Below, piece after piece: positions 1-64,000 of a stretch of 64,000 nucleotides of DNA; positions within the stretch are counted from its first letter, which is position 1, and each line of letters opens with the position of its first letter. The position numbers and the translations under genes are program-made. Below the pieces are notes generated by a model, which worked only from the letters and a program-made list of their open reading frames with translations, made no database searches and was not told the origin of the DNA. The stretch comes from Fibrobacterota bacterium (GTDB lineage: Bacteria; Fibrobacterota; Fibrobacteria; UBA11236), in contig JAEKLQ010000032.1 in NCBI GenBank assembly GCA_019509785.1, positions 11,229-75,228 of the forward strand. The letters run 5' to 3'.

Positions 1-1278
1 GGCGCGCTCTGCAATGCCTATTTATGCCGCGACTCGGGAGCGGGCAACCGGGAAGTGGTCCTGAAGATCATGCATGCCCGCAAGGCCGCCGAATCCGGCC
101 TCGCGGACAGCTTCCTGTTCTTGGCCGCCTCGGTCGCCAAGTACGATCATAAAGGCATCGCCCGCATCCTGGAGACGGGACGCCACGAAGGCCAGCCCTA
201 TTACACCATGGAATGGGTGGGCGGCACGCCCCTGCGCCTTTGGCTCATGGAACGTTTAAGCTTCGATACCCGCGTGCTGCCGGGCCTGGGCCTCATCGCC
301 TCGCTCCTGGATACCTTCGAAACCATCCATGAACGCGGATGTTACGGCTGCGTCAAGCCCGAGAACGTCTTCATCACCCTGAACGGCCCGGTCATCATGG
401 ACTTCGGCGTGGTGGGTTTCCTGAGCCCGCAGGAGTTCGAATACAACTCCTATGCCCGCCGCTATCTGCCCTACATGGCGCCGGAGCTGCGGCAGGACTG
501 GGGCAACCTGCTCCCGCAAAGCGATTTCTATTCCATCGGCGCCTTGTTGTACGAGGTCCTGGCCGGCCGTTCCCCCGCTCCGCAATTGAAGTTGCCCAGC
601 GAACTCTCGCGCGCTTTCGGGATCGAGGCGGACGAAATCATCCTCAAGGCCATGGCCCCCCGGCCCCTCGATCGTTTCGCTACCGTCGAGGCGTTCCGCC
701 AAGCGGTGGTTTCCCTGCAGGCTTCCCTGCTGGCCCATCCCCAGGATAACGGTTCCATCCTCCCGGCCTCGGCGTCGCCGCAAGCCCATCCTTCCTTGGA
801 AATCACTTCCGATCCCACCTCCGTGCACAATCCGGACGAGGACTTCGAAGACCCGGGAACCGGCACCCTGCGGATGCCGGGAACCGGAACCATGCCGGCG
901 GGCGGAGACGAACCCTGGATGCGGGAAGCCTCGCGATCCACGGAAGGCCCCGTCTTTTCCGCCGCCGAGGCCGGGTCCCCATCGGCCAGGATGGAAGCCG
1001 GCGCCGAAGGCGGAATCCTGTCGTCTTTCGCCCAACTCGGCGATCGGTCCTTGGAGGACGCGCATTCCAAGCGGCGCTTCGCCCATGGCAAGGGGCCGTT
1101 AACGATTGCCGAACCCGAGGGGGACCCCGGCAAAGTCGCGTTAGGAGCCGGCGTCAAAGGGATGGGGCAGCCAGGGGACGATGCGTCTCCGGTGCCCGCA
1201 TGGCTCTGGGTCGTCATCGCCTTGGCCGGCTGCTGCCTGGTCATGCTCTCCGCGTATTTCGGTTTCCGCGGGCGCTGA
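1..1278 (+). CDS. Ser/Thr protein kinase-like protein, 5' partial (runs off window start). Predicted pseudokinase: the catalytic-loop HRD is replaced by YGC. C-terminal TM anchor.
   Basis: The reading frame is open from nt 1 (GALCNAYL...VVLKIM is VAIK-like). DFG (IMDFGVVG) and APE (YMAPELRQ) are present. The catalytic loop reads GCYGCVKPENVF where HRDLKPEN is expected. There is a C-terminal hydrophobic helix (AWLWVVIALAGCCLVMLSAYFGF). Stop TGA is at 1276-1278. Confidence 0.7.
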   Translation, partial: GALCNAYLCRDSGAGNREVVLKIMHARKAAESGLADSFLFLAASVAKYDHKGIARILETGRHEGQPYYTMEWVGGTPLRLWLMERLSFDTRVLPGLGLIASLLDTFETIHERGCYGCVKPENVFITLNGPVIMDFGVVGFLSPQEFEYNSYARRYLPYMAPELRQDWGNLLPQSDFYSIGALLYEVLAGRSPAPQLKLPSELSRAFGIEADEIILKAMAPRPLDRFATVEAFRQAVVSLQASLLAHPQDNGSILPASASPQAHPSLEITSDPTSVHNPDEDFEDPGTGTLRMPGTGTMPAGGDEPWMREASRSTEGPVFSAAEAGSPSARMEAGAEGGILSSFAQLGDRSLEDAHSKRRFAHGKGPLTIAEPEGDPGKVALGAGVKGMGQPGDDASPVPAWLWVVIALAGCCLVMLSAYFGFRGR

Positions 1279-1282
1279 GCGG

Positions 1283-1621
1283 ATGGAGATCCGCCTCGAC
1301 GGGATCGGCGCCATGGCCCATGGCGAAGCCCGAACCTTCGCCTTCGACCGCAACGGTCGCCCGGCGCAAGGCTTCCTCATCCGCCATGGAGAAGGATACT
1401 TCGCCTACCTCAACCAGTGCCGGCACTGGTACGTGCCTCTGGATCTCGGGGACGGGGATTTCTACCACCCCGCGGCCGACCGGATCATGTGCAAAACCCA
1501 CGGGGCGTCCTACCAAGTCGACACGGGCCTCTGCGACTACGGGCCCTGCGTCGGTGCTTCCCTGGATGCCTTTCCCGTTTCCGTACAGGGCGATCAGGCC
1601 CTGATCACCGTGCCCGGCTGA
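1283..1621 (+). CDS. small Rieske [2Fe-2S] domain protein
   Basis: The ATG at 1283 follows the kinase stop. The Rieske ligand motifs CRHWY...CKTHGA (CxH...CxxH) are present. The six-frame ORF 1181..1621 is trimmed to its internal Met. Confidence 0.65.
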   Translation: MEIRLDGIGAMAHGEARTFAFDRNGRPAQGFLIRHGEGYFAYLNQCRHWYVPLDLGDGDFYHPAADRIMCKTHGASYQVDTGLCDYGPCVGASLDAFPVSVQGDQALITVPG

Positions 1622-1694
1622 ACTTCGCTGTCGCGTCCGCGCACGCAAAGTTTTAACTTTTCCGCAACCCAAAAACGAACCCGGAGGGGAATCC

Positions 1695-2624
1695 ATGTTT
1701 ATACCCGCATTCAATAGCTCCGCCATGCTGCAACGCAAACAGGAAATGCCGGTCATCAACGCCGACAAGCCGGGAAATCCGCTTTCGCACCCGGCCCCCA
1801 AGGCCCCGCGCATCTTCGCCGACACCGCCACCTGGTCGGAAATCGAACCCTTGTTCAAGGCCGGCATCATCAACGGCCTCACCACCAATCCCAGCCTGCT
1901 CAAGAAGGCGGGTGCCAAATCCTGGGGGAACGCCAAGGAGATCATGAAGGATCTCTGCGCCAAGTTGAAGCCGTATCCCGTCTCCCTCGAACTCACCGAG
2001 TTGGACGAGGAGAAGATGGTGAAACAGGCGGAAGAGCTTTCCGCCTTGGGGGAAAACTCCGTGATCAAGGTACCGGTGGGCGGCTATCGCGCCGTGAACG
2101 CTTCCGCCGATCCCTTCACCGGCCTCAAGGTCATCCGCCGCTTGTGGGAGCGCGGCATCAAGGTGAATACCACCCTCGTCTTCAACACCACCCAGGCCTT
2201 CTGGGCGGCCAATGCGGGCGCGACCTACGTGAGCCCGTTCCTGGGCCGCCTCGCGGATTACGCCTATAAGAATGATGCGCATGAACGCACCCCGGGCAAT
2301 TCCCTCTATTGGGTCGAGGATCACAAGAACGCCAAAGGCGATCAGCATATGTCCAATACCGAATACGTGGCTTCGGCCGGACCGGCCAAGGACGCGGGCG
2401 CGCGGCTCATCTTCGAGATCGCGACCGTGTTCGCCAATTACCGCATCAAGACCGAGATCCTGGCCGCCAGCTTCCGCAACCAAGTGCAATTGACGGAATG
2501 CCTGCTGGCCGGCGCCGATATCCTCACCGTGCCCGCCGCGATCCTGTCCACCGTCGCGGATCATCCCCTGAGCGATGAGGGCATGAAGGCATTCTCGGAA
2601 GATCAGAAGGCCTTCGGCATGTAA
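1695..2624 (+). CDS. tal: transaldolase / fructose-6-phosphate aldolase family protein
   Basis: The motifs IFADTA, GLTTNPSLL and SPFLGRLAD are characteristic of the Tal/FSA family. A GGAGGGG RBS lies before the ATG. Confidence 0.7.
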   Translation: MFIPAFNSSAMLQRKQEMPVINADKPGNPLSHPAPKAPRIFADTATWSEIEPLFKAGIINGLTTNPSLLKKAGAKSWGNAKEIMKDLCAKLKPYPVSLELTELDEEKMVKQAEELSALGENSVIKVPVGGYRAVNASADPFTGLKVIRRLWERGIKVNTTLVFNTTQAFWAANAGATYVSPFLGRLADYAYKNDAHERTPGNSLYWVEDHKNAKGDQHMSNTEYVASAGPAKDAGARLIFEIATVFANYRIKTEILAASFRNQVQLTECLLAGADILTVPAAILSTVADHPLSDEGMKAFSEDQKAFGM

Positions 2625-2630
2625 TGCCGA

Positions 2631-2990
2631 TCAGAGCCCTTTGACGGCTATCCAACCCCAGGCGAAAAGGAAGGACAAGCCGCCGAAAGGGGTAATCGCC
2701 CCCAAGGGTCGGAAGCCCGTCAGGGCCAGAGCGTACAGGCTACCGGAGAAGAGGATAATGCCCACTACGAAGCCGATGGCCGGCGCGGTAATCGGGGCGG
2801 GCGAAGCGGCGGCCCGTGCATACAGCGCGAGGGCCAGCAGGGCCAGGGCGTGTATCAAGTGGTAGAGCACGCCCGTATGCCAGACCTCGAGCATATCGGC
2901 GGAGAGGCGGGACTTCAAGGCATGGGCCCCGAAGGCCCCGAGGGCCACCCCCAGGAATCCCAGCGCCGCCGCGATGCGGATCCAAAGCAT
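2631..2990 (-). CDS. DUF423-type small membrane protein (YgdD-like)
   Basis: It is 119 aa with four hydrophobic helices. The GxxGAHxL N-terminus is typical of the DUF423 family. Confidence 0.55.
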
Positions 2991-3139
2991 GGGCTAAAGG
3001 TACTTCCACGCGGGGCTCCGTTCCAGGACCTCGAAGTCGCTTTCTCCCTTTTTCGCGGGAGGACCGCGGACTATATTTCCCCGGGATCCCCGCGCCATTC
3101 CCGCGCGGGTGGATAAGTCCTCCAACTCCGAGGTTACGC

Positions 3140-5095
3140 ATGTCCGCCAATATCGACAGCGTCCTGAACGAAACCCGCAAGTTCCCGGCCCCGGAAGGCT
3201 TCCGGAAGCAGGCCGCGATTTCCTCCTGGGAGGAATACCGGGCCATGTACGATGAGTCGGTAAAGGACCCGGAGAAATTCTGGGCCGGCGTCGCGGGGCA
3301 ATTGCATTGGTTCAAGAAATGGGACCGGGTGCGCAATTGGGACAACGCCCCGTTCGCGAAATGGTTCGAGGGCGGCAAGACCAACCTCTCGTATAACTGC
3401 CTGGACAAGCACCTGGCGAAGCACCGCAACAAGGCCGCCATCCTGTGGGAAGGCGAGCCGACGGGCGAGCGTAAGGTGCTCACCTATGGCGAACTCCACC
3501 GCCAGGTTTGCAAGTTCGCCAACGTCCTAAAGGCCCGCGGGATCAAGAAGGGCGACACCATCGCCCTGTACATGCCCATGGTGCCCGAACTGGCCATCGC
3601 CATGCTGGCCTGCGCCCGCATCGGCGCGGTCCATTCCATCATCTTCGGCGGCTTCTCGGCGCCTGCCATCTCGGATCGCGTGAACGATGCGCAATCGAAA
3701 ATGGTCATCACCGCCGATGGCGGCTATCGCCGCGGGAACGTGCTGCGCCTGAAGGACACGGTCGACGAAGCGCTCAAGACCTGCCCTTCGGTGCATAGCT
3801 GCGTGGTGGTGAGCCGCGCCAAGACGCAGATCCAAATGCAAACCGGGCGCGATTTCTGGTGGCACGATCTGATGGGACAAGCCGATGCCGATTGCCCGGC
3901 CGAAGAGCTGGATTCGGAGCATCCGCTGTACATCCTGTACACCTCGGGAAGCACCGGGAAGCCCAAGGGCATCTTGCACACCACCGGCGGCTACATGGTG
4001 GGAACCTATCTCACCACCAAGTACGTCTTCGACCTAAAGGAAGCGGACACCTATTGGTGCACGGCCGACATCGGTTGGGTCACCGGGCATAGCTACGTCG
4101 TCTATGGCCCGCTCAATACCGGCGCCACCGTGCTCATGTACGAGGGCGCGCCCAACGCTCCCGCCAACGACCGCTTCTGGCAAATCATCGAACGCTACCG
4201 CGTCACCATCTTCTACACCGCGCCCACCGCCATCCGTTCCTTCATGAAATGGGGCGACGACCTGCCCGCCAAATACGACTTGTCATCCTTAAGGCTGCTC
4301 GGTTCGGTGGGCGAACCCATCAATCCGGAAGCCTGGATGTGGTACCACGAGGTCATCGGCGGCAAGCGTTGCCCCATCGTGGATACCTGGTGGCAGACGG
4401 AAACCGGCGCCATCATGATCACGCCCTTGCCCGGCATCACCGCGACCAAACCAGGCTCGGCCACCTTCCCCTTCTTCGGGGTGGACGTCGCCGTGGTCAA
4501 TGACAAGGGCGAAGAGCTAGGCCCGAATCAGGGCGGCTTCCTGGTCATCCGCCAACCCTGGCCCTCCATGCTGCGAACCTTGTACGGCGCCGACGATCGT
4601 TATAAGGAAGTCTACTGGAACCGGTTCGCCAAGCAAGGTTGGTACCTGGCCGGAGACGGCGCGGTCAAGGACGCCGAGGGCTACATCTGGATCCTGGGCC
4701 GCATCGACGACGTGCTGAACGTGTCGGGCCATCGCTTGTCGACCATGGAAGTGGAAAGCGCCCTGGTGGCGCATGCCACGGTCGTGGAAGCCGCCGTGGT
4801 AGGCTTCAAGCATGATATGAAGGGCGAAGGCGTGGCCGCCTTCGTGATCCTGGGCCAAGGCGCGGAGAAGAGCAAGGCGACCAGCGATGCCTTGAAAGCC
4901 CACGTCCGCAACATGATCGGGCCCTTGGCCATGCCCGATCAGATCCATTTCACCGATGCGCTTCCGAAAACCCGTTCGGGCAAGATCATGCGGCGCCTGC
5001 TGCGCGACGTGGCCAACGGCGTGGATACCAAGGGGGACATGACCACCTTGGAAGATCTCACCGTGCTCGCCAAGCTGCGGCAGGACGAGGACTGA
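3140..5095 (+). CDS. acs: acetyl-CoA synthetase (AMP-forming)
   Basis: The N-terminus FPAPEGF...[19 protein letters not shown] and the motifs [18 protein letters not shown] and [10 protein letters not shown] match canonical Acs. The start was trimmed from the six-frame ORF 2816 to the ATG at 3140. Confidence 0.9.
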
Positions 5096-5108
5096 GGGTC
5101 GGAGCGCC

Positions 5109-7094
5109 CTATTTGCCCTTGGCGATCGGCAATATCGCCTGCAGGGCGGCTTGCCGGGTTTTCTGATCAGGATCCCCCGCCATGGCCTTGGCGAATTCGC
5201 GGAACCGGTTGGCGAGCAGGCTGGTAGGGGCGCCCGGATAGCGCGCCGTCGCGTCCCCATTGCATATCGCCGAGGTACCCGCTTCTACGCAGGCCAGATT
5301 GCCCGCGCTAGCGGTCGGAGGGCATGGGTGCGCGGAATCGGGCACGCAACGGGCTTCCGCGACGGACGCAGGCGGAAGGAATCCGGATTTTCCGTTCCAC
5401 ACGTTCCAAAGCACGTTATCCTGGAAATGGTTAAGCGGCGCTCCGGTGGCGCCCGCGATCCCTACGGTTCCGCCCGCAGGGATAGGCCCGCGGCCATCCC
5501 GCAAGGGCGCCAGGCGGTTCGCGTAAAGCACATTGCCTACGATGGCGTGCCCCCGGCCCCTACGGATGCAGATCCCCAAGTCCGCCTCGGCGATGAAGTT
5601 GCCTTCCGCGATAATCCCGGAAGCGTTTTCGTCCAGGAACAATCCGTAAGCCTGGGTGGATGCGCCCGCGGTTCCCGCCGCGCTTCCCGGCGCGGATAGG
5701 ATCAGGTTTCCCCGCACCTCCGAGCCTTCCGTGCCCCACGGACCCTGCGCCGGCCCGGCGTGGATGGCCCCCGCTTCGTCCAAATGCAGGCAGGTCATGC
5801 GCAGCGAATTCCCCTCGACCATGTCCCTTTTGCCTAGGAACCGGATCCCGTCGCAAGCCGTGGAATCGATGCGGTTATCGCCGATGTGATCGCCGTCGCC
5901 CAAGGCGCGGATTCCGATACCCATTTCCCCGTCGTCGTCGGGGCCCGAGCGTCCCAGGTTCGCGAACAACCCGATGCGGGCGATGCGATTGCCGAGGATG
6001 CGGGCCCCCGTCTCCGCGGTTTGCAGAGGATTCAAATCCGGATCGGGCTGCGCCGAGATGCCGGCCAGCAATGCCCCTTCGATGAGGTTGCCGGTCGCCG
6101 CGAACCCGCTCCCGCGGAAATCGATCCCCGTCAGGATGGCATTGCGGATGCCGCAGGAATCGATCTCGACGTGGACGCAATCGTAAAAGTAGAGGGCGGC
6201 GGAGACCTGGGATTCGAAGTCGATGCCGGCGATGCGGACGTTCGCGATTCCCGATCCCTTGATGCCGTAGCCGGCATTGGCGATGCGCAGGGAATGGGCC
6301 GCCGGAGCGTCATCGGGCGCGAGCGCTAGGCGAAGGCGATGCCCGTCGCGGGGAAGCGGGGACTCCTCCGGGTAACAGTACCAGGATCCGGGTTGATCGA
6401 GCCCTTCGGGCGTATCGGTGAAAAAGGCTCCCGCGTTCGGGGCGGGATCCTTGGGTAGAGCCTCGTCCCAGGTGAGCCGGCCCGTCGCCGAATCGAAGCC
6501 GCGCACGGTCCGGTTCGACAGGATGCGGCGGAGCGCGCGGACCCGCAGGTTAGTCCCCGCGAAGGCATGGGGATGCCCGGCCAATGCCAACGGGTCGAGA
6601 ACCAGGGATTCGGAATCCGCGCCGGCGATCTTGATGAACCCGGAGGCCGGGAAGCGCGCCAAGGGGACCACGCGATTGTCCTTGATCAGGGCGAAGGGCT
6701 GGCCGTCCGTTTCCGGCGGGATGTCGGTGGCGTAAACCCAGGCCGTTGGCCCTTGCGATACCAAGGTCCAGTTCGAAACGGGCAGGCCGCCATCGATGAT
6801 GGGCGGCAATCCGTCCCCATACGCGGAAAATGACATCGGATCACGAAGGGACCCTGAGCCTTGGGCCAGTATCGATCCCGGGAACCGATCTCCGCGGCGA
6901 AGCAAAAAAGAGGCGCCCGGCAATTGGGGAAGGGCGTTCAGTCGATCCAAGGTGCGGCAAGGGGCTGAGAGGGATTGGCAATCCGAAGCGTCGTTCCCGT
7001 TGGCGGCGAAGTAATAGGTGGCGCCAGCGCGCGCGGAAACGGCGGCGCAGGCAAGGGCCGCCAGGATCGGGCGAATGACGGAGCGAAAGGGCAT
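5109..7094 (-). CDS. secreted right-handed parallel beta-helix repeat protein (pectate-lyase fold)
   Basis: The signal peptide is MPFRSVIRPILAALACAAVSARA. The body has repetitive G/N/I-rich beta-helix-like segments (GNRIARIG, GNLIEGALLAGI, GNVLYANR). Confidence 0.55.
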   Translation of the reverse strand: MPFRSVIRPILAALACAAVSARAGATYYFAANGNDASDCQSLSAPCRTLDRLNALPQLPGASFLLRRGDRFPGSILAQGSGSLRDPMSFSAYGDGLPPIIDGGLPVSNWTLVSQGPTAWVYATDIPPETDGQPFALIKDNRVVPLARFPASGFIKIAGADSESLVLDPLALAGHPHAFAGTNLRVRALRRILSNRTVRGFDSATGRLTWDEALPKDPAPNAGAFFTDTPEGLDQPGSWYCYPEESPLPRDGHRLRLALAPDDAPAAHSLRIANAGYGIKGSGIANVRIAGIDFESQVSAALYFYDCVHVEIDSCGIRNAILTGIDFRGSGFAATGNLIEGALLAGISAQPDPDLNPLQTAETGARILGNRIARIGLFANLGRSGPDDDGEMGIGIRALGDGDHIGDNRIDSTACDGIRFLGKRDMVEGNSLRMTCLHLDEAGAIHAGPAQGPWGTEGSEVRGNLILSAPGSAAGTAGASTQAYGLFLDENASGIIAEGNFIAEADLGICIRRGRGHAIVGNVLYANRLAPLRDGRGPIPAGGTVGIAGATGAPLNHFQDNVLWNVWNGKSGFLPPASVAEARCVPDSAHPCPPTASAGNLACVEAGTSAICNGDATARYPGAPTSLLANRFREFAKAMAGDPDQKTRQAALQAILPIAKGK

Positions 7095-7251
7095 AGGTCG
7101 ACTTATAGGACGTATGGGCGAGTCAAAGTGTAGCACCGGGCGGGGCGGGACATGCAGAGAACATACTCATTTGGGCGGGGATCCCGCCAATAACGGACCA
7201 GAAGTATTACTTTTTGCGCGCCCGCCGAATACCAGCCTTGCGGGCGGAAAG

Positions 7252-8139
7252 ATGTCCACCATGGTACCTACTTCATCTACCACCCCTTTGCGGTCTTTGG
7301 CCCTCCTGATCGCCGGCATCGCATACTGCGTCCATGCCCAAGCGCCGACGGAATCAGCCGACAGCACGAAAAATGGTTGGAAGAGGCAATTCAACGGCAT
7401 GCTCAACCTGTCCCAGGCTTATTACGACAATTGGGCCAAGGGCGGCACCGACGCCTTGACGTATGAAGTGAATTTGGGCGGAGAAGCCACCTACGACCAG
7501 GACAAATATCAATGGGACACCAAGGGCAAGGCCGTCTACGGACGCACCAAGGTCGGCTCCTTGGCTTCCAGGAAATCCTCGGACGAATTGAACCTGGAAT
7601 CCATCTATACCTATAAGCTCGCGGTGATGGTGAATCCCTTCGCCTCCCTCACGGCCCAGTCCCAATTCACCCCGGGGTATGAATATTCCGGCGATACCTC
7701 CCGCACGGAAATCTCCTATGCCTTCGATCCGACCTATTTCACGGAAACGGTCGGCTTGGGAGTGACCCCGTTCAAGGGTTTCAAGGAACGCCTGGGCGCT
7801 TCCATGAAGCAGACCATGTCCTCGCGGGAATTCAAATTCGCCGATGATCCCGAAACCGACGGGATCGAATCCTTTAAGCAAGAGTATGGCGTTACGTCGA
7901 TCACGGAATACGAAGCGGACCTGATGCAGAACATCAAGGGAACCACCCGGCTGGAAATCTTCGCGAACTTCAAGGGTTGGGACGAAATCGATGCGCGCTG
8001 GGCCAATCAGATCACAGCGAAAGTGAACTCGCTGATCAGCGTCAACTTCGAATACGAACTTCTCTACGATAAGGATTTGAGCAAAAGCCGCCAGACCCGC
8101 GAAGGCCTGGGCGTTGGCATTTCCTTCCTGAAAATTTAG
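7252..8139 (+). CDS. outer-membrane beta-barrel protein, DUF3078-like
   Basis: The signal peptide is MSTMVPTSSTTPLRSLALLIAGIAYCVHAQA. The LSQAYYDNWAKGG motif and alternating beta-strand pattern are present, and the protein ends in F (ISFLKI). Confidence 0.5.
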   Translation: MSTMVPTSSTTPLRSLALLIAGIAYCVHAQAPTESADSTKNGWKRQFNGMLNLSQAYYDNWAKGGTDALTYEVNLGGEATYDQDKYQWDTKGKAVYGRTKVGSLASRKSSDELNLESIYTYKLAVMVNPFASLTAQSQFTPGYEYSGDTSRTEISYAFDPTYFTETVGLGVTPFKGFKERLGASMKQTMSSREFKFADDPETDGIESFKQEYGVTSITEYEADLMQNIKGTTRLEIFANFKGWDEIDARWANQITAKVNSLISVNFEYELLYDKDLSKSRQTREGLGVGISFLKI

Positions 8140-8184
8140 CCTTCATCGGCCCGGCCTCAAGGCCGGGCAACCCGGGAGCCGACC

Positions 8185-10497
8185 ATGGCTGGAACGCATA
8201 AATGGACTTTTTTCCGGGCGGGTGGCTTCGATCAGGTCAAGCTCACCACCGGAGCCGATTTGAGGAACCTCGATCAGCTCGATCAGAAGCTATGGGTGGC
8301 CTTGGCGTGCCCCACGCGCGGCTTGGAGATAGAGTCGCGCACCCTGGAGTTGATCGACACGGACGGGAACGGCCGGGTGCGCGCGCCGGAACTGATCGCG
8401 GCGGCCCGTTACGCCACGGACAACCTGAAGCGCCCCGATGATTTGTTCAAAGGCGAGGACGGCTTGCCCCTCGAGGCCATCAATGACTCCACCCCGGAGG
8501 GCCGCACCTTGGCTTCTTCGGCCCGGCAAATCCTGCGCAATATCGGGAAGGCGGACGCGGCGGCGGTTACGGTAGCCGACGTATCCGACAAAACCCGTCT
8601 CTTCGCCGGAACCCCGTTCAATGGCGACGGAGTCATCACCGAACTTTCCGCCCCGGACGAATCGGGCAAGGCCATCGTCCGCGAGATCATGGATTGCGTC
8701 GGCAGCGTTCCGGATCTTTCCGGGCAGCCGGGCATCGGCAAGGATCAGATCGAGGCTTTCTTCGCGGAGGCGCGGGCCTACGCGGCTTGGCTGGCCGAAG
8801 CCGAGACCGGGCCGGGCACCGCGAAGGTTTTCCCGCTGGGCAAGGACGCCACCATCGCGGCGGTCGCGGCGATGGAAGCCGTGCGGGCGAAGTGCGACGA
8901 TTATTTCGCGCGTTGCCGCCTGGCCGCGTACGATCCGCGCGCCGAACAGGCCCTCAATCGCCGCGAAGAAGAGTACCTGGATTTCGCCGCGAAGGATCTG
9001 ACGTTGACCGCATCCGAAGTGGCCGGCTTCCCGCTGGCCCACGTGACCGCCGGCCGGCCCCTTCCCTTGACGGGCCCGGTCAATCCGGCCCATGTCGATG
9101 CCCTGAAACGTTTCGCAGAAGCTACGGTCGCCCCGGCCATCGGGGCGCGCAAAGAGCTCTCCGAAGGCGATTGGCTTTCCCTGCAGGACCGCTTCGCGCC
9201 CTATAAGGAATGGGATGCGGGAAAGGCGGGCCGCAAGGTGGAAAAGCTGGGCGAAGCCCGTATCCGGGCCTTGTTGGCATCGGGCGCGCAAGCCACCGTC
9301 GAGTCCCTGCTGGCCCAGGACGAGAATCTCAAGGCGGAGACCGCCGGCATCGAGCAGGTCGAACGCTTGGCGAGGTACTACCGCGATCTCGCCTTGCTCT
9401 GCATCAACTTCGTGAGCTTCAAGGATTTCTACGACGGCCAGGATCCCGCCATCTTCCAGGTCGGCACCTTGTTTCTCGATCAACGCGCTTGCCGGTTATG
9501 CCTGCGCGTGGAGGACCCGGCCAAGCACGCGCTGATGGCCGGATTGGCGGGGGCCTACCTCGCCTATTGCGATTGCGTTCGGAGCGTCACCGGGGAGAAG
9601 ATGCAAATCGTGGCGGCCTTCACGGCCGGCGACGGCGACAACCTGATGGTGGGCCGCAACGGCCTGTTCTACGATCGCAAAGGCCAGGATTGGGACGCCA
9701 CCATCGTGAAGATCGTGGACAATCCCATCAGCATCCGCCAGGCCTTCTGGTCCCCGTACAAGAAATTCCTCCGCTATCTGGAGGAACAGGTCAACAAGCG
9801 CGCCGCCGCCGCGGATGCCGAAGCGCATGCCAAGCTGGCCACGGCCGCGGTGGTCGCCGTCAATCCGGATGCGACGAAACCGCCTCCCCCTCCGCCGCCC
9901 GAGCCGAAGAAGATGGACGTGGGTACGGTGGCCGCCATCGGCGTAGCCGCCGGCGCCATCGGCACCTTCGCGACCGCCCTCGTCGGCCATGCCCTGGGCA
10001 TCTTCCAGATGGGAATCCTAGCCACCCTGGGCGCCCTCATCGGCTTGATGCTCCTGATTTCCCTTCCCTCGGTGGTGATGGCCTACATGAAGCTGCGCAA
10101 GCGCAACCTCGGCCCCATCCTGGATTCGAACGGATGGGCGGTGAATTCCAAGGCCAAAATCAACGTTCCCTTCGGCGCCACCCTGAGCAGCATCGCCAAA
10201 CTCCCGCCGGGGGCGCGCCGCGACTTCAGCGATCCCTACGCGGAAAAAGCCTTCCCGTGGAAACTCGTGGCGACCGTCCTGCTCCTCATTTATTGCGCCT
10301 TCCATTGGTACGTGGGAGGATTCGATACCGTGCTCCCCGGCATGGCCCGGTCCACCGCGGTGCTCGGCAAATGGGCGCCCAAGCAGACCTCCGTCCCGAA
10401 TGGCGCGACCCCGGGAGCGGCCGCATCATCTCCCACGCCTGCGCCACCCCCGCCGCCCGCGGTCCCAACACCGGCGCCGGCCCCAGCGGCGCCGTAA
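8185..10497 (+). CDS. large hypothetical membrane-anchored protein with N-terminal EF-hand Ca-binding loop, polyproline tracts and C-terminal TM helices
   Basis: The EF-hand loop is IDTDGNGRVRAPEL (DxDxNGxxxxxE). There are PPPPPPPEP and PTPAPPPPPAVPTPAPAPAAP tracts. Two to three strongly hydrophobic helices lie near residue 600-720. Confidence 0.6.
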   Translation: MAGTHKWTFFRAGGFDQVKLTTGADLRNLDQLDQKLWVALACPTRGLEIESRTLELIDTDGNGRVRAPELIAAARYATDNLKRPDDLFKGEDGLPLEAINDSTPEGRTLASSARQILRNIGKADAAAVTVADVSDKTRLFAGTPFNGDGVITELSAPDESGKAIVREIMDCVGSVPDLSGQPGIGKDQIEAFFAEARAYAAWLAEAETGPGTAKVFPLGKDATIAAVAAMEAVRAKCDDYFARCRLAAYDPRAEQALNRREEEYLDFAAKDLTLTASEVAGFPLAHVTAGRPLPLTGPVNPAHVDALKRFAEATVAPAIGARKELSEGDWLSLQDRFAPYKEWDAGKAGRKVEKLGEARIRALLASGAQATVESLLAQDENLKAETAGIEQVERLARYYRDLALLCINFVSFKDFYDGQDPAIFQVGTLFLDQRACRLCLRVEDPAKHALMAGLAGAYLAYCDCVRSVTGEKMQIVAAFTAGDGDNLMVGRNGLFYDRKGQDWDATIVKIVDNPISIRQAFWSPYKKFLRYLEEQVNKRAAAADAEAHAKLATAAVVAVNPDATKPPPPPPPEPKKMDVGTVAAIGVAAGAIGTFATALVGHALGIFQMGILATLGALIGLMLLISLPSVVMAYMKLRKRNLGPILDSNGWAVNSKAKINVPFGATLSSIAKLPPGARRDFSDPYAEKAFPWKLVATVLLLIYCAFHWYVGGFDTVLPGMARSTAVLGKWAPKQTSVPNGATPGAAASSPTPAPPPPPAVPTPAPAPAAP

Positions 10498-10572
10498 CGC
10501 GCCGGCCGCTGTTGGAACCGCCCGCATGGCGCTACCTTTCCCCATGCACGATATGCCGAAGGGGCGCCTGCA

Positions 10573-11559
10573 ATGAGACGACAAGCTCCGATTCCCCTCG
10601 GTGCGGCGGCGGAATCGGATAGATCCCCGGGCCTTCCGGCATGGCCCGATGCATGGCACGTGGTGGTGCGAAGCGCGGACCTACCCCCGGGAAAAGTCCG
10701 GAGCCTTCCCCTCGCGGGACGGGAGCTGGTGGTCTTCCGTACCGCGGCCGGTTCCCTCGGCGCCTTGGATGCCCATTGCCCCCATATGGGCGCCCATCTC
10801 GGCTGCGCCGCCGTGCAAGGCGGAAGCCTGGTATGTCCGCTCCATGGCTTCGCATTGGATCCCTCCGGCGAAGTTCGCGCGCCCGGCGAACTAGGCGGCG
10901 GCTCGCGTCCAGGCACCCGCGCATATCCGGTGACGGAAGCTTTTGGCCTCGTCTTCGTCCATCCGGGCGGGGACGTTTCGCCGGCAAGACCGCCTCCGCA
11001 ACCTGCCGCGGGCATGCGATGGCTGGCCGGGAGACCGCTTCGCTTGCGCGCCGACTGGCGCCACGTGGTGGTCAATGCCTTCGACCTCCTGCATATGCGC
11101 TCGGTCCATGGCCGCGCCTTGACGGGCCCGGCCCGCATCGAGTCGAAGGACGGCGCCTTGGCCATGAGCTATGAAAGCGGGGTATTGCCGCTGTCCGGGA
11201 CGGCAGGGTATATCACGCGAAGATTGTCGCGGAACCGGATCAAGGTCATGCAAACGTGCTACGGCCCATGGCTCATGGTCGAAAGCACGGTGGGGCCCAT
11301 CCGGACTTGCGCCGTGTTCGGCCTCTTGCAGGAAGGCGAATACCTGCGGGTCTTCAATGCCTTCGGAACCGCCCGCCGCGACCCCCTGGCCCGCTGGGGG
11401 CTCCACCTCATCCGCCTCTTCTACTATGCCTTTCTCCGGAAAGACTTCGCCATCCTGGAAGGCATGCGTCTGCGGTTCGCGCATCCGGAAGACGAAGGCG
11501 TAGCTGCCATAACGGCCTATCTGGAATCCTTCCGCGACCTGGAGCCTTCCGAAGGATGA
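10573..11559 (+). CDS. Rieske non-heme-iron oxygenase (PAO/KshA-like, single-subunit type)
   Basis: The Rieske motif is CPHMGAHL...CPLHGF. The mononuclear-iron motif DLLHMRSVH (DxxHxxxxH) is present. The stop overlaps the next start (ATGA). Confidence 0.75.
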   Translation: MRRQAPIPLGAAAESDRSPGLPAWPDAWHVVVRSADLPPGKVRSLPLAGRELVVFRTAAGSLGALDAHCPHMGAHLGCAAVQGGSLVCPLHGFALDPSGEVRAPGELGGGSRPGTRAYPVTEAFGLVFVHPGGDVSPARPPPQPAAGMRWLAGRPLRLRADWRHVVVNAFDLLHMRSVHGRALTGPARIESKDGALAMSYESGVLPLSGTAGYITRRLSRNRIKVMQTCYGPWLMVESTVGPIRTCAVFGLLQEGEYLRVFNAFGTARRDPLARWGLHLIRLFYYAFLRKDFAILEGMRLRFAHPEDEGVAAITAYLESFRDLEPSEG

Positions 11560-13439
11560 TGGTCGCCCGGAGGAAGGCCGGCATGGATGGCATGGATGGT
11601 CTGCAACGGCCGGAGAAACTTAATCTCCTCCTCATATCGTCTGCCTCGGTCGCGAGCGCCGCATGCCTATGGATGGCTTCCCATGCGCGTGGGTGGATAC
11701 CGATGCTCTTGGCCGCGTGGATCTTCTCTTTCACGGCCAATACCTTGTTCTCCTTGCTCCATGAAGCGGTCCACGGATCGTTCTCCGCGCGGCGGCCGCT
11801 CAACGAATGGGCCGGCAGGGCGGCCTCGGCCTGGTTCCCGACGGGCCTTTCGGTGCAAAGGGCCTTCCACTTGACCCATCACCGGTTCAACCGGTCCCGC
11901 TTCGAGCAATTCGATGTCCTGCATCCGGGGGACAAGGTGTGGCTGAAATACGCCCAATGGTATTCCATTTATACCGGCCTCTATTGGGCCTTCGCCGTTG
12001 CCGCGGCGGCCCTGTTCACCTTGGCGCCGGGATCCCATCGTTGGCGGGTCTTGCGCGATCGTAAAGATCCCGATGCGGCGCAAACCGGATCCGCCGTCTA
12101 CGCCGAAGCCTTGGAAGGAGCGCCCCCGGTCAAGGCCCGTTCGGAAGTCTTGCTCTCCTTCGCCTTCCAGGTATTTCTCTTCTGGTCCCTGGGGCTCTCG
12201 CTCCGGGGTTGGGCCGCATGCTATGGCGCCTTCGCGTTGCAATGGAGCTGGCTGCAATACACCGATCATGCCTTTTCCCCGCTGGATGCCAAACGTGGCG
12301 CGTGGAATTTGCGCGTCGGTCCCTTAGGCAGGGCCTTCTTCCTCGACTACCACCTCCATCTCGCCCATCATCAGCATCCGCAAGCCCCGTGGAACCGCCT
12401 CCGCCACCTGATCGATGGCGCAACCCCGCGGCCTTCCTTTTTCCAAGTGTTCCGCGCGGCAATTGCGGGTCCTCGTAGGGAGGGGGAGTTCCCGGACTTC
12501 GCAGCGGCGCGTGGCCCGGGGTTCCTCGTCATCGCGGAAGCGGAAGCGATGTGCCTCGCGGACTTTTTCCGTTTCGGCCTAAGGCATGTCCGCTATTGGG
12601 GCATAGCCGCGGTGATCTTGTTGGACAGCATGCGGAGTTGGCGATCGCGGCGTGCCTTGCGTCTGGGCTTCGCCTTCCTGCAGCGGATAGATGATTTGCT
12701 CGACGGCCATCGGCCCGCGCCGCGCGAGCCCCTGCATATCGCGCGGAGCCTGGCGACGGCCCTCTGCGGAGGGGCGGGGGACGATCGGGATGCGGCCTTG
12801 ATCCGCATGGCGCGCCTCCTCGCCGCCGACTTGGGCGCGCTCGCGGGCGAGGAAGGTCCGTGCAAGCTGGCGGAAATCCTGAACGTGATGTCCTTGGATC
12901 GCCAACGGGTCATGGAGGGCGCGATTTGGGATAGCGAGGAATTGCAACGGCATTTCCGGAGCACCTTCCGTTTATCCCTGGATCTCCTGCTTATGGCGCG
13001 GGGGTCGGATCTGCGCTCCGCTGATCTGCCGGACCTGGCGGATGCGCTGGCATGGTGTTCGGTGGCCAGGGATCTGCGGGAAGACTTGCGCGGCGGCTTG
13101 ATTAATATTCCTCGCGAGGTGCTGGAGGTCGGCAGGGAGGGCCGGACCGGGCCTTTCGGAGAGACGACCGCGGATGATGCCAATGTGAAGGCGTGGCTCG
13201 CGGAAGAGCATGCCCGGGCCTCGGGCTTGTTGGATCGTCTGGAAGGGAACCTGGCGCTTCTGGATGCGCGTTGCCGGAATTCCGATCGCGGCCGGGGGCT
13301 TCTGCCGCTCAGCATGTTCACGCGATCCCTCCGGGATTTCCATCGCCGGCGTTTTCCGCGCCTGTACCGCTCTTCACGGATTCCGGCGATCGCTCCGAGC
13401 CCTGCGACCGTGCCGCAACCGGCCGCAGCCAGGGCATAG
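11556..13439 (+). CDS. fusion protein: N-terminal membrane fatty-acid-desaturase/hydroxylase-family domain + C-terminal squalene/phytoene-synthase-like (head-to-head prenyl synthase) domain
   Basis: The His boxes are HEAVHG, HLTHHRF and HLAHHQHPQAPW. The C-terminal half carries FAFLQRIDDLLD (cf. PSY RRxDDLVD) and SVARDLREDLRGGLINIPREVLE (cf. NILRDVGEDxxRGRxYLPxDEL). The start was trimmed to the ATGATG at 11556, which is coupled to the upstream stop. Confidence 0.7.
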   Translation: MMVARRKAGMDGMDGLQRPEKLNLLLISSASVASAACLWMASHARGWIPMLLAAWIFSFTANTLFSLLHEAVHGSFSARRPLNEWAGRAASAWFPTGLSVQRAFHLTHHRFNRSRFEQFDVLHPGDKVWLKYAQWYSIYTGLYWAFAVAAAALFTLAPGSHRWRVLRDRKDPDAAQTGSAVYAEALEGAPPVKARSEVLLSFAFQVFLFWSLGLSLRGWAACYGAFALQWSWLQYTDHAFSPLDAKRGAWNLRVGPLGRAFFLDYHLHLAHHQHPQAPWNRLRHLIDGATPRPSFFQVFRAAIAGPRREGEFPDFAAARGPGFLVIAEAEAMCLADFFRFGLRHVRYWGIAAVILLDSMRSWRSRRALRLGFAFLQRIDDLLDGHRPAPREPLHIARSLATALCGGAGDDRDAALIRMARLLAADLGALAGEEGPCKLAEILNVMSLDRQRVMEGAIWDSEELQRHFRSTFRLSLDLLLMARGSDLRSADLPDLADALAWCSVARDLREDLRGGLINIPREVLEVGREGRTGPFGETTADDANVKAWLAEEHARASGLLDRLEGNLALLDARCRNSDRGRGLLPLSMFTRSLRDFHRRRFPRLYRSSRIPAIAPSPATVPQPAAARA

Positions 13440-13441
13440 CG

Positions 13442-15076
13442 ATGAAGTTCCCCTACCTGGCGAATGCCGCGTGGAGCCTCGCCAGCCGCCCGGAAGCTTT
13501 GGCTTTCGAGCGTGGCCTCCGCGACGTGGAGACGGTCCAGCGGGCGCTCCTGCGGGACCTGCTGGCGCGCAACCGTGACAGCGGATACGGAAAGGAGCAC
13601 GGCTTTTCCACCCTCGTCCATGCCGAGGCCTATCGCGACCGGGTACCCGTGGCGGATTATGACGACATGGAACCCTGGATCCGCCGGGCCGCCCGGGGCG
13701 AGAAGGCCCTGACGGCGGAGAGCGTTCTGGTGCTCGAACCGACCGGGGGCAGCCAGGGCGGCAGCAAATGGATCCCCTATACCGCATCGCTCCGCAAGGA
13801 ATTCCGGCGGGGCCTGGCCCCCTGGATCCATAGCATGTTCCGTCGTTTCCCGGCGGCGATGCGCGGCACCGCCTATTGGTCGCTTTCGCCGCCCCTGCAA
13901 CGCGAACCGGGCTTCGAGTATTCGGTAAAGGCCGGCTTCGAAAGCGATGCGGATTACCTGGGGCCCCTCGGGCGCATCCTGGAAAGCCAAGCCTTCGCCG
14001 CGCCGTCCTCGGTGCTGCGGGAAAGGAACGCCGATGCCTTTTTCCATCTCACCGCATCGCACCTGTTGGCGTCGGAGGATCTGGCTCTCATTTCGGTGTG
14101 GAACCCTACCTTTCTCGCCTTGCTGCTCGACCGCATCCGCGCGGATCGGGAAAGCCTGCTGCGCGGCCTCCGCGACGGCGGGAGGGGCGCCCGCGCCCGG
14201 ACGGTCGCAAGGGCATTGGACGGGAGCGAGGACAGGGCCTGGATCGGAATATGGCCCCGCCTCGCCTTGATCAGCTGTTGGCGGGACGGCTGGGCCGCGG
14301 GCCCTGCGGATCGTTTGGCGGAATTTTTCCCCGGAGTCGCCTTCCAGGCCAAAGGCCTCCTGGCCACCGAAGCCCTGGTTTCCTTGCCCTGGCATGTTCC
14401 AGAAACGCTATCGGAAAACGGGAAGGAAGACGGGAGGGAAGACGGGACGTATGGCGCGCCCCTTCACCTTCTCAATTATCGCGGGCACTTTTTCGAATTC
14501 CTCGACGTCGAATCCGGTAAGACCCGTTTCGCCTGGGAGACCAAGGCTGGGGGCGTCTACTCGGTGCTGGTCACGACCGGCGGCGGGCTATACCGGTACC
14601 GGCTGCGCGATCTCGTGCGTATCGAAGGTTTCCGCTCCGCCTGCCCGGCGGTGCGTTTCTTGTCGAAGGAAGAGTCGTTCTCGGATCTGACGGGAGAGAA
14701 ATTGCAATCGGATTTCGTTCAGCATTGCGCGGAGCAGGCGTTAGCCGAGGCCGGGATCGGCACGGTCTTCTATCTGCTGGCGCCGGAGCCGGATGCGACG
14801 CCGCCCCGCTACGCCTTGCACGTCGGGCTGGAAGGGGATTCGCGGGCCAGCGCCCTGGAGGCCCGCCTGGAAGCGGCCTTGGAAGGGAACTTCCAATACG
14901 GCCTTAGCCGCAAGCTCGGGCAATTGGCACCAGTCCGAGTGGTGCCCGCCGGTCCCGGCGCGGAAAGTCGATATTACTACTATAAGGGCTTACGCGCGAA
15001 GTTGGGGGATATCAAGTGGAAGCCGTTGGAAAGCTCAGGCCCCTGGGCGGACATCCTGCGATCGAAACATCCATGA
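13442..15076 (+). CDS. GH3-family acyl-acid amido synthetase-like adenylating enzyme
   Basis: The motifs VQRALLRDLLARNRDSGYGKEHGF, VPVADYDDMEPWIRRAARGE and VLVLEPTGGSQGGSKWIPYT match GH3 (PF03321) signatures. The ATG at 13442 is 2 nt after the upstream TAG. Confidence 0.7.
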   Translation: MKFPYLANAAWSLASRPEALAFERGLRDVETVQRALLRDLLARNRDSGYGKEHGFSTLVHAEAYRDRVPVADYDDMEPWIRRAARGEKALTAESVLVLEPTGGSQGGSKWIPYTASLRKEFRRGLAPWIHSMFRRFPAAMRGTAYWSLSPPLQREPGFEYSVKAGFESDADYLGPLGRILESQAFAAPSSVLRERNADAFFHLTASHLLASEDLALISVWNPTFLALLLDRIRADRESLLRGLRDGGRGARARTVARALDGSEDRAWIGIWPRLALISCWRDGWAAGPADRLAEFFPGVAFQAKGLLATEALVSLPWHVPETLSENGKEDGREDGTYGAPLHLLNYRGHFFEFLDVESGKTRFAWETKAGGVYSVLVTTGGGLYRYRLRDLVRIEGFRSACPAVRFLSKEESFSDLTGEKLQSDFVQHCAEQALAEAGIGTVFYLLAPEPDATPPRYALHVGLEGDSRASALEARLEAALEGNFQYGLSRKLGQLAPVRVVPAGPGAESRYYYYKGLRAKLGDIKWKPLESSGPWADILRSKHP

Positions 15077-16083
15077 TACCCCTGCCTACCATGGCCACCG
15101 CGCCGACGGCCCAGGAAAAGATCCGCGGCATCCGCGAGGATCTTGCCTTCGGATGCGAAGCCCGCCTTCGGGATCTGCATGCCCTGGACGCGCGCCTGCA
15201 CGCGCGCTACGCCCTCTTCCCGGCCTTGCTCGCGGCGGGACTTCTGCTTTCCGCATCGGCCCTGCGCGGGCTGGAGATCGCGTGGCCGCGCTACGCCGCC
15301 GGCGTTCTGCTCGCCGCTCTGGGGATGAACAGCTGCTTTCTCCTTATCCATGAGGCCGTACACGGGATCCTGTTCCGGAACCCGGCCTGGAACCGGCTGG
15401 CGGGCGTCCTGCTTGCGGTCTGCGGCGGCATGGCCTTCAGCGCTTACCGTTTCCTCCACCTCCGCCACCATGAATTCCTGGGCGATCCCAGGGACCCCGA
15501 TGACTACGCCAACTATTCGCGCAGCCCGCGCCTCGTCTGGCTCATGCATTTCGTCCGCTTGGGGCTAGGCACGGTCCTCTACGTCTTCGCCATCCCCGTG
15601 GTTTCCCTGCGCCATGCCCCCGCGGCCGATCGCCGCGCCATCCTCGCGGAATACGCCTTGCTCTCGATCCTCATCCCCGCCGTGCTGTGCCTGGTTTCCC
15701 CCGGCAAGATCCTGGCCGTCTGGGGCGCGCCCTTCCTCCTGGCGAATTGGATGATCAATATCCGGGGCTTCTCCCAGCACGGCATCGCCGAGGCTTCCGA
15801 TCCGTGGCTAGCCAGCCGGTCCACCGTTCCGCATCCCCTGGTGCGGTTCTTCCTCATCAACGAGAACTTCCACCTGGAGCATCATCTTTTCCCCGGCGTA
15901 CCCGGCTATCGCCTCGCGGAATTGCACGTCCTGTTGCGCCCGCATATCCCGCGCCGCTTGCTCTGCCGTTCCTACGCGTCCTTCCTGGCCGCCTTCCTGC
16001 GGCAAGCGCCCCGCATGGACGAACATCCCATCGGCCTTACCTTCCAATCGGTCCAGGGACGCGATGGAGGAAGGTGCCTATGA
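15073..16083 (+). CDS. membrane fatty-acid desaturase family protein
   Basis: The three His boxes are HEAVHG, HLRHHEF and HLEHHLFP. The start overlaps the upstream stop (ATGA). Confidence 0.75.
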   Translation: MIPLPTMATAPTAQEKIRGIREDLAFGCEARLRDLHALDARLHARYALFPALLAAGLLLSASALRGLEIAWPRYAAGVLLAALGMNSCFLLIHEAVHGILFRNPAWNRLAGVLLAVCGGMAFSAYRFLHLRHHEFLGDPRDPDDYANYSRSPRLVWLMHFVRLGLGTVLYVFAIPVVSLRHAPAADRRAILAEYALLSILIPAVLCLVSPGKILAVWGAPFLLANWMINIRGFSQHGIAEASDPWLASRSTVPHPLVRFFLINENFHLEHHLFPGVPGYRLAELHVLLRPHIPRRLLCRSYASFLAAFLRQAPRMDEHPIGLTFQSVQGRDGGRCL

Positions 16084-17420
16084 TGGCCGGCAAGATCCGC
16101 ATCGCCTTGCTCTCCCCCAAAGGCCCGCTGTACAAGCACAAGACCGGCATCTTCCGCAAGTCCCTGCGGGTGGCGCCCTTGACCTTGACTACCTTGGCTG
16201 CGCTGATCCCGGAAGACGTACCCGCCGAGTTACGCCTGATCGACGAAGGCGTGGACGATATCCCCCTGGATCTGGATGCCGACCTGGTGGGGATGACCGT
16301 CATCACCGGATCCTCCACGCGCGCCTACGAACTCTCCGCACATTTCCGCTCCCGCGGCATCAAGGTGGTGCTGGGCGGTCCCCACGTGACCCTGGTGCCG
16401 GACGAGGCTTCCCGGCACGCCGACAGCATCGTCACCGGCTATGCCGAAGAGACCTGGCCCGAACTGCTGCGGGATTTCAAGCGCGGGAAAATGCGGCCGC
16501 GCTATTCCCAGTCCCCGTCCTTCTCCCTGGCCACCCCAGGCAACCATCCGTTTCCGCATCGGCATCTCCTGCCCAAGTCCATGTACAAGACCCGCAACAC
16601 CTTCGAGGCCACCCGGGGTTGCATCCATGCCTGCGAGTTCTGCGTGGTGCCCACGGCCTGGGGCCGCAAGCCTTTCCACAAGCCCGTGGGCCAAGTGGTA
16701 GAGGATATCCGCCGCACCGGCGCGAAGCACCTCGTTTTTTACGACCTCAACCTCATCGCCGATCCCGAGTACGCCAAGGAACTGTTCCGGGCCCTGATTC
16801 CGCTCAAGGTGCAATGGTTCGGGCTCTCCACCACCTTCGTCAACCGGGATCCGGAGCTGCTGGATCTGACGGCGAAAAGCGGATGCATGGGCTTGCTGGT
16901 GGGCTTCGAGAGCGTGAGCCGCGCTTCCCTGGCGGCGGTCAAGAAGGGCTTCAACAAGCCGGACGACTATCCTGGCTTCATCCGCGAATTGCACGGGCGG
17001 GGCATCGCCCTCATGGGCACCTTCGTATTCGGCTCCGACGGGGATACGCCGGACAGCTTCGCCGAGGTGGTGGACTTCGTGCAGGAGCATAAGATCGACC
17101 TGCCGCGTTATAGCGTTATGACCCCTTTTCCTGGTACACCGTTGCATACGCGCCTGGAAGCGTCGGGCCGCATCCTCACCAAGGATTGGAGCCAATACGA
17201 CGGCCAGCACGTGGTGTTCCAACCCAAGCAAATGACCGCCAAGCGATTGCAAGAAGGCCATGAATGGGCCTGGAAGCGAACTTACAGCCTCAAGCACGTG
17301 GCGGGTCGCATGCTGCGCATCATGCCCCATTGGCCCCTCATCCTCACGGCCAATTTCGGCTATCGGTTCTACGCCCACAACCTGGGCCGCTTCTATACTT
17401 GCCAAGGCGGGCTGGTATGA
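16080..17420 (+). CDS. cobalamin(B12)-binding radical SAM protein (class B rSAM)
   Basis: There is an N-terminal B12-binding-like domain (VGMTVITGSSTRAYELSAHFRSRGIKVVLGGPH). The rSAM cluster is TRGCIHACEFC (CxxxCxxC). The ATGATG start is coupled to the upstream TGA. Confidence 0.8.
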   Translation: MMAGKIRIALLSPKGPLYKHKTGIFRKSLRVAPLTLTTLAALIPEDVPAELRLIDEGVDDIPLDLDADLVGMTVITGSSTRAYELSAHFRSRGIKVVLGGPHVTLVPDEASRHADSIVTGYAEETWPELLRDFKRGKMRPRYSQSPSFSLATPGNHPFPHRHLLPKSMYKTRNTFEATRGCIHACEFCVVPTAWGRKPFHKPVGQVVEDIRRTGAKHLVFYDLNLIADPEYAKELFRALIPLKVQWFGLSTTFVNRDPELLDLTAKSGCMGLLVGFESVSRASLAAVKKGFNKPDDYPGFIRELHGRGIALMGTFVFGSDGDTPDSFAEVVDFVQEHKIDLPRYSVMTPFPGTPLHTRLEASGRILTKDWSQYDGQHVVFQPKQMTAKRLQEGHEWAWKRTYSLKHVAGRMLRIMPHWPLILTANFGYRFYAHNLGRFYTCQGGLV

Positions 17421-18838
17421 ACAAGATCCGCCTTACCATCGTCCACCCGTGCATCGGCCGCAAGCCCGGGGTGGAGTATATCCGCTCTTGGCAGATGGAG
17501 CCCCTGCCCGCGGCCTATCTGGCGGCCCTGGCGGCGCCGTACGCGGACATCTCGTTCCATGACGATCGTATGGAAGCGATCCCTTACGACGAGCCCGCGG
17601 ACCTGGTGGCTATCAGCGTGGAGACTTATACCGCCAAACGGGCCTACCAGATCGCCACCGAGTATCGCAAACGCGGCGTGCCAGTGGTGATGGGCGGCTT
17701 CCATGCCACCCTCATCCCCGAAGAGGTGATGGAATACGCCGAGGCCATCGTGATCGGCGAAGGCGAGCAGCTTTTCCCCAGGCTCCTGGAAGACTTCCGG
17801 GCAGGCCGGATGAAACGCGTGTATCGCGCCGAAGGGAGATCCGAGATCGGATCCATCCGTCCCGACCGTTCCATCTTCGCGGGCAAACGATATCTCAAGA
17901 TCGGGCTGGTGGAGGCGGCCCGGGGTTGCCATTTCAAGTGCGACTTCTGCGCCATCACCACCTACTTCGGCGCCACCCAGAGCCGCCGCCCCATCGACAA
18001 CGTGATCGCGGAGATCCGATCCATCAAGGACGGCCGCAAGCTCTTCTTCTTCGTGGACGACAACATCGTCTCGCATCCCAAGTGGGCCAAGGAGTTCTAC
18101 CGGGCCCTCATCCCCCTGAAGATCCGCTGGGTAAGCCAGGCCACCCTGACCATGGCCCAGGACAACGAGTTGATGGATCTGATGAAGCGGAGCGGCTGCC
18201 AAGGCGTGCTCATCGGCTTCGAGACCCTGGACCCTGCGAACCTGAAGGCCATGAACAAGCGCTTCAACGAAGTGAAAGGCGGCTTCCCCGCCGTCATCTC
18301 CAAGCTGAACCGCCACGGGCTCCGCCTCTACGCCACCTTCATCTTCGGCTACGACGCCGACACGCCCGAAAGCTTCGCGCGCACCGTGGCCTTCTGCAAG
18401 GAGCAGAACATCTTCATGGTCGCCTTCAACCATATCACCCCTTTTCCTGGTACGCAGTTGTACAAGCGCCTGGAAAAGGAAGGCCGGCTTCTCTACGGCA
18501 AGTGGTGGCTGGACGACCGCTACCAATACGGACAGGTGCCATTCAAGACCGTCCTGCCGCCGGAACTGATCCAGGAAGAATGCGTCAAGGCCCGCAAGAG
18601 CTTCTACAGCCTCGGCTCCATCCTGAAGCGCCTCCGCAACCGGGCCAATACCGGCAGCCTGTTCATGTTGCGCTCCTATTTCTTCATCAACTTCCTCCTG
18701 GGCAAGGAAGCCTCCCAGCGGGAGAACTATCCCTTGGGAGATGCCTCCTGGCGCGGGACCATCCTCAAGGCGGACGAGGACAGCCTGCGGCGCGCGGGCG
18801 TGATTCCTGAGATTCCCGCCATGCAGGCCGCGGAATGA
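17417..18838 (+). CDS. cobalamin(B12)-binding radical SAM protein (paralog of previous)
   Basis: The rSAM cluster is ARGCHFKCDFC. The architecture is the same as the upstream gene at about 45% visible identity. The overlap is ATGA. Confidence 0.8.
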   Translation: MNKIRLTIVHPCIGRKPGVEYIRSWQMEPLPAAYLAALAAPYADISFHDDRMEAIPYDEPADLVAISVETYTAKRAYQIATEYRKRGVPVVMGGFHATLIPEEVMEYAEAIVIGEGEQLFPRLLEDFRAGRMKRVYRAEGRSEIGSIRPDRSIFAGKRYLKIGLVEAARGCHFKCDFCAITTYFGATQSRRPIDNVIAEIRSIKDGRKLFFFVDDNIVSHPKWAKEFYRALIPLKIRWVSQATLTMAQDNELMDLMKRSGCQGVLIGFETLDPANLKAMNKRFNEVKGGFPAVISKLNRHGLRLYATFIFGYDADTPESFARTVAFCKEQNIFMVAFNHITPFPGTQLYKRLEKEGRLLYGKWWLDDRYQYGQVPFKTVLPPELIQEECVKARKSFYSLGSILKRLRNRANTGSLFMLRSYFFINFLLGKEASQRENYPLGDASWRGTILKADEDSLRRAGVIPEIPAMQAAE

Positions 18839-19977
18839 AACAGGTAGGAAAGGCCATCGACTCCGTTCCGGTCCTCGACCTCCACACCGTACGGGAAGCC
18901 GTTCCCGGGGACGACGCTTCCATCCGCGCCTTGTTGCGGCGTTCCCCCATGCCCGGGGATATCCGCATGGCCTTTACCCGGGAGCCCTCTTTCTTCGCGA
19001 GCCTCGAGGTTGAGGGGAAGGCGGGCCGGGCCGCCGTCGCCGAGGCCCTGGACGGCGCTATACGGGGGCTTATCGTGCGCAACGAGAAGGAAGCCTGGGT
19101 GAACGGAAACCCCATGCCCCTAGGCTACCTGAGCGGCCTACGCGTGGAGCCGATCCCGGATCGGGTGGTCGTCCTCCGGCGAGGCGCCGATTTCATCCGG
19201 CGCTGCCATGGGGAAGGCCGCGCGCGCATCTATCTCCAGACCGTCACCGAAGGGAATCGCAAGGCCGCGGCCCTGCTCTCCGCCGGGCGCCTCGGCATGC
19301 CCCGCCTCAAGGATCTGGGCGGCCTGCATACCTTCCTGCTGTCCCCTTCCGTATCACGCAAGTTACCGAACCTTCTCGGTTACGAAGTGCGGGCCGCCTC
19401 CCGGAACGATATCCCGGAGGTGATCGCTTTCCTTGGGGGCGAAGGGGCCCGCCAATTCTTCCCTTGCTACCGACCGGAGGATTTCGGCCCCCGGGGCGGA
19501 CTTCTCAAGGGCCTTTCCGCCGGCGACGTGCTCCTTCTGACCCGGGACGGCAGGCTGGCAGGAACTTTAGGCCTTTGGGACCAGGAGCCCTGCAAGCAAA
19601 GTTTCATCGCCGGCTACGGCCCCGCTCTCAATCGCATGCGGCCCTTCTATAATCTGCTGGCCCGCTTCCGGTCCCGTCCCGGCCTGCCCGCGGCCGGCGC
19701 AACCGTGCGGCATCTCAAGGCCGCCTTGCTCCGGATCGAGGGGGATGATGCCGGAGCTTTCGCCGTCCTCCTGAAGCATGCGTTGTGGAAGGCGCGCGAA
19801 CGGTCTTTGCCCTTGGCCATCATGGTCCACGAGCGCGATCCCTTCCTGCCCGTCCTGCGCGCCTTGCCTTCGGTGGCCTATGCCAGCCGCCTCTTCGCGG
19901 CTTATTTCGAGGATGGCCGGGAACTGGCGGAATCCCTGGACGGCCTCGTGCCGTACGTGGAATTGGGGGCGCTTTAG
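18835..19977 (+). CDS. hypothetical protein, possibly tandem acyl-CoA N-acyltransferase (GNAT/FemAB-like) fold
   Basis: It is a 380-aa ORF with strong codon bias, coupled to the upstream gene (ATGA). It matches no family confidently, so the fold is a guess from the composition pattern. Confidence 0.4.
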   Translation: MKQVGKAIDSVPVLDLHTVREAVPGDDASIRALLRRSPMPGDIRMAFTREPSFFASLEVEGKAGRAAVAEALDGAIRGLIVRNEKEAWVNGNPMPLGYLSGLRVEPIPDRVVVLRRGADFIRRCHGEGRARIYLQTVTEGNRKAAALLSAGRLGMPRLKDLGGLHTFLLSPSVSRKLPNLLGYEVRAASRNDIPEVIAFLGGEGARQFFPCYRPEDFGPRGGLLKGLSAGDVLLLTRDGRLAGTLGLWDQEPCKQSFIAGYGPALNRMRPFYNLLARFRSRPGLPAAGATVRHLKAALLRIEGDDAGAFAVLLKHALWKARERSLPLAIMVHERDPFLPVLRALPSVAYASRLFAAYFEDGRELAESLDGLVPYVELGAL

Positions 19978-19978
19978 C

Positions 19979-20722
19979 ATGGCTCTCCGCGGCGAAACCG
20001 TCCCGGTGGAACAACTCCAGACCGAGGAAATCCGGCGCATGTTCCTGCTCCTGGACCGGCACTACGCCAACGCCAGTTGGGAAGGATTCCGGGAGGACCT
20101 GGCGGAGAAGACCTGGGTGATCCTCCTCAAGGACGGGGATGAGTTGGCCGGATTCTCCACCCAGCTTCTGATGGAGACGCGCTTCGAGGGAGAACTACTT
20201 TCCGTGGTCTTTTCCGGCGATACCATCATCGATCCCGCCCACTGGGGATCGCCGGAGCTGCAAACCAGCTTCGCGGCCCTATTGGATCGCCTCCACCGGG
20301 GGAGGCCGGATCGCAGGCTGTTCTGGTTCCTCATCTCCAAGGGCTTCCGTACCTATCGCATCCTGCCCATCTATTTCCTGGACTTCCACCCTCGCCATGA
20401 CGTCCCCGTTCCGCCCTGGCACCGCCGCTTGCTCGATCACCTGGCGCAGACGAAGTTCCCGGCAGCCTATCGGCCCGAGCGGGGCATCTTGGATTTCAAC
20501 GGGCATTCCCAATACCTGCGCCCGCCGCTGAGCGTCATCCCGGAAGCGCGCATCATGGCCAATCCCCATATCCGTTTCTTCGCCGAGGCCAACCCGGGAT
20601 GGGCCCGGGGCGACGAATTGGCCTGCTTGGCGGAATACGCCCCGCATAATCTCACGCCGTACCTGAGGCGGCGTCTGCCTTCCATGCGCCGGAACCAGCC
20701 GGCCGCGCTTCAGGAAGGATAA
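19979..20722 (+). CDS. hypothetical GNAT-like N-acyltransferase
   Basis: WVILLKDGDELAGFST...LLSVVFSGDTIIDPAHWG resembles a GNAT beta-strand plus acyl-CoA-binding region. The ATG lies 2 nt after the upstream TAG. Confidence 0.4.
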   Translation: MALRGETVPVEQLQTEEIRRMFLLLDRHYANASWEGFREDLAEKTWVILLKDGDELAGFSTQLLMETRFEGELLSVVFSGDTIIDPAHWGSPELQTSFAALLDRLHRGRPDRRLFWFLISKGFRTYRILPIYFLDFHPRHDVPVPPWHRRLLDHLAQTKFPAAYRPERGILDFNGHSQYLRPPLSVIPEARIMANPHIRFFAEANPGWARGDELACLAEYAPHNLTPYLRRRLPSMRRNQPAALQEG

Positions 20723-21822
20723 CGGAATGCGGAAAAGAATCGTTCCCACCGCCCGGCTACCAAGGCTTTGACCCGGGATTCCAAAGGATGCAGATCATTC
20801 GTCCGGTAGGATTTTACGGTAGCCAGGTAGCCCTCCAGGAACGGGCCGGCCGCGCCGAAGGGCCCGTACCCCAAGGCCCCGTACATCCGCTCCAGCTCGC
20901 GCAAGGGATCGGCCGCCAGATCCTCGTAGCGCATCTCATGCAGCCGCCCCGGCGGGATCAGGTTCCGGTCCGCCAGATAGGCGTCGTTCACGGTCTCGTA
21001 CCGTTGCAGGATGTCCTCGTCCACTTCGGCGGGATCCGGGCTCTGGAGGTACATGTAGGGGAACAGGGTCGCGATGGTATGCCGCGAGCTCTTGAACACG
21101 GCGTAGGGGTCCCGCACGATATGCACGAAACGGGCATCGGGAAAGAGCTCCAGCAGAAGCGGGATGCGGGCCGTATGGGCCGGGGACTTGAACGCCAGGG
21201 TCCTGGCCCCATGGCGCCAAGCCAGCTTGCGGGCGAAGCGGCCGAAGGCGTCCTGCCATTCCTTCGCGGCGCCGGCCTCGGCCTCCTTGAAGGTGAGGTA
21301 ACGCGCATAATACCTCCGGTTCGCGGGGAAGCTCACCCCGCAGTAGGGGGAGCGGCCGGTCATCAGGGCCATGGCGAACTCGTCCTCCGCGGGGGAGCCG
21401 GCGGAAAGGGCCATGCCGTCCATCGGACGGGTCTTGGGGATGAAGAACCTCAGGATGGGAGCCAACCATCCTTCCGTGAGGAGGAAGGTTTCCGGGCTCA
21501 TGACTTGGAGCGTGTTGGGGCAGGCGAAGCGGTCCCGGTCCGATGCCAAGAGGTATTGCAGATGGGTCGTGCCCGCGCGCCAATGGCCCAAGACGAAAAG
21601 GGGCGGCTTCGGGGCCGGAGTCGATGCCACCTTAGCAGCGTACAACCCGCGCTCCACGCGGGAGACCAAGCTGTTAACGAGGGCGGCCGAGGTTACCGCC
21701 GCGGCGCGGTGCCAGTAACGCGGCTCCACCTTCCATCGGTTCTCCTTGAGCAGCCGCAACCACGCGCGGAAACCTATCCCGTACAAGTAATTATTCGCGA
21801 GACTTATCTTTCTGCTATCCAC
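20710..21822 (-). CDS. PAPS-dependent sulfotransferase family protein
   Basis: The 5'-PSB loop is LGHWRAGTTHLQYLL, followed by a later RDP motif (HIVRDPYAVFKS). The start is GTG at 21820-21822. Confidence 0.7.
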   Translation of the reverse strand: MDSRKISLANNYLYGIGFRAWLRLLKENRWKVEPRYWHRAAAVTSAALVNSLVSRVERGLYAAKVASTPAPKPPLFVLGHWRAGTTHLQYLLASDRDRFACPNTLQVMSPETFLLTEGWLAPILRFFIPKTRPMDGMALSAGSPAEDEFAMALMTGRSPYCGVSFPANRRYYARYLTFKEAEAGAAKEWQDAFGRFARKLAWRHGARTLAFKSPAHTARIPLLLELFPDARFVHIVRDPYAVFKSSRHTIATLFPYMYLQSPDPAEVDEDILQRYETVNDAYLADRNLIPPGRLHEMRYEDLAADPLRELERMYGALGYGPFGAAGPFLEGYLATVKSYRTNDLHPLESRVKALVAGRWERFFSAFRYPS

Positions 21823-21857
21823 CAGCGCCTTCCAACTTGATCCGTAAGGGAATATCC

Positions 21858-22658
21858 ATGAAGAAACTCCTGCTTCCAGCCGTCCTTCTTTGCCTCGCGG
21901 CTTTCACCGGCTGCAAGGACTACCATTATGTAAAAGTCGCCCAGGTGTTGCCCGTGGGCAAAACGTCCGGTCTCACGCCGGATGAACGGCAGGCGGACTC
22001 GCTGATGAAAGCGCTGGTCTCCAACCAGGCGGCCGTGGATCGCTTCCAGAAGATGTTCAAGTGCGCGGTCCTCGAGATCATCGATTTCGACAGTCTCACC
22101 TTCACGGTAAAGATAAACGCGGATTCCGCCGGCGCCGGTCACGCCAAGGCGGAATATTCCCTGGGAACGGATCCGGCCGCCAAGCCCGATCTGGTCTTGC
22201 CTATTTACCGCAAGAACCTGTCCAACCTCCTCCAGATCTTCGCCGACAATACCGTATCCGATGAAGAGGCGTACCGCATCCACCGGGCCGTCTTCGGATC
22301 TTCCCTGAGGTCCCTCTTCCAAGTGCCCGCCCTGTACGATCCGAAGATCGCCAAGCATCTGGCGCTGCCCAACTTCATCCAGATGACCCTGAAGAACGAG
22401 GGGAATTATGAATTCATGGGATCCAAGAAAGAAGCCGTGGTGACCATCGTCAACGTGGACGGCCAGTGGCTGGTGACGCAGGGCGCCTACGGCGATCCGG
22501 AAGTGAAGTGGGCCGTTACCCCCAAGCAGTTGGCGGATTTCACCCGCCTGGTATTCGAGCCCGGCAAGGGCGCCGCCACCTCCATGAGCGCCGCCCGGGC
22601 CCGCCTCAAGGAGATCAAGGCCTTCATTGACGGCATCACGGTTTATCGTCGGGGCTGA
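21858..22658 (+). CDS. lipoprotein of unknown function
   Basis: The signal peptide MKKLLLPAVLLCLAAFTGC carries a lipobox. AAGGGA lies before the ATG. Confidence 0.6.
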   Translation: MKKLLLPAVLLCLAAFTGCKDYHYVKVAQVLPVGKTSGLTPDERQADSLMKALVSNQAAVDRFQKMFKCAVLEIIDFDSLTFTVKINADSAGAGHAKAEYSLGTDPAAKPDLVLPIYRKNLSNLLQIFADNTVSDEEAYRIHRAVFGSSLRSLFQVPALYDPKIAKHLALPNFIQMTLKNEGNYEFMGSKKEAVVTIVNVDGQWLVTQGAYGDPEVKWAVTPKQLADFTRLVFEPGKGAATSMSAARARLKEIKAFIDGITVYRRG

Positions 22659-22664
22659 TGTCCG

Positions 22665-23351
22665 TTGGCCGAATTCCTCGTATACCTGAACCGGGTCGTC
22701 TGGTCCCTGGCCGGTTTCCCGGTCATGGCCTGGCTGTGGTACCGGCACGGCGGGGCCAGTGTTCCCTTGGCCGCCATCGTGCTCGGCATCCCGCTGGTCT
22801 TCGGCTATCTCATACCCGGATTGGCCATCCTGTGGCTGCGCCTCTGGGAGATCAACTCCAGGTTTTCCTATAAAGGCATCCAGATCCACCAAGGCTTCAT
22901 CTATGCCTCGGGCCTGTCCCTGGACGCTTACGCCGCCCACCATGTGCGCTTCGCCTCCCCCTGGGCCACCGTGATCGTGTCTTGCCTGCTCACGGGGTGC
23001 ATCGTCGGCTTCACGGGATGGTTCATCGATATCGCCGGGGTCAAGGCGGGCCGTATCCGCATCGATAATCCCCCCGCCCGGGCGGGCCGCGACCCGGCCA
23101 CCATCGTGACCTATTACGCTCCCGCGTGCTATTTCACCCTGGGCTTCTGCTACATGTTGGCGGTCCATTTGGTTTGGGCCTTCCTGGGCCCGGCCGCCCC
23201 GGGACTACCGGGTAACCTTCGAGATACGGTAACTCCCGGGTCACCATCGGCCTTTGCCATAGCCGCGTTGTACGCCGCAGGCTTTCTCCTCACCGCCGCT
23301 CCCGCCGGCGCGCTCTACCTTTACCTGCAAAAGAAGGGCCGGTCGGTTTGA
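22665..23351 (+). CDS. integral membrane protein of unknown function
   Basis: It has five to six hydrophobic helices. The start codon is TTG. Confidence 0.45.
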   Translation: MAEFLVYLNRVVWSLAGFPVMAWLWYRHGGASVPLAAIVLGIPLVFGYLIPGLAILWLRLWEINSRFSYKGIQIHQGFIYASGLSLDAYAAHHVRFASPWATVIVSCLLTGCIVGFTGWFIDIAGVKAGRIRIDNPPARAGRDPATIVTYYAPACYFTLGFCYMLAVHLVWAFLGPAAPGLPGNLRDTVTPGSPSAFAIAALYAAGFLLTAAPAGALYLYLQKKGRSV

Positions 23352-23389
23352 CGCCGGCATCCACAGGATTCGCGTCCTCCTTAGGCTTC

Positions 23390-24715
23390 ATGCTCGATCC
23401 CCTGGGGCGGGGCGCAGGCTTACGGCGTCGCGGCCGCCTGGTCCGCCTGGCCAAGGCCACCGGAGGCATGATCCTGGTTTTCGATCCCGCCGACGTGGAC
23501 GAGCTCCTATCCCGTCCGGATACGTTCGCCCGCTGGGAACGGGACACCGCCCCCGTCCGTTTCCCCACGGACTCGGCCTCTTCGCGCCTCATCTCGGGCC
23601 TACTGGCCATGCAGAACGGCGCTAAGCATCGGGAATTGCGGAGGCAGCTCGCTCCGGCCTTCGATCATAGTCGCCTTAAACATTACTTCGCGCTTTCACG
23701 TTCCGGCATCGCCGCTTTCGTGGAACGCCTTGAGGCATCGGGAACGGTCCAGGATCTCAACGGGATCTGCCATGCCCTGGCGATGAACACCGCCTTGCTC
23801 ACCTTGTTCGGCGCGTATCCGGGCGAGGAGTCCCGCGCCTTAGCCGATGACTTCCGCGCTTGGATGAACGCGGCCTTCTCGCCTTGGACCTTGCTGCTCC
23901 GCTTCGATGCGCCGGGCACTTCCTTTGGCCGTTTCCTAAGGCACGGCGAAAGCCTGGAAAAGCGCTTGATCGCGCTCTTTTGCAACCGCCCGGAAGCCCA
24001 AGGGGCCTTGGTCCAGGTGGTATTCGGGCCCGATTGGGACCGGCAGGTCACCGAGGCGGAGTTGGTCAGCCGCGCCGCGGGCTATTTCCAAGCCAGCTAT
24101 GAAACTACGGCCAATACCCTGGTCTGGACTTTGATCCTGCTGAACCTCCATCCCGAAGCGGCCCGCGCATCGAGGGAGGAAATCCGCGCCGTGATCGGCG
24201 AAGGCGAAATCGAATATGCGCATCTCCAGGCCCTGCCGTACCTACGCGCCGCGGTGCTGGAGAGCATGCGCCTGTTGCCGCCGGTTCTGCTTTTCCCCCG
24301 CATCGCGGTGCAGGAGCTCGCCTTGGGCGGCGTGGAAATCCCGAAGGGCGCCCGGCTCGCGTACGGACCGGCCTTGACACATCGCCTTCCGGACGTATTC
24401 GAGGATCCCTTGGCCTTCAGGCCCGAGCGGTTCCTGGGACCGGGCCCCCGCCCGGAGGGCTTCCTGTCCTTCGGGGGCGGGCCGCGCCGATGCCCCGGGG
24501 AGCAATTCGCTTTGAACGAAGTGCTGCTGATCCTGGCCGCTTGGCTGAGGCGGGGCTTTCCCCGCATCGAGACAGGCACTCATGTGAAATGCCATGGCTT
24601 GGTGGCCCATACTCCGGTCCGACCCGTGCCCTTCCGCAACATCCCCTGGTCCGAAGTTCCGGGGAAGCCTCCGCGTTTGCAAGGCAAGGTCTTCGCCGGG
24701 ATCAAGCATGCTTAA
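23390..24715 (+). CDS. cytochrome P450
   Basis: The heme-binding loop is FGGGPRRCPGEQFA (FxxGxRxCxG). The EXXR motif is LESMRLLPP. The start was trimmed to the ATG at 23390. Confidence 0.8.
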   Translation: MLDPLGRGAGLRRRGRLVRLAKATGGMILVFDPADVDELLSRPDTFARWERDTAPVRFPTDSASSRLISGLLAMQNGAKHRELRRQLAPAFDHSRLKHYFALSRSGIAAFVERLEASGTVQDLNGICHALAMNTALLTLFGAYPGEESRALADDFRAWMNAAFSPWTLLLRFDAPGTSFGRFLRHGESLEKRLIALFCNRPEAQGALVQVVFGPDWDRQVTEAELVSRAAGYFQASYETTANTLVWTLILLNLHPEAARASREEIRAVIGEGEIEYAHLQALPYLRAAVLESMRLLPPVLLFPRIAVQELALGGVEIPKGARLAYGPALTHRLPDVFEDPLAFRPERFLGPGPRPEGFLSFGGGPRRCPGEQFALNEVLLILAAWLRRGFPRIETGTHVKCHGLVAHTPVRPVPFRNIPWSEVPGKPPRLQGKVFAGIKHA

Positions 24716-25583
24716 GCCGCCCGGCCTTCTCTTCCTTGGCTTCGCGGCTGCCCTTCTGGCGGCCCTGCACGCCGGCGCCTTCGCCGCATTCTTCCATTTC
24801 GAAGCCGGGTTCTTCCTGGCCGCATTGCTCCTATGGCAGGCCACCGGCATACTGGGCGTCTCCGTCGGTTACCATCGCTTACTTAACCACCGCAGCTTCG
24901 AGTGCCCGCGTCCTATCAAATGGGTCTTGCTGTTCCTGGCCGGACTGGCGGGCCAATTGGGTCCCATCCGCTGGGTGCGCGTGCACCGTTTCCACCATGC
25001 CCACAGCGATACGGATCTGGATCCGCATACGCCCCGCCGCGGTTTCTGGTTCGCGCATCTGGCCTGGCTGTTCCAGGCAGGCCGCCGCGGGAATGAACCG
25101 GCGCTTCAGGAGCCTCCGGCCGATCTACTGGCCGATCCGGACTGCCGCTTTTTCGAACGGGCCTATCCCTTCCTGTTCTACGGCTCGCTCGCCGCCATCG
25201 GGTGGGGGTGGGGTTGGGCCGGCTTCCTCTGGCTCGGGACCTTCCGCTTGGCGGTTACCTTGCATAGCATCCTGAGCATCAACTCGGTCGGGCACGTCTT
25301 CGGCCGACGCGATTTCGACCTGCCGGACGACAGCCGGAACCTCCGCCTCTGGGCCGCCTTCACCGGCGGCGAAGCGCTCCACAACAACCACCATGCCCAT
25401 CCCCGCAGCGCCCGCTTCGCCTGCCGCCCCTGGGAACCGGACGCCGGATGGTTGGCCATCCGATCCCTGGCCGCCTTAGGACTGGCCTGGAACGTCCGCT
25501 ATTACGATCCCGTTACCGGCAGCCTGGCCATCCTCCGCCCCCGACCGCAATCGATCCCGCTTCCCTCGCCGGCCGGAACCTAA
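24708..25583 (+). CDS. acyl-CoA (delta-9-type) fatty acid desaturase
   Basis: The motifs HRLLNHRSF, HRFHHAHSDTDLDPH and NNHHAHP are present. The gene overlaps the P450 gene by 8 nt. Confidence 0.8.
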   Translation: MLKPPGLLFLGFAAALLAALHAGAFAAFFHFEAGFFLAALLLWQATGILGVSVGYHRLLNHRSFECPRPIKWVLLFLAGLAGQLGPIRWVRVHRFHHAHSDTDLDPHTPRRGFWFAHLAWLFQAGRRGNEPALQEPPADLLADPDCRFFERAYPFLFYGSLAAIGWGWGWAGFLWLGTFRLAVTLHSILSINSVGHVFGRRDFDLPDDSRNLRLWAAFTGGEALHNNHHAHPRSARFACRPWEPDAGWLAIRSLAALGLAWNVRYYDPVTGSLAILRPRPQSIPLPSPAGT

Positions 25584-25782
25584 ACCTCGGCGCCGCTTCC
25601 TCACGATAGGCGCCTCTCACTGCGACCCACCCAAATCCCCATCGACCCAACGCGCCCGGCGGACAGTCCGCGCGTCCGCCGTTGACACCGCTCAAGTCTT
25701 TCGCCGCCAAGGTTGGGGAAGGATTGGCAAAGGTGGCGGAGCGGGCCGGGGCGGGGCTCCGGGCCGGCGAATTAAAGCGGGC

Positions 25783-25882
25783 GGGCCATTCCGCGTCGTG
25801 GATAACCAAGTCTATGGGCAGTCCGCATGCGCGCTCTAAGCCCCGAAGAAGGATATGCGGACGTCCAGACGCGGAATGGCCC
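25783..25882 (+). ncRNA. candidate structured cis-regulatory RNA or attenuator upstream of hisE-hisG (nested hairpins)
   Basis: The outer inverted repeat is a perfect 15-bp GGGCCATTCCGCGTC ... GACGCGGAATGGCCC. The inner inverted repeat is a perfect 8-bp GTCCGCAT ... ATGCGGAC. There is no credible ORF. Confidence 0.3.
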
Positions 25883-25972
25883 ATCAGACCAATTCCACGA
25901 CCCGCTTTGTCTGAGCCGGCCCGGAGCCCCGCCCCGGCCAGACCCACCCCCAAATTGCTATCCTTCCCGACC

Positions 25973-26233
25973 ATGACATTCGAGGAAATGGTACAGCTAG
26001 CCAAAGAGCGCAAGCGCGATATGCCCGCCGGCAAAAGCACCACCGCGCTCTTCGAAAAAGGCGCCCATGCCATCGGAAAGAAGCTGGTGGAAGAGGCGGC
26101 CGAAGCCTGGATGGCCGCCCGCTTCGAAGGCCGGGAGGCCGCCTCCCTCGAATTGTCCCAAGTGCTTTATTACGTCGCCTGCATGATGGCGGAACAGGGC
26201 TTGACCCTGGAAGAGGTATACGCCAAGCTATGA
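25973..26233 (+). CDS. hisE: phosphoribosyl-ATP pyrophosphatase
   Basis: MTFEEMVQLAKERK...GKSTTALFEKGAHAIGKKLVEEAAE...LYYVACMMAEQGL is the canonical HisE pattern. Confidence 0.8.
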   Translation: MTFEEMVQLAKERKRDMPAGKSTTALFEKGAHAIGKKLVEEAAEAWMAARFEGREAASLELSQVLYYVACMMAEQGLTLEEVYAKL

Positions 26234-27066
26234 TCAAGGTCGCTTTGCCGAACAAGGGCCAGCTTTTCGAGCCCACCATGGACATCCTCGCGGCCTGCGG
26301 CTATCGTGTCAGCAAGTCCTTGCGCTCCCTGTCCACCCTGGACTCGGATAACCATGTCGAATTCTATTTCCTGCGCCCTGGGGACATCCCTCTCTATGTC
26401 GCCAACGGCATGCTCGATGCCGGCGTCACCGGCAAGGACTTCGTGGCGGAAAAGGGCGTCGCGCCCAACTGCCTCATCGATCTCAACTTCGGCGCCTCCA
26501 AGCTATGCGCCGCCGTTCCCGAGAACCATCCCGCGAAGTCCCTGGCCGATCTGAAAGGCATGCGCATCGCCACTTCCTTCCCGCGCATCGTTTCCGCCCA
26601 GCTTCCGGGGTGCCCTCTGATCGAACTGGAAGGCGCGGTCGAGATTTCCATCAAGCTCGGCATCGCCGACGCCATCGTGGATATCGTGGAGACCGGCACT
26701 ACCTTGAAGCAGGCCGGGCTCCGTATCATCGGCGAGCCCTTGTTCCAATCCCGCGCGGCGCTCTTCGCCCATCCCGGCCGCGAAGTCCAGGAAGAAGTAA
26801 CCATCCTCCGGAGCCGCATCGAAGGCAAGCTCCTGGCCCTGGAGTACATGATGGTCGAATACGATGCGCCGGATGCCTTGCTCAAGGCGGCCTGCGCCAT
26901 CACCCCCGGCATCGAATCCCCCACCGTGATGTCCTTACAGGAAACCGGTTGGTTCGCTGTGAAATCCATGATCCGGAAGAAGGAAAGCCAGCGGATCATG
27001 GACAGCCTATCCAAGCTGGGCTGCAAGGGGATCATCCTCACCGCCATCGACAGCGTTCGCATCTAA
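26230..27066 (+). CDS. hisG: ATP phosphoribosyltransferase, long form
   Basis: The N-terminus MIKVALPNKGQL, the motifs DIVETGTTLKQAGL and the C-terminal regulatory domain identify HisG. The overlap with hisE is ATGA. Confidence 0.9.
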   Translation: MIKVALPNKGQLFEPTMDILAACGYRVSKSLRSLSTLDSDNHVEFYFLRPGDIPLYVANGMLDAGVTGKDFVAEKGVAPNCLIDLNFGASKLCAAVPENHPAKSLADLKGMRIATSFPRIVSAQLPGCPLIELEGAVEISIKLGIADAIVDIVETGTTLKQAGLRIIGEPLFQSRAALFAHPGREVQEEVTILRSRIEGKLLALEYMMVEYDAPDALLKAACAITPGIESPTVMSLQETGWFAVKSMIRKKESQRIMDSLSKLGCKGIILTAIDSVRI

Positions 27067-27093
27067 CCGCGGTGGGCGCCCGCGAGAGCCCCT

Positions 27094-28440
27094 TCAAGGC
27101 GTTACGGTCAAGGTGACCGGCACGACGTAGGGGCTGGCCTGCGCGGGATCATCGTGCAAGAGCCTGATCTCTCCCTGGTAGGTACCGGGAGCCATCCGAT
27201 AGGTCCAGATGTTCATGTTCAAGGCCCGCGTCGCGCCCGCGCCCACGGTAAAGATATCGGTGCCCGGGTACGGGTAGGTTCCGTTGGTCGTCATCCACGA
27301 CGTTTGCGTTCCCAGGTAATCCAGGGCGTTGGCGACCAGCCGGGGAACGTCGCCGCTCCAGTTCTGATCGCCGGGATGGAAATTCAGAAGCGCCAAGGGA
27401 TACTGGATGTTGACGGCTCCGGTTATGTACCCGTTCGCGTAGTTGCCGAGGGACACGGAAGAGTTGTCCTGTACCCTATAGGTCGCCATCGCGGAGGCGG
27501 CCCAGAAGGAACTCACCCCGGCATTGATGGGATGATCCGCGAGAGTTCCGCTCTGTCCGGCGAACGCCGTTTGATATTGCTGGATCGTGGTGAAATTCTG
27601 GATGAGGCCGCCCAGGCGCGCAGGGTTATCGCTGAGCGCTTGCGAGAAGTACACCATCCTGCCTCCGCTCAGAAGGTACGCGGCGAGGGAATCCCCGGTA
27701 GCCACGGGATCGGCCCAAGCCCCGCCGGCCTCGACCATCACTACGTCGAACCGGTTCAGATAGGCCAGGGTCGGAACACCGGCGCTTCCATCGAACACGT
27801 CCAAGGTGTCCACGTTGGAGAAGGTACGGACCGCATCGATGAATTGGCCGTATCCCTCCGGGGTCGGCGTCTGCACGAAGGCCACTTTCCAGCCCGCGGC
27901 CGGGCGTGGCAGAACCGGACCGGTGAAATCGACGATCGCTTCGAGACGATCCCCGCCGGAGTTCGCGATCTGAAGCGAAGCGGTCCCTTGCGTTCCCGCG
28001 GCCTGGGTCAGCCGCAAGCTCGTTGGGGAAACGCTCATGGTGGGAGGGACCACGCCGGTGCCGTTCAAGGACACACAAGCGGGCTTCGATCCGGAGTTGG
28101 AGTAAAGGCAGGCCGAGCCGGCGACGGACCCCGGGGACTTAGGGCGCAGACGGAATTCCAGCCAGGCCGAGGTTTGCCCCGTTAGGTTCACGGGAACCGG
28201 GCTGGAGGTCCGGAAGACCGGTTTCGAGACGGTGATTTTGGTGATCGTGATCGCGCGTTCGCACGCGTTCCGGACTTGCAGGTATCCGAGACCTTCATTG
28301 CCTATCCAAACGCCGCCGAAGTCCACGGACTGGGAAACGACTTCCAAGCAGTCGTGGTTTTGGGCCGAAGCCGTAAAAGGGATCGCGAGCAGACCGGCGA
28401 CAAAGCCGGCGCGGATGCGGCTGGGAAACGTTTTGTGCAT
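27094..28440 (-). CDS. secreted paralog family protein A: N-terminal Ig-like (DUF1573/ASH-like) domains + C-terminal ThuA/class-I-GATase-like module
   Basis: The signal peptide is MHKTFPSRIRAGFVAGLLAIPFTASAQ. The module FDVVMVEAGGAWADPVATGDSLAAYLLSGGRMVYF is shared with the genes at 28774 and 32517. Confidence 0.6.
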   Translation of the reverse strand: MHKTFPSRIRAGFVAGLLAIPFTASAQNHDCLEVVSQSVDFGGVWIGNEGLGYLQVRNACERAITITKITVSKPVFRTSSPVPVNLTGQTSAWLEFRLRPKSPGSVAGSACLYSNSGSKPACVSLNGTGVVPPTMSVSPTSLRLTQAAGTQGTASLQIANSGGDRLEAIVDFTGPVLPRPAAGWKVAFVQTPTPEGYGQFIDAVRTFSNVDTLDVFDGSAGVPTLAYLNRFDVVMVEAGGAWADPVATGDSLAAYLLSGGRMVYFSQALSDNPARLGGLIQNFTTIQQYQTAFAGQSGTLADHPINAGVSSFWAASAMATYRVQDNSSVSLGNYANGYITGAVNIQYPLALLNFHPGDQNWSGDVPRLVANALDYLGTQTSWMTTNGTYPYPGTDIFTVGAGATRALNMNIWTYRMAPGTYQGEIRLLHDDPAQASPYVVPVTLTVTP

Positions 28441-28705
28441 GGAGGATTCCTTTCCGATCAGGATGAGGCGCGGAACCGTGCAGCGGAAAACAGCACGGCG
28501 GGCCGCGCATCAAGGAAAAAATCCTTCCCCGAGGCATGGCACTATCCGCGCGGGCCTGCAAATCCCGGAAGCTTCCGTTCCGCCGCCACTGAATTCCGGG
28601 TGTTTAGCGGGATGCTGCAAATCCGGGAGGATGCGCGTCTAAAAGGGGGGATCGCATAGGTAACACTCAAGTTACCTGTCCGGGTTCCCCGCCTGCGAAG
28701 GCCAT

Positions 28706-28741
28706 GGAACGGAAAGGCCCGCCCGGAGGGACCGGACGGGC
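28706..28741 (-). terminator. hairpin terminator-like element (copy of the motif at 33955)
   Basis: GCCCGCCCGGAGGGACCGGACGGGC forms a palindromic stem. It lies 3' of the minus-strand gene ending at 28774. A near-identical 25-mer lies at 33967-33991. Confidence 0.35.
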
Positions 28742-28773
28742 ATACTTCGGAACGGGATCCGCTATGCGGAAGA

Positions 28774-31482
28774 TCAGGGCGTAGCGGCGGTCTGCGAGCC
28801 GGGCTGCAAGCGCAGGGTCGCCGGAACCGCAAAAGGACTCCCCGTCGCCGGATCGTTATGGTACAGATCCAACCGCCCCGCATAGGTCCCCGCCGGAAGG
28901 CCGTACGCGGCGCCGAAGCGGATCGGCACGGTGATCTCCTCGCCCGGCCCCAACGCCAGGGTCCGTTGGGCCGGCCTCATCCAGTTGTAGAATTCGGACA
29001 GGTGCCGAAGCGAGTTCCCGAGAAAGCGCACGGTTTCGGACTGGGCATGGTCCCCGTCGTGGGGGAGGATGTTGATGAAGACCACAGGTTTCCGCGGGTT
29101 ATAGGCGCCGATCAGGGCCCCAGTGGAATACCGTCCCAAGGGAATCCCCCCTCCCTGGGTCGAGGTCACATTCATCGCCCATTGGCTGAAGAGATTTACG
29201 GTGAGGCCCTCCGTTATGGGATCATCCGCGAATTCCGCCCCGAAATTCCAGACGACCGGCCCGGCCGCTGCTACTGGCGCGTAGTCCGGCGAGGTGATGC
29301 GTCCGCCCAGCGCGGAAGAATGCTGATTAAAGCCGGCCTCAGGGAAAAGCGCCGCACCCATCAGGATCACCTTGCCTCCCGCATCCACGTAGTCGGCGAG
29401 GCGGTTTCCCACGGCCTCCGAATCGGCCCATGGCCCGTCCGCCACTGCGATGACGGCGTCGAACTTCCGCATGTAGGCGAGCGAAGGCGTGCTATCGTAA
29501 CCGGAATAGCTGACGATGCTATCGACGTTGGGATCGTTCAGCAAGCCCCAGAGGAAAAAGTCGCTCTGGCTCTCGAAGGTCTGGCCCGTGGTTTGGAGAT
29601 ACAAGACATTGAGCTTTGCCGGCCCGGTGGGATGGATTCCCGCCGCGGAATCCACCACCGCCCGTAGGCTCAACTTGAGGCTGTCGCCGCCGGGATTCCG
29701 GATGCTCAAAGGTTGATAGACGCTATCGCCTTCGGCCAGGGTCACGTCGAATCCGCGCGGTGAAACGGATAGGATGGGTGGCACGATGCCCAGTCCCCGC
29801 AAGTCGATGGCCGGGGCCGAGGGATCCTCCGCATCGCTTTGGACCAGTAGCTCCGCGCTATCGGCCCCGATGTCCGTAGGCGCGAAGGACGCATTCACGA
29901 GTGCATAGGAGAAGGCGGGAATCTCCAGGGGCAAGGCCGCGGAAAGGGAAAAGGGACCGTCCGTCGTGAATCCCGTAACGTGGGTGGCGGCGCTCCCGAT
30001 GTTCACCAGTCGTACCGCCCGGTTGGCCCGGCTTCCCTGCCAGGTGGGCCCGAAGTCCACGCTCGTCGGATCCACGGCCAGCCTGCGGACTGAGGATACC
30101 GTGAGCGAGACCGGAACGTCGATCGGAACGGCGTTCGTATCGGAGGAGTTCAGCAACCGGATCGCTCCCGCGTGCGCCCCTGCGGTTAGCCGATAGGTGT
30201 TTACGGCGATCTTCAACTCCCGCGTTTCGCCATCGGGCACCACGAAAATCACGGGATCGAACGGCGGCCGCGGGGTCATCCAGGCCAGCATTCCGCCCAG
30301 ATAATCGAAGGTATTCCCGAACAGGCGGGCGATATCGCCGTAAAGCTCGTTATTCCCGACGTTGAGGAAGACCAGGGGCTTGTCCGGATGGTATGCGCCT
30401 ACCAGGGCTCCTCGGGAATAGTAACCCAAAGGGATTCCGATGCCTTGGCCGCGGGTGGTGCCGACGTCCCGGATGGCGCCGGCTGCGAACCAGCCTAGGC
30501 CTGCGGTGATGGGATGCGGGATCAGGCTGGCGCTGGTGTCCCGACGGGTGATCGTCCCCGGTCCGACCGGTTCATAATCCTGGATGCGTCCGTAAAGTGG
30601 ATGCTCGCCGTCGGTGAGGGTACTGGCCGTAAGCAGAACCTTGCCTCCCGCCTCTAGGTAGTCGGCCAACAGGTCCCCTACGGCCACCGAGTCTTTCCAT
30701 GGCCCGACGGAAGCCGCCAGCACGATGTCGTATTCCAGCATGCGGGCGAGAGAGGGCAAGGAATCGCCGCCAAACCAGGCAGCGATGGTATCCACGTTCG
30801 CCAGGGGCCTCAGTTGGGGGATCAATTGATCGTCCCAAAAGGAGGGCATGGTGGTATTGAGGTAAAGCACCCGCCATCCCCGTTCCGGTCGCGGCGTTGC
30901 GGCTCCGATGGCATCGACGAGGATTTCCGCCCGGGGCGACGTTCCATGATTGGTGATCGAAAGCCGGAAGGTATCCGTTTGCGCGGGATTGAGGGCGAGA
31001 TGGACCGAGGCGGGGGCGACGGTGACGGATGCTGTCGGGGAAGGCGGCGCCGTACCGATCCCGGTCACGGGGACGCGGATCTGGGAAAGCGGAGGCTTAG
31101 CGGAGACGGTGAAAAACGCATTCGCGGTTCCCGTATCCGAAGGGGAGAAGGAGATGGGAATCGTTCCTTTGCCCATAGGCGGCAACCGCAACGATCCCGA
31201 AAAGCCCGATGCAAAAGCCTGGGATCTGCCAGCGATCTTCCAAATGCTGATGGCATGCGCGCAGCGGTTGGCAACCCGCAAGGAGTCGGTCTTCCGGGTT
31301 CCGACCTGCACGGGCCCGAAATCGAGGGGCCCGGCCTCCAGGCAGGAGGGCGGAGGGAGGTAATGTCGATGCTCTTCCGGACGGCGGCGCTCTTGCGGAT
31401 GCGCCGAAACCAAGGTCGCGAACAAGGGAATGAGGGCGAAGGCCCGGCGCAAGCGCGCGGAAGGGCGAGGTGAGGCGAACAT
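28774..31482 (-). CDS. secreted paralog family protein B (902 aa), two copies of the ThuA/GATase-like module plus Ig-like domains
   Basis: The start was trimmed to the ATG at 31482 (AAGGAG RBS, signal MFASPRPSARLRRAFALIPLFATLVSAHP). The two modules are YDIVLAASVGPWKDSVAVGDLLADYLEAGGKVLL and FDAVIAVADGPWADSEAVGNRLADYVDAGGKVIL. Confidence 0.6.
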   Translation of the reverse strand: MFASPRPSARLRRAFALIPLFATLVSAHPQERRRPEEHRHYLPPPSCLEAGPLDFGPVQVGTRKTDSLRVANRCAHAISIWKIAGRSQAFASGFSGSLRLPPMGKGTIPISFSPSDTGTANAFFTVSAKPPLSQIRVPVTGIGTAPPSPTASVTVAPASVHLALNPAQTDTFRLSITNHGTSPRAEILVDAIGAATPRPERGWRVLYLNTTMPSFWDDQLIPQLRPLANVDTIAAWFGGDSLPSLARMLEYDIVLAASVGPWKDSVAVGDLLADYLEAGGKVLLTASTLTDGEHPLYGRIQDYEPVGPGTITRRDTSASLIPHPITAGLGWFAAGAIRDVGTTRGQGIGIPLGYYSRGALVGAYHPDKPLVFLNVGNNELYGDIARLFGNTFDYLGGMLAWMTPRPPFDPVIFVVPDGETRELKIAVNTYRLTAGAHAGAIRLLNSSDTNAVPIDVPVSLTVSSVRRLAVDPTSVDFGPTWQGSRANRAVRLVNIGSAATHVTGFTTDGPFSLSAALPLEIPAFSYALVNASFAPTDIGADSAELLVQSDAEDPSAPAIDLRGLGIVPPILSVSPRGFDVTLAEGDSVYQPLSIRNPGGDSLKLSLRAVVDSAAGIHPTGPAKLNVLYLQTTGQTFESQSDFFLWGLLNDPNVDSIVSYSGYDSTPSLAYMRKFDAVIAVADGPWADSEAVGNRLADYVDAGGKVILMGAALFPEAGFNQHSSALGGRITSPDYAPVAAAGPVVWNFGAEFADDPITEGLTVNLFSQWAMNVTSTQGGGIPLGRYSTGALIGAYNPRKPVVFINILPHDGDHAQSETVRFLGNSLRHLSEFYNWMRPAQRTLALGPGEEITVPIRFGAAYGLPAGTYAGRLDLYHNDPATGSPFAVPATLRLQPGSQTAATP

Positions 31483-31860
31483 AGGAACTCCTTTGGTGGG
31501 CGGACGGATCTCCTGTCGGGGCTGGAACGCGAATCTCCCTTGCAGCGGGAATTTTTTTCGGTCCGGCCGCGCTAGGGGAATAAAATTTTTTATGGTCGCG
31601 CGCGCTACGGCCCGGTTTTCCCGCGCTCTTCGCCTGTCTAGAGCGGGCGCTTGCGGAATGCGACACCCCAGGCCCGCCGCGCGTCCAAGCAAGAATGGCC
31701 CCGGGGTATCTTGCGTGTTACCATGGCGGGGGAATCCCGGACTCCCCATTCGCGATCCGTTTTCCGTCCTTCCTGCGAGGACTCCGGGCCATCCGGCTTC
31801 GAATTCCGGCCTTTTAATGTGGCTTAGCTCACAGATCCGCAAGTTTGGGCCAACCAGCAA

Positions 31861-31897
31861 TGGAATTGGTTATCGCTTCTTCGGGGAATTGGTTATC
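31861..31897 (+). promoter_or_regulatory. direct repeat GGAATTGGTTATCG x2 (23-bp register) immediately upstream of the tail-tube-like gene
   Basis: The same 14-mer appears at 31861-31874 and 31884-31897 in a locally AT-rich region about 35 nt before the RBS AAGGAGGG. Confidence 0.3.
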
Positions 31898-31929
31898 GTT
31901 TAGCCAGCGTTTCCGCAAAAGGAGGGTGT

Positions 31930-32439
31930 ATGCGCCGGAGAGGTTTCCTGGCGTTGATCCCGGCTCTCGGTTTCGGGATGGCCATGGCGGCATCCCCTGC
32001 CCATCGATCCCAGCCATCCGTTCAGACGGCTTTCGGGCCGTTCACGCTTAAGGTCGAGATCGAAGGCGTGACCCAAGGGGTATTCCAAAGCGTTGAGGGC
32101 CTTGCCTCCGAATCGGAGGTGGTTTCCGGAGAGGAATACGGGGCGCCTGCTTGGATACCCGGCCCCTCGCAAGGGTCCCGCCTTATCCTGCGCCGTCCTT
32201 ATGATCCGACCTTGAGCGGGCTATGGCGTTGGCGGCAATCGGTGATCGATGGCGACGCGCAAAAACGGGATGGCCACATATTCGTTTTCGATGCGGGCGG
32301 CAAGCTCGTTGCGCATTGGGTTTTCCGCAAAGGTTGGCCCAGCCGCTGGGAAGTGCCGAAATTGGAAGCCGGCGTACCCAATGCGGCCGAAGAGGTGGTG
32401 GAGATCGTGCACCAAGGCCTGAGCTTGGAAAGCCAGTAG
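31930..32439 (+). CDS. phage tail tube / eCIS tube family (T4 gp19 / Afp1-like, PF06841-like) protein with N-terminal Tat-type signal peptide
   Basis: The N-terminus is MRRRGFLALIPALGFGMAMAASPA (RRxFL, hydrophobic core, AxA site). The body FTLKVEIEGV..FQSVEGL..ESEVV...LILRRP...LWRW...DGDAQKRDGHIFVFDAGGKLVAHWVFRKGWPSRWEVPKLEA..EEVVEIVHQGLSL matches the tube-protein consensus (F.V.IDG..F.EVSGL..E.EV...L.R...W...DG..R.G.I...D..G....W.F...WPSKW..P.L.A). Confidence 0.6.
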   Translation: MRRRGFLALIPALGFGMAMAASPAHRSQPSVQTAFGPFTLKVEIEGVTQGVFQSVEGLASESEVVSGEEYGAPAWIPGPSQGSRLILRRPYDPTLSGLWRWRQSVIDGDAQKRDGHIFVFDAGGKLVAHWVFRKGWPSRWEVPKLEAGVPNAAEEVVEIVHQGLSLESQ

Positions 32440-32516
32440 CCGCCGTCAGGCCGGTTTCGCGGCGGCTCCAGGAAGCCCGCCGCGGGATTCCGCGACGGGA
32501 CTCCCTCACATGCGGT

Positions 32517-33938
32517 CTAAGGCGAAGTCACTTGCAGCGTGGCGGGAATGTAGATCGGCGTACTGCCATCGTTGGTGAATATTTCCACCGTGCCATAGTT
32601 CTTTCCCGGCGCCAATGGGTAGGTATGCCCAACGGGCAGAATCATTCCGCGGGTCTCGCCGGGCGCCAGGGTGAGGACGAGTGAATGGTTCGAGACGGGA
32701 TTCCTGAGCCAGTTATGGGTTCCCTGCGTTTGATCGATGATGTTGAGGATCAATTGGAACAGGCCGTTGTATCCGGAAAAGTCCGGTTCGTAGGGAAACA
32801 GGTTGATATAGTACACGGGCTTAGCGCAGTTGTAGGCCGCCGCGATATTCCCGTCCTCCAGGTAACCCAAGGCTTCGCCCTTTCCCTGCACGGTTTTCAC
32901 CGCTTGGATGGAATGGCTTTCGAACCAATCCACGCTTTGGGTGAGGGGGTTATCGATGAAGTACCGGGTGGATATATCCGTGTATGGGTCGCTGGGAGAC
33001 TGGGGGACGGGCGCATAATCCGGTCCGACGATCCGGCCGCCGAGGGAAAGATGGTAGCCGGAAAGATTGTTCAAGGCCATGTGCATGAGGATGACGGGAC
33101 GGCCCCGGTCGACATAGTCGGCCAGCACGTTGCCGGCGGAATCCGGATCGGCCCAGTTGCCGCCGCTGGAGACGACCACCATATCGTAGTCGAGCAGCTC
33201 CTGCAGGGAAGGCGTCCTTTGCTCGCCCGACCGGATGGTAAGTTTGGACACCTTCGGAAGCGCTCCCAGGTAATCCGTGAAGGAGTTGGTGCCGTCATCC
33301 CCGTTCGCGGTCGTGAAGTAGTAGATGGACAGGCCTTTCGCGGCGGAATCGCCTCCGGTTCCCGGAGCTTCGACCCAAGTCGCCGCGAAAATCTCCATGG
33401 GGGACTGCCCATGATTGGTCAAGCTGACGATTCTGCCCGCCAAATGCCCTGCCGGAAGGGTTTCGTCGATGCGGGATGGGGAAACCTCCAGGTTACCCGA
33501 GCGGACCGCGGCCGCCACGCCCGTTCCCCGCAAGGCGATGCGCAAGGTGCGCGACGGGTTGGACGTGCCGACCCGTAACTCCCCCGATACCTTCGCCGTA
33601 TCCCCCGGGGCAAAGCGAACCTGCACGTTGCGGGCGCCGAGGGCGGATATCCGGAGGGACGCGGCGTCGGCGACCGAGAACGCCCGCGGCGAGGCGGCCA
33701 AATACGTTATCGTGACGGGAAACCGGCAGGTGTTGCGCAGGGAGACCGTGCGCCCGGCCGTCCCGCCGGCCGGGACAGGGCCGAAGTCGACCGCGGCGGG
33801 TGAAGCGGTCAAGCAGGCGGTCAGCGCGGATTGCGCCTGGACGGGGCGGGAGAGCGCCAGCGGCGCGGCGAGAAGGCAGAGGCCGACGCCCGCGAAGGCC
33901 CGGCGGCGTAAAGGGATGAACACCGGGGGACATTGCAT
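32517..33938 (-). CDS. secreted paralog family protein C (473 aa), Ig-like domain + ThuA/GATase-like module
   Basis: The signal peptide is MQCPPVFIPLRRRAFAGVGLCLLAAPLALSRPVQAQ. The module is YDMVVVSSGGNWADPDSAGNVLADYVDRGRPVILMHMAL. Confidence 0.6.
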   Translation of the reverse strand: MQCPPVFIPLRRRAFAGVGLCLLAAPLALSRPVQAQSALTACLTASPAAVDFGPVPAGGTAGRTVSLRNTCRFPVTITYLAASPRAFSVADAASLRISALGARNVQVRFAPGDTAKVSGELRVGTSNPSRTLRIALRGTGVAAAVRSGNLEVSPSRIDETLPAGHLAGRIVSLTNHGQSPMEIFAATWVEAPGTGGDSAAKGLSIYYFTTANGDDGTNSFTDYLGALPKVSKLTIRSGEQRTPSLQELLDYDMVVVSSGGNWADPDSAGNVLADYVDRGRPVILMHMALNNLSGYHLSLGGRIVGPDYAPVPQSPSDPYTDISTRYFIDNPLTQSVDWFESHSIQAVKTVQGKGEALGYLEDGNIAAAYNCAKPVYYINLFPYEPDFSGYNGLFQLILNIIDQTQGTHNWLRNPVSNHSLVLTLAPGETRGMILPVGHTYPLAPGKNYGTVEIFTNDGSTPIYIPATLQVTSP

Positions 33939-33954
33939 CTAAGCCGCCATGTCC

Positions 33955-33991
33955 GGGAAAAGAAAAGCCCGCCCGGAGGAACCGGACGGGC
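33955..33991 (-). terminator. rho-independent terminator of ahpC (minus strand)
   Basis: On the minus strand the hairpin GCCCGTCCGGTTCCTCCGGGCGGGC is followed by TTTTCTTTTCCC. Confidence 0.45.
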
Positions 33992-34029
33992 TTCACGAGT
34001 CGGAGGGGACGGCCGGGCGGCCTGCCCGT

Positions 34030-34620
34030 TTACTTGCCTTGGAAGTAGGCGCGGACGCCTTCGTTGCTGCCCTTCATGGCCTTCTTGCCCTTGGTCCAAC
34101 CCGCGGGGCAGACTTCGCCATGCTGTTCGTTGTACTGCACGGCGTCGACGAGGCGCAACGCCTCTTCCACCGAACGGCCGATGGGGCGATGGCTGATGTT
34201 CTGGGCCATGACCTTGCCATCCTTGTTGATGATGAAGGTTGCGCGGTAGGTGATGCCGGCCGCTTCGTCCAGCACGTCGTAATCGCGCGAGATGGACTTG
34301 GTGATGTCGGCGACTATGGGATAGGTCACGCCTTGGATGCCGCCATCGTTCTTGGGCGTGCGCAGCCAGGCCTGATGGCTGTTCACCGAATCCACGGAAA
34401 CGCCGATGACCTGGACGTTGCGGGATTCGAATTCGCCCAACGCGTCCTGGAAGGCGTGGATTTCGGTGGGGCAGACGAAGGTGAAGTCCAGGGGATAGAA
34501 GAAGAGGACCACGTACTTCTTGCCTTTGTAATCGGACAGATTGATTTCTTTGCTCTCGTTCGGCCCTACGGCGGCGGCGGCTTTGAAATCGGGGGCTTGC
34601 TTATTGACGAGGACGGCCAT
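34030..34620 (-). CDS. ahpC: 2-Cys peroxiredoxin (AhpC/TSA family)
   Basis: The motif FTFVCPTEI holds the peroxidatic Cys, and the resolving Cys lies near the C-terminus (EVCPAGW). Confidence 0.85.
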   Translation of the reverse strand: MAVLVNKQAPDFKAAAAVGPNESKEINLSDYKGKKYVVLFFYPLDFTFVCPTEIHAFQDALGEFESRNVQVIGVSVDSVNSHQAWLRTPKNDGGIQGVTYPIVADITKSISRDYDVLDEAAGITYRATFIINKDGKVMAQNISHRPIGRSVEEALRLVDAVQYNEQHGEVCPAGWTKGKKAMKGSNEGVRAYFQGK

Positions 34621-34722
34621 TGCGAGTCTCCTGGAAGATTGGTTTTTGAACTGGGTTAATATAAAAATCGGGCCCGGGAATGAAAGTTTCTCGCGGCCAC
34701 AGGGCTATGGGGCCCCATCGCG

Positions 34723-35508
34723 TTAGGGACCCGTTCGTATTTCCAGATGGTTACGTCCCGGTGCCCTGGACCGGACCTGGGCTTTCCATCCGGAGAGCTC
34801 GAGTTGCCGCGCGACGGCGACCAAGGCTTCGGGATAGGCGAAAGGTTCCCAAAGCAGAATGCGTCCTTCCGGCGCGAGGTAGGGCTTCCAAGCCGCCAGC
34901 TTGTAGGCGAAGCCGTATCGCTGTTCCAAAAGGCCGGGTAATTCTTCCGGCGTCGCGCCCTCCGGGCGTAAAAGCGTTCCGTCATCGTCCGAGTTGATTT
35001 CCCCCAAGCTGTCTACGCAGAGGATCACGTCGAATCGGGAGTCGGGACTTGAGGGCGGGGGATGGGGGAGGAGGGACAAACCCTGGGCGGCCAGCTCATC
35101 GCGGACGGCGGGGACGGGATCGTAAACGACATAGTTCCGGGGCGCGCGATGGCGAAGCAGGGCGGCGGCCACGAAGCCTCCGCCGGCCCCGACGTCCAAG
35201 ATGGAAGCGCCTGCGGGGATTTCCGCGAGCGCGTCCGATAACACGGCCGCTAGGCGGGCGAAACGGTAGCCGTTCACCTCGCGATACACTCCCAAGGCGA
35301 AGACGGTTCCGTAGAAACGCGTGAGGGTGGATTCGCTGCGGTAGGCGACGAAGTTCTTATGGGCGCGGGTGAATCGCTCCATGTCCGCGGGGGAAAGCTT
35401 GGCTTTGATGGCGGCCAGGGAGTCCTTCCAGGCCAAAGGCGCGAGGCCTTGCCGGAGCAGTTCCGCCCGCGCATCGAAATCATCTGGACTACCGGTATCT
35501 TCCGGCAT
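34723..35508 (-). CDS. class I SAM-dependent methyltransferase
   Basis: The glycine-rich SAM motif is ILDVGAGGGFVAAALL. Confidence 0.7.
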   Translation of the reverse strand: MPEDTGSPDDFDARAELLRQGLAPLAWKDSLAAIKAKLSPADMERFTRAHKNFVAYRSESTLTRFYGTVFALGVYREVNGYRFARLAAVLSDALAEIPAGASILDVGAGGGFVAAALLRHRAPRNYVVYDPVPAVRDELAAQGLSLLPHPPPSSPDSRFDVILCVDSLGEINSDDDGTLLRPEGATPEELPGLLEQRYGFAYKLAAWKPYLAPEGRILLWEPFAYPEALVAVARQLELSGWKAQVRSRAPGRNHLEIRTGP

Positions 35509-35703
35509 CGCCTGCTTTCCGGAACACGCTTTGCTGGTGCCCTAACCCATGACAGTTTAGTTTAAAATGGCGTCGGATTGCCGACCGGAACGGCAAGCGA
35601 ATGCCAGAGCCTGACAATTATTGCGCTGATTGCGTACGGTGCCTATGCTAAGATCCACCGGGATGCTGACAATTGTTCTAAATTTGCCAACCACGGGAAT
35701 CCC

Positions 35704-38263
35704 ATGCTGAAGACGAAAGCGAAAACCCCCGCCGAAACCAACAACGGAAAAGCCGAAGCCCCCGACGCGGATACGTTGCAGAGGGCCAAGGAAGTTTTCC
35801 AGGCGGCCTTCTTCCGCCACTTGCAACTTTCCCTCGGCAAAGACAAGTATTCGGCCACGGCCTATGATCGCTACCTGGCGGTGGCCTACGCCGTCCGCGA
35901 CAAGCTGATCGAGCGTTGGATCCAGACCCAGCATACCTACTATCGCCAGGACGTGAAGAGCATCTATTACCTGTCGATGGAATTCCTGATGGGCCGCGCC
36001 CTCGGCAACGCTATCCTCAATCTGGGCATGGAAGAGGTGGTCGAGAAGGCCATCTATGATCTCAGCTTGGACATGGAAGAGATCCGCAATATGGAATTGG
36101 AAGCGGGACTCGGGAACGGGGGCCTCGGCCGCCTGGCCGCTTGCTTCCTCGATTCCATGGCGACCTTGCAGCTTCCGGCTTACGGGTACGGCATCCGTTA
36201 CGATTACGGGATGTTCCACCAGACCATCAAGAACGGCTTCCAGCACGAGAACCCGGACAATTGGCTGCGCCTGACCAATCCCTGGGAAATCGCCCGGCCC
36301 GAATATACGGTCACCATCCAATTCAAGGGCCGCGTGGTCACGCGCAAGAATCCCCACGGCAACGTCGTCTTCGAATGGGTGGACACGGAAGACGTGTTGG
36401 CCTGCCCTTACGATACGCCCATCCCCGGCTACGGCAACAACACCGTCAACACCTTGCGGCTGTGGTCGGCGAAGTCGGCGGACGAGTTCGGCCTGCATTA
36501 CTTCAACAGCGGCGACTACCTGGAGGCCAGCAAGGATATCGCCTTGGCCGAGAGCATCTCCAAGGTGCTCTACCCCAACGACACGTCCATGAACGGGAAG
36601 GAGCTGCGCCTCAAGCAGCAGTACTTCCTCTGCGCCTCTACCCTGAGCGACATCATCCGCCGCCATAAGAAATACCATAAGGATTGCAGCCGCCTGGCCG
36701 AGAAGGTCAGCCTGCAATTGAACGATACCCATCCCACCATCGCCATCCCCGAGCTGATGCGCATCCTGGTGGACTTGGAAGGCTATTCCTGGGAACAGGC
36801 TTGGGAAACCACCACCGAGGTTTTCGCCTACACCAACCATACGCTCTTGCCCGAGGCCCTGGAGAAGTGGTCGGTCGACTTGATGGGCCGATTGCTGCCA
36901 CGCCATTTGCAGATCATCTTCGAGATCAATTACCGCTTCCTGAAGCAAGTCTCCTGGAAGTATCCCGGGGACGTGGAGCGCCTCAAGCGCATGTCCCTCA
37001 TCGAGGAGGGCGAGAACCGCTCCGTGCGCATGGCTTACCTGGCCATCGTGGGCTCGCATTCGGTGAACGGCGTGGCGCAGTTGCATACCGATCTGCTGGA
37101 ACGGCTGGTCGTGAAGGACTTCTACGATCTCTCGCCGACCAAGTTCAACAACAAGACCAACGGCATCACCCCGCGGCGTTGGCTGAAGAAGGCCAATAAG
37201 GGCCTGGCCGCGCTCATCTCCGAGGCCATCGGCGACGGTTGGGTGAAGGATTTCTCCCTGATCCGCAAACTGGAGCCTTTCGCCCAGGACGACGCCTTCG
37301 TGAAGAGATGGCAAGCGGTGAAGCTGGAGAACAAGAAGCGCCTGGCGGATCACGTGGGCAACGTCAAGGACGTCGTCATCAGCCCCGACACGCTTTTCGA
37401 CGTGCAGGTAAAGCGCATCCACGAGTACAAGCGCCAGCTGCTGATGGTGCTGCATATCATCCACTTGTACAACGAAGTCAAGGCGGGCCGGGCCCGGGAC
37501 ATGGTGCCGCGCACCTTCATCTTCGGGGGCAAGGCCGCTCCGGGCTACTTCATCGCCAAGCTCATCATCAAATTGATCAACTCCGTCGGGGACGTGGTGA
37601 ACGCGGATCCGGATACCCGCGGCCTCCTCAACGTGCTGTTCCTGGAGGACTACCGCGTCTCCTTGGCCGAGAAGATCTTCCCGGCCAGCGATCTTTCCGA
37701 GCAGATTTCCACCGCGGGCAAGGAAGCCAGCGGCACGGGCAACATGAAGTTCAGCATCAATGGCGCCCTCACCATCGGCACCTTGGACGGGGCCAATATC
37801 GAGATCCGCGAGGAAGTAGGGGCCGAGAACTTCTTCCTGTTCGGCCTCACCGCCGAGCAGGTGATGGCCCGCAAGGCGGCCGGTTACAATCCCCTCGAGT
37901 CTGATGGCCGTGATGGAACTGTTCCGCACCGGCTACTTCTGCCCGGAGGAGCCCGCCCTCTTCAATCCCCTCATCGATAACCTCATCTTCAAGGATGAGT
38001 ACATGCTGATGGCGGACTTCGGCGAGTACGTGGCTTGCCAGCAGAAGGTTTCGGAACTCTACCGCGATTACGGGAAGTGGACGCGCATGGCCATCCTGAA
38101 CGTGGCGCGGATGGGCAAGTTCTCCTCGGATCGCACCATCCTGGAATACAACCGGGATATCTGGCATGCGGCCCCGGTGCCCGTCGAGATCGGCGAGTGG
38201 CGCGCGGACGAGGTTAATGGCGGAGAAACGGCGCGCCCTGGCGCGTCCGTAAAATCGGAATGA
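35704..38263 (+). pseudogene. glgP: glycogen/maltodextrin phosphorylase, apparent frameshift near 37895-37905 (C-terminal ~110 aa are in the +1 frame). Could be a sequencing error.
   Basis: The main frame reads through ...AAGYNPLESDGRDG to a stop at 37980. The conserved C-terminus (AVMELFRTGYFCPEEPALFNPLIDNL...KFSSDRTILEYNRDIWH) is encoded in the other frame, 37904-38263. A C4 homopolymer lies at 37891-37894. Confidence 0.6.
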
Positions 38264-38285
38264 AACCGGAGGGCCTCGGGGCAGC

Positions 38286-39443
38286 GTGAAAGATTTCATC
38301 ATCATCAGTAACGTCTCCGACGACCCTTTCGCCATCGATATCGGCCACATGTGCGGCCAACCCGAGGAAATCTCGGACATCATCTCGCTCAAGGTCTACG
38401 CCAATACCGAATTCTGCCCCCGCTTCATCAGCGATGAACGGGATCTAAGCCGCATCGGCGGGCAATTGCTGGGCAAGACCATCATCATCTGCTCGGCGGC
38501 CACCAACCATACCCGCGGCTCCCTGGCCGTCCGCAACCTGATCCTGGCACGCGCGGCCAAGGACAATGGCGCCCGGCGTGTGATCCTCGTCGAACCGGAT
38601 CTTTACTTCAGCGCCCAGGATCGCGGGCCTCATCGGGGCCCGGACGAACAGAGCCGAACCGTCGAGGATTTGAAAAAGTTCGACGGCCAGCCCTTCACCG
38701 CGCGCCTGTACGCCGAGCTGCTCAAGATCGCCGGCGTGGACGTGGTGGTGACGGTCCACAACCATTCCGCCAAGGTGCAGAAACTTTTCTCCTACCTGTT
38801 CAACGGCGAATTCCATAACCTGCTGCCCGCCGAGCTTTACGCCGATTACATCCGCTACAGCGATTTGGTGGTTACGGGCAAGGACGGGGATAACCTGGTC
38901 CTGTGCGCGCCCGACCACGGCGCCGAACCGTTCATGCGGGCCGTCTACGATACCCTCGGCTTGCCTAAGACCTCGCGCATCATCATGGAAAAAAGCCGGG
39001 ACGGCGAGCGCAAGGTGACCATGAACGTGAGCAAGGAATCGGACCTCACCTTGGAGCAGATCGAAGGCAAGGACGTGATCGTTCTCGACGACATGGTGCG
39101 CACCGGTTCCACCATCGTCGAATGTTGCCGCCTGCTCCGCCAGGGCAAGCCGAACCGGGTTTGCTTCGGCGTGACCCACTTCATCTCCAGCGCCGAGGCC
39201 CGGGAAAACCTGAACTCGCCGCATATCGACGAGATCCTGACCCTCAACACCATTCCCGCCATCCTCAACCGCGATTCGCAAGGGCGCCTGCGTAAGAAGC
39301 TGGTCGTGCTCAAAATCGAGAAATGGATAGCGCGCTTCCTGCTGCAATACATGAGCCGGGATACGGGCAAGTTCGAAAAGGATTTCTACTCGGTCGACAT
39401 GTCCTCGAAAAACCCGCGCTGGCGCCCGCCCAACCGCTACTGA
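38286..39443 (+). CDS. ribose-phosphate pyrophosphokinase (PRPP synthetase) family protein, divergent
   Basis: The PRPP-binding loop is VIVLDDMVRTGSTI. EPDLYFSAQDRG is a flexible-loop-like segment. The start is GTG. Confidence 0.65.
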   Translation: MKDFIIISNVSDDPFAIDIGHMCGQPEEISDIISLKVYANTEFCPRFISDERDLSRIGGQLLGKTIIICSAATNHTRGSLAVRNLILARAAKDNGARRVILVEPDLYFSAQDRGPHRGPDEQSRTVEDLKKFDGQPFTARLYAELLKIAGVDVVVTVHNHSAKVQKLFSYLFNGEFHNLLPAELYADYIRYSDLVVTGKDGDNLVLCAPDHGAEPFMRAVYDTLGLPKTSRIIMEKSRDGERKVTMNVSKESDLTLEQIEGKDVIVLDDMVRTGSTIVECCRLLRQGKPNRVCFGVTHFISSAEARENLNSPHIDEILTLNTIPAILNRDSQGRLRKKLVVLKIEKWIARFLLQYMSRDTGKFEKDFYSVDMSSKNPRWRPPNRY

Positions 39444-39444
39444 G

Positions 39445-40338
39445 ATGTCCACCTCCGCGATCCCCAAACCGGGCCCGGCCGAAGGCAAGGAGAAGATCTT
39501 CGTCTTTTCCCACCGCGGCGCCTTGGGCGATTTCATCATGACCTGGCCGGCTCTGGTCACCCTGCGCTGGAAATTTTCCGACCACCGCTTCGTAGGGCTG
39601 GGCAAGCTCCCGTATCTGAAGCTCGCGGCGGACATGGGCCTGGTGGACGACGTCTACGATTGCGAAGCCCAGGAGTTCCTGTCATTCTACTCCGGCGATA
39701 TGCTGCCGCGGGCCCTGGACGGAATCACCTCGGCCCTGCTCTGGATGGAGGAAGAGCCCAAGCTCCGGACCCTCTTGCATCAGAGATGCTCCGGCCCTTT
39801 CCATATCCATCCGCCTTTCCCGGCTTCGGGCCAGGAACATGCGATGGATCATCATCTCCAATGCCTGCCTTACTTTTCTCTTCCCGCCGTGCCCGAGGAG
39901 GATTTGTACTTCCCGCTCACCACCACGCGGCAGGGGTACGCGATCATCCATCCGGGTTCCGGCAGCAAGGAGAAGAATTACGATCCCGAGTTCTACGCCT
40001 TCCTGGCGAATGAACTCAAGAGCCGGCGATATCCCGATACGCGCATCGTTCTCGGCCCGGCCGAACGCGAGCTGAAACCCCTGTTCGCGTCGCGCTTTCC
40101 CGTGATCGAGCCGGAAGATCCGCTAGAGCTGGCCCACTTGCTTTCCGGCGCCAACCTGTTCGTCGGGAACGACAGCGGCGTGAGCCATCTGGCCGCCGTG
40201 CTCGGGACCAAGACCTTGGCCTTGTTCAAAGGGCAGAACTACGTGCAATGGGGCGTGCGCGGGAAGGACGCCCATAACCTGGAAGCCGCGAGCGAGGCCC
40301 AGGCGATGACGCGGATCCAGAAGGCCTTGCAAGGGTGA
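39445..40338 (+). CDS. glycosyltransferase family 9 (heptosyltransferase-like)
   Basis: The motifs IHPGSGSKEKNY and GNDSGVSHLAAVLGTKTLALF are GT9 signatures. Confidence 0.7.
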   Translation: MSTSAIPKPGPAEGKEKIFVFSHRGALGDFIMTWPALVTLRWKFSDHRFVGLGKLPYLKLAADMGLVDDVYDCEAQEFLSFYSGDMLPRALDGITSALLWMEEEPKLRTLLHQRCSGPFHIHPPFPASGQEHAMDHHLQCLPYFSLPAVPEEDLYFPLTTTRQGYAIIHPGSGSKEKNYDPEFYAFLANELKSRRYPDTRIVLGPAERELKPLFASRFPVIEPEDPLELAHLLSGANLFVGNDSGVSHLAAVLGTKTLALFKGQNYVQWGVRGKDAHNLEAASEAQAMTRIQKALQG

Positions 40339-40785
40339 AGAGAGGGTAAAGGGTACAGGGTTAAGGGTACAGGGATTTTTTCAGGCTGAATAGGATCTTT
40401 CCGACCTCTTCAGCCTCTTTGTAAGCGGTTTTGATTTGGTCCCGGGATACGAGATCCAGCTTTACCGCCAAGATCAGCAATGTTTGCAATTCAGCTAGAG
40501 AGCCACAAGCGATTGCGAGGAATTGGAGATACTCCTTCCGGTACTGCCGAGCGTAACCCTCCGCAATATTAGCGGGTATTGAAACCGCCGCTCTCCTGAT
40601 TTGCGAGGAAAGCTCAAAGCGCTCTTCAATGGGGAGACTTCGTGCGACGAGATACGCAGCTCGAGCCAAATCAACCCCTCTCCTCCAAGCAGTCAAATCC
40701 CGGTAGGAATTCAATTTCGGCATTACATCCCCCCTTACCTAAACCCTTTACCCTTTACCCTTTACCCTTTACCCTAATCCCTTCT
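40339..40785. mobile_element. inverted heptamer-repeat hairpin element: G-rich arm (GGGTAAA GGGTACA GGGTTAA GGGTACA GGG, 40344-40374) and C-rich arm ((CCCTTTA)n, 40731-40781) enclosing a low-GC four-helix-bundle gene
   Basis: The element fills the whole intergenic space between convergent genes. The arms can base-pair. The enclosed gene is about 48% GC against a 66% background. The same 21-mer GGGTAAAGGGTACAGGGTTAA recurs at 58387-58407. Confidence 0.55.
40361..40723 (-). CDS. four-helix-bundle protein (PF05635-like: 23S rRNA intervening-sequence protein / DGR Avd family)
   Basis: The helical heptad pattern LARAAYLVARSLPIEERFELSSQIRRAAVSIPANIAEGYAR...LQFLAIACGSLAELQT is present. The last four codons (SLYP*) are encoded by the G-rich repeat arm. 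Confidence 0.6.
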   Translation of the reverse strand: MPKLNSYRDLTAWRRGVDLARAAYLVARSLPIEERFELSSQIRRAAVSIPANIAEGYARQYRKEYLQFLAIACGSLAELQTLLILAVKLDLVSRDQIKTAYKEAEEVGKILFSLKKSLYP

Positions 40786-41676
40786 TCACTCCCAAGGTTC
40801 AATCCTCCTTACTCCCCATTCGCCCAATTCGAAGGCGATCGTCCCTTCCCGGTCCGTCCGCAAGATGCGCGCGTCGTCCCCCGACGCTTCGTCGCCCGAC
40901 GCGCCGTCTTCCATCACCCATCGCAAATCCGCCAACGCTTCCGCATGGGGATGGCCGTAAACCGAGCTATCGCAGGAGATGACCGCCCAGCGCGGATGCA
41001 CCGCTTCGATGAAGCCCAGCCCGCTGGAGGTTCGGCTCCCGTGGTGCGCCACTTTCAGGATATCCGCCGCGAGATCGGGGTGATCCGAAAGGATGATTCG
41101 TTCGACAGGGTCCTCGATATCCCCCGTCAGGAGGATGCGCATCCCCGCGCTCTCCACGCGCAGTACCGTGGAAAGATCGTTTCCCGAATACGTGGCGCGG
41201 GGAGCCGGCCATAGGGCCCGCACCCGCACCGCGTCCCAAAGCAAGGTATCGCCCTCGAAGAGGGTTGCCTTATCCGCCCCGGAGACGTCCAATGCGCGCA
41301 TCGCCTCCAACCAGGCCGAATCCGATCGGGTCCCTTCGGGCAAAAACACCTTTTTCACGGGGAAGGCATGCAGCACCGCGGGCAGGGCGCCGAAGTGATC
41401 CAGGTCCGTATGGGAAAGGACGATGGCTTGCAAGGTGTCCGCCCGGACATGTCTGAGAAACGCGATCAAGGCCCGCTCATCGTTCCCGACGTCATTCAAG
41501 TACCATTTGCCTTCGGGAGTCCGCAGGGCGCAGGCATCCCCCTGTCCAACGTCCACGAAAAAAACGCGCAGGCCGGGGGCCTCTTTTTCGGGGACCGCCC
41601 AGGGCGAACAGGCGAGGAAAATGCCCGTGCACGGGGCCAGGAATAGAACGACAATTCTAGGGATGGGGATAAACAT
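40786..41676 (-). CDS. MBL-fold metallo-hydrolase (ComEC C-terminal-like), secreted or membrane-anchored
   Basis: The metal-binding motif HTDLDHFG (HxHxDH) and VAHHGS are present. There is an N-terminal hydrophobic segment. Confidence 0.7.
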   Translation of the reverse strand: MFIPIPRIVVLFLAPCTGIFLACSPWAVPEKEAPGLRVFFVDVGQGDACALRTPEGKWYLNDVGNDERALIAFLRHVRADTLQAIVLSHTDLDHFGALPAVLHAFPVKKVFLPEGTRSDSAWLEAMRALDVSGADKATLFEGDTLLWDAVRVRALWPAPRATYSGNDLSTVLRVESAGMRILLTGDIEDPVERIILSDHPDLAADILKVAHHGSRTSSGLGFIEAVHPRWAVISCDSSVYGHPHAEALADLRWVMEDGASGDEASGDDARILRTDREGTIAFELGEWGVRRIEPWE

Positions 41677-41796
41677 TTGCTACCTTCCCGGACCAATGGC
41701 TTCGGCCGCCGCGAATGAAATAATCATCCACGCCGTCGGAGGTCGTGCTCAGCCGCACACCGGTGCCTGACGGACCGGGCGGCAGCGCCGAGAATC

Positions 41797-43527
41797 ATGG
41801 AATACGGTCGTTATAGGATCCTCAGTCAGTTGGGCCAAGGCGGCATGGCCACGGTCTATCTCGCCGAAGATCCCCTCCTGCAACGCCTGGTCGCGATCAA
41901 GGTGATCCAGGCCCATCTGTCTTCCAACTCCGGCTTGATGGAACGCTTCACGGTCGAAGCCAAGACCATCGCCTCCTTGCGGCACATCAACATCGTCGAA
42001 GTGTTCGATTTCGGGATCCAGGACGATCAGCAATTCCTGGTGATGGAATACATCGACGGCCAGAATCTGCAAGCCATCTGCGGGGCCTTGCTTGGGCGGT
42101 CCATGCCCAATACCGTCGCGGCGGCCATCATCTGCCAAGCCGCCGAGGGCCTCACTTCCGCCGAGAAGCACGGCGTGGTCCATCGGGACATCAAGCCCGA
42201 GAACCTCATGTTCAACTCCGAAGGCACCTTGAAGATCGCCGACTTCGGCATCGCCCATATCGCTGACGAAGGATCGCGCACCCAAACCGGCGCCGTGCTG
42301 GGTTCCCCGAACTTCATGTCGCCGGAGCAGATCGAAGGCCTTCGGCCCACCAACAAGACCGATATTTTTTCCCTGGGCGGGGTGTTCTACTACATCCTCA
42401 CCGGCAAGCTCCCCTTCACCGGCCCCAGCATCCCGGTGACCATGCGCAATATCTGCGAGCGGCCGCATCCGCCCATCGTCGAAAGCAATCCGCAGGCCGA
42501 TCCGTTCCTGATTAAGCTCGTGGACGTGCTTTTGCAGAAGCGCCCCGAAGCCCGCGGCGACGGGGCCCGCTGGCTCGCCAACCAGTTGCGCGCCTATCTC
42601 GGCTCGCAGGGCATCGTCGATATCGTGGATTACGTGAAGACTTTCATCCAGTCCTTAGGGTTGGTCGGCGGCGGGCATACCCTGGTCGAAGGCGGCCTCA
42701 CCAAGCAGACCCTACGGCCCACGCGGTCGGGCGGATCTTCGGTAGGGGGCTTTCCGCCTTCGCAGCTCATCAAAGGCGGCGCCACCCCGACCGGGAGCAA
42801 CACGTATTCCCGGTCCATGGCCGATCCCGCGGAATTCCAGACCCAAGCGACTACCGGGGCGATGGGACCCTCGTCGCGCAGTCCCTTGGTTTGGATCGGG
42901 GTCCTGCTTTCCTTATGCGTTTTGGTCCTGGCGGGCGCCATCATCTGGTCGCGAATGCCGCATGACGACACGAGCCTTAAGACGGCCTCGGTTAAGCATA
43001 CAACCAAGGGGGTTACCCCGACTCCGGTAACGCCAACAAAAGTGCCCGAGACGACCAATCCCGTGCCTTCCACGACAGGGAATCCGACCGCATTCACTTC
43101 GGATACCCAGCCCGTTAACCCCATCCCGACTCCCCAATCCCACATCGGAACGATGGAGCCGGCAAATCCGGTCCATTACGGCGGCAAGGTACCGGTAAGG
43201 CCGCGCCATACCGGGCGGGAAAACATCGAACTCCATCATACCGTGGCTACGCATAATCCGGAGCCCCGTCCGGTTCCGGCCCCGGCGCCTGTCCACGAGC
43301 CGGAAGCCGCCCAGACCGGATTCGTCCTCATCAAGTCGGCCCCGCCCTTCGCGGCGTTGACCATCAATGGTAAACCGCAAGGCGAGACCCCCATGAACGC
43401 TTATCTCGAAGTGCCCGTGGGCAAATGCCATATCGAGATCGTCCATCGGCTAAGCCCCCCCTTCGATACGACCATCATGGTCAGTCCGGGTTTCCGCCGC
43501 GAATTCAAATTCAAGCTGGATCGATAG
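41797..43527 (+). CDS. Hanks-type Ser/Thr protein kinase with C-terminal TM segment and PEGA domain
   Basis: The kinase motifs VAIKVI, HRDIKPENLMF, DFGIAH and SPEQ are present. A TM helix (VWIGVLLSLCVLVLAGAII) is followed by PEGA (GFVLIKSAPPFAALTINGK). Confidence 0.8.
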   Translation: MEYGRYRILSQLGQGGMATVYLAEDPLLQRLVAIKVIQAHLSSNSGLMERFTVEAKTIASLRHINIVEVFDFGIQDDQQFLVMEYIDGQNLQAICGALLGRSMPNTVAAAIICQAAEGLTSAEKHGVVHRDIKPENLMFNSEGTLKIADFGIAHIADEGSRTQTGAVLGSPNFMSPEQIEGLRPTNKTDIFSLGGVFYYILTGKLPFTGPSIPVTMRNICERPHPPIVESNPQADPFLIKLVDVLLQKRPEARGDGARWLANQLRAYLGSQGIVDIVDYVKTFIQSLGLVGGGHTLVEGGLTKQTLRPTRSGGSSVGGFPPSQLIKGGATPTGSNTYSRSMADPAEFQTQATTGAMGPSSRSPLVWIGVLLSLCVLVLAGAIIWSRMPHDDTSLKTASVKHTTKGVTPTPVTPTKVPETTNPVPSTTGNPTAFTSDTQPVNPIPTPQSHIGTMEPANPVHYGGKVPVRPRHTGRENIELHHTVATHNPEPRPVPAPAPVHEPEAAQTGFVLIKSAPPFAALTINGKPQGETPMNAYLEVPVGKCHIEIVHRLSPPFDTTIMVSPGFRREFKFKLDR

Positions 43528-43593
43528 GCCGGAATGCCCCCTCGCCGATCGCGGGGATTCCTCGGTCGGATGCGCCGAAATGAGCTACTTTTA

Positions 43594-43613
43594 GCCCCCG
43601 AGGGGCCATTTTT
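43594..43613 (+). terminator. rho-independent terminator after the kinase gene
   Basis: GCCCC-cga-GGGGC is followed by CATTTTT. Confidence 0.5.
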
Positions 43614-43710
43614 CCTTACCGATGAATTAAGTTTTTAGGCTCCGTGCATGGGGCTTGCGGCCACCTCGTTTCGGGAACGCGACTTTCAACCTCAGGAGCA
43701 TAAGGAAAAA

Positions 43711-44433
43711 ATGGTGCTGAAGCGAATCCTTCCCTTGGCCATCGTCATGGCGACTTCCCCGGCATTTTCCCAGGTGCAGTTGTTCGAGGCCGAGGTTTCC
43801 GGCATTGTTCCCCACGCTGGCATCACTTGGAACTCCGGTATCACGCAATACCTCGCCGGATTCGAGTACACCATCGATGGGCGCACGACCCTGGGATTCG
43901 ATTACGCGGCCCCCTTGAAGGATACCCTGACCTTTGATCCCGACTTGAAATCCTACACCGTGCATCCCTACGGCGAATTCGAATTCATCGAACCGGACAA
44001 CCTGAAGACCTTCAGCTTCGCCATGCGCGTGGACTTCATCCACGAGGATACCCACGACAAGCCCAGCAGTACTCCGGCGGCGAAGCGGTACAATAGCTTT
44101 ACCCGTACCTGGCTGGGGGGCGGCCCCGTTTTCGCGTTACGCATTTTCAGCAGCGAAAGGCTGGCCCTGATTCCGGCCGCCAGCTACGAAGCCTATTACG
44201 TCACCTGGCGCAAGGACTTCCTGGACCCCGCCACCAACGGCAATAGCGGAACCTTCAAGGAAGACAACAATCTCTGGCACGACGTGTCCGGTTCCTGCGC
44301 CGTCCACTTCATCCTGAATGAGTTCAACGGAATCACCTTCGAACCCAAAATCGTCGCCCGCTTCGGCGACGGCCTGCAATCCTCCGACCTCCTCAACGTG
44401 TCAGCCTCGCTGGGCTACGTCCTGGCTTTCTAA
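43711..44433 (+). CDS. outer-membrane beta-barrel-like hypothetical protein
   Basis: AGGAG RBS. The signal peptide is MVLKRILPLAIVMATSPAFSQ. An alternating beta pattern is present and the protein ends in F. Confidence 0.5.
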   Translation: MVLKRILPLAIVMATSPAFSQVQLFEAEVSGIVPHAGITWNSGITQYLAGFEYTIDGRTTLGFDYAAPLKDTLTFDPDLKSYTVHPYGEFEFIEPDNLKTFSFAMRVDFIHEDTHDKPSSTPAAKRYNSFTRTWLGGGPVFALRIFSSERLALIPAASYEAYYVTWRKDFLDPATNGNSGTFKEDNNLWHDVSGSCAVHFILNEFNGITFEPKIVARFGDGLQSSDLLNVSASLGYVLAF

Positions 44434-44556
44434 GGCATTAGACCGACCGCGTTCCCGCCATCGCCTCAAGAGGATGGGTGTGACTGGGCATCGATCAAGG
44501 GCGCCGGTGACGGGCGCCTTAACGGCGCGATCGGGAGGGGTGGTGACGGGGCGGCT

Positions 44557-44740
44557 GGGAGGGGCGCGGGCGGCGAATTAAGGCCGTCGGCATTCTGCGC
44601 CACGCATGGGACCCTAAGCATCGGCAGGACGCGAGCCCGCTAAAAGACCAAGCACTGGATTCGCGGCCGTCGCGCGGCGCAGAATGCCGGGAGGACCGAA
44701 TCCACTGGCAGGCCTTATCTGAGCCTCCCGCGCCCCTCCC
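44557..44740. repeat. nested perfect inverted repeats in an ORF-free 340-nt gap (possible sRNA, MITE/REP-like element or bidirectional terminator complex)
   Basis: The outer 14-bp inverted repeat is GGGAGGGGCGCGGG (44557-44570) / CCCGCGCCCCTCCC (44727-44740). The inner 14-bp inverted repeat is CGGCATTCTGCGCC (44588-44601) / GGCGCAGAATGCCG (44676-44689). Confidence 0.4.
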
Positions 44741-44772
44741 AGACGCACCGGCCCCAATCATCCAGCGACGCG

Positions 44773-46647
44773 TCAGTTCAGCCGCACCAACTCCACCCTA
44801 CGATTCCTCTGCCTCCCGATCGCCGTCCGATTATTATCGATCGGGTCCCGCGCTCCTAAGCCCCGCGCCAGGATCTGATCCGGGGGGATCCCTTTGGAAA
44901 CGAGATATTTCCGCACCGCGTTGGCCCGGGCTTCCGACGAACGCATACCGTCCAATTCGGAGGCGGCCCCGTCCCAGTAGCCGCGCACTTCGACCATGAC
45001 CCCGGGAATGGCGCGGATGCGTTCGGCCAAGGAATCCAACGAAACAAAGGATTCCGGCAAGAGCTTGTCGGTGTTCCCCAGGAAATGGATCGATTTCAAT
45101 AAAGAGCGCTTTTCCAGCGGCGCCGCGCCGCTCCCGCCTTTGCCTGGGGCTTCGTCGGGGCAGCCGTCCCCGTCCTCGAAGCCGTTATAGGTTTCCGGCT
45201 CGTTCGGGCATTTATCGTTGAGGTCCGGGATCTTGTCGTTGTCATTGTCCGGATCGGGACAGCCGTCGGCATCCTCGAAATTGTCCTTGTCCTCGGGAAG
45301 GTTCGGGCACTTATCCACCGCATCGGGCACGCCATCCTTATCGTTATCGAGATCGGGGCAACCGTCGTAATCCTCGAAGCCGTCCATGTCCTCCGGCTCA
45401 TTAGGGCATTTGTCCTGCAAGTCCGGGATGCCATCCTTGTCGTTGTCGGGCTCCGGGCAGCCATCCTCGTCCTGGAAGCCGTCCTTGTCTTCAGGTTGGT
45501 TGGGGCACTTATACAAGGCATCCGGGACGCCGTCCTGATCGTTGTCCGGATCGGGACAGCCATCCGCGTCCTGGAAGCCGTCCTTATCCTCCGGCTCGTT
45601 GGGGCAGGTATCCTCCTTGTCGGGAATCCCGTCATGATCGGCGTCCTCGGCGACGAAGGCCCCGCTCCAGCCTATGTTGGCGGCCAAGCCCCAGCGCGGT
45701 TGAAAGCGGGCCGCGAAGGCGTAGACGCCGTAATTCGCCGGAAGGGCATAGCGGCGGAAGGGCCGCGCGGAGGGAAGGCTTTTCTGGAGGTTCACGGAAA
45801 AGAAGATGCCGTCGTCCCCGCGGGAAGAGAATCCGGCGAAGGCGTAGGAATATTCCTTCCCGATGGCGTCCAAGCCTTTCATCTCCGAGGTACGGGTCTC
45901 GGATTGGGCGCCTCCTAGGAAGGACAGATAGGGTAGGGGTACCCATTCCAGATCTCCGCCCAGCAGGAAACGTTCGCGCGCTCCCGGCAACCCCGAGTTC
46001 GCGAAGCCGGCGTTCAGTGAGGATCGGAAAGGCAGCGGCATAGGCTCAATGCGGGTAAGGTCGAGGGTGAGCAGGGCGCGCGCCGACCAGCCGAAGCCAT
46101 AGGTGGAAAAGAAGCGGGGGGGAGCCACGGTGGAATCATCGGGCATTTCCGCGAAGGACTTGGGCAGGAAGCCTTTTCCGTTTTTCGAGGGAAAGGTCAA
46201 GCCCGCCAGCAAGGCTCCATCGAGGACGTGATCGCCGACGAAAGCATATCCCCCTTTAACGGAGAGGAGGGGATCTCCCAGGCCGGAGCCGGATAGTTCC
46301 TTGGCCTCGGTATCGGTGATGAAATCCCCGTAGTACGGGATGCTGAGGCCGACGTCGAAATGGCTGCCGATGCCCATGGCGAAGTTGAGCCGGATGGCGG
46401 CGCTTTGCATGTCCTGGACCTGGTTGCTGTCGAGGAAACCGGTATAGAGTTGCTTGAGGAAGATGTTATCCCGCACCATGGATTCGTCCTCGTGCCCGGT
46501 GGCGCTGGCCGAAGCGTACAGGGCCAGATGCCCCAAAGGGCGCGCGGAGGGGATGAACAATTCGCCGGGGAGCCCTTCGAGGGTGGCTGCGCATGCGGCG
46601 GAGGCGCAGACGAGGACGGAAAGCCTTAAGAAATTGACCTTTTTCAT
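44773..46647 (-). CDS. OmpA-family outer membrane protein with N-terminal beta-barrel, thrombospondin type-3 Ca-binding repeats and C-terminal OmpA peptidoglycan-binding domain
   Basis: The signal peptide is MKKVNFLRLSVLVCASAACAA. The DxDxDGxxDxxDxCP motif repeats (DKDGFQDADGCPDPDNDQDGVPD...). The OmpA C-terminus is NRTAIGRQRNRRVELV. Confidence 0.8.
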   Translation of the reverse strand: MKKVNFLRLSVLVCASAACAATLEGLPGELFIPSARPLGHLALYASASATGHEDESMVRDNIFLKQLYTGFLDSNQVQDMQSAAIRLNFAMGIGSHFDVGLSIPYYGDFITDTEAKELSGSGLGDPLLSVKGGYAFVGDHVLDGALLAGLTFPSKNGKGFLPKSFAEMPDDSTVAPPRFFSTYGFGWSARALLTLDLTRIEPMPLPFRSSLNAGFANSGLPGARERFLLGGDLEWVPLPYLSFLGGAQSETRTSEMKGLDAIGKEYSYAFAGFSSRGDDGIFFSVNLQKSLPSARPFRRYALPANYGVYAFAARFQPRWGLAANIGWSGAFVAEDADHDGIPDKEDTCPNEPEDKDGFQDADGCPDPDNDQDGVPDALYKCPNQPEDKDGFQDEDGCPEPDNDKDGIPDLQDKCPNEPEDMDGFEDYDGCPDLDNDKDGVPDAVDKCPNLPEDKDNFEDADGCPDPDNDNDKIPDLNDKCPNEPETYNGFEDGDGCPDEAPGKGGSGAAPLEKRSLLKSIHFLGNTDKLLPESFVSLDSLAERIRAIPGVMVEVRGYWDGAASELDGMRSSEARANAVRKYLVSKGIPPDQILARGLGARDPIDNNRTAIGRQRNRRVELVRLN

Positions 46648-46857
46648 ACACCTATTTCGGACGGCCTGCGGCATGGGTCCCGGGGCGTTCGGAGGCCGAT
46701 GGCGCCTGCAAAGTTACTAATAACGTTTCCATTCCAAAGTTTTCCGGCCTTGCCGGAAAGACAGGTTCGAGTTGAAAGTCCTTCGCCGATTAGGATATCA
46801 TGGTTGGGACCGGCCCGCACGGGCAACCTGAAGGTCTATAGCCGGCGCGGAGAAGGC

Positions 46858-47718
46858 ATGAGCAAAAGCCTCGAACAAAAAAAGATTGAACAGATCGAGA
46901 ACCTTCCGACCCTTCCGGAGGTCGCGAACAAACTCCTCAAGATCATCAACGATCCCACCACCACGGCGGTAGACGTCGCCAACCTGATTTCCCGGGACTT
47001 AAGCCTCACTTCGAAGGTGCTGCGCTTGGCCAACTCCGCCTTTTACGGCATCCCCCGTACCGTTACCACCGTCCAGAACGCCGTCGTGATCCTGGGCCTC
47101 AAGGTGATCAACACCATGGTGTTCAGCATTACCGTGGTGAAGATGTTCCCCGGCGACGGTCGCAATGAACTGTTCAGCCGCAAGAAATTCTGGGCCCATT
47201 CGCTGGCCTGCGCCGTATTATCGCGCCAGCTGGCCCTGCGCATGCGCAAGTTCACGCTCTTCGATCCCGAGGAATGCTTTTGCGCCGGGCTTATCCACGA
47301 CATCGGCCGCATCGTGCTGGATCAATACTTCCACGAGAATTTCATCAAGGCGATCAAGACCTCGGTCGAGAAGAAGACTTCCTTGCTCGAGGCGGAGATA
47401 GGCGTGTTCGGTTTCAGCCATCAAGACGTCGGGGATTGGCTGACTTCGCGCTGGGAACTCCCGCAGGACATCCGCATCCCCATCGTGTACCACCATAATC
47501 CCGCCAAGACCGAGTACGCCCGGGAGATCACCACCTTGGTGCACTTGGCCGACAGCATGTGCTTCGACATCGGCTTCAATCTACCCGGCCTGGAAATCCG
47601 CCCCCCGCTCGACACCGCCCTCATCGCCCAATTGGGTTTCACTCCCGAGGATTTGGACGCCGTAAAGGGATCCGCCCACGAGGAGATCGAGAAATTCCAC
47701 TCCGCCTTCGAGATTTGA
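46858..47718 (+). CDS. HDOD domain signalling protein
   Basis: NLPTLPEVANKLLKIINDP...SRDLSLTSKVLRLANSAFYG...GLIHDIGRIVL are HDOD signatures. Confidence 0.75.
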   Translation: MSKSLEQKKIEQIENLPTLPEVANKLLKIINDPTTTAVDVANLISRDLSLTSKVLRLANSAFYGIPRTVTTVQNAVVILGLKVINTMVFSITVVKMFPGDGRNELFSRKKFWAHSLACAVLSRQLALRMRKFTLFDPEECFCAGLIHDIGRIVLDQYFHENFIKAIKTSVEKKTSLLEAEIGVFGFSHQDVGDWLTSRWELPQDIRIPIVYHHNPAKTEYAREITTLVHLADSMCFDIGFNLPGLEIRPPLDTALIAQLGFTPEDLDAVKGSAHEEIEKFHSAFEI

Positions 47719-47872
47719 TCGGTTTATAGACATTCGAGAAGGCGCTCCTTCGAGATTTGACCGAACGGTTTGCCTACGAGAAGGCGCGCCTTCGAGATTT
47801 GATCGGTTTATAGACCTTCGAGAAGGCGCTCCTTCGTGATTTGACGGAAGCGCTTTCCATCGGGAAACCGTT
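47705..47872 (+). repeat. 42-bp tandem repeat x4 (constant CCTTCGAGATTTGA and T[TA]CGAGAAGGCGC blocks with alternating 14-nt variable cores)
   Basis: The CCTTCG[AT]GATTTGA copies lie at 47705, 47747, 47789 and 47831, an exact 42-bp period. The first unit overlaps the HDOD stop. Each unit holds a small GAAGG-CGCT-CCTTC hairpin. Confidence 0.6.
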
Positions 47873-47941
47873 TCCCGACCCCGCAGCTTAAGTACCTTTG
47901 GCCAAGCCCGTCCTACCACGGCGGCTTCCAGGGGTTCGGAT

Positions 47942-49117
47942 TTGATTCTTCTATTCGACATGCAGACCGGCGCTTCCGGGGACATGATCCTGGGCGCCCT
48001 TTTCGATCTCGGTCTCGACTTCGGGGAATGGAAACGCGGAATCGATTCTTTGCGGCTCCCCGAAATGAACATGCGCGTCGAACGCGTCGTGAAGCAGGGG
48101 CTGACCGCCGCCCATTTCCGCATCGATGCCCCCCATGAGCATGCCCATCGCGGGCTTACGGAAATCCGGGCCATCTTGGAAAGAGGCGCCTTGCCGCCGC
48201 GGTCGCTGGAACGGGCCTTGGCGGTCTTCACGCGTTTGGCGGAAGCGGAAGCGCGCATCCATGGGGTGCCGGTGGATCAAGTGCATTTCCACGAGGTGGG
48301 CGCCTTGGACGCCATCGTGGACATCGCCGGGGCCTGCCTGGGCTTCGAGATGCTGGGCATCTCCGGATTCTTCACCACCCCTTTCACCTTCGGGTCGGGC
48401 ACGGTCAGATCCGCCCATGGCGAGTTGGCCGTACCCGTCCCTGCTACCTTGGCCCTCACCGAGGGCTTTCCTTCGCGCCGCACGGGACTGCCAGGGGAAC
48501 TGGTCACTCCCACGGGCGCGGCCCTGATCGCGGCGCTTTCCGATCCGCTTCCCGACGGTTTCACCGCTTCCCTGGTGCGCGCGGGATACGGCGCGGGTAC
48601 GCGCGATTTGCCCGGCATCGCCAACGTCCTGCGCATATGCCTGATGCGGGAGGCGGCCGCCGATGTTTCGGGTTATGCGGTGTTCCAGGTAGAATGTAAT
48701 TTGGACAACATGGCCCCCGAGCTCATCGGATATACGGCTGGGCGGCTGCGGACGGCCGGTTGCAAGGACGTCTGGCAAGAGCCCATCCACATGAAGAAGG
48801 ATCGCAGCGCGGTTAAGCTCTGCGCCCTTGCGGATCGCGCGGCGCTCGACGCGGCGCTGACCATCATCGCCGCCGAGACCGCCACCGGCGGGGTGCGCTG
48901 GTTCCCAGTACAACGGTTGGTAGCGGAAAAGACCATGGGCATCGTCTCGACTTCCTATGGCGAGGTGGAAGTGAAGCGGATCTCCTTTCCCGGGCGCGCG
49001 GCCTCCCGATGGTCGCCGGAATACGAGAGCTGCCGCAAACTCGCCGAAGCCAAAGGCGCTCCCTTGCAGGACGTTTACCGCGAGGCCCTCGCGCGGGCCA
49101 TGGGAAAGGACCGATGA
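47942..49117 (+). CDS. LarC-like (DUF111) nickel-insertion/pincer-cofactor protein family
   Basis: LLFDMQTGASGDMILGALFDLG is the LarC N-terminal signature. The start is TTG at 47942, with an alternative ATG at 47960. Confidence 0.7.
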   Translation: MILLFDMQTGASGDMILGALFDLGLDFGEWKRGIDSLRLPEMNMRVERVVKQGLTAAHFRIDAPHEHAHRGLTEIRAILERGALPPRSLERALAVFTRLAEAEARIHGVPVDQVHFHEVGALDAIVDIAGACLGFEMLGISGFFTTPFTFGSGTVRSAHGELAVPVPATLALTEGFPSRRTGLPGELVTPTGAALIAALSDPLPDGFTASLVRAGYGAGTRDLPGIANVLRICLMREAAADVSGYAVFQVECNLDNMAPELIGYTAGRLRTAGCKDVWQEPIHMKKDRSAVKLCALADRAALDAALTIIAAETATGGVRWFPVQRLVAEKTMGIVSTSYGEVEVKRISFPGRAASRWSPEYESCRKLAEAKGAPLQDVYREALARAMGKDR

Positions 49118-50031
49118 TCCAACTTCCCGGCATGCACCTGGAGCAACGTAAGGGCGATCCACGCAAGCTGAAAGGCAAGCTGATCGCCTACGTCCGCGTG
49201 GAAACCGACGAGGGCGAATCGACCTCGGGCCCGGGCGATGAGGGCAACGCGAACGCCTTGGCCGCCATGGTGCGGAACGGCATCCTGGCCGTGCAGGCCA
49301 ACTTCGTGGACCAGCGCAACATCCGCGACTTCTTCCGGGAAGAGTTCGGGATTTCCCTGGAGAAGGGGATCCAGGAAGTGATCGATCAAGCCAAAGAAAC
49401 CGGCGGCCTGGAAGGCGCCTTGGATCCGGAGGCCGTGAAAGAGCGTTTGGACTCGATGAAGAACGCCGATTTCATCCCCATCCCGGCCAAGATCGCATTC
49501 TTCAGCAGCGAAGCGGAGATGCTCTCCGGCGACGCGGACGTCTACTATCTCGGTTCCTTCACCGTGCTCAGCCATGCCCACCTGTGCGTGAACTCCTTCC
49601 CGATCATCTACCAAGCCTATTTCCGGGAGCAGGAACATCGCGCCATGGAACGGGAGATCGCGGCCTTGCTCGGCAACATCGAGGATCCGCGCAGGGGGGA
49701 GGGCGAGAGCGCCGGGGAAACCCCGCGGCTACAGACCTATCGGGGCGATATCAAGGCCTACCTGCTCAAGGACATCATCCCCAATATGATCTATAGCCTG
49801 AGCGATCCGGCCGAATACCAGAAGGCCTTGTCCCACTTCAAGGAATTCATGGGCGATTTCGGTTATCCGGAAGACATGCAGGCCATCATCAACCTGGTCG
49901 AATCGACGCCCCAGCACGATGCCAAGGGCCTCCGGAAGTTGGAGTTGTTGGTCGCCAAGGTGGAAGCGTTGCAGAACGAGGATTACGAGAAGTTGGACGG
50001 AATCCGTAACGAATTGGGCAAGCTCGGCTAG
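49114..50031 (+). CDS. acidic hypothetical protein co-transcribed with the LarC-like gene
   Basis: The start overlaps the larC-like stop (ATGA). Codon bias is coherent. No family was recognised. Confidence 0.5.
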   Translation: MIQLPGMHLEQRKGDPRKLKGKLIAYVRVETDEGESTSGPGDEGNANALAAMVRNGILAVQANFVDQRNIRDFFREEFGISLEKGIQEVIDQAKETGGLEGALDPEAVKERLDSMKNADFIPIPAKIAFFSSEAEMLSGDADVYYLGSFTVLSHAHLCVNSFPIIYQAYFREQEHRAMEREIAALLGNIEDPRRGEGESAGETPRLQTYRGDIKAYLLKDIIPNMIYSLSDPAEYQKALSHFKEFMGDFGYPEDMQAIINLVESTPQHDAKGLRKLELLVAKVEALQNEDYEKLDGIRNELGKLG

Positions 50032-50065
50032 CCGCTCGGCTCAGCAGGGATTTTTTTTCGTCCCT

Positions 50066-50842
50066 TCACGGGTCCAGGCCGTCTTCCCTTCCCAGTGCGG
50101 AGGCGCCGGCATAACGCTCGATCCGGCAGGCCCCGTTCTCCATGACGGCGTAGCGCATCCCGTAAAGCCACTCCCCGCTGTTCACGTAGATGCCTTCCGG
50201 AACGTCCTTTACGAAAGCCGCATGCGTATGCCCGTGCATTACGATATCGCAATCGCCGCGGGCGAGCAGGGCCCGGCCGGCGGCCTCGTATTCGTCCAGC
50301 TTACGCGGGCGGTTCCCGTGCCGGTCGCGGGAAAGCCCGCTGATGGCGTTCGCCAAACCCATGCCCCAGTCGGGATGCAATAGGCGGAACAGGAGGTTGG
50401 AAAGGGGATTCCGGAACACCTTCTTCATGATCCGATAGCGGCCATCGCTGGCCGCCAGCCCGTCCCCATGGAGCAGTAGAAGCCTTTTGCCTTGCAGTTC
50501 CACCCGGAGCTCGTCGGCATGCACCTGAAGGCCCAACTGATCTCGGAAGAAGTCGCCCAGGTTGAAGTCGTGGTTGCCCGCCAGGTAGTGGACCTCGACG
50601 CCGGAACGGGACAGGGCTTCCAGCGCCGCCAGCACCCGGAAGTGGCTTTTAGGCACGTAGCTCCGGTACTCCATCCAGAATTCGAACAAATCGCCCAGGA
50701 TGAAAAGATGGGATGCCCGCGGCGCGTCTTCGCGGAGGAACCGTAACAGCCAGGTTTCCCTCTCCGCCGGCATCCCGCGGTAGCGCGCTCCCAGGTGAAG
50801 GTCGGATATGAAGTAGGCGGGCCGGGCTTGGTTCATGCTCAC
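50066..50842 (-). CDS. lpxH: UDP-2,3-diacylglucosamine hydrolase-like metallophosphoesterase
   Basis: YFISDLHLG and ILGDLFEFW match LpxH. The metallophosphatase motifs are GNHD and GHTH. Confidence 0.6.
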   Translation of the reverse strand: MSMNQARPAYFISDLHLGARYRGMPAERETWLLRFLREDAPRASHLFILGDLFEFWMEYRSYVPKSHFRVLAALEALSRSGVEVHYLAGNHDFNLGDFFRDQLGLQVHADELRVELQGKRLLLLHGDGLAASDGRYRIMKKVFRNPLSNLLFRLLHPDWGMGLANAISGLSRDRHGNRPRKLDEYEAAGRALLARGDCDIVMHGHTHAAFVKDVPEGIYVNSGEWLYGMRYAVMENGACRIERYAGASALGREDGLDP

Positions 50843-50879
50843 GGTATTTTAGCTAAATTGGATAACCAAGAGGATCCCG

Positions 50880-51203
50880 ATGCGCCTGCAAGCGACCCCC
50901 CATAAGCTTCACCTGTTCTTCTGCACCAATACGCGCGAAAACGGGGATAAGTCCTGCGGGGATACCCCGGCTACGCGTGTCCTCGCCGACCTGCTCAAGG
51001 CGCGGTTCAAGGAGGCCAAGCTCCCCATCCGCATCACCCGCACGTCCTGCCTCGGCCCCTGCGCCCAAGGCCCCAACATCATGTGCTATCCCCAAGAGGT
51101 ATGGTTCCAGGACGTCCGGGAGGAAGATGTCGATGAAATCGAGGCCCAAGTGAAGCGCATCCTCGCCTCCGCGACCGCCGGAAAGTCCGGAACCGCCGGA
51201 TAG
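50880..51203 (+). CDS. thioredoxin-like [2Fe-2S] ferredoxin domain protein
   Basis: The Cys pattern is CTNTRENGDKSCG...TSCLGPCAQGPNIMCYP. Confidence 0.6.
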   Translation: MRLQATPHKLHLFFCTNTRENGDKSCGDTPATRVLADLLKARFKEAKLPIRITRTSCLGPCAQGPNIMCYPQEVWFQDVREEDVDEIEAQVKRILASATAGKSGTAG

Positions 51204-51289
51204 CCCGGTCATCCCGGCCCTAGCCCCGAACGCCTGACGGGAAACCGGCGGCCAAAGGTCCACGACCCCGGGCCGGCACGGCGGATGGA

Positions 51290-53014
51290 TCAATCCTGAT
51301 GGTAAATCATGCTGTCCTTGGTTTCCTTCACGAAGAGCATGCCGACTACGAAGGTTGCCAAGGCGATCACGACGGGATACCAGAGGCCGCTGAAAATATT
51401 GCCGCGGGCGGCGACGATGGAAAACGCGATGGCCGGCAGGAAACCGCCGAACCAGCCATTGCCGATATGGTAGGGCAGGCTCATCGACGTGTAGCGGATG
51501 CGGGTGGGGAACATTTCGACGAGCATGGCGGCAATCGGACCATAAACCATGGTCACGTAAATCACCAGGATGGTCAGTAGGCCCACCAGGGCGAACCATT
51601 GGCCGGAGAAGGCGTTGATGGGGTCGGCCTTGGAGGGGTAACCGGCTTTATCCAAGGCGGCCCTCAGCTCGGTCTCGAACCGGACCTTTTCCGTTTTGGC
51701 CGTAGGCGCCGCGCCGTCATAGCCGACAATGGAGGCGTCGCCCACGGTGACGGTGGCAATCGATCCGGCGGGACCTTCGACCTTGTCGTAATTGACGCCC
51801 TGGTTCGCCAGGAAAGAGCGGGAGACATCGCAAGGCGTCGTGAACTTGGCCGTACCCGTCAGGTTGAGAACCAGGTTGCAAGTGGAAGGATCCGAGACGA
51901 CCTTGACGGGCGATGCGGCAATGGCGGCTTTGAGTTTCGGATTGGCGACGGCGGTGATGGCTTTGAAAATCGGGAAATATGTGAGGGCGGCGATCAGGCA
52001 TCCCGCCATGATAATGGGCTTGCGGCCGATGCGATCCGAAAGCCCGCCGAAGATGACGAAGAACGGGGTTCCCAGTATGAGCGAAGCCGCGATGAGGATG
52101 TTGGCGGTGGGCGCCGCGACCTTCAGGAAAGTCTGCAGGAAATAAAGCGCATAAAATTGGCCGGTATACCAGACCACGGCCTGGCCCGCCGTGAGCCCGA
52201 AGAGCGCCAGCAGTACGATGCGCAGATTCGGCCCATGCAGGAATGATTCCTTGAGCGGGGCTTTGGAGGTTTTCCCTTCGGCTTTGATTTTCAGGAAAGC
52301 GGGCGACTCGCTGAGTTTAACGCGGATCCACACCGAGATGACCAGCAGGATGCCCGAGAAGGCGAAGGGAATGCGCCATCCGCCCCAAGCGGCGCCGAAA
52401 GCCTTTTCGCCTTCGGGTGAGAATGTCCCGCCGCCGGAATAGTAACGCGTCGCCAGGATAACCATGAGGGCCAACATCAACCCCACCGTGGCCGTGGTTT
52501 GGATCCAGCTCGTGTACAATCCGCGGCGCCCATGCGGAGCATGCTCGGCGACATAAGTCGCGGCGCCGCCGTATTCGCCGCCCAGGGCGAGCCCCTGCAA
52601 GAGGCGGAGCGCGATGAGGCAGCAGGGGGCGAAGATCCCCCAAGCGCTATAGCTCGGCAAAAAGGTAAGCAGAAAGGTGGAGAAACCCATGATGAGGATG
52701 GTCGCCAGGAAGGTGTACTTGCGGCCGATCATATCCCCCAAGCGGCCGAAAACGATCGCGCCGAACGGGCGCACGGCGAAACCGGCGGCGAAGGTCAGCA
52801 AGGTGAAAATGTTGCGCGTGGCGGGATCGAGAGGCGCGAAGAACTGGGCGCCGATGATGGTCGTCAAGACCCCGAAAAGGTAGAAGTCGTACCACTCGAA
52901 AATCGTTCCCAGGGAAGACGCGAAAATGACTTTTCTCTCTTCTGCCGAAATGGGGCGCGTTTTGCCTGCTTTCTCTCCGGTCGAAACGGGATTGATCGTA
53001 TCAGCTGTCGCCAT
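51290..53014 (-). CDS. MFS transporter (ProP/metabolite:H+ symporter-like) with a large extracytoplasmic insertion
   Basis: The MFS motifs GRLGDMIGRK and GxxxDRxGRK (LSDRIGRKP) are present, with 12 or more hydrophobic helices. The start was trimmed to MATADT at 53014. Confidence 0.75.
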   Translation of the reverse strand: MATADTINPVSTGEKAGKTRPISAEERKVIFASSLGTIFEWYDFYLFGVLTTIIGAQFFAPLDPATRNIFTLLTFAAGFAVRPFGAIVFGRLGDMIGRKYTFLATILIMGFSTFLLTFLPSYSAWGIFAPCCLIALRLLQGLALGGEYGGAATYVAEHAPHGRRGLYTSWIQTTATVGLMLALMVILATRYYSGGGTFSPEGEKAFGAAWGGWRIPFAFSGILLVISVWIRVKLSESPAFLKIKAEGKTSKAPLKESFLHGPNLRIVLLALFGLTAGQAVVWYTGQFYALYFLQTFLKVAAPTANILIAASLILGTPFFVIFGGLSDRIGRKPIIMAGCLIAALTYFPIFKAITAVANPKLKAAIAASPVKVVSDPSTCNLVLNLTGTAKFTTPCDVSRSFLANQGVNYDKVEGPAGSIATVTVGDASIVGYDGAAPTAKTEKVRFETELRAALDKAGYPSKADPINAFSGQWFALVGLLTILVIYVTMVYGPIAAMLVEMFPTRIRYTSMSLPYHIGNGWFGGFLPAIAFSIVAARGNIFSGLWYPVVIALATFVVGMLFVKETKDSMIYHQD

Positions 53015-53235
53015 GGTTTGCCTTTCGGATGAGAAGTGGTGAATATGTACATCCAAACCCCGTTCCGCAACATATAGAGGTGCGGGCAATTTCGAGAAGT
53101 TAAAACACGCTTGTGAAGAAAAGCATTCTCGCGTCCGGAAATGCCGGATAGGTCCGGAACCGCGGATTATCGGACTGATCTTTCTTTCTCTCCAGATTCA
53201 TCGGTAGCTTCTTACCCGGTTTTCCTTCCTAGGGC

Positions 53236-53267
53236 GAAAATCTTGCGGTGAGAAAATCTTGTGGTGA
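53236..53267 (+). promoter_or_regulatory. tandem 16-bp direct repeat GAAAATCTTG[CT]GGTGA x2 upstream of the porin gene
   Basis: The repeats are adjacent, at 53236-53251 and 53252-53267, about 110 nt before the porin ATG. The hairpin CCGGCGTAAACGCCGG follows at about 53306-53323. Confidence 0.3.
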
Positions 53268-53377
53268 ATGGCAATGATTGGAATTATTCTTTTGCCGCTT
53301 TACCGGGCCGGCGTAAACGCCGGACGGATTTCTTAAAAGCTTCATTCCCACCAACAAGGCTCAGCCAAAGGACGGTT

Positions 53378-54580
53378 ATGAAATCGAATTCGCTTCACGC
53401 CCTCGTTTTACTATTCGCGGTGGGCGGGGCCGTTCCGGCCGCGCATGCCCAGACGGCGGCCCCGGCCGCCGCGGAAGCCGGGCCCAATGTCGGCGTTACG
53501 CCCAAGGGCGGCGGTCTCTTCATCAAGAGCGATGACGGCCGCGCCGTCGTCCGCCTGATGGGCTACGCCCAACCGACCTTCATCGCCACCGCCGAATCCA
53601 ACAAGCAGGCCTATAAGATCCCGTCTTTCTTCGTGCGCCGCGCGCGGGCGGACTTCAAGGCCGAGTACGATAGCCTATACACCCTGTTCTTCGAATACGA
53701 CGGGGGGCCGGCCGCCGGCACTTCCCTCGTGGAAGGCTATGCGCAAGCCGCCCTCGTTAAGGACTACTTGAACTTCCGCATGGGTAAATACATCCAGCCT
53801 TTCAGCGCGGAGAATCTGCGTTCATCGCGGGCGTTGGAGACGGTGGAGCGCTTCCAGGCCTTGAACGCTTTAATCGGATTGCCCGCTTTCGACGCCAAGA
53901 TCGGGGCCATGTTCTTCGGGACCTTGGATCCGGCGAAGCAGGTCAAATACTTCCTCGGCGTGAACAACGGGGGGACGGGCACGGCCGGAACCGGCGGCGA
54001 CGTACGCGACAACAATTGGCAGAAGGATTGCATCGCCCGTTTCGAATATTCTTCCGGCAAGACCCTTCGCGTCGGCGTGGCGGGGGACTATGATAAGGAG
54101 AAGGGCCAAACGCTCAGCGTGAAGAGTTATTCCGGCGCCGTCTTCGATAGCCTGCACGTGTATGGCACCCGCATCGGCGTGGACGTGGACCTCCACTCCC
54201 AGCTCAACAACCTGGGATTGGAAGCCGAATGGCTTTGGGCCGATTTCTCGGACACCGGCGCGAGCATGAATGGCGGTTATGTCCAAGCGGGATATTGGGT
54301 GAAGGGAAGCGAGGCTGAAGGCGGTATGGAACCCTTGCTGCGGCTGGAATACACGCATGTGTCAGCCGATCATCCTATCGGACCAGTATCCGGTGACGTC
54401 GATGGCGCTACCTTGATGGCGGCCACCTTGGGCGTCAATTGGTGGATGAACGGATGGACGCGTTGGCAGTTCAACTTGATCGAGGAAACGACATCGAAGA
54501 AGGGGAATGGCACCTACGCCGCCGCCGACGATGGCCGCTTCCTTCCGACCCTGTTCGCCCAGTTCCAGATCAAGTTCTAA
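53378..54580 (+). CDS. outer-membrane porin (phosphate-selective OprO/P-like)
   Basis: The signal peptide is MKSNSLHALVLLFAVGGAVPAAHAQ. The beta-barrel pattern ends in ...FAQFQIKF. Confidence 0.55.
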   Translation: MKSNSLHALVLLFAVGGAVPAAHAQTAAPAAAEAGPNVGVTPKGGGLFIKSDDGRAVVRLMGYAQPTFIATAESNKQAYKIPSFFVRRARADFKAEYDSLYTLFFEYDGGPAAGTSLVEGYAQAALVKDYLNFRMGKYIQPFSAENLRSSRALETVERFQALNALIGLPAFDAKIGAMFFGTLDPAKQVKYFLGVNNGGTGTAGTGGDVRDNNWQKDCIARFEYSSGKTLRVGVAGDYDKEKGQTLSVKSYSGAVFDSLHVYGTRIGVDVDLHSQLNNLGLEAEWLWADFSDTGASMNGGYVQAGYWVKGSEAEGGMEPLLRLEYTHVSADHPIGPVSGDVDGATLMAATLGVNWWMNGWTRWQFNLIEETTSKKGNGTYAAADDGRFLPTLFAQFQIKF

Positions 54581-54622
54581 GACCGGGGCAATCCCCTTCC
54601 GCCGCGCGAGCTTGGCCGCCAG

Positions 54623-55642
54623 TCAGGCCCGCGCGGTTTCCGCTTCCGCCATCAACTCGCTGCAGGCCGGCGTGGCGCACCACGCCCGCGCCTCCAGGGC
54701 CTTGAACTTGGCCGCGAATTCGGCGCCCACGTCCCAATCCCAGGCCTCCATGGCGGGTTTGCCGTCTGTCGCGATGCGCAGGCAAAAGGCATGCAGCAGA
54801 TGGCGCCGGGCTCCCAGGGCCGCGTAATCGGCCTCGTCCAGTTCCGCGTCCAGCCGTTTCATATATGCGCGGCCGCCGTCGGCGTAAATCTTGTCTCCCA
54901 CGATGGGACAGCCGAGATGGGCGAGATGCGCCCGCAACTGATGCTTGCGGCCCGTGATGGGTGCGAGGGCCACCAAGCCCATGCCGTCCCGCTCTGCGAT
55001 TACGCGGTACAAGGTCAGGGACGGCCTCCCGCCGGCTTGCACGTGCATTTGGCTGCGGATGGGGGAGACCGGCCCCTCTCCGTCGCGGCTCTCCCCCAAG
55101 GGAGCGTCGATGGCCCCGGAAAGGGATGGCGGTAGCCCGCGGGTTACTGCGACGTAGAGCTTGAGCCAGCGGGCACCGGGAGCGGAAGGGGCATGGGTAC
55201 GGGCCGCCTCCGCGCCGCGGGCGAAAGCCATAAGCCCGCTGGTCTCGCGGTCCAGCCGGTTCAACGGGGCCCAGGCATCGTCCCCGAGTTCCTCCCGGAC
55301 CAGGTTGGCCAGGGTCTGGAAAAAAATCTTCCCGGTCCGGTGTACCGGCATGCCCGCGGGTTTATGCACGAAAGCCAGTTCCGGGCCGCGCTCCAGCACG
55401 CGGAAATCCAACGGCACCTCGGGTTCCTCGTAATCCACGACGTCGAAGCGAAGGCGCATGCCCTCGCGCAAACGCTCGTCCCCGCGGGCGGGAGCGCCCT
55501 CGAGTTCGAAGCGGCCCAGGGCCAGGAGCCGATCCCATTCCCCGGGCCCATGGTAGGTGAAGCGACGCGACAGGTATTCGGCCAGATTGGCGCCGCCCGG
55601 ATTGCGGATGATGGAGGTGAACGAAGAGTTGATGAGGGGCAT
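54623..55642 (-). CDS. RluA-family pseudouridine synthase
   Basis: HRLDRETSGLMAFA holds the catalytic Asp motif. Confidence 0.8.
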   Translation of the reverse strand: MPLINSSFTSIIRNPGGANLAEYLSRRFTYHGPGEWDRLLALGRFELEGAPARGDERLREGMRLRFDVVDYEEPEVPLDFRVLERGPELAFVHKPAGMPVHRTGKIFFQTLANLVREELGDDAWAPLNRLDRETSGLMAFARGAEAARTHAPSAPGARWLKLYVAVTRGLPPSLSGAIDAPLGESRDGEGPVSPIRSQMHVQAGGRPSLTLYRVIAERDGMGLVALAPITGRKHQLRAHLAHLGCPIVGDKIYADGGRAYMKRLDAELDEADYAALGARRHLLHAFCLRIATDGKPAMEAWDWDVGAEFAAKFKALEARAWCATPACSELMAEAETARA

Positions 55643-55742
55643 GGATCGATTTCGCCGTTGCCGGCCTAGGCCAAAGGCTCAGCCGGGAACGAAAAAGGGG
55701 CGGCCGATGGCCGCCCCCTGGTTCCGCGCCGGAACGGGATGA

Positions 55743-56330
55743 TCACTTGGCCGAAGCGAATTGGGCCGCTTCGGTCTTGATCTGATTGGGAGTCTGGTCC
55801 GCATCGAAGGACTTGTAGCGGATGTATTCGCCTTTCTCGTTGATCACGATCAGCAGCGGGATGGAGCCCGTACCGTAGTTCTCGCCGATGGAGCGGTCTT
55901 CATCATAGAACACCGGCATGTGCACGCTGTAGTCGCGGATGAATCCGCGGATATCGTCCTCGGTGTTGTACTTGATGGCGATGGCGATGGAGGTGAAGCC
56001 CTGGGCGTTCAGATCATCGGCCAGCTTTTGCACGTAGGGAATGGCGTGCTGGCAATGCGGGCATTTCGCGGAGAAGTAGAAGATAAGGAGCTTACGGTTC
56101 GCGAAATGGGAGAACTTGAGGTTGGCGTCCGAGATCGGCTTGGGGGTCAGCGCGAAATTGATATGGGCGCGCTTGCCCTTCTTGTCGAGCTCGAAGGTTG
56201 GCGGCGCCTCGGGAGCTTCCGGTCCCTGAACCGGACCGCGCAAGGGTTGGGCGCCCGCCAGATCGAAGGCAAGGCAGGTCAGGATGGTAGCCGTCAGGAA
56301 AACCTTGATTTGCCGCATAGGAACGCTCAT
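55743..56330 (-). CDS. secreted thioredoxin-fold protein (TlpA-like, CxxC)
   Basis: There is a signal peptide, and CPHCQHAI is the active site. Confidence 0.7.
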   Translation of the reverse strand: MSVPMRQIKVFLTATILTCLAFDLAGAQPLRGPVQGPEAPEAPPTFELDKKGKRAHINFALTPKPISDANLKFSHFANRKLLIFYFSAKCPHCQHAIPYVQKLADDLNAQGFTSIAIAIKYNTEDDIRGFIRDYSVHMPVFYDEDRSIGENYGTGSIPLLIVINEKGEYIRYKSFDADQTPNQIKTEAAQFASAK

Positions 56331-56632
56331 CTCCTCGGATATTACCGTGTCTTTTGGACCCTAGAAAGATACCAGTCCAAGCGAACCAGGACAAGCCGGG
56401 AACATCGAACCGGATAGGATATCGCCATATCCCGTAATCCGTCCCTGGCCCCAAAAGCCGTGGAACTAGGCGCGGGATTTTTTCTAAGACATGGTGGGAT
56501 ATGGGATTGCGATTGTAGCGGGGTGGGGGTTATTGTATACTTATACGGTGACCAATTCCGCGATTCGCGCGTCCCGGGCCGGGACCCAGGCCTTGGGGAA
56601 AGCGTCCGTTTTCCATACGACGCGGGCTTGAA

Positions 56633-58375
56633 ATGGAGACTCCCTTGGATTCGGGACCCCACGGCGGCGACCTCACATCCGAAGTCTATAAGCTAAGGCA
56701 GCAGAACGTCCAGCTCCAGCATTTGCTGAAGTATAAGGACGATGTGGAAATCCCCACCCTGAAGCGTCAGATGGGCCATTTCCAGCACGAGCTGCAAGCC
56801 ACCAAGGCCCAGATGAGCGAGACGGCGAAGCAAGAGGACTTCATCGATCGGCGGTCGGGCATCCTCCACATCGATCGCGACATGCGCGTGGTGAAGATCA
56901 ATAGCTACGCGTTGGAAATCCTCGGCACCTTGCACACCCAGGCCATCGGCCGGCCCATCAAGGAAGTGGGGGTGAACTCGCAATCCGGCCGCCCCATCTT
57001 CGGGGACATCGATTATTACCTCGAGCCCGAAGGCAGGGAGAGCGAGTGGGAGAAGGAAATCCCCATGCCCAACGGGGAGAAGCGCTACTACCACTTCCGC
57101 AGCGCCCTCATCAACGGCATCCGCCTCGTCAGCATCAGCGAGGTGACCGATCTGCGCCTCTCCGAAAGCCGCGTCAAGGCCATCATCGGCTCGTCCAAGG
57201 ATGGCATCGCCTTGGTGGACGAGGGCTCGGTGATCCGTTCCACCAACGCCCGCTTCGGCAAGCTATTCGGGCTGAACTGGCGCCAGTTCGCGGGCATGCA
57301 ATTCGACATCGCCGCCGAGCTGCTGCAATACCATTTCAAGGACCCGCACGAGTTCATGGCCTTTTACGGCGCCATCCAGAAAGAGCCGCAGCTGCATTCC
57401 GAAGGCCTGTTCGAAATGGTGCTGCCGCAATCGGCCGCCTTCCAGATCTACACGCGTCCGATCGTGGATGAGCAAAGCCGCCTGATTGGTCGCGTATGGT
57501 TCGTCACGGATGTCACCAATTTCAAGGAGATGGAGAAGAAGCTGGCCGCCGACGCGGCCAACCTGGAAGTCAAGGTCAACGAGCGCACCGAGGAACTGTA
57601 CGTCCAGAACCAAGAACTGGTGCGCGTGCGCCAGGAGATCGAGATGGAGCTGGACATGGCCAAGCAGGTGCAGCAAGGCATGCTGCCCAAGACCTTGCCC
57701 AAGCTGGACGGGTACGAGGTGGGGGCCGCCTACGCGCCTACCGGCAAGGTTTCCGGCGACTTCTACGATTTCATCCGGTTGGACGAGGATCGCATATTCA
57801 TGCTCATGACCGACGTTTCCGGGCATGGCGTCCCGGCGGCCCTGGTCACGGCGATGGCCAAGATGGCCTTCGACCGCCACGTGAAGGCGGGCCTTTCCGT
57901 CTCGGCGATCCTCATGAACGTGAACGTGGATTTATGCGCGGCCATCAATACCGATCATTACCTCACCGCATTCGCGGGCATCCTCGATCTCAACACCGGG
58001 AAGCTGACCTATAGCCGGGTATGCCATCCCTATCCGGTCATCTACCGGCACGCGGACCAGAGCCTGGAGCATTTGCAGATGCGCGGGGGCTTTTTCCTGG
58101 GCATGTTCGAGGACAATAGCTATTCCGAACAGGAGACCTTCCTGAACCCCGGCGATCTCCTCTTCGTATACACCGACGGCATCAACGAGAGCTTCAACAA
58201 CAAGGATGAACTCTACGGGCGCAAGCGCCTGGACGAGGTGATCCTCCGGTTCGCCCGCCACGGAGCCCAGGAAACCATCGCCCAGGCGCAGCTCGACAAG
58301 GAGCGGTTCTCCGAAGGGCGGCAAAGCCTCGACGATATCTCGATTTTCGCCATCAAGCGGCGGGAAGCCAGGTAA
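56633..58375 (+). CDS. PAS-domain PP2C-type (SpoIIE/RsbU-like) Ser/Thr phosphatase
   Basis: GDFYDF...DVSGHGVPAALVTAM...YTDGINE are PP2C metal-binding signatures. There are N-terminal coiled-coil and PAS-like repeats. Confidence 0.8.
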   Translation: METPLDSGPHGGDLTSEVYKLRQQNVQLQHLLKYKDDVEIPTLKRQMGHFQHELQATKAQMSETAKQEDFIDRRSGILHIDRDMRVVKINSYALEILGTLHTQAIGRPIKEVGVNSQSGRPIFGDIDYYLEPEGRESEWEKEIPMPNGEKRYYHFRSALINGIRLVSISEVTDLRLSESRVKAIIGSSKDGIALVDEGSVIRSTNARFGKLFGLNWRQFAGMQFDIAAELLQYHFKDPHEFMAFYGAIQKEPQLHSEGLFEMVLPQSAAFQIYTRPIVDEQSRLIGRVWFVTDVTNFKEMEKKLAADAANLEVKVNERTEELYVQNQELVRVRQEIEMELDMAKQVQQGMLPKTLPKLDGYEVGAAYAPTGKVSGDFYDFIRLDEDRIFMLMTDVSGHGVPAALVTAMAKMAFDRHVKAGLSVSAILMNVNVDLCAAINTDHYLTAFAGILDLNTGKLTYSRVCHPYPVIYRHADQSLEHLQMRGGFFLGMFEDNSYSEQETFLNPGDLLFVYTDGINESFNNKDELYGRKRLDEVILRFARHGAQETIAQAQLDKERFSEGRQSLDDISIFAIKRREAR

Positions 58376-58376
58376 G

Positions 58377-58510
58377 AAAGGGTATAGGGTAAAGGGTACA
58401 GGGTTAATCAAGACCAATCCAATCTGCCGCCGGGCATCGCCCTTTACCCTTTACCCTTTACCCTTTACCCTTTACCCTTTACCCTTTACCCTTTACCCTA
58501 AAACCCCCAC
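58377..58510. repeat. heptamer inverted-repeat hairpin: G-rich arm GGGTATAGGGTAAAGGGTACAGGGTTAA, 32-nt loop, C-rich arm (CCCTTTA)x8. An 'empty' version of the element at 40339-40785.
   Basis: The element directly follows the PP2C stop. The arms are complementary and capable of G4 or i-motif formation. It is a perfect tandem (CCCTTTA)8. Confidence 0.7.
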
Positions 58511-58577
58511 CGGCCATCTACTATCTCCACTCCGCGAGAAAACTATCTTCTCCCCACACCCTTCGGAGGTTTCTTCC

Positions 58578-59585
58578 GTGAACGTTCTCGTCGTCGGCGG
58601 AGCCGGATACATAGGCTCCCATGTGGTCAAGGCCCTGTTGCGCGCGGGCGCGCGGGTTACCGTGTTCGACAACCTTTCTTCGGGCCTACGGGGCAACCTG
58701 CGGCCCGGGGCGAAGTTCCGGCATGGCGACATTCTCGATTCCCGCGCCCTGGATGAAGCTTGCGCCGGGGAGGGCGCCGCCGGTGAAGGCGCCTACGACG
58801 GGGTCATCCATCTTGCCGCCCTCAAGGCCGCGGGCGACTCCATGCTGCAACCCGAGAAATATTCCACCCATAACATAACGGGCACCTTGAACCTTTTGAA
58901 CGCGGTCGCGCGCGCGGGCATCAAGCACTTCGTGTTCTCTTCCTCCGCGGCCGTCTACGGCGATCCGGTTTACCAGCCCATGGACGAAAAGCATCCGACC
59001 GTGCCCGCCAATTATTACGGCTACACCAAATTGGCCATCGAAGGATTCCTGGATTGGTACCAGCGCCTGAAGGGCGTCCGCTTCGCCGCCTTGCGCTATT
59101 TCAACGCGGCCGGTTACGATCTCGACGGGGAAATTAATGGCCTGGAGCAGAACCCCAACAACTTGTTGCCTGTCATCATGGAAGCGGCCATGGGCTGGCG
59201 GAAGGAACTCCAGGTATTCGGAAACGACTATCCGACCCGGGACGGGACCTGCATCCGCGATTATATCCATGTGGAGGATTTGGCTTCCGCCCATGTCCTG
59301 GCCTTGCAAAAGCTGATGGCGGGCACCGATCGGTTAGTGGTCAACCTGGGGACGGGCTCAGGCATCACCGTGATGGAAATGGTGAAAATGGCCGGGGAAA
59401 TCTCCGGAAAACCCGTTCCCTACCGCATGGTAGGCCGCCGCGAAGGCGATCCCCCCTCCGTGACCGCATCCGCCGGCTTGGCCAAACAGCTGCTGGGATG
59501 GGAGGCGAAACACAGCGATGTAGGTACTTTATTGAGAACCACCTGGAAGGCCTATCAAGCCAATGCCAAGGAACGATTGAACTAA
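58578..59585 (+). CDS. galE: UDP-glucose 4-epimerase
   Basis: The NAD motif GGAGYIGSH and the YxxxK active site (YGYTK) are present. The start is GTG. Confidence 0.85.
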   Translation: MNVLVVGGAGYIGSHVVKALLRAGARVTVFDNLSSGLRGNLRPGAKFRHGDILDSRALDEACAGEGAAGEGAYDGVIHLAALKAAGDSMLQPEKYSTHNITGTLNLLNAVARAGIKHFVFSSSAAVYGDPVYQPMDEKHPTVPANYYGYTKLAIEGFLDWYQRLKGVRFAALRYFNAAGYDLDGEINGLEQNPNNLLPVIMEAAMGWRKELQVFGNDYPTRDGTCIRDYIHVEDLASAHVLALQKLMAGTDRLVVNLGTGSGITVMEMVKMAGEISGKPVPYRMVGRREGDPPSVTASAGLAKQLLGWEAKHSDVGTLLRTTWKAYQANAKERLN

Positions 59586-59614
59586 TCGCTCCTGCATGGC
59601 CGCCGCGCGGCGAG

Positions 59615-61141
59615 ATGGAATCCTTACCCGTGGCGAAAGGGATTGGCATGAAGGAATTCCCGGCTACCTTAGGGGATCTCAAGCGCTCGGGTTGGCGCAG
59701 CAAATCGGTCAAGGATGAATTGAGGGACAACCTGCTGGCCCGCATCCGCGGCCGGTCGGATGGCGACTTGCGGGATCCGTTGATGCCCGGCATCGTCGGA
59801 TACGAAGAGACGGTGCTCAAACAATTGACGCATGCGATCCTGTCCCGGCACGACATCCTGCTCTTAGGATTACGCGGGCAAGGCAAGACCCGCATCCTGC
59901 GGCAGCTGGCGAGCTTCCTGGACGATCGCATCCCCATCGTGGCGGGCAGCGAGGTCAACGACGACCCGTACGCGCCCATCTCGCGCTACGCCCAGGAAAA
60001 GATCGCCGCCCAAGGCGACGAAACGCCCATCGAGTGGATCGGACGCGAAAGGCGCTACGGCGAGAAGCTGGCCACGCCGGACGTGTCCATGGCCGATCTT
60101 ATCGGCGACATCGATCCGGTCAAGGCCTTCCACCAGAAGATCGGGTACGGCCACGAAGGCGCCATCCAGTTCGGGATCATCCCGCGCACCAACCGGGGCA
60201 TCTTCGTCATCAACGAGCTTCCCGATTTGCAAGCGCGCATCCAGGTGGGCCTGCTGAACATCATGGAAGAGCGCGACATCCAGATCCGCAGCTTCCGGGT
60301 GCGCATCCCGTTGGACATCCTGATGGCCTTTTCCGCCAATCCCGAGGACTATACCAACCGGGGCAATATCATTACGCCTCTCAAGGATCGCATCGATTCG
60401 CAGATCATCACCCACTACCCGAAGAATGCCGAAGCCGCGATGGAGATCACGAAGCAAGAAGCGCGCATCCACACCTCCGGTCCGCAGCCCGTCATTTCCG
60501 ACTTGATCCGCCTGGCCATCGAGCAAATCGCCTTCGAGGCCCGCGAGGACAAGGATTACGTGGACCAGAAGTCCGGCGTCTCCGCCCGCTTGCCCATCGC
60601 CGCCATGGAGCTCCTGGGGAGCGCGGTGGAATTGCGGGGCCTGCTGACCGGGGAAGATGCGCCGCGGGCCCGCCTTTCGGATCTGGAAGCGGTGGTTCCC
60701 GCCATCACCGGCAAGCTGGAGCTGGTATACGCCGGAGAGCAGGAAGGCCCGGCCAACATCGCCCGCGCCATGGTGGGCAAGGCGGTACGGACGGTTTTCC
60801 ATAAGCTCTTCGCCGATCCCTACAACAAGAAGGAAAAGCAGCCTGAGGAGAATCCCTACTATCCGATCATCTCGTGGTTCGAAAAAGGCAATACCCTCAC
60901 CTTGGGTGATCGCATGACGGACGCGCAATACCGGAAGGCCCTGGAGTCGGTTCCGGATATCCGCAAGGCGGCGGCGCGCGCGGCCCTGGATCCCAAGGCC
61001 CTGGAAAAGGAGAAGGCGGACGATATGCTGCACCTCGAGTTCTTGCTCGAAGGTCTGCATCTGCATTCGCGCCTGAGCAAGGAAAACCTTTCCGAAGGCT
61101 TCACTTACCGCGACATGATGTCGGACATCCTGAAGGACTGA
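59615..61141 (+). CDS. AAA+ ATPase, Mg-chelatase ChlI/MoxR-like
   Basis: Walker A is GLRGQGKT. Walker B with arginine finger is IFVINELPDL...LLNIMEER. The start was trimmed to the ATG at 59615. Confidence 0.7.
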   Translation: MESLPVAKGIGMKEFPATLGDLKRSGWRSKSVKDELRDNLLARIRGRSDGDLRDPLMPGIVGYEETVLKQLTHAILSRHDILLLGLRGQGKTRILRQLASFLDDRIPIVAGSEVNDDPYAPISRYAQEKIAAQGDETPIEWIGRERRYGEKLATPDVSMADLIGDIDPVKAFHQKIGYGHEGAIQFGIIPRTNRGIFVINELPDLQARIQVGLLNIMEERDIQIRSFRVRIPLDILMAFSANPEDYTNRGNIITPLKDRIDSQIITHYPKNAEAAMEITKQEARIHTSGPQPVISDLIRLAIEQIAFEAREDKDYVDQKSGVSARLPIAAMELLGSAVELRGLLTGEDAPRARLSDLEAVVPAITGKLELVYAGEQEGPANIARAMVGKAVRTVFHKLFADPYNKKEKQPEENPYYPIISWFEKGNTLTLGDRMTDAQYRKALESVPDIRKAAARAALDPKALEKEKADDMLHLEFLLEGLHLHSRLSKENLSEGFTYRDMMSDILKD

Positions 61142-61143
61142 AG

Positions 61144-62286
61144 ATGGAGATCCGCTATGGCCAAGCCCTACCGGATCCGGAGGGCGGAGAAGGCGAAGGC
61201 CAGGACGGGGCCGACCTGGTCGATCTGTTCTCGCAGCTTTTCCTGCGGAGCAACGGCGACGCGCGGCAGGCCTTGGAGTGGCTGCGTCGCATCGCCGAAC
61301 GGCAGGGCTGGCTGGGTCGCGAGCGTACCTTCGAGGACATGCTCGACGAGCTCGAAGAGAAGGGCGTCATCAAGCGCGATCACGGCGATTTCAGTATTAC
61401 CCCGGCGGGAGACCGGGCGGTGCGGGAATCGGTGTTCGAAAGGGTTTTCAAGGGCTTGGGCAAGAGCTTCCGCGGCGGCCATAACACGGGTAAGCTGGGG
61501 AAGGGAGGCGAGCGGCAGGCGGAGACCCGTCCTTACGCATTCGGGGACGAGCTGGCCGATCTGGATTTTTCGGAAACCCTGAAGAATGGTTTGCGGCGGG
61601 GCGCCGAGGAGGGCGCGGGATCCTCTCTGCCGGACGCATGGTCCGGGCTACCGTCGGAGGGGCTCTCGGAAGAGGATTTCGAAGTCCATGAACGCGAGCA
61701 ACTCGCCAGTTGCTCCACCGTACTGATGATCGACATCAGCCATAGCATGATCCTCTATGGCGAGGATCGCATCACCCCGGCTAAGATGGTGGCCATGTCC
61801 CTGGCCGAATTCATCAAACGCAATTACCCCCGCGATACCCTCGACGTGATCACCTTCGGCGACGAAGCCAAGGAAATCCCGGCGGACAAGATTGCCCACG
61901 TGGCGGTGGGGCCTTACCATACCAATACCTGCGACGGCCTGCGGTTGGCGCAAAACCTGTTGCGCAAACGAAAGAATTCCAACAAGCAGATATTCATGGT
62001 GACCGACGGCAAGCCCTCGGCGGTATTCGACCGGGGCCGCCTCTACCGCAATTCCTTCGGGCTCGATCCCCTGGTCTTGCAGAAGACATTCGCCGAAGGC
62101 CGCGCCTGCCGTAAGAACAAGATCCGCGTATGCACCTTCATGATCGCCAAGGATCCTTACCTGGTGGAATTCGTGGAGGAATTCAGCCAGGTATCCGGCG
62201 GGCAGGCGTTTTATACGGGCCTGGACGGACTAGGCGAATTCATCTTCGTGGACTACGCCGCCCATCGCCGCGGAAAGATCCGATAG
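61144..62286 (+). CDS. von Willebrand factor A domain protein (ChlD-like partner of the upstream ATPase)
   Basis: The MIDAS motif is VLMIDISHSM (DxSxS), followed by TDG. Confidence 0.75.
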   Translation: MEIRYGQALPDPEGGEGEGQDGADLVDLFSQLFLRSNGDARQALEWLRRIAERQGWLGRERTFEDMLDELEEKGVIKRDHGDFSITPAGDRAVRESVFERVFKGLGKSFRGGHNTGKLGKGGERQAETRPYAFGDELADLDFSETLKNGLRRGAEEGAGSSLPDAWSGLPSEGLSEEDFEVHEREQLASCSTVLMIDISHSMILYGEDRITPAKMVAMSLAEFIKRNYPRDTLDVITFGDEAKEIPADKIAHVAVGPYHTNTCDGLRLAQNLLRKRKNSNKQIFMVTDGKPSAVFDRGRLYRNSFGLDPLVLQKTFAEGRACRKNKIRVCTFMIAKDPYLVEFVEEFSQVSGGQAFYTGLDGLGEFIFVDYAAHRRGKIR

Positions 62287-62392
62287 GGCTTGGCGCCGGG
62301 GATGACCCGGCCCTATTCCTCCGCACCGGCCCGGTCCGTTACCTTTGGTTTTACTCCAAGCGTCCTAGCATCAGGTCGTTCCCGGAGGCCCT

Positions 62393-63208
62393 ATGTCCCA
62401 TCCTACCCTCACGGTCGTCATCCCCTATTACAACGAAGCCGGGTTCCTGCCGCGGACCCTGCGTTGCTTTTTATCCCAAACCCGGCTTCCCGATCAGTTG
62501 ATCCTGATCGATAACGGTTCCACCGACGGGACGGAGGCCCTATGCCGGGCGGTATTGGAAGGGGCTCCCATCCGGGACATTGCGTTCTTGCGGGAGCCGC
62601 GCCCGGGAAAGACTTTCGCCTTGGCCGCGGCCGAGCCCTACGTGCGTGGGGACTTGATCGCTTTCGCCGATGCCGATATCGAGTATCCGCCGCGTTACCT
62701 GGAACACGCCGCGCGTTTGTTCGCGAAGTCCGGGCCGGAAGTGGTGGCGGTCATGGCGCTGTACTTGCATACCCCGCCCCAAGGCCCTACCGCCTTGGCG
62801 TACCGCGCCGTCATGCCGATCCTCTCCCGCTTCTTCCCCACCAAATGCCTCACCGGCGGGGGAGGGCAGGTGTTCCGCAGCGATGCTTTCCGCCGGGCCG
62901 GGGGCTTCTCCGGCTCCGCTTGGGAGCACGTGCTGCTGGATCACGAGATCATGCACCGCGTCTTCAAGCAGGGAACCTCGCGTTACCATCCGGCTTTCTG
63001 GTGCCTCCATTCCAATCGGCGCGGAAGCCGCCAGTCGGTGCGCTGGAACGTATGGGAACGCTTCCTATACCTTTACATGCCGCCCTTCGGATTGGATTGG
63101 TATTTCTACCGGTACCTGGGGCCCAAGCTGGGCCGTAGGAAAATGTCGCAGTTGAAATTGCGGGAGCAGAAATGGAACCGGACCGGGGGAGCTAACCCCT
63201 CTCCCTGA
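62393..63208 (+). CDS. family 2 glycosyltransferase
   Basis: TVVIPYYNEAGFL...LILIDNGSTDGT, with GGAGG RBS. Confidence 0.75.
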   Translation: MSHPTLTVVIPYYNEAGFLPRTLRCFLSQTRLPDQLILIDNGSTDGTEALCRAVLEGAPIRDIAFLREPRPGKTFALAAAEPYVRGDLIAFADADIEYPPRYLEHAARLFAKSGPEVVAVMALYLHTPPQGPTALAYRAVMPILSRFFPTKCLTGGGGQVFRSDAFRRAGGFSGSAWEHVLLDHEIMHRVFKQGTSRYHPAFWCLHSNRRGSRQSVRWNVWERFLYLYMPPFGLDWYFYRYLGPKLGRRKMSQLKLREQKWNRTGGANPSP

Positions 63209-64000
63209 TCCCGTCCGCTTTCACCGACTCGGTCCCGATGGCATCCCCGCCTTTGCATTTCACCGCGTACATCGCCTCGTCGGCGCGTTGCAGGAATTCC
63301 TTGACCACGTGGGCGGTTTCCTTGTTTTCATCCCCCGGGAGGTATTGCGAGATGCCGATGGAAAGCGAAGTGGGTTCGGCATGCAGCCTTCGGAAGGCGT
63401 TCAGGATGCGATCGCAGATGACCTTGGCGCCGTCGATCTTGGTATCGGGCAGGAGCAGGACGAACTCGTCCCCGCCGTAGCGGTAGGCCGAATCCATCTC
63501 GGCGCGGATCTCGCTCGTGAAGATGTTGCCCAGCATCACCAGGAGATGATCGCCGGCCTGATGGCCCTTGCTGTCGTTATAGACCTTGAACTTATCCACG
63601 TCGATGAGGGCGATGGAAATGGGGCGGTTGGGGAAACGCTTCTGCGCGCGGATGAGGCGGCCCAGCTCCGCATTCAAATGCCTCACGTTGTATAGGCCGG
63701 TGAGGCTGTCCGTGATCACGAGGCGCAGCAATTGTTCGTTCTTCTCGTGCAACTGGCTTTCCAGTTGCTTGCGCTTGGTGATATTGCTGCAGTTGAAAAC
63801 CTCGCCGATCACCTCTTTGTCCCGGTTGAGCATGCGGGTCACGCTGAGGGAGATCCAGATCTCTTCTCCGGAATCGGTCTGCTTGATGAGCAATTCGGGC
63901 GCTTCGGCCGAGCCGTGTTCGTCCACGCGCGCCAGCAAGGCGGAGATTTCCACGGGACTCGCGAACAAGGCGTGGACTTCCTTCCCCAGCACATCGGTCT
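63192..64000 (-). CDS. PAS-GGDEF diguanylate cyclase, N-terminus probably beyond the window end
   Basis: RYGGDEF and the conserved DxLTGLYNRR-like segment (DSLTGLYNVRHL) are present. The reading frame stays open past the internal Met at 63992. Confidence 0.8.
   Translation of the reverse strand, partial: TDVLGKEVHALFASPVEISALLARVDEHGSAEAPELLIKQTDSGEEIWISLSVTRMLNRDKEVIGEVFNCSNITKRKQLESQLHEKNEQLLRLVITDSLTGLYNVRHLNAELGRLIRAQKRFPNRPISIALIDVDKFKVYNDSKGHQAGDHLLVMLGNIFTSEIRAEMDSAYRYGGDEFVLLLPDTKIDGAKVICDRILNAFRRLHAEPTSLSIGISQYLPGDENKETAHVVKEFLQRADEAMYAVKCKGGDAIGTESVKADGIRERG

Follow-up and report, generated by a model that had tools for sequence, protein, structure and literature searches.

A widely recurring five-gene cassette of paired B12 radical SAM enzymes, GNAT proteins and a GH3 ligase: a candidate operon for an amide-linked lipid in a Fibrobacterota bacterium

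Results

Organization of the gene cluster

The block of 13 genes at positions 10573-25583 of the analyzed window (that is, the whole 64,000-nucleotide stretch of Fibrobacterota DNA) is a genuine operon-like biosynthetic cluster. A preliminary description had treated the 15-kb cluster as one unit; the block exists, but what is conserved is a five-gene core (G3, G5, G6, G7 and G8, about 7 kb). This five-gene cassette is uncharacterized and matches no curated pathway model. We tentatively propose, with a probability of about 0.45, that the operon is built around a horizontally spread cassette and that its product is a lipoamino-acid-like lipid with an amide linkage, modified by radical SAM (rSAM) enzymes and in this organism also oxidized and sulfated.

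The gene models were supported by coding-frame GC3 values of 0.72-0.82 across the 13 genes. It had been suggested that the first eight genes, all on the plus strand, overlap start to stop. Five such ATGA junctions could be identified (G1/G2, G3/G4, G4/G5, G5/G6 and G6/G7), whereas G2/G3 and G7/G8 are separated by gaps of 2 and 1 nt, respectively. The G1/G2 overlap holds only with ATG 11556 as the start of G2 (an automated annotation of an identical contig starts G2 at ATG 11583 and truncates G1); homologue lengths back the other four. Further downstream, G8 and G9 are convergent with a 13-nt overlap, G9 and G10 are divergent and 35 nt apart, and G12 and G13 overlap by 8 nt. All enzyme families assigned previously proved correct. 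None of the genes reached a curated NCBIfam equivalog cut-off, scores being far below, and a literature search found no paper describing the cassette, in line with the earlier remark that this gene combination was not known as a described pathway.

Distribution of the five-gene core

The gene-neighborhood comparison proposed in the preliminary description gave a positive result. A relative of G7, the signature protein of the cassette, was present in 166 species in a genome scan, and the same genes co-occur in about 80 other loci; because of this recurrence, chance can be excluded as the origin of the grouping. All five core families (two B12-rSAM enzymes, the tandem-GNAT and single-GNAT proteins and GH3) were found together in 61 of 82 non-redundant loci, 40 of which have one identical gene order on one strand. 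Among 86 loci, GH3 was present in 74, G5 in 72 and G6 in 77. In addition, one protein in the database (P0196) naturally joins a B12-rSAM enzyme and G7 in a single chain. The loci came from more than 12 phyla, all from metagenome bins or uncultured samples, and their distribution is patchy and HGT-like.

Several loci have nothing conserved around the five genes besides the core itself. In other loci the core is commonly accompanied by a membrane desaturase/hydroxylase, a Rieske oxygenase, a PAP2_3 membrane protein, exporters of the MMPL or MacB type, or a further rSAM pair with G11; over half of the loci lack the membrane accessories. Exporters of the MMPL/RND lipid type are located within the cluster in four loci (L003, L027, L070 and L086) and MacB-type ABC systems in two (L006 and L030), and some loci carry MMPL proteins with a sterol-sensing domain. 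MFS transporters and AurF-like oxygenases made up 6 and 3 of 125 flanking proteins, respectively. G12, G13 and the upstream genes were seen in this organism alone.

Core enzymes

G3 (13442-15076, plus strand), annotated as a GH3-type adenylating amide synthetase, matched the Pfam GH3 N, M and C domains with 105.3, 52.6 and 24.6 bits, all above the gathering scores (cut-off 23.6). Of its nucleotide-binding motifs, 1 and 3 could be aligned with plant GH3 structures (TGGSQGGSKWIP with SGTSAGERKLMP, and GLYRYRLRD with GLYRYRVGD of grape GH3-1), whereas motif 2 is not clearly aligned. Judged by these domains and motifs, G3 is a bona fide GH3 protein. The only characterized bacterial GH3 is OlsH, an ATP-dependent N-acyl-ornithine synthetase that converts free fatty acid and ATP to an N-acyl amino acid without CoA or ACP (PMC12493201). 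The OlsH/OlsI system of the planctomycete Singulisphaera acidiphila, which makes ornithine lipid, resembles the present cluster in placing a bacterial GH3-family enzyme in a lipid-type operon (PMC12493201), and its chemistry is the step proposed here for G3. In contrast, the OlsH equivalog model (NF052613) scored only 42.2 bits on G3 against a cut-off of 620, and the match is limited to the N-terminal motif region (residues 26-118). The Ols pathway also lacks the two GNATs and two B12-rSAM enzymes that accompany G3, and none of the 13 genes matched an alpha/beta-hydrolase, the type of OlsI, or a PlsC-type acyltransferase. The characterized plant GH3 enzymes act on small acids (indole-3-acetic acid (IAA), jasmonate and 4-substituted benzoates).

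G5 (16080-17420) and G6 (17417-18838), both on the plus strand, are class B (cobalamin-dependent) rSAM enzymes with an N-terminal B12-binding domain followed by the radical SAM core. Both matched B12-binding (PF02310), Radical_SAM (PF04055) and DUF4070, the first two above cut-offs, and carry the CxxxCxxC cluster motif (C181IHACEFC in G5 and C171HFKCDFC in G6). This architecture (B12-binding, rSAM and DUF4070) is the same as that of HpnP/HpnR, HpnJ and the archaeal GDGT ring synthase and methylases. Lipid tails are known targets of B12-rSAM enzymes (bioRxiv 10.1101/2025.10.20.683597), and these examples show that the class can attack unactivated carbons in membrane lipids. In contrast to these lipid-modifying enzymes, the rSAM genes here are paired (two or four in each locus), G5 and G6 have no hopanoid or archaeal lipid genes nearby, and the scores on the corresponding models were 38-89 bits against cut-offs of 578-650 (HpnJ, 83-89 versus 578; HpnR, 38-62 versus 650). 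The marks of a hopanoid (hpn) cluster, namely HpnP, HpnR or HpnJ equivalogs and a nearby squalene-hopene cyclase, are missing, with no cyclase among the window ORFs scanned. The top NCBIfam scores were scattered over PhpK, HpnJ, BchE, AprD4 and a ladderane-type model, none of them near its cut-off. Of the solved relatives of G6, AprD4 is closest, and it is a diol-dehydratase of aminoglycosides and not a methylase.

The remaining core proteins, G7 (18835-19977, plus strand; tandem-GNAT acyltransferase) and G8 (19979-20722, plus strand; single-GNAT acyltransferase), have GNAT folds whose best structural matches include N-myristoyltransferase, LasI and FeeM; many others are amino-sugar or aminoglycoside acetyltransferases. 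No GNAT model of Pfam or NCBIfam matched G8 at the sequence level (E <= 0.01). G8 shares its fold with FeeM, NasY, OlsB, GlsB and LasI. Its top structural matches include LasI and FeeM, although generic acetyltransferases matched at least as well. Systems of the FeeM/NasY/OlsB/GlsB type produce lipoamino acids by acyl-ACP-dependent N-acylation of an amino acid (PMC12479983). G8 differs from FeeM/LasI-type GNATs by an extra helical insertion and by its constant pairing with G7. The latter is only 7-16% identical to known tandem GNATs (N-myristoyltransferase, MshD, Eis and MAB_4324), has no Pfam match and contains invariant residues of its own, including a W-D-Q motif and a C-terminal E-L-G-x-L.

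Accessory and lineage-specific genes

G1 (10573-11559, plus strand; 328 aa) is a Rieske non-heme iron oxygenase (PF00355, 58.6 bits) with cluster ligands C69PH and C88PLH and the iron site D171LLHMRSVH (D171-x2-H-x4-H179). On the SdmA equivalog model G1 reached 51 bits (cut-off 600). In 18 of 68 loci, full-length G1 homologues adjoin the core. Three proteins belong to the membrane desaturase/hydroxylase superfamily on the basis of three His boxes and PF00487 scores above the cut-off of 29.7: the N-terminal domain of G2 (76.6 bits), G4 (127.2 bits) and G13 (55.4 bits). G4 (15073-16083, plus strand), a membrane di-iron hydroxylase/desaturase, has GntB (63 bits) and CrtR (41 bits) as its nearest named models, both far below cut-off, and its homologue is fused to PAP2_3 in one locus (L004). 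G13 (24708-25583, plus strand), a delta-9-type acyl desaturase with His boxes HRLLNH, HRFHH and HNNHH, scored 110 bits on the DesA family model (cut-off 400). It was seen only in this organism, as was the cytochrome P450 G12 (23390-24715, plus strand; Pfam p450, 173.8 bits), which reached no equivalog cut-off. G11 (22665-23351, plus strand) has four hydrophobic, predicted transmembrane segments and no Pfam match, and its homologues were found in 15 of 68 loci, mostly directly after a second B12-rSAM pair.

G2 (11556-13439, plus strand) consists of two domains. Its N-terminal di-iron desaturase/hydroxylase domain (11556-12515) has four hydrophobic segments and the His boxes HEAVH, HLTHH and HLAHH; 28 of 68 loci carry a homologue, and 21 of these also have PAP2_3. 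The C-terminal 300 residues (12516-13439), overlooked in the preliminary description, resemble squalene/phytoene synthases, with SQS_PSY scores of 19.1-20.5 bits (gathering score, 26). Three of four members of this domain family matched the model (best E 9.4e-6), and the sole PDB match was CrtM, aligned at DDLLDG and RDLREDL; both Asp-rich motifs are kept. Of the first 86 loci, only 4 contained such a domain, with L092 as a further case, versus about 70 with the core. In other organisms the domain is fused to PAP2_3; in different genomes, pairwise fusions connect the desaturase, PAP2_3 and synthase-like domains.

The two remaining genes are lineage-specific. G9 (20710-21822, minus strand) is a PAPS-dependent sulfotransferase (Sulfotransfer_3, 120.9 bits versus a cut-off of 27) with both PAPS-binding motifs (5'-PSB, WRAGTTHL; 3'-PB, RDPYAVFKS). 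G10 (21858-22658, plus strand), a predicted lipoprotein, begins with MKKLLLPAVLLCLAAFTGC, a signal peptide followed by Cys, and has no Pfam match. The two genes recur together in only one close relative (L091; 58-64% amino-acid identity, 64% for G10), in which the order G7-G8-G9-G10 with convergent G9 is kept; G9 is absent from all other loci.

Discussion

Proposed product and pathway

From the gene order, folds, motifs and conservation, which were established directly, we infer all substrates and chemical steps as follows. G3 would adenylate a carboxylic acid (a free fatty acid, or an N-acyl amino acid at its carboxyl group) and, like OlsH, couple it to an amine with no need for CoA or ACP. 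G8 and the N-myristoyltransferase-like G7 may transfer acyl groups from acyl-ACP or acyl-CoA to amino groups of the same molecule. The paired G5 and G6 could act on unactivated carbons in the chain or the head group, most likely by C-methylation. In this organism, tailoring at the membrane by the N-terminal domain of G2, G4, G13, G1 and G12 would introduce hydroxyls or double bonds, and G9 would add an anionic sulfate; in other phyla, PAP2_3 (of the phospho-head-group transferase or phosphatase type) stands beside the hydroxylase instead. For the synthase-like domain of G2, the probable role is to bind a substrate that carries a diphosphate and is perhaps an isoprenoid.

Such a lipid is supported by the co-occurrence of the core, the rSAM-G7 fusion, the GH3 motifs and the chemistry of OlsH, the GNAT matches to N-myristoyltransferase, LasI and FeeM, the known action of B12-rSAM enzymes on lipid tails, the pairwise fusions of the desaturase, PAP2_3 and synthase-like domains, and the recurrent integral-membrane di-iron enzymes, PAP2_3 proteins and MMPL/RND and MacB exporters. 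Sulfation is suggested by the two PAPS motifs of G9 and its conserved convergent position in the relative of about 60% identity. On the other hand, the core lacks an O-acyltransferase (OlsA or OlsI type), an ACP and any fatty-acid synthesis gene, and no gene reached an equivalog threshold. The unspecific LasI/FeeM matches of G8, the closeness of AprD4 to G6, the lack of the membrane accessories in over half of the loci and the MFS and AurF-like flanking proteins, which also suit a soluble metabolite, count against it as well. Moreover, every carrier is uncultured.

Alternative explanations

A water-soluble specialized metabolite derived from an amino acid, amino sugar or aromatic acid (for example, an antibiotic or signal) seems a rather unlikely product, although several observations fit it. 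GH3 would then make the amide, the scaffold would undergo C-methylation or rearrangement by the rSAM enzymes, and N-acetylation by the GNATs would serve tailoring or self-protection, by analogy with phosphinothricin biosynthesis, in which N-acetylation precedes P-methylation by PhpK. Plant GH3 substrates are small acids, PhpK and AprD4 are among the highest-scoring NCBIfam models for G5 and G6, GNAT structural matches are often amino-sugar or aminoglycoside acetyltransferases, some flanks carry MFS transporters and AurF-like N-oxygenases, and the patchy distribution is typical of secondary metabolism. However, no scaffold enzyme (PEP mutase, sugar/inositol synthase, NRPS or PKS) is conserved with the core, the recurring accessories are integral-membrane di-iron enzymes, PAP2_3 proteins and MMPL exporters, and the sole characterized bacterial GH3 uses fatty acids. 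Tailoring of an isoprenoid lipid (hopanoid, carotenoid, sterol or polyprenyl), with the synthase-like domain making or binding the isoprenoid and the rSAM enzymes acting as HpnP/HpnR-type C-methylases, is improbable. The absence of a cyclase and phytoene desaturase from the window had already been taken to argue against isoprenoid templates, and a prenyl-diphosphate synthase is absent as well; the argument is weakened because the C-terminal domain of G2 is a divergent squalene/phytoene-synthase-like domain with both Asp-rich motifs. Weak matches of G1 to SdmA, G4 to CrtR/CrtW and G5/G6 to HpnJ/HpnR, together with the MMPL proteins with a sterol-sensing domain, speak for the isoprenoid reading, but these scores are 6-10 fold under the equivalog cut-offs, the synthase-like domain is rare, and known isoprenoid pathways give GH3 and two GNATs no role.

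Ribosomal peptide or protein modification is very improbable. B12-rSAM and GNAT enzymes do occur in RiPP pathways, and weak NCBIfam matches to the rSAM ApyD and the P450 ApyO were found; here C-methylation of residues would fall to the rSAM enzymes and N-acylation of the peptide to a GNAT, as is the case for lipidated RiPPs. Yet clustering of 1,991 small ORFs from about 80 loci around the core gave no family in more than three loci, the best candidates (three loci) resemble antisense remnants, and the packed operon has no space for a precursor gene. Neither a leader-peptide-recognition domain nor a protease was found, and GH3 substrates are free acids. Finally, unrelated housekeeping genes lying side by side, with overlaps as annotation artefacts, would be in keeping with the dependence of the G1/G2 overlap on the choice of start codon. 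Artefactual overlaps and housekeeping orthologs that are never co-localized had been named in advance as grounds for refuting the cluster; the genes stay syntenic across more than 12 phyla. With four other ATGA junctions backed by homologue lengths and fusion proteins tying the families together, we consider this explanation next to impossible, and chance adjacency was rejected on the synteny of the core families (61 of 82 loci, 40 with one order).

A methylated, oxidized, amide-linked and sulfated lipid is the product that we favor, close to the preliminary description, which had suggested a lipid or terpenoid that is methylated, unsaturated or hydroxylated, and possibly amide-linked and sulfated. 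The cassette around which this operon would be built recurs in uncultured bacteria of more than 12 phyla.

Gene organization of the cluster

By frame-specific GC3 and inspection of start codons, thirteen genes (G1-G13) could be placed at 10573-25583 of the window, whose G+C content is ~62%. G1-G8 lie on the plus strand, G9 on the minus strand converging on G8, and G10-G13 again on the plus strand. The preliminary description had eight genes joined by ATGA or 2-nt overlaps; ATGA overlaps were indeed observed at five junctions (G1/G2, G3/G4, G4/G5, G5/G6 and G6/G7), whereas G2/G3 and G7/G8 are separated by gaps of 2 and 1 nt, respectively. G8 and G9 overlap tail to tail by 13 nt, and G12 and G13 by 8 nt. 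The start codons of the divergent genes G9 and G10 are only 35 nt apart (21822-21858; 23 nt in the relative L091), so that their promoters would have to overlap each other or sit within the adjoining genes. Promoter and terminator scans gave no signal above shuffled background, no cobalamin riboswitch was found ahead of the B12-dependent enzymes in the 64-kb window, and neither tRNA genes nor Rfam families at the gathering threshold were detected across positions 1-64000.

Two public read-set assemblies contain a contig identical to that of the window, and a metagenome bin labelled 'Fibrobacteres bacterium' includes a hypothetical protein with the same sequence as G7. Automatic calls on the identical contig agreed with our own gene models except for G1 and G2: G1 was cut to 181 aa with loss of its Rieske domain (window 10573-11583 versus 3888-4790 of locus L001), G2 was begun 27 nt later, at 11583, and a spurious antisense gene of 54 aa was added. 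Because of this alternative G2 start, G1/G2 is the least certain junction. The 328-aa model of G1 is backed by full-length Rieske homologs from other genomes, and the truncated call means that the Rieske oxygenase is hidden in database annotation.

Two upstream plus-strand genes (7018-10497), ending 75 nt from G1, may be co-transcribed with the cluster. One encodes a 373-aa protein with a DUF3078 match and a weak DUF481 match, the other a protein of 770 aa that matched no family and has three hydrophobic segments at its C-terminus; no homologs of either were found beside the core genes in other organisms. Downstream, just past hisE/hisG, three large minus-strand genes (27094-33938) encode apparently secreted or surface proteins, namely two of the 'choice-of-anchor D' type, 448 aa and 473 aa long, and one of 1,031 aa that contains ASH, HYDIN-like and Ig-like domains.

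Enzyme families encoded by the cluster

Every enzyme family named in the preliminary description was recovered with Pfam and NCBIfam models. These assigned G1 to Rieske proteins, the N-terminal half of G2, G4 and G13 to FA_desaturase, G5 and G6 to B12-binding radical SAM (B12-rSAM) proteins with a DUF4070 domain, G9 to Sulfotransfer_3 and G12 to P450, and identified all three GH3 domains in G3. Sequence motifs agreed: G1 has the Rieske ligands and an iron site of the form D-x2-H-x4-H, every desaturase-like protein has three His boxes, G5 and G6 each have CxxxCxxC, G9 has the two PAPS-binding motifs, and the N-terminus of G10 is of the lipoprotein type. G7 (tandem GNAT) and G8 (single GNAT) matched no family model in Pfam or NCBIfam; AlphaFold models built from homolog alignments were confident (pLDDT 92 and 94, respectively). 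None of the genes reached a curated equivalog cut-off (scores versus cut-offs: OlsH, 42/620; SdmA, 51/600; HpnJ, ~89/578; GntB, 63/380). Identities as OlsH, SdmA, HpnJ/R/D, CrtR/W, GntB, PhpK, BchE or DesA were dropped, all being far under the cut-off.

Occurrence of the five-gene core in other bacteria

Homologs of G7, a family without a Pfam model, are rare in a word-indexed database (74 matches), and a full HMM scan of 1.84 billion cluster representatives found 4,438 of them. With a 10-sequence G7 alignment as query against one genome per species, relatives were present in 166 species, and 80 loci were retrieved for comparison, all from metagenome bins or uncultured samples. They belong to Planctomycetota, Verrucomicrobiota, Lentisphaerota, Acidobacteriota, Chloroflexota, Myxococcota, Desulfobacterota, Bdellovibrionota, Campylobacterota, Pseudomonadota, Bacteroidota, Spirochaetota and Melainabacteria; matches to G8 added Elusimicrobiota and Sericytochromatia. 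A G8 homolog (P0184) was also seen in Spirulina sp. CS-785/01, a possible cultivated carrier.

BLAST of the window proteins against six-frame ORFs of the fetched loci showed that G5, G6, G7, G8 and G3 travel together. All five families occurred in 61 of 82 non-redundant loci, the rest being mostly truncated contigs. The order rSAM-rSAM-G7-G8-GH3 on one strand was found in 40 loci and the permuted order G8-GH3-rSAM-rSAM-G7 in another 8, and in several loci the five genes stood alone, flanked by unrelated neighbors. Most loci had two (36 loci) or four (16 loci) rSAM genes. Thus, recurrence of the block in other genomes holds for this five-gene core, whereas the P450 (G12) and the delta-9 desaturase (G13) were seen in this organism only, as were the two upstream genes.

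One database protein (P0196, 817 aa) combines an N-terminal B12-binding radical SAM part and a C-terminal G7-type tandem GNAT in a single polypeptide, which is either a natural fusion or the result of a lost stop codon. The cassette is also present in a bin labelled 'Candidatus Woesearchaeota archaeon' (L082, CAZKBE010000001.1; G7 identity 34%, E 5e-65), reflecting either a binning error or transfer into an archaeon.

Accessory genes and domain fusions

Accessory genes were counted over the 68 loci having G7, G8 and GH3. A membrane di-iron enzyme of the G2 or G4 type was found in 28 loci, a PAP2_3 protein in 25 and both in 21, mostly side by side; a Rieske oxygenase was present in 18. Homologs of the four-TM protein G11 occurred in 15, typically after a second rSAM pair (L049, L054, L055, L059, L065, L074, L078, L079, L084 and others), which suggests that two rSAM enzymes and this membrane protein form a repeated module; the window has G11, yet a single rSAM pair. 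MMPL/RND transporters (L003, L027, L070, L086) and MacB-type ABC systems (L006, L030) lie within some clusters. Beyond these transporters the flanks showed no enrichment: among 125 flanking or inserted proteins of the loci, no family had more than six members. A small SnoaL/DUF4440-like protein, with three genes in this count, precedes the Rieske-desaturase-PAP2_3 module in L092 (4174-4851) and some other loci. The sulfotransferase G9 and the lipoprotein G10 were absent from distant loci and are kept in an identical convergent layout by one relative at 58-64% identity (L091). An HMM from other loci detected no PAP2-like gene in the six-frame translation of the window, and the sulfotransferase may replace the PAP2_3 head-group enzyme of other lineages.

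Desaturase, PAP2_3 and synthase-like domains were fused in every pairing, in different genomes: desaturase with synthase-like domain in G2, PAP2_3 with synthase-like domain in L064, L077, L081 and L092 (6645-7973), and PAP2_3 with desaturase in L004 (11852-13453). These fusions imply joint action on one membrane-bound substrate, which probably carries a diphosphate.

Possible products of the pathway

The core comprises three amide-forming or acyl-transferring enzymes and one pair of cobalamin rSAM enzymes; as it has no scaffold synthase, the starting materials must be common metabolites. The favored product, with a probability of roughly 0.45, is an amide-linked, rSAM-modified lipid, to which this Fibrobacterota bin would further add hydroxyls or double bonds and, after these, a sulfate group. 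Three precedents argue for a lipid. OlsH, the only characterized bacterial GH3, joins free fatty acids to ornithine, and its authors predicted that other bacterial GH3 proteins make other N-acyl amino acids (PMC12493201); GNAT-fold enzymes convert acyl-ACP to lipoamino acids (PMC12479983); and B12-rSAM enzymes modify archaeal lipid tails (bioRxiv 10.1101/2025.10.20.683597). The recurrent accessories, namely oxidases embedded in the membrane, PAP2_3 proteins and exporters of the lipid type, point the same way.

The main rival is that the same core makes a soluble metabolite from an amino acid or amino sugar, which we consider plausible but less likely than a lipid. An isoprenoid product is suggested by the C-terminal part of G2, which the preliminary description had not mentioned. 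Residues 327-603 match squalene/phytoene synthases weakly (19-20.5 bits versus a gathering score of 26), and the same type of domain is a gene of its own in three other genomes. SQS_PSY was matched by three of four family members (best E 9.4e-6), and CrtM was the sole PDB match of the family profile, with exact alignment at two Asp-rich motifs (DDLLDG and RDLxEDL...INIP) that are invariant in the family. An HMM from other loci found no second such domain outside G2 in the six-frame translation of the window. An isoprenoid would account for this rare domain only, and we regard it as improbable. A RiPP pathway, as rSAM enzymes might suggest, is very improbable, since a small-ORF search found no conserved precursor ORF near the core.

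Within the amide-linked lipid reading, we tentatively propose a new class of membrane or outer-membrane lipid, a multiply N-acylated amino-acid lipid that is C-methylated or cross-linked and bears a phospho- or sulfo- head. The paired B12-rSAM enzymes would C-methylate (or cross-link) the chains or head group, and the head group would vary by lineage, phospho- via PAP2_3 and sulfo- via the sulfotransferase. Since nearly all producers are uncultured and come from sediment, soil and groundwater, the compound might be one of the environmental lipids or biomarkers that have yet to be assigned.

Significance of the cassette

All enzyme superfamilies found here are already known, as is bacterial GH3-dependent aminolipid synthesis. 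The link between bacterial GH3 and lipids dates only from 2025, through OlsH (PMC12493201), and most of the thousands of homologs have yet to be given a role. None of the curated models queried covers the five-gene cassette, and the preliminary remark that the enzyme combination was not recognized as a described pathway agrees with our literature search, which returned the OlsH work and nothing on the cassette; one match on 'GH3-like' was set aside, its subject being a glycoside hydrolase. The hallmarks of the cassette are two unannotated GNAT families obligatorily paired with GH3, putatively a single clade of it, and with paired cobalamin radical-SAM enzymes, in an arrangement conserved from Planctomycetota to Campylobacterota, and a modular oxidase/PAP2_3/sulfotransferase decoration.

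The product has a fair chance of being a new class of lipid. With five genes in ~7 kb, the cassette is compact enough for heterologous expression whether it makes a lipid or a soluble metabolite. A soluble metabolite would still make it a widespread orphan pathway. If the product is a lipid, the cassette would represent a new logic for the biosynthesis of membrane lipids other than phospholipids and a rare instance in which B12-rSAM enzymes act on non-isoprenoid lipids of bacteria, and its genes would serve organic geochemists as markers for a class of compounds from uncultured lineages.

Follow-up and report, generated by a model that had tools for sequence, protein, structure and literature searches.

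Tandem B12-type radical SAM paralogs in a conserved GH3/GNAT cassette with a possible role in aminolipid tailoring

Cobalamin-dependent radical SAM enzymes perform some of the hardest C–H functionalisations in biology, and few lipid-acting examples have been described; a review from 2026, with literature up to 2025, counts only Tes, Mss, Gms, GrsA/B, Gmm, Cds, HpnH/J/P/R, Jaw5 and the ladderane candidates. The majority of characterised cobalamin (Cbl)-dependent members are methylases, which typically occur as sets of paralogs specific for different positions (PMC13459092, PMC12931638). HpnP and HpnR (hopanoid C-2 and C-3 methylases), Gmm (GMGT methylase), GrsA and GrsB (GDGT ring synthases) and HpnJ have the same B12-type Rossmann domain and single-CxxxCxxC core as the tandem pair described here, rSAM-A and rSAM-B, which is encoded in a 64,000-nucleotide stretch of Fibrobacterota DNA (the window). 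GrsA/B and HpnP/R offer a further likeness as paralog sets that act on one hydrophobic scaffold and are encoded among lipid-tailoring genes. Unlike these enzymes, the pair forms orthogroups of its own and reaches no curated model, and its context of a GH3 protein and two GNAT-fold proteins is unlike hopanoid or tetraether loci. In lipid C–C coupling of the Tes/Mss/Gms type, the first substrate radical is held by one or more auxiliary [4Fe–4S] clusters (PMC13459092), whereas the pair lacks such a motif. The ladderane system (TIGR04072), for which a route via desaturase and radical SAM enzyme has been proposed, likewise combines a B12-domain radical SAM protein with desaturase-type genes, but the window differs from it in the low model scores (see below), in the lack of anammox-type FAS genes and in the broad range of hosts, which includes Leptospira and Citrobacter.

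For the GH3 partner, a bacterial comparison is provided by OlsH, an ATP-dependent N-acyl-ornithine synthetase of the planctomycete OlsH/OlsI pathway (PMC12493201). There, too, the operon joins an adenylating GH3 amide synthetase, whose nucleotide-binding motifs are kept, to enzymes of acyl transfer and tailoring (PMC12493201). Still, the window GH3 is not an OlsH equivalog, with 42.2 bits against a cutoff of 620 (NF052613) over an N-terminal stretch only, and the partners are different: an alpha/beta-hydrolase (OlsI) and an N-methyltransferase (OlsG) in the OlsH system, GNAT-fold proteins and B12 radical SAM enzymes in the cassette. Hydroxylase-type tailoring genes near some cassettes are presumably analogous to OlsE and OlsC.

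Table 1 Features of the radical SAM locus, in window coordinates
Feature	Position	Strand	Domains or evidence	Placement
Rieske [2Fe-2S] protein	10573..11559	+	Pfam Rieske, 58.6 bits	Recurrent accessory
Desaturase (N-terminal ~300 aa) fused to lineage-specific SQS_PSY-like domain	11583..13439	+		Accessory
GH3-family acyl-acid amido synthetase (adenylating, amide-forming)	13442..15076	+	Pfam GH3, GH3_M, GH3_C	Core
Membrane FA_desaturase-family diiron enzyme (Des336)	15073..16083	+	Pfam, 126.9 bits	Accessory
rSAM-A, 446 aa	16080..17420	+	B12-binding, Radical_SAM (CIHACEFC), DUF4070-like C-terminus	Core, orthogroup A
rSAM-B, 473 aa	17417..18838	+	B12-binding, Radical_SAM (CHFKCDFC), DUF4070	Core, orthogroup B
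Tandem-repeat GNAT-fold protein	18835..19977	+	Predicted N-myristoyltransferase/MAB_4324-like fold	Core
GNAT-fold N-terminal half with ~100-aa C-terminal extension	19979..20722	+	Predicted fold	Core
Sulfotransferase	20710..21822	-	Pfam	Lineage-specific tailoring block
Lipoprotein-like protein	21858..22658	+		Lineage-specific tailoring block
4-TM protein	22665..23351	+	Hydrophobic segments	Lineage-specific tailoring block
P450	23390..24715	+	Pfam	Lineage-specific tailoring block
Acyl-CoA-type desaturase	24708..25583	+	Pfam	Lineage-specific tailoring block

The original prediction placed tandem radical SAM paralogs at 16080–18838, and the two ORFs lie exactly there (Table 1). They share one orientation and an ATGA stop/start overlap, an SD-like GGAGGA precedes rSAM-A, and the proteins are paralogs with 38% identity across 363 residues (E 5e-85). 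The B12-binding N-domains and both quoted CxxxCxxC clusters were confirmed as well. The N-terminal B12-binding domain (PF02310) scored 39.4 bits in rSAM-A and 45.7 in rSAM-B, above the Pfam gathering cutoff of 32.1, and Radical_SAM (PF04055) 45 and 53.8 bits, above 29.5; DUF4070 is slightly under its cutoff of 22 in rSAM-A (20.8 bits) and over it in rSAM-B (26.8). TRGCIHACEFC spans residues 178–188 of rSAM-A (nt 16611–16643) and ARGCHFKCDFC residues 168–178 of rSAM-B (nt 17918–17950), and the cluster cysteines (181/185/188 and 171/175/178, respectively) are conserved at 98–100%. Conservation extends to the GG-x-H loop of the B12-binding domains (VVLGGPH in rSAM-A, VVMGGFH in rSAM-B) and to an R..YPLGD motif at the C-terminus of rSAM-B. 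Judged by sequence, both proteins conform to the class-B (cobalamin-dependent type) radical SAM architecture with one CxxxCxxC motif each. Further conserved cysteines, C269 and C441 in rSAM-A (fully conserved) and C261 and C389 in rSAM-B, plus C12 at 91%, are scattered and form no cluster motif, and the conservation map contains no auxiliary Fe–S motif in either protein. The domain match suggests that both would bind cobalamin; according to a review of B12 radical SAM enzymes, binders and non-binders cannot be told apart by a sequence motif.

Family placement was judged by NCBIfam and Pfam HMM scores, as a stand-in for a tree with HpnP, HpnR, BchE, TsrM and Fom3. Neither protein reached a curated NCBIfam cutoff. 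The matches of rSAM-A and rSAM-B, in that order, were HpnJ (TIGR03471; 83.2 bits, the top match of rSAM-A, and 89.4; cutoff 577.6), the P-methylase PhpK (72 and 91; cutoff 600), the ladderane-associated lipid B12/rSAM model TIGR04072 (67.8 and 90; cutoff 360), BchE (TIGR02026; 67.9 and 83; cutoff 481) and HpnR (TIGR04367; 37.7 and 62; cutoff 650), and HpnP was not among the matches listed. HpnJ is a ring-contraction enzyme and BchE a cyclase, and both are non-methylating. Since these sub-cutoff matches mix non-methylating enzymes with a methylase (PhpK), methylation by the pair is an analogy and not a placement, and since NCBIfam and Pfam family matches are sub-threshold no named family can be assigned. 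In view of the HpnR scores and the missing HpnP match, the suggested analogy to HpnP/HpnR/BchQ/R is not supported; clustering with BchE-type or peptide-modifying enzymes, which was considered as the opposite outcome, was not seen either, as the scores group the pair neither with these nor with lipid methylases. PDB sequence searches (rSAM-A; rSAM-B as profile) gave distant matches confined to the radical SAM core, at E 1e-12 or weaker and with the N-terminal domains unaligned: AprD4 (6FD2), the best match, QCMT (9CCB), CysS, TsrM and TokK. AprD4 is a Cbl-independent dehydratase that has a related domain yet binds no cobalamin. Because the set mixes this dehydratase with methylases, no function can be transferred from it.

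Both genes belong to a colinear cassette in the order A, B, tandem GNAT, GNAT with extension and GH3, which is complete in 44 of the 55 well-flanked loci and was seen in Leptospira, a Bacillaceae MAG and others. Orthologs of rSAM-A (54–62% identity) occur in 49 of these loci; rSAM-B homologs are found across phyla at 55–68% identity, with relatives encoded by at least 589 species-level genomes. The pair is the most conserved part of the cassette. Orthogroups A and B span more than 12 phyla at 55–67% identity, with a mean identity of 65–67% within and 35% between them; the pair represents two ancient orthogroups, not the product of a local duplication. Both orthogroups are new, show very strong conservation and are linked to the GH3 amide synthetase and the two GNAT-fold proteins. 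Extra orthogroups C and D are present in 6–7 loci, and some loci carry 4–5 radical SAM paralogs. In the present lineage the GH3 gene has been relocated upstream of the pair, and four consecutive ATGA overlaps run from GH3 to the tandem GNAT; no cobalamin riboswitch or other RNA element was found in the window. Neither Pfam nor NCBIfam has a family model for two of the five core proteins, and none of the other three scores above the cutoff of a curated NCBIfam family. A description of the cassette was found neither in the searchable full-text literature nor in reviews of lipid and B12 radical SAM enzymes.

The partner proteins give an indication of the scaffold. The window GH3 matches plant GH3 amido synthetases in a PDB sequence search (E 1e-16), and three nucleotide-binding motifs (pT.Gs....K.IP.T, KGLlaTE and TTgGGL.RYrl.D) are kept in 61 cassette GH3s. 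The GNAT assignment of the other two core proteins rests on predicted folds: PDB profile searches yielded non-significant GNAT hints for both, and the folds were resolved by AF2, using input alignments built from database homologs, and Foldseek. The tandem GNAT protein, which has no Pfam or NCBIfam match, was modelled at pLDDT 92.9 and resembles tandem GNATs (Foldseek PDB E ~1e-11, TM 0.55–0.67); it occurs in 53 of the 55 loci, and its Citrobacter homolog is annotated as an N-acetyltransferase. The protein with the C-terminal extension (pLDDT 94.4) resembles AAC(2')-Ia and Eis-type GNATs (E 4e-6, prob 1.0), is found in 50 of the 55 loci and belongs to a family of 2419 clusters at 50% identity. 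Three natural fusions of this second GNAT-fold protein with GH3 were also detected. Together, GH3 and the two GNAT-fold proteins point to an N-acylated amine or amino acid as scaffold, not to a plain fatty acid or a polycyclic triterpenoid.

Frequent accessories of the cassette are membrane diiron desaturases and hydroxylases (FA_desaturase, FA_hydroxylase), Rieske, PAP2, SnoaL-like and alpha/beta-hydrolase-like genes. Membrane diiron desaturase-type genes are abundant around the pair, and given the three FA_desaturase genes of Table 1 the description of the neighbourhood as a lipid cluster was fair wording. Des336 has ATGA overlaps with GH3 upstream and rSAM-A downstream, indicative of translational coupling, and its orthologs adjoin the cassette in three other loci; its weak NCBIfam matches are GntB (best), CrtR, CrtW and DesA/B. 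The FA_desaturase family includes enzymes of free amino acids, GntB being one of them. The desaturase type of the fusion gene lies near the cassette in 24 of the 55 loci, and its SQS_PSY-like domain is sub-threshold. Desaturases are frequent companions of the cassette, but over half of the loci lack them and they stand outside the conserved core. The Rieske protein, present in 18 of the 55 loci and with homologs in 20 loci, is likely an oxygenase or an electron-transfer partner of the desaturase. Adjacency suggests that the block at 20710..25583 may belong to the pathway; it is mostly missing from 80 related loci. A Palm_thioest-like gene was detected at 15 other loci, and no alpha/beta-hydrolase was found in the window cluster. 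The core cassette contains no lipid-synthesis genes (KS, ACP, acyl-ACP enzymes).

We favour, with a probability of roughly 0.4, a cassette that builds a GH3/GNAT-made N-acyl amino-acid-type lipid, which rSAM-A and rSAM-B tailor at unactivated carbons, likeliest by methylation. GH3 would activate a carboxylic acid by adenylation and link this acid to an amine or an amino acid; a fatty acid, the type of substrate used by OlsH, is the most plausible candidate. The two GNAT-fold proteins would add or transfer more acyl groups to give the N-acyl amino-acid-type (amino)lipid. rSAM-A and rSAM-B may then act sequentially on two different unactivated carbons of the acylated scaffold, most likely, by analogy, through methyl transfer via methylcobalamin. 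Lineage-specific decorations could come from extra radical SAM paralogs (C, D, A-like) and from membrane diiron oxygenases, Rieske, P450, PAP2 and sulfotransferase proteins. Here we infer the lipid nature of the substrate, the methylation and the order of the steps. Two sequential C-methylations of a lipid had been predicted from the outset; class-B architecture, paralogy and the desaturase-rich setting agree with this, but methylation itself is a prior derived from the enzyme class, with no curated methylase matched. Counting against this model are HpnJ and BchE among the best weak matches, AprD4 as best PDB match, the missing core lipid-synthesis genes, the patchy desaturases, the FA_desaturase relatives that use free amino acids and the low OlsH score of GH3. 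An extended form, in which a widespread, mobile and hitherto unrecognised pathway makes a new aminolipid class and dedicated B12 radical SAM paralogs alter its hydrocarbon or head-group carbons at two to five defined sites (multiple C-methylations or radical cyclisations), is speculative and improbable as a whole. The cassette is common among Acidobacteriota, Verrucomicrobiota, Gemmatimonadota and Chloroflexota of soil and freshwater; if the extended form is true, some orphan branched or cyclic lipid biomarkers could therefore originate from it. Once identified, the product would represent a new branch of bacterial aminolipid or natural-product biosynthesis, and B12 radical SAM chemistry would gain a new context.

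With the same cassette and scaffold, rSAM-A and rSAM-B might instead carry out non-methylating radical chemistry (cyclisation, C–C cross-linking, ring contraction or rearrangement), with cobalamin as radical or electron handler, which we consider conceivable but doubtful. The top NCBIfam scores belong to HpnJ, with BchE close behind, although both matches are far under the family cutoffs. GrsA/GrsB are a B12-domain paralog pair that acts sequentially on one lipid without methylation and, like rSAM-A/rSAM-B, without auxiliary clusters (PMC13459092); the majority of characterised class-B enzymes, on the other hand, are methylases. The desaturase directly coupled to rSAM-A could supply olefins for radical cyclisation, as proposed for ladderanes, but its kind lies outside the conserved core. 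A soluble small molecule in place of a membrane lipid, namely a modified amino-acid or polyamine amide conjugate, for instance a signal, osmolyte or siderophore-like compound, is rather unlikely. Here the pair would modify the amino-acid part and the desaturase-like proteins would be hydroxylases of free substrates, of the type of the arginine hydroxylase GntB, in line with the best match of Des336. Conjugation of small acids with amino acids is the classical GH3 reaction, in some genomes the cassette is accompanied by AurF-like and JmjC/cupin oxygenases, no membrane segments are predicted in the core proteins, and the structural neighbours of the GNATs include aminoglycoside and glucosamine N-acetyltransferases. 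Conversely, PAP2, FA_desaturase and FA_hydroxylase genes recur as neighbours, the tandem GNAT fold is predicted to be NMT-like, OlsH as the only characterised bacterial GH3 uses fatty acids, and no exporter is conserved with the cassette.

Two further readings were rejected. RiPP clusters often include B12 radical SAM enzymes, and weak NCBIfam matches to ApyD and RiPP C-methyltransferase models could suggest maturation of a ribosomal peptide, as by PoyB/C or the bottromycin methyltransferases; these scores are very low (19–62 bits), however, and protease, RRE and transporter are not conserved. This reading was dismissed as very improbable because no conserved small ORF that could encode a precursor peptide was found within 1.5 kb of the cassette at 66 loci, the cassette genes abutting one another. 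Hardly any weight can be given to hopanoid, sterol or bacteriochlorophyll methylases of the HpnP/HpnR/BchQ/R type. Class-B architecture and the weak SQS_PSY-like domain fused to the neighbouring desaturase would fit, but this fusion was not found in the 80 related loci, the HpnR and HpnP results speak against it, and the context was rejected because squalene-hopene cyclase (shc), hpn and bch genes were not found among the ~40 window ORFs scanned with Pfam.

The cassette appears, from its distribution, to be horizontally mobile, occurring in hundreds of bacterial species as well as on plasmids. Two solo copies of rSAM-B have unrelated neighbours that give no functional hint. Further cassette copies reside in Leptospira biflexa and L. 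meyeri and on a Citrobacter IncF plasmid, which makes the question directly testable in tractable hosts. The Citrobacter copy, to which megablast found no match in complete E. coli genomes, is a many-paralog locus within a self-contained 11-gene island that consists of cassette and lipid-type accessory gene types only.

ORFs on the plus strand and their CxxxCxxC motifs confirm the original prediction of two adjacent B12-type radical SAM genes, rSAM-A and rSAM-B (A and B, see the table). The B12-binding and Radical_SAM domains of both exceed the Pfam gathering thresholds, and the proteins share 38% identity over 363 residues (E 5e-85), in line with the predicted paralogous pair. ATGA stop/start overlaps at the GH3/desaturase, desaturase/rSAM-A, A/B and B/next gene junctions indicate that these genes are translationally coupled. 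Outside CxxxCxxC, two cysteines are fully conserved in A and two in B, where another is kept at 91%. Spread along the sequences, these residues make up no cluster motif, which leaves an auxiliary Fe-S cluster (Tes/Mss or SPASM type) unlikely in either protein.

Features of the window and of the plasmid island compared with it (window positions unless stated)
Feature	Position	Strand	Remarks
770-aa protein	8185-10497	+	Head of the plus-strand gene string
Rieske protein	10573-11559	+	328-aa ORF; Rieske domain at residues 28-103
FA_desaturase + SQS_PSY-like fusion	11583-13439	+	C-terminal domain 12483-13439
Desaturase His boxes of the fusion	11760-11777, 11868-11882, 12357-12377		
DDLLD, SQS_PSY-like domain	12690-12704		Asp-rich motif
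DLRED, SQS_PSY-like domain	13071-13085		Asp-rich motif
GH3	13442-15076		Matches plant acyl-acid amido synthetases, E 1e-16
rSAM-A	16080-17420	+	446 aa; B12-binding, Radical_SAM, DUF4070-type C-terminal region
TRGCIHACEFC, rSAM-A	16611-16643		
rSAM-B	17417-18838	+	473 aa; B12-binding, Radical_SAM, DUF4070-type C-terminal region
ARGCHFKCDFC, rSAM-B	17918-17950		
Tandem-repeat GNAT (predicted)	18835-19977		380 aa; AlphaFold2 and Foldseek
GNAT domain with ~100-residue extension (predicted)	19979-20722		247 aa; AlphaFold2 and Foldseek
Lineage-specific block	20710-25583		Downstream of cassette; sulfotransferase on opposite strand
Large Ig-like-domain protein	28774-31860	-	
Large Ig-like-domain protein	32517-33938	-	
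Citrobacter portucalensis island	L089 10361-22456 (plasmid NZ_CP134684.1, 51417-63512)		11 genes

Homologs of rSAM-B with 55-68% identity occur in Leptospira, Bacillaceae, Elusimicrobiota, Bacteroidia, Chloroflexota and others, and the order rSAM-A, rSAM-B, ~375-aa gene, ~240-aa gene, GH3 is shared by Leptospira and two MAGs, one of them from Bacillaceae. Leptospira biflexa is among the carriers of the cassette. Scanning one genome per GTDB species revealed a relative in at least 589 genomes, spread over Acidobacteriota, Verrucomicrobiota, Gemmatimonadota, Chloroflexota, Myxococcota, Planctomycetota, Spirochaetota, Bdellovibrionota and other groups. Among 55 independent loci with sufficient flanking sequence, 44 hold all five cassette genes; individually, rSAM-A was found in 49, the 375-aa gene in 53, the 240-aa gene in 50 and GH3 in 46. 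The window pair is assigned to the A/B core of this cassette with a probability of about 0.9. Class-B radical SAM enzymes are a known kind and A and B form new orthogroups; a full-text literature search, recent reviews included, returned no description of the cassette, and we found no earlier account of GH3 combined with two GNATs and two to five B12 radical SAMs. In two related loci, L012 and L030, rSAM-B orthologs (60-64% identity) have no cassette partner within 10 kb, and their neighbours (RHS repeat, adenylate cyclase, MazG/TP_methylase) are unrelated; other regions of these genomes may encode the partners. Locus L081, from a MAG labelled Thermoplasmatota archaeon, carries bacterial-type rSAM-A and rSAM-B (57-59% identity), attributable either to a binning contaminant or to cross-domain transfer.

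When 140 radical SAM ORFs of the cassette loci were clustered, mean identity was 65% within orthogroup A and 67% within B, compared to 35% between them, showing that the A/B duplication is ancient. Copies of A and B are kept together, and some lineages hold four or five paralogs. In a few loci (L008, L028, L041, L046, L068, L071, L073, L074 and L082), the cassette has gained members of the rarer orthogroups C and D, which share ~45% identity with B. Moreover, a SPASM-domain radical SAM sits between A and B in L005 (Bacillaceae), and L032 contains two divergent A-like copies.

The cassette is a mobile unit, as illustrated by a Citrobacter portucalensis plasmid island and by Leptospira meyeri, whose copies reside on ~74-kb contigs, one of them annotated as plasmid-borne. 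The Citrobacter plasmid (IncFIB/IncFII, mobilizable) stems from a gull isolate, and its island runs GNAT-ext, GH3, A, B, tandem GNAT, C, D, PAP2, SnoaL-like, A-like, desaturase, thus with five B12 radical SAM paralogs, the fifth being the A-like copy. It consists of these cassette and accessory gene types only, with unrelated flanking genes, and gave no megablast match in complete E. coli genomes. This natural, compact island provides a tractable test system.

The 380- and 247-aa partner proteins match no Pfam or NCBIfam model. Their AlphaFold2 models are confident (pLDDT 92.9 and 94.4, respectively). By Foldseek comparison of these models with solved structures, the former is a tandem-repeat GNAT and the latter a GNAT domain extended C-terminally by ~100 residues. 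Foldseek neighbours of the former in the PDB are MAB_4324, N-myristoyltransferase and glucosamine N-acetyltransferase (E ~1e-11, TM 0.55-0.67). The 247-aa family comprises 2419 clusters at 50% identity, 914 with E <= 1e-30. Among the database proteins P0367, P0408, P0412 and P0446, at least the first three are natural fusions of this GNAT-like protein with GH3 (726-788 aa); one fusion joins it to an N-terminal JmjC/Cupin_8 oxygenase domain. In GH3, the adenylation motifs are kept across 61 cassette members. OlsH, the sole characterised bacterial GH3, forms N-acyl-ornithine from fatty acid, ornithine and ATP (PMC12493201); the window GH3 is not its equivalog (42 bits versus a cutoff of 620).

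As the likeliest mechanism, GH3 would activate a carboxylic acid to the acyl-adenylate and couple it to an amine or amino acid by amide formation, while the GNAT-fold proteins would perform further acylations dependent on acyl-CoA or acyl-ACP, together yielding an N-acyl amino-acid-type (amino)lipid. A and B would act next, each altering a different unactivated carbon; extra radical SAM paralogs may address further positions in some lineages, and oxygenases, PAP2 and sulfotransferase may add decorations. A lipidic product is judged an even to slightly better than even bet. Maturation of a RiPP is argued against by the lack of a conserved small ORF, none being found close to the cassette. The window revealed no riboswitch or other Rfam element.

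The chemistry of A and B was approached via curated NCBIfam cutoffs, none of which was reached. Scores (A/B) were 83/89 bits for HpnJ (ring contraction, cutoff 578), 72/91 for PhpK (P-methylation, 600), 68/90 for the ladderane-associated TIGR04072 (chemistry unknown, 360), 68/83 for BchE (cyclase, 481) and 38/62 for HpnR (hopanoid C-3 methylation, 650), and no HpnP model was among the NCBIfam matches listed. Thus, the analogy to hopanoid and bacteriochlorophyll methylases drawn in the original prediction is not sustained; hopanoid, sterol or bacteriochlorophyll genes were not found among the scanned ORFs of the window either. The closest solved structures are AprD4 and QCMT (9CCB), then CysS, TsrM and TokK, with matches limited to the radical SAM core; AprD4 is without cobalamin binding, and QCMT is a Cbl-dependent C-methylase. 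With all curated models below cutoff and core-only structure matches, the placement is neutral between methylating and non-methylating clades. The architecture bears out class B, but judging by NCBIfam and PDB matches both proteins probably fall outside every characterised clade of either kind. Because characterised class-B enzymes are mostly methylases, which typically come as sets of position-specific paralogs (PMC13459092, PMC12931638), C-methylation via methylcobalamin is, by analogy, the single most likely chemistry. The two lipid C-methylations proposed originally are plausible, but sequence does not separate them from GrsA/B-, HpnJ- or BchE-like reactions, in which A and B would be non-methylating. 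The odds that both methylate are about even, and the full combination of cassette A/B core, lipidic product and two methylations is put somewhat below that.

Accessory genes vary. An FA_desaturase of ~350 aa adjoins the cassette in 24 and a Rieske protein in 18 of the 55 well-flanked loci, and over 84 clustered sources we counted a PAP2 membrane phosphatase or transferase (19), a SnoaL-like protein with TM anchor (16), a thioesterase-like alpha/beta-hydrolase (15) and an AurF-like diiron protein (8). The closest relative, L088, has an FA_hydroxylase by the cassette. Additions of the window lineage include a second desaturase with direct coupling to rSAM-A, several membrane or lipoprotein genes of unknown function, and the desaturase fusion, which is absent in the 80 related loci, where the desaturase has ~350 aa. 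Its C-terminal domain is divergent squalene/phytoene-synthase-like (Pfam E 4.4e-4, under the gathering score). The public call of the Rieske gene (L001 3598-4143) is shortened to 181 aa; given the position of the domain within the ORF, the longer start is likely the true one. Besides the sulfotransferase, the downstream block encodes a lipoprotein-like protein, a 4-TM protein, a cytochrome P450 and an acyl-CoA-type desaturase, a content suggesting that the organism makes a hydroxylated or sulfated derivative. The 770-aa protein has a Pro-rich tail and, in its C-terminal part, three hydrophobic segments, with no Pfam or NCBIfam match and no homolog in any related locus. Finally, the two large minus-strand proteins carry ASH/Cep192-D4/HYDIN-type Ig-like domains, which are unusual in bacteria, and appear unconnected with the cassette.

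Follow-up and report, generated by a model that had tools for sequence, protein, structure and literature searches.

A tail-tube-fold protein with a conserved, probably Sec-type export leader, encoded by a lone gene in a housekeeping locus of an uncultured Fibrobacteria lineage

The tube/Hcp fold is usually viewed as a component of phage tails, tailocins, eCIS and T6SS that is put together in the cytoplasm. In the eCIS it is represented by the tube and tube-adaptor proteins (Afp1/Pvc1/Cis1 and Afp5/Pvc5/Cis5), canonical members of which begin 5-15 residues before the first strand (beta1) of the fold and are encoded in compact CIS operons. In the T6SS it is represented by Hcp (TssD), which can bind cargo as a free hexameric ring and can reach the cell exterior; Hcp has no signal peptide and exits only when the T6SS fires. 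Tube-like domains also occur in gp27/VgrG and in pb6 of phage T5, which assemble in the cytoplasm within phage tails or the T6SS. The pb6 protein is a two-domain derivative of the tube protein whose trimer forms a pseudo-hexamer (PMC8718954), and in tail tubes the beta2-beta3 loop makes the contacts between successive rings, such that its deletion abolishes polymerisation (PMC8718954). A literature search, conducted outside subscription journals, found no description of exported or orphan tube proteins.

The gene considered here is located within a 64-kb stretch of Fibrobacterota DNA, which was analysed as a whole and is referred to as the window (Table 1). The original prediction placed its product in the gp19/Afp1/Pvc1 tube family, and this was borne out. 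The protein scores 71.1 bits against the PF06841 profile (gathering score 28.2), with the match extending over profile positions 3-133 of 134, and 64.4 bits against TIGR02241, which is above the cutoff of 62.4. A phmmer search of solved structures returned CIS tubes, headed by 9gtp_a (E 1.8e-12, 30% identity), a 140-aa tube-like chain from the CIS baseplate of Streptomyces coelicolor, and followed by 7b5h, 7adz, Pvc1 (6j0b) and Afp1 (6rao). The AF2 model has a core pLDDT of 80-93 and the expected order of strands and helix, with a beta-sandwich (strands 39-44, 48-56, 84-90, 113-120, 126-145 and 153-166) and a single helix (97-106) making up the mature domain. When this model was compared with the PDB using Foldseek, only CIS/phage tubes and Hcp were recovered. 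The best match was Pvc1 (E 2.6e-7, probability 1.00), followed by Afp1 and the CIS tubes of S. coelicolor, AlgoCIS and Anabaena, and the top 15 matches were all CIS tube chains, after which came several Hcp structures (E 1e-5 to 1e-3, probability 1.00). The protein is therefore a member of the gp19/CIS tube family and has the tube fold. It has the same beta-sandwich and helix as the eCIS tube and adaptor proteins and shares with the eCIS tubes the motifs F.VEI.G, GL..E.EV, W.WR and GWP.(K/R)W...E..EI.H.GL. Its likeness to Hcp, in contrast, is one of superfold, with only ~8-14% identity and no T6SS genes in the window. There is also a weak match to a PHROG tail-tube family (8.5e-5), and a 100% identical database entry (P0001) is labelled 'phage tail protein [Fibrobacteres bacterium]'.

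Table 1. Features of the tube-fold gene and its 5' region (window coordinates)
Feature	Coordinates	Strand	Basis or remark
Distal direct-repeat copy GGAATTGGTTATCGCTT	31862..31878	+	Repeat search; 23-bp tandem duplication, lineage-specific
Conserved 5' block GGAATTGGTTATCGTTTAGCCAGCGTTTCC..AAGGAGGGTGT, probable promoter / 5' UTR	31885..31929	+	Invariant in close relatives
Shine-Dalgarno AGGAGG, 4 nt before ATG	31920..31925	+	Read from sequence
CDS, predicted exported tube-fold protein	31930..32439	+	169 aa, stop codon within span; from ORF list
Predicted signal peptide, residues 1-24	31930..32001	+	Heuristic n/h/c analysis; hydrophobic leader conserved in clade
Mature tube-fold domain, residues 36-167	32035..32430	+	AF2 model, Foldseek, dN/dS
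Degenerate beta2-beta3 loop, residues 57-83	32098..32178	+	pLDDT, entropy, length range

Given this family, the simplest alternative is that the gene encodes an ordinary cytoplasmic tube or tube-adaptor protein of a CIS located elsewhere in the genome, and that the hydrophobic N-terminus is an artefact of a mis-called start. The protein does have sub-threshold similarity to the NCBIfam families CIS5_fam (39.7 bits) and CIS1_fam (19.4 bits), but these values fall well short of the equivalog cutoffs (260 and 220, respectively), so an equivalog-level assignment failed. More directly, the leader ATG follows a Shine-Dalgarno sequence, and a GGAG-type element is found 6-10 nt ahead of the corresponding ATG in all nine lineages compared. 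This conservation confirms the start codon at the leader ATG. There is no conserved internal Met, and the leader is kept in 62 proteins. A mis-called start in a subunit of a full contractile injection system encoded elsewhere, which the original prediction had named as one result that would undo it, is thereby largely refuted. A CIS subunit would also be at odds with the degenerate stacking loop and with the housekeeping slot that the gene has occupied throughout the history of the clade, both described below, and we regard this alternative as highly improbable.

The region 5' of the gene was described in the original prediction as AT-rich and as containing a 14-bp direct repeat. The repeat exists, in fact as 17-nt copies at 31862-31878 and 31885-31901, while the region is only mildly AT-rich, with a GC content of 0.588 compared with 0.614 for the gene. 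Relatives L016, L017 and L018 have the proximal copy only, and the idea that the repeat functions as a regulatory iteron was downgraded, since the proximal copy alone is conserved and the second results from a private 23-bp tandem duplication. The proximal copy lies at the beginning of a block that is unchanged in relatives with 85-86% protein identity, while the remaining intergenic sequence of these relatives has diverged. In distant relatives the counterpart of the block is a less strictly kept A/T-rich stretch that precedes GCGCTT. The block is probably a promoter or 5' UTR. Scans for sigma-70 promoters and intrinsic terminators around the gene found nothing, and reading the block as an ECF-type GGAAT-N18-CGTT promoter was abandoned because the pattern is absent in distant relatives.

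The N-terminus of the open reading frame is MRRRGFLALIPALGFGMAMAASPA, as originally reported. It can be divided into an n-region (MRRR), an h-region (GFLALIPALGFGMAMAA) whose best 8-residue Kyte-Doolittle window is 2.59, and a c-region with two candidate signal peptidase I sites (A18-M-A20|A21 and S22-P-A24|H25), these sites being those given by a hand-written n/h/c heuristic rather than by a trained predictor. By the same heuristic, the leader fits the tripartite Sec/signal peptidase I pattern of a positive n-region, a hydrophobic h-region of 10-20 residues and small residues at -3/-1. A segment of 20-50 aa with a hydrophobic core precedes the tube domain in the 62 clade members, 61 of which have small residues at -3/-1, and while the leader sequence drifts in a near-neutral manner (pN 0.5-0.7), its hydrophobicity is maintained. 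Judged by these sequence features, the N-terminal export leader is genuine and kept across the clade, and the signal peptide of the original prediction stands. Such a cleavable-type leader distinguishes the window protein from the eCIS tubes.

The type of leader is a separate matter. The original prediction regarded it as a textbook Tat signal, and the protein does contain a match to the RRxFL core (R3-R4-G-F-L), but the Tat route itself found little support. Tat recognition requires a conserved n-region motif, (S/T)-R-R-x-F-L-K, and Tat leaders are typically more than 30 aa in length with an extended n-region and a weakly hydrophobic h-region. The window leader, in contrast, is only ~20-24 aa and has a single residue before the RR. 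The twin arginine is present in just 9 of the 62 clade members. It is missing from orthologues that are 86-88% identical (which begin MRGKGFLAW or MRGKVFLAW) and from all seven distant syntenic orthologues (with starts that include MHRSS, MIRF, MLRTG, MNRCS and MPHRN), and with a mature domain so strongly conserved, the orthologues would be expected to share one export route. Sec export with processing by signal peptidase I is thus the parsimonious route, because RR is rare in the clade and lost in close orthologues and because the leader is short, and the leader is most likely of the Sec type rather than Tat. There is no L-x-x-C lipobox in the leader, which lacks Cys. If the protein were instead exported by Tat, it would cross the membrane in the folded state, perhaps even as an oligomer assembled beforehand. 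Beyond the RRxFL core, this is consistent with the high Gly, Pro and Ala content of the h-region and with the basic residues H25-R26 just past the AxA site ('AGRN' in relatives), as basic residues directly after the cleavage site are atypical for efficient Sec substrates. In addition, a few distant exported members, P0146 (KRREFLKGVGAAAGAAALA), P0142 and P0194, have convincing Tat-type leaders, from which it appears that Tat export of the tube fold does occur somewhere. For the window protein, however, we consider the Tat route unlikely.

The genomic context provides no sign of a contractile machine. Among the ~48 plausible genes of the 64-kb window, a Pfam scan detected neither sheath, baseplate or spike families nor any other phage family, in agreement with the description of the gene as a lone one. 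Genes for a sheath, baseplate, spike, tape measure or ATPase, such as accompany the genes of eCIS tubes, are absent from its vicinity. The gene occupies the same slot in seven further Fibrobacteria MAGs, with identical synteny (DUF3078-unk770-hisE-hisG-[gene]-ahpC-MT-glgP-prs-GT9-MBL), and no CIS operon genes lie within +/-10 kb of it in these genomes. The housekeeping genes conserved around it show no obvious functional connection to the tube-fold gene, which is present as a single copy. The possibility that the gene is now carried by a prophage or phage was rejected, given the absence of phage families in the window, a GC content (0.614) that is native when compared with that of the neighbours (0.59-0.64), and a search of IMG/VR viral contigs that yielded no clade relatives. 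The gene is a stably and vertically inherited chromosomal gene of an uncultured Fibrobacteria lineage.

The secreted paralogs that flank the gene in the window, as originally noted, are choice-of-anchor-D/ASH proteins. They are indeed its neighbours, but the link that this seemed to imply did not hold. ASH proteins are missing from the slot in the seven syntenic relatives, and ASH3 is missing even in an 86%-identical relative, so a functional link to them was rejected; on this comparison, the flanking paralogs are recent insertions in the window lineage and not partners. A fusion of an ASH-type Ig domain to a tube domain, which P0154 had brought to mind, was also rejected, as the BLASTP E values were 0.1-0.26 and the N-terminal domain of P0154 has no Pfam or NCBIfam match.

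The mature domain is under strong purifying selection, with dN/dS values of 0.06-0.09 for close pairs. The protein evolves faster than its housekeeping neighbours, with 59-69% identity between genomes compared with 83-90% for hisG, ahpC and glgP. This rate would be compatible with an exported decoy or defence factor, in which a tube-like protein in the periplasm or at the surface, perhaps by capping tube interfaces or by mimicking them, hinders incoming contractile-tail phages, tailocins, eCIS or T6SS. Such a protein would place a phage-derived fold at the point where incoming tails act, and an arms race could account for the variability of the beta2-beta3 loop. On the other hand, dN/dS is low overall, PADLOC gave no match for the gene, and in all of the genomes the gene occupies a stable position among housekeeping genes rather than a place in a defence island. 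To our knowledge there is no precedent for a decoy function of an exported tube-like protein, and we give this explanation a low probability.

The beta2-beta3 loop is the least conserved segment of the protein in this clade. Its pLDDT is below 50 at residues 61-81, although AF2 monomer models of true tubes are often low there too. Within the clade, the segment varies from 11 to 37 aa and is prone to indels, and its entropy relative to the remainder of the mature protein gives a ratio of 2.16. The corresponding ratio is 1.06 in canonical tubes and 0.79 in distant exported relatives, with lengths of 24-31 aa, and so the degeneracy is confined to the window clade among the groups compared. The canonical loop motif, EYREG...RKLPG..KY, has been lost in the clade except for P77-G78, and in P0054 and P0061 little of the loop is left. 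Since stacking into a long tube depends on this loop, a degenerate loop implies that such stacking is probably absent and that it was probably lost in the window clade.

This bears on whether the protein might form a new type of extracytoplasmic filament or tube, in which Sec-exported subunits would polymerise by themselves into a tube-like fibre in the manner of pilins or curli. Tube proteins are intrinsically prone to polymerise (PMC8718954), and a granule secretome is rich in tube-family protein (Phage_T4_gp19), whose leaders were not addressed in that study (PMC12019908). Fusions of tube domains to collagen, described below, also suggest uses associated with fibres. Yet the segment that would have to join one ring to the next is the least constrained in the clade, and no usher, chaperone, initiator or terminator gene is adjacent. 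A filament is accordingly an unlikely reading.

The window protein is not unique in having a leader, contrary to what was originally supposed, as leader-bearing PF06841 proteins are widespread. Leaders were found in ~55-60 of the 147 nearest (deep) PF06841 representatives, a proportion of ~40% that is inflated by the presence of leader columns in the query profile. They are of the Sec, lipoprotein and Tat kinds, with lipoboxes restricted to certain distant relatives (P0125, P0164 and P0183). Like the window protein, these proteins have a signal peptide followed by the tube domain and are encoded by lone genes among housekeeping genes in every context checked, the contigs of P0072, P0146 and P0122 being uninformative on gene context at 1-3 kb. 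Examples include HEX4997296.1 (P0073) from Terriglobia and P0276 from soil. They are ~31-42% identical to the window protein and differ from it in that the canonical beta2-beta3 hairpin is kept. In some of them (P0068, P0084, P0081 and P0127) two tube domains are present in tandem, and P0127 is a collagen fusion in which a signal peptide is followed by collagen triple-helix repeats and two tube domains. A trimer of such a chain would contain six tube domains. The pb6 and gp27/VgrG tube-like domains, in which three copies of two domains rebuild a six-fold ring, serve as a precedent for these tandem proteins, the window protein itself being single-domain, and this domain architecture makes the assembly of rings outside the cytoplasm plausible. 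A profile built from the distant leader-bearing members (A3) drew mostly canonical 143-aa tubes, which implies that the exported members do not form a clade of their own. In a distance tree, the nearest neighbours of the window clade are leaderless tubes, and the acquisition of a leader in this clade is suggested to be an independent recruitment.

Taken together, these data are best explained by a domesticated tail-tube-fold protein that derives from a CIS or phage tube gene, is vertically inherited, would be exported by its own signal peptide and would form rings rather than tubes, a reading to which we assign a probability of about 0.6. The description of the protein as a repurposed structural fold is upheld by the SD-supported start, the clade-wide leader and the conserved housekeeping slot. 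In this scheme translation begins at the annotated ATG, and the leader would take the unfolded chain through Sec, after which signal peptidase I would remove ~20-24 residues, as the leader anatomy and the comparison of orthologues indicate. The mature domain of ~145 residues would then adopt the tube beta-sandwich that the model and the profile matches predict, either in the periplasm or further out. Six-fold, Hcp-like rings would probably form through the well-conserved strands of the inner sheet, and, with the beta2-beta3 loop degenerate, these would probably not stack into a long tube. As there is no sheath, baseplate or spike, the protein would act as a ring, scaffold or binding module of the envelope or surface rather than as an injection conduit.

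More broadly, and with rather less than even confidence, we propose that these proteins represent a widespread and, in the literature searched, undescribed class, in which tube domains have been repeatedly recruited from phages or CIS, provided with Sec, lipoprotein or Tat leaders, used alone or in fusions (in tandem or on a collagen stalk), and assembled as six-fold rings outside the cytoplasm, with the Fibrobacteria proteins forming a derived branch in which stacking was given up. If true, the tube fold would have a role in the cell envelope or outside the cell that does not depend on any contractile machine.

A version of this fold that is predicted to be exported, stand-alone, strongly conserved and vertically inherited would show the tube fold living outside contractile machines. 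One practical consequence is that surveys in which PF06841 or the label 'phage tail protein' is taken as evidence of a prophage or eCIS will over-call, the window gene being annotated in just this way. These proteins are also a natural experiment for separating the features of a tube protein needed for ring formation from those needed for stacking, and the wider set, with its Sec, lipoprotein and Tat leaders, tandem domains and collagen fusion, is a testable family in which a role for tube rings in the periplasm or at the cell surface may be sought.

The open reading frame of the original prediction is present in the window with the N-terminus described (see table), and public databases hold an identical protein labelled 'MAG: phage tail protein [Fibrobacteres bacterium]'. 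Its placement in the tail-tube family was borne out, since sequence and fold evidence agree. Residues 38–164 match PF06841 (T4 gp19 tail tube, profile positions 3–133 of 134) with 71.1 bits (Pfam cutoff 28.2), the NCBIfam model TIGR02241 is barely passed (64.4, cutoff 62.4), and the equivalog models of contractile injection system (CIS) tubes lie far out of reach (CIS5_fam, 39.7 vs 260; CIS1_fam, 19.4 vs 220). A phmmer search of PDB sequences returned CIS tube-type chains only (S. coelicolor 9gtp_a, 1.8e-12; Anabaena 7b5h; AlgoCIS 7adz; Pvc1; Afp1). In an AF2 model built from 28 homologues (mean pLDDT 71.7, core 80–93), low confidence is confined to the leader (residues 11–33) and residues 61–81, and all PDB matches listed by Foldseek have probability 1.00, namely the tube chains Pvc1, Afp1/5 and those of the S. 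coelicolor CIS, AlgoCIS and Anabaena CIS, followed by Hcp proteins. The likeness to Hcp is at the fold level only, and Hcp leaves the cell by being fired rather than by Sec. Judged by sequence and model, the window protein belongs to the PF06841/TIGR02241 tube family, but it is without four features that define functional CIS or phage tubes, which show equivalog-level similarity, are encoded in an operon with sheath, baseplate and related genes, are cytoplasmic, in place of the predicted export leader seen here, and conserve the stacking loop, which this clade does not.

Features of the window and of one other contig
Feature	Position	Strand	Description
770-aa protein (unk770)	8185-10497	+	Lies between DUF3078 and hisE in every relative; 65–72% identical
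~15-kb block	~10570-25580	+/-	Between unk770 and hisE
Secreted paralog, 448 aa	27094-28440	-	Signal peptide, choice-of-anchor-D / ASH-type Ig domain
Secreted paralog, ~902 aa	28774-31482	-	Signal peptide; internal duplication, two choice-of-anchor-D / ASH-type Ig domains
Second direct repeat	31550-31608		AATTTTTTTCGGTC / AATTTTTTATGGTC, 34-nt spacing, then GC palindrome GTCGCGCGCGC
First direct repeat	31862-31901		23-bp tandem duplication
Shine-Dalgarno	31920-31925	+	AGGAGG, 4 nt upstream of tube-like gene's ATG
Tube-like gene	31930-32439	+	ORF, 169 aa, N-terminus MRRRGFLALIPALGFGMAMAASPAHR
Secreted paralog, 473 aa	32517-33938	-	Signal peptide, choice-of-anchor-D / ASH-type Ig domain
P0127 gene	L023 10001-11980		5.18-Mb contig ERZ22147072 ctg24741c, between EF-G and housekeeping genes

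Among 5.8 billion proteins searched there were 64 relatives, all from uncultured Fibrobacteres/Fibrobacteria and nearly all of 162–189 aa, about 25–35 aa over canonical tube length. In the alignment every full-length member carries a leader, with a short, usually basic n-region and a hydrophobic stretch of 14–28 residues, and by our own heuristic small residues stand at −3/−1 ahead of the conserved GPFTIKVEIEG in 61 of 62 clade members. Signal peptides diverge in sequence while staying hydrophobic; here, among distant orthologues, leader pN is 0.5–0.7 vs ~0.2 for the mature part, and leader hydrophobicity is kept throughout despite almost neutral sequence change. A mis-called start is countered by a GGAG-type Shine-Dalgarno sequence 6–10 nt upstream of the leader ATG in all nine lineages compared, and by the 45 nt preceding the ATG, which are invariant in relatives at 85–86% protein identity while the remaining intergenic DNA has diverged.

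The original prediction had the leader as Tat-type, and the window protein does contain R-R-G-F-L, with basic residues directly after the candidate cleavage sites that are slightly atypical of Sec. RR occurs within the first 12 residues of only 9 of 62 clade members, however, and is replaced in orthologues at 86–88% identity (MRGKGFLAW or MRGKVFLAW); distant syntenic orthologues begin MHRSS, MIRF, MMIRL, MLRTG, MNRCS or MPHRN, and the leader here is short, with a single residue before the RR. Tat export of this orthologue is thus improbable. The mature domains are those of strongly conserved orthologues, which makes a Sec/signal peptidase I route common to the clade the parsimonious reading of these sequences.

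All tube proteins have a long β2-β3 loop that provides most inter-ring contacts, and its deletion abolishes polymerisation of T5 pb6 and SPP1 gp17.1 (PMC8718954). In the AF2 model a low-confidence region separates β2 (residues 48–56) from β3 (84–90), and within the clade residues 62–82 have 2.16 times the per-column entropy of the remaining mature protein, vs ratios of 1.06 in 59 canonical tubes and 0.79 in 54 distant exported relatives. The segment spans 11–37 residues in the clade, being almost deleted in two members (P0054, P0061), and 24–31 in the other two sets, and of the canonical E-Y-R-E-G...R-K-L-P-G-x-x-K-Y motif the window protein keeps only P77-G78. The inner-sheet strands, which build the 24-stranded lumen barrel of a single ring (PMC8718954), are the clade's best-conserved parts. 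With these strands conserved and the stacking loop variable, ring formation has plausibly been retained and ring stacking probably lost.

A Pfam scan of ~48 plausible genes over the whole 64-kb window turned up kinases, transaldolase, acetyl-CoA synthetase, histidine genes, peroxiredoxin, glycogen phosphorylase, PRPP synthetase, glycosyltransferases and the like, and no match to any sheath, baseplate, spike, tape-measure or other phage family, as had been claimed for the first three. PADLOC gave no match for the gene, and IMG/VR viral contigs held no clade relatives. Seven further Fibrobacteria MAGs, with contigs of 10–520 kb, share the identical slot (7/7): DUF3078, unk770, hisE, hisG, the tube-like gene, ahpC(−), methyltransferase(−), glgP, prs, GT9 and MBL(−). 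Across these genomes the tube-like protein is 59–69% identical, hisG, ahpC and glgP 83–90%, and the methyltransferase and DUF3078 45–60%. The gene's GC (0.614) is in line with its neighbours (0.59–0.64; window 62%), dN/dS on the mature domain is 0.06–0.09 (close pairs, pS ~0.5), and the clade occurs in five GTDB species representatives only. The gene has long been inherited vertically in a single lineage and is functional; it is not the debris of a prophage.

The three secreted paralogs match NF012200, PF15780 and PF22073, while the C-terminal ~300 aa of every repeat match no family. An association of the tube-like gene with them is not supported: all three are missing from the seven syntenic relatives, and ahpC directly follows the tube-like gene in an 86%-identical relative, so by this comparison they are recent insertions in this lineage only, not partners. 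In one relative (Fibrobacteria MAG JANYDA010000032, locus L002, 10716-11516) a 266-aa EF-hand calcium-binding protein lies between the tube-like gene and ahpC, a further sign that the adjacent intergenic DNA tolerates insertions. The upstream direct repeat exists, but as a duplication private to the window lineage; relatives have one copy, within the invariant 45-nt block ending at the ATG. The second repeat, upstream of the 902-aa paralog, may mark its promoter or operator. Elsewhere, unk770 and hisE are adjacent in 7/7 relatives, and the ~15-kb block between them (a Rieske protein, three fatty-acid desaturases, a GH3-family adenylating enzyme, two B12-binding radical-SAM enzymes, a sulfotransferase, a cytochrome P450 and several proteins without family) resembles an inserted island for lipid modification or natural products. 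The 770-aa protein has no Pfam or NCBIfam match; its synteny and identity in all relatives mark it as a conserved lineage-specific protein.

Searched exhaustively with a profile, 1.84 billion representatives yielded 3345 matches, the clade being one representative at 269 bits and the next scoring ~120 bits. Among the best 147 non-clade representatives ~55–60 have an N-terminal leader (called by heuristic, with false positives taken out by eye), a fraction inflated by the leader columns of the query profile. Most are Sec-type; a few distant members have lipoboxes (P0125, P0164, P0183) or convincing Tat-like leaders (P0146, P0142, P0194; e.g., MSDKKDAAMKRREFLKGVGAAAGAAALA), so all three export routes appear to be used for the fold. 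A profile from distant exported members retrieves chiefly canonical 143-aa tubes, and a rough neighbour-joining tree requires at least 19 changes of the exported state, vs 41 ± 3 when labels are shuffled; the nearest neighbours of the window clade have no leader. Leaders were thus apparently acquired on several occasions. The three distant exported members placed on long contigs (soil P0276, Terriglobia P0073 and P0127) are each lone among housekeeping genes. Four proteins (P0068, P0084, P0081, P0091) have two PF06841 domains each, and the 659-aa P0127 joins a signal peptide, ~180 residues of collagen G-x-y repeats and two PF06841 tube domains, with a sub-threshold match to Bdello_MAT_N, the N-terminal domain of Bdellovibrio mosaic adhesive trimer fibres. 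A collagen trimer with two tube domains on each chain would rebuild a six-fold ring, like T5 pb6 and gp27/VgrG, which supports exported members as ring formers. P0127 is possibly a surface fibre of three chains with a pseudo-hexameric tube ring at its tip.

The leader, its start and the lone context support the view that the window protein is an exported, stand-alone, repurposed tube fold, and it is very likely both exported and independent of any CIS. We propose, with a probability of about 0.6, that it would be exported via Sec, freed of its leader by signal peptidase I, and assembled, in the envelope or at the surface, into rings rather than tubes. In the full texts searched, which covered few subscription journals, no account of exported tube proteins that are orphans or bear a signal peptide turned up. 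The window protein is a clean, conserved redeployment of a well-known fold, apparently undescribed, with a broader family behind it.
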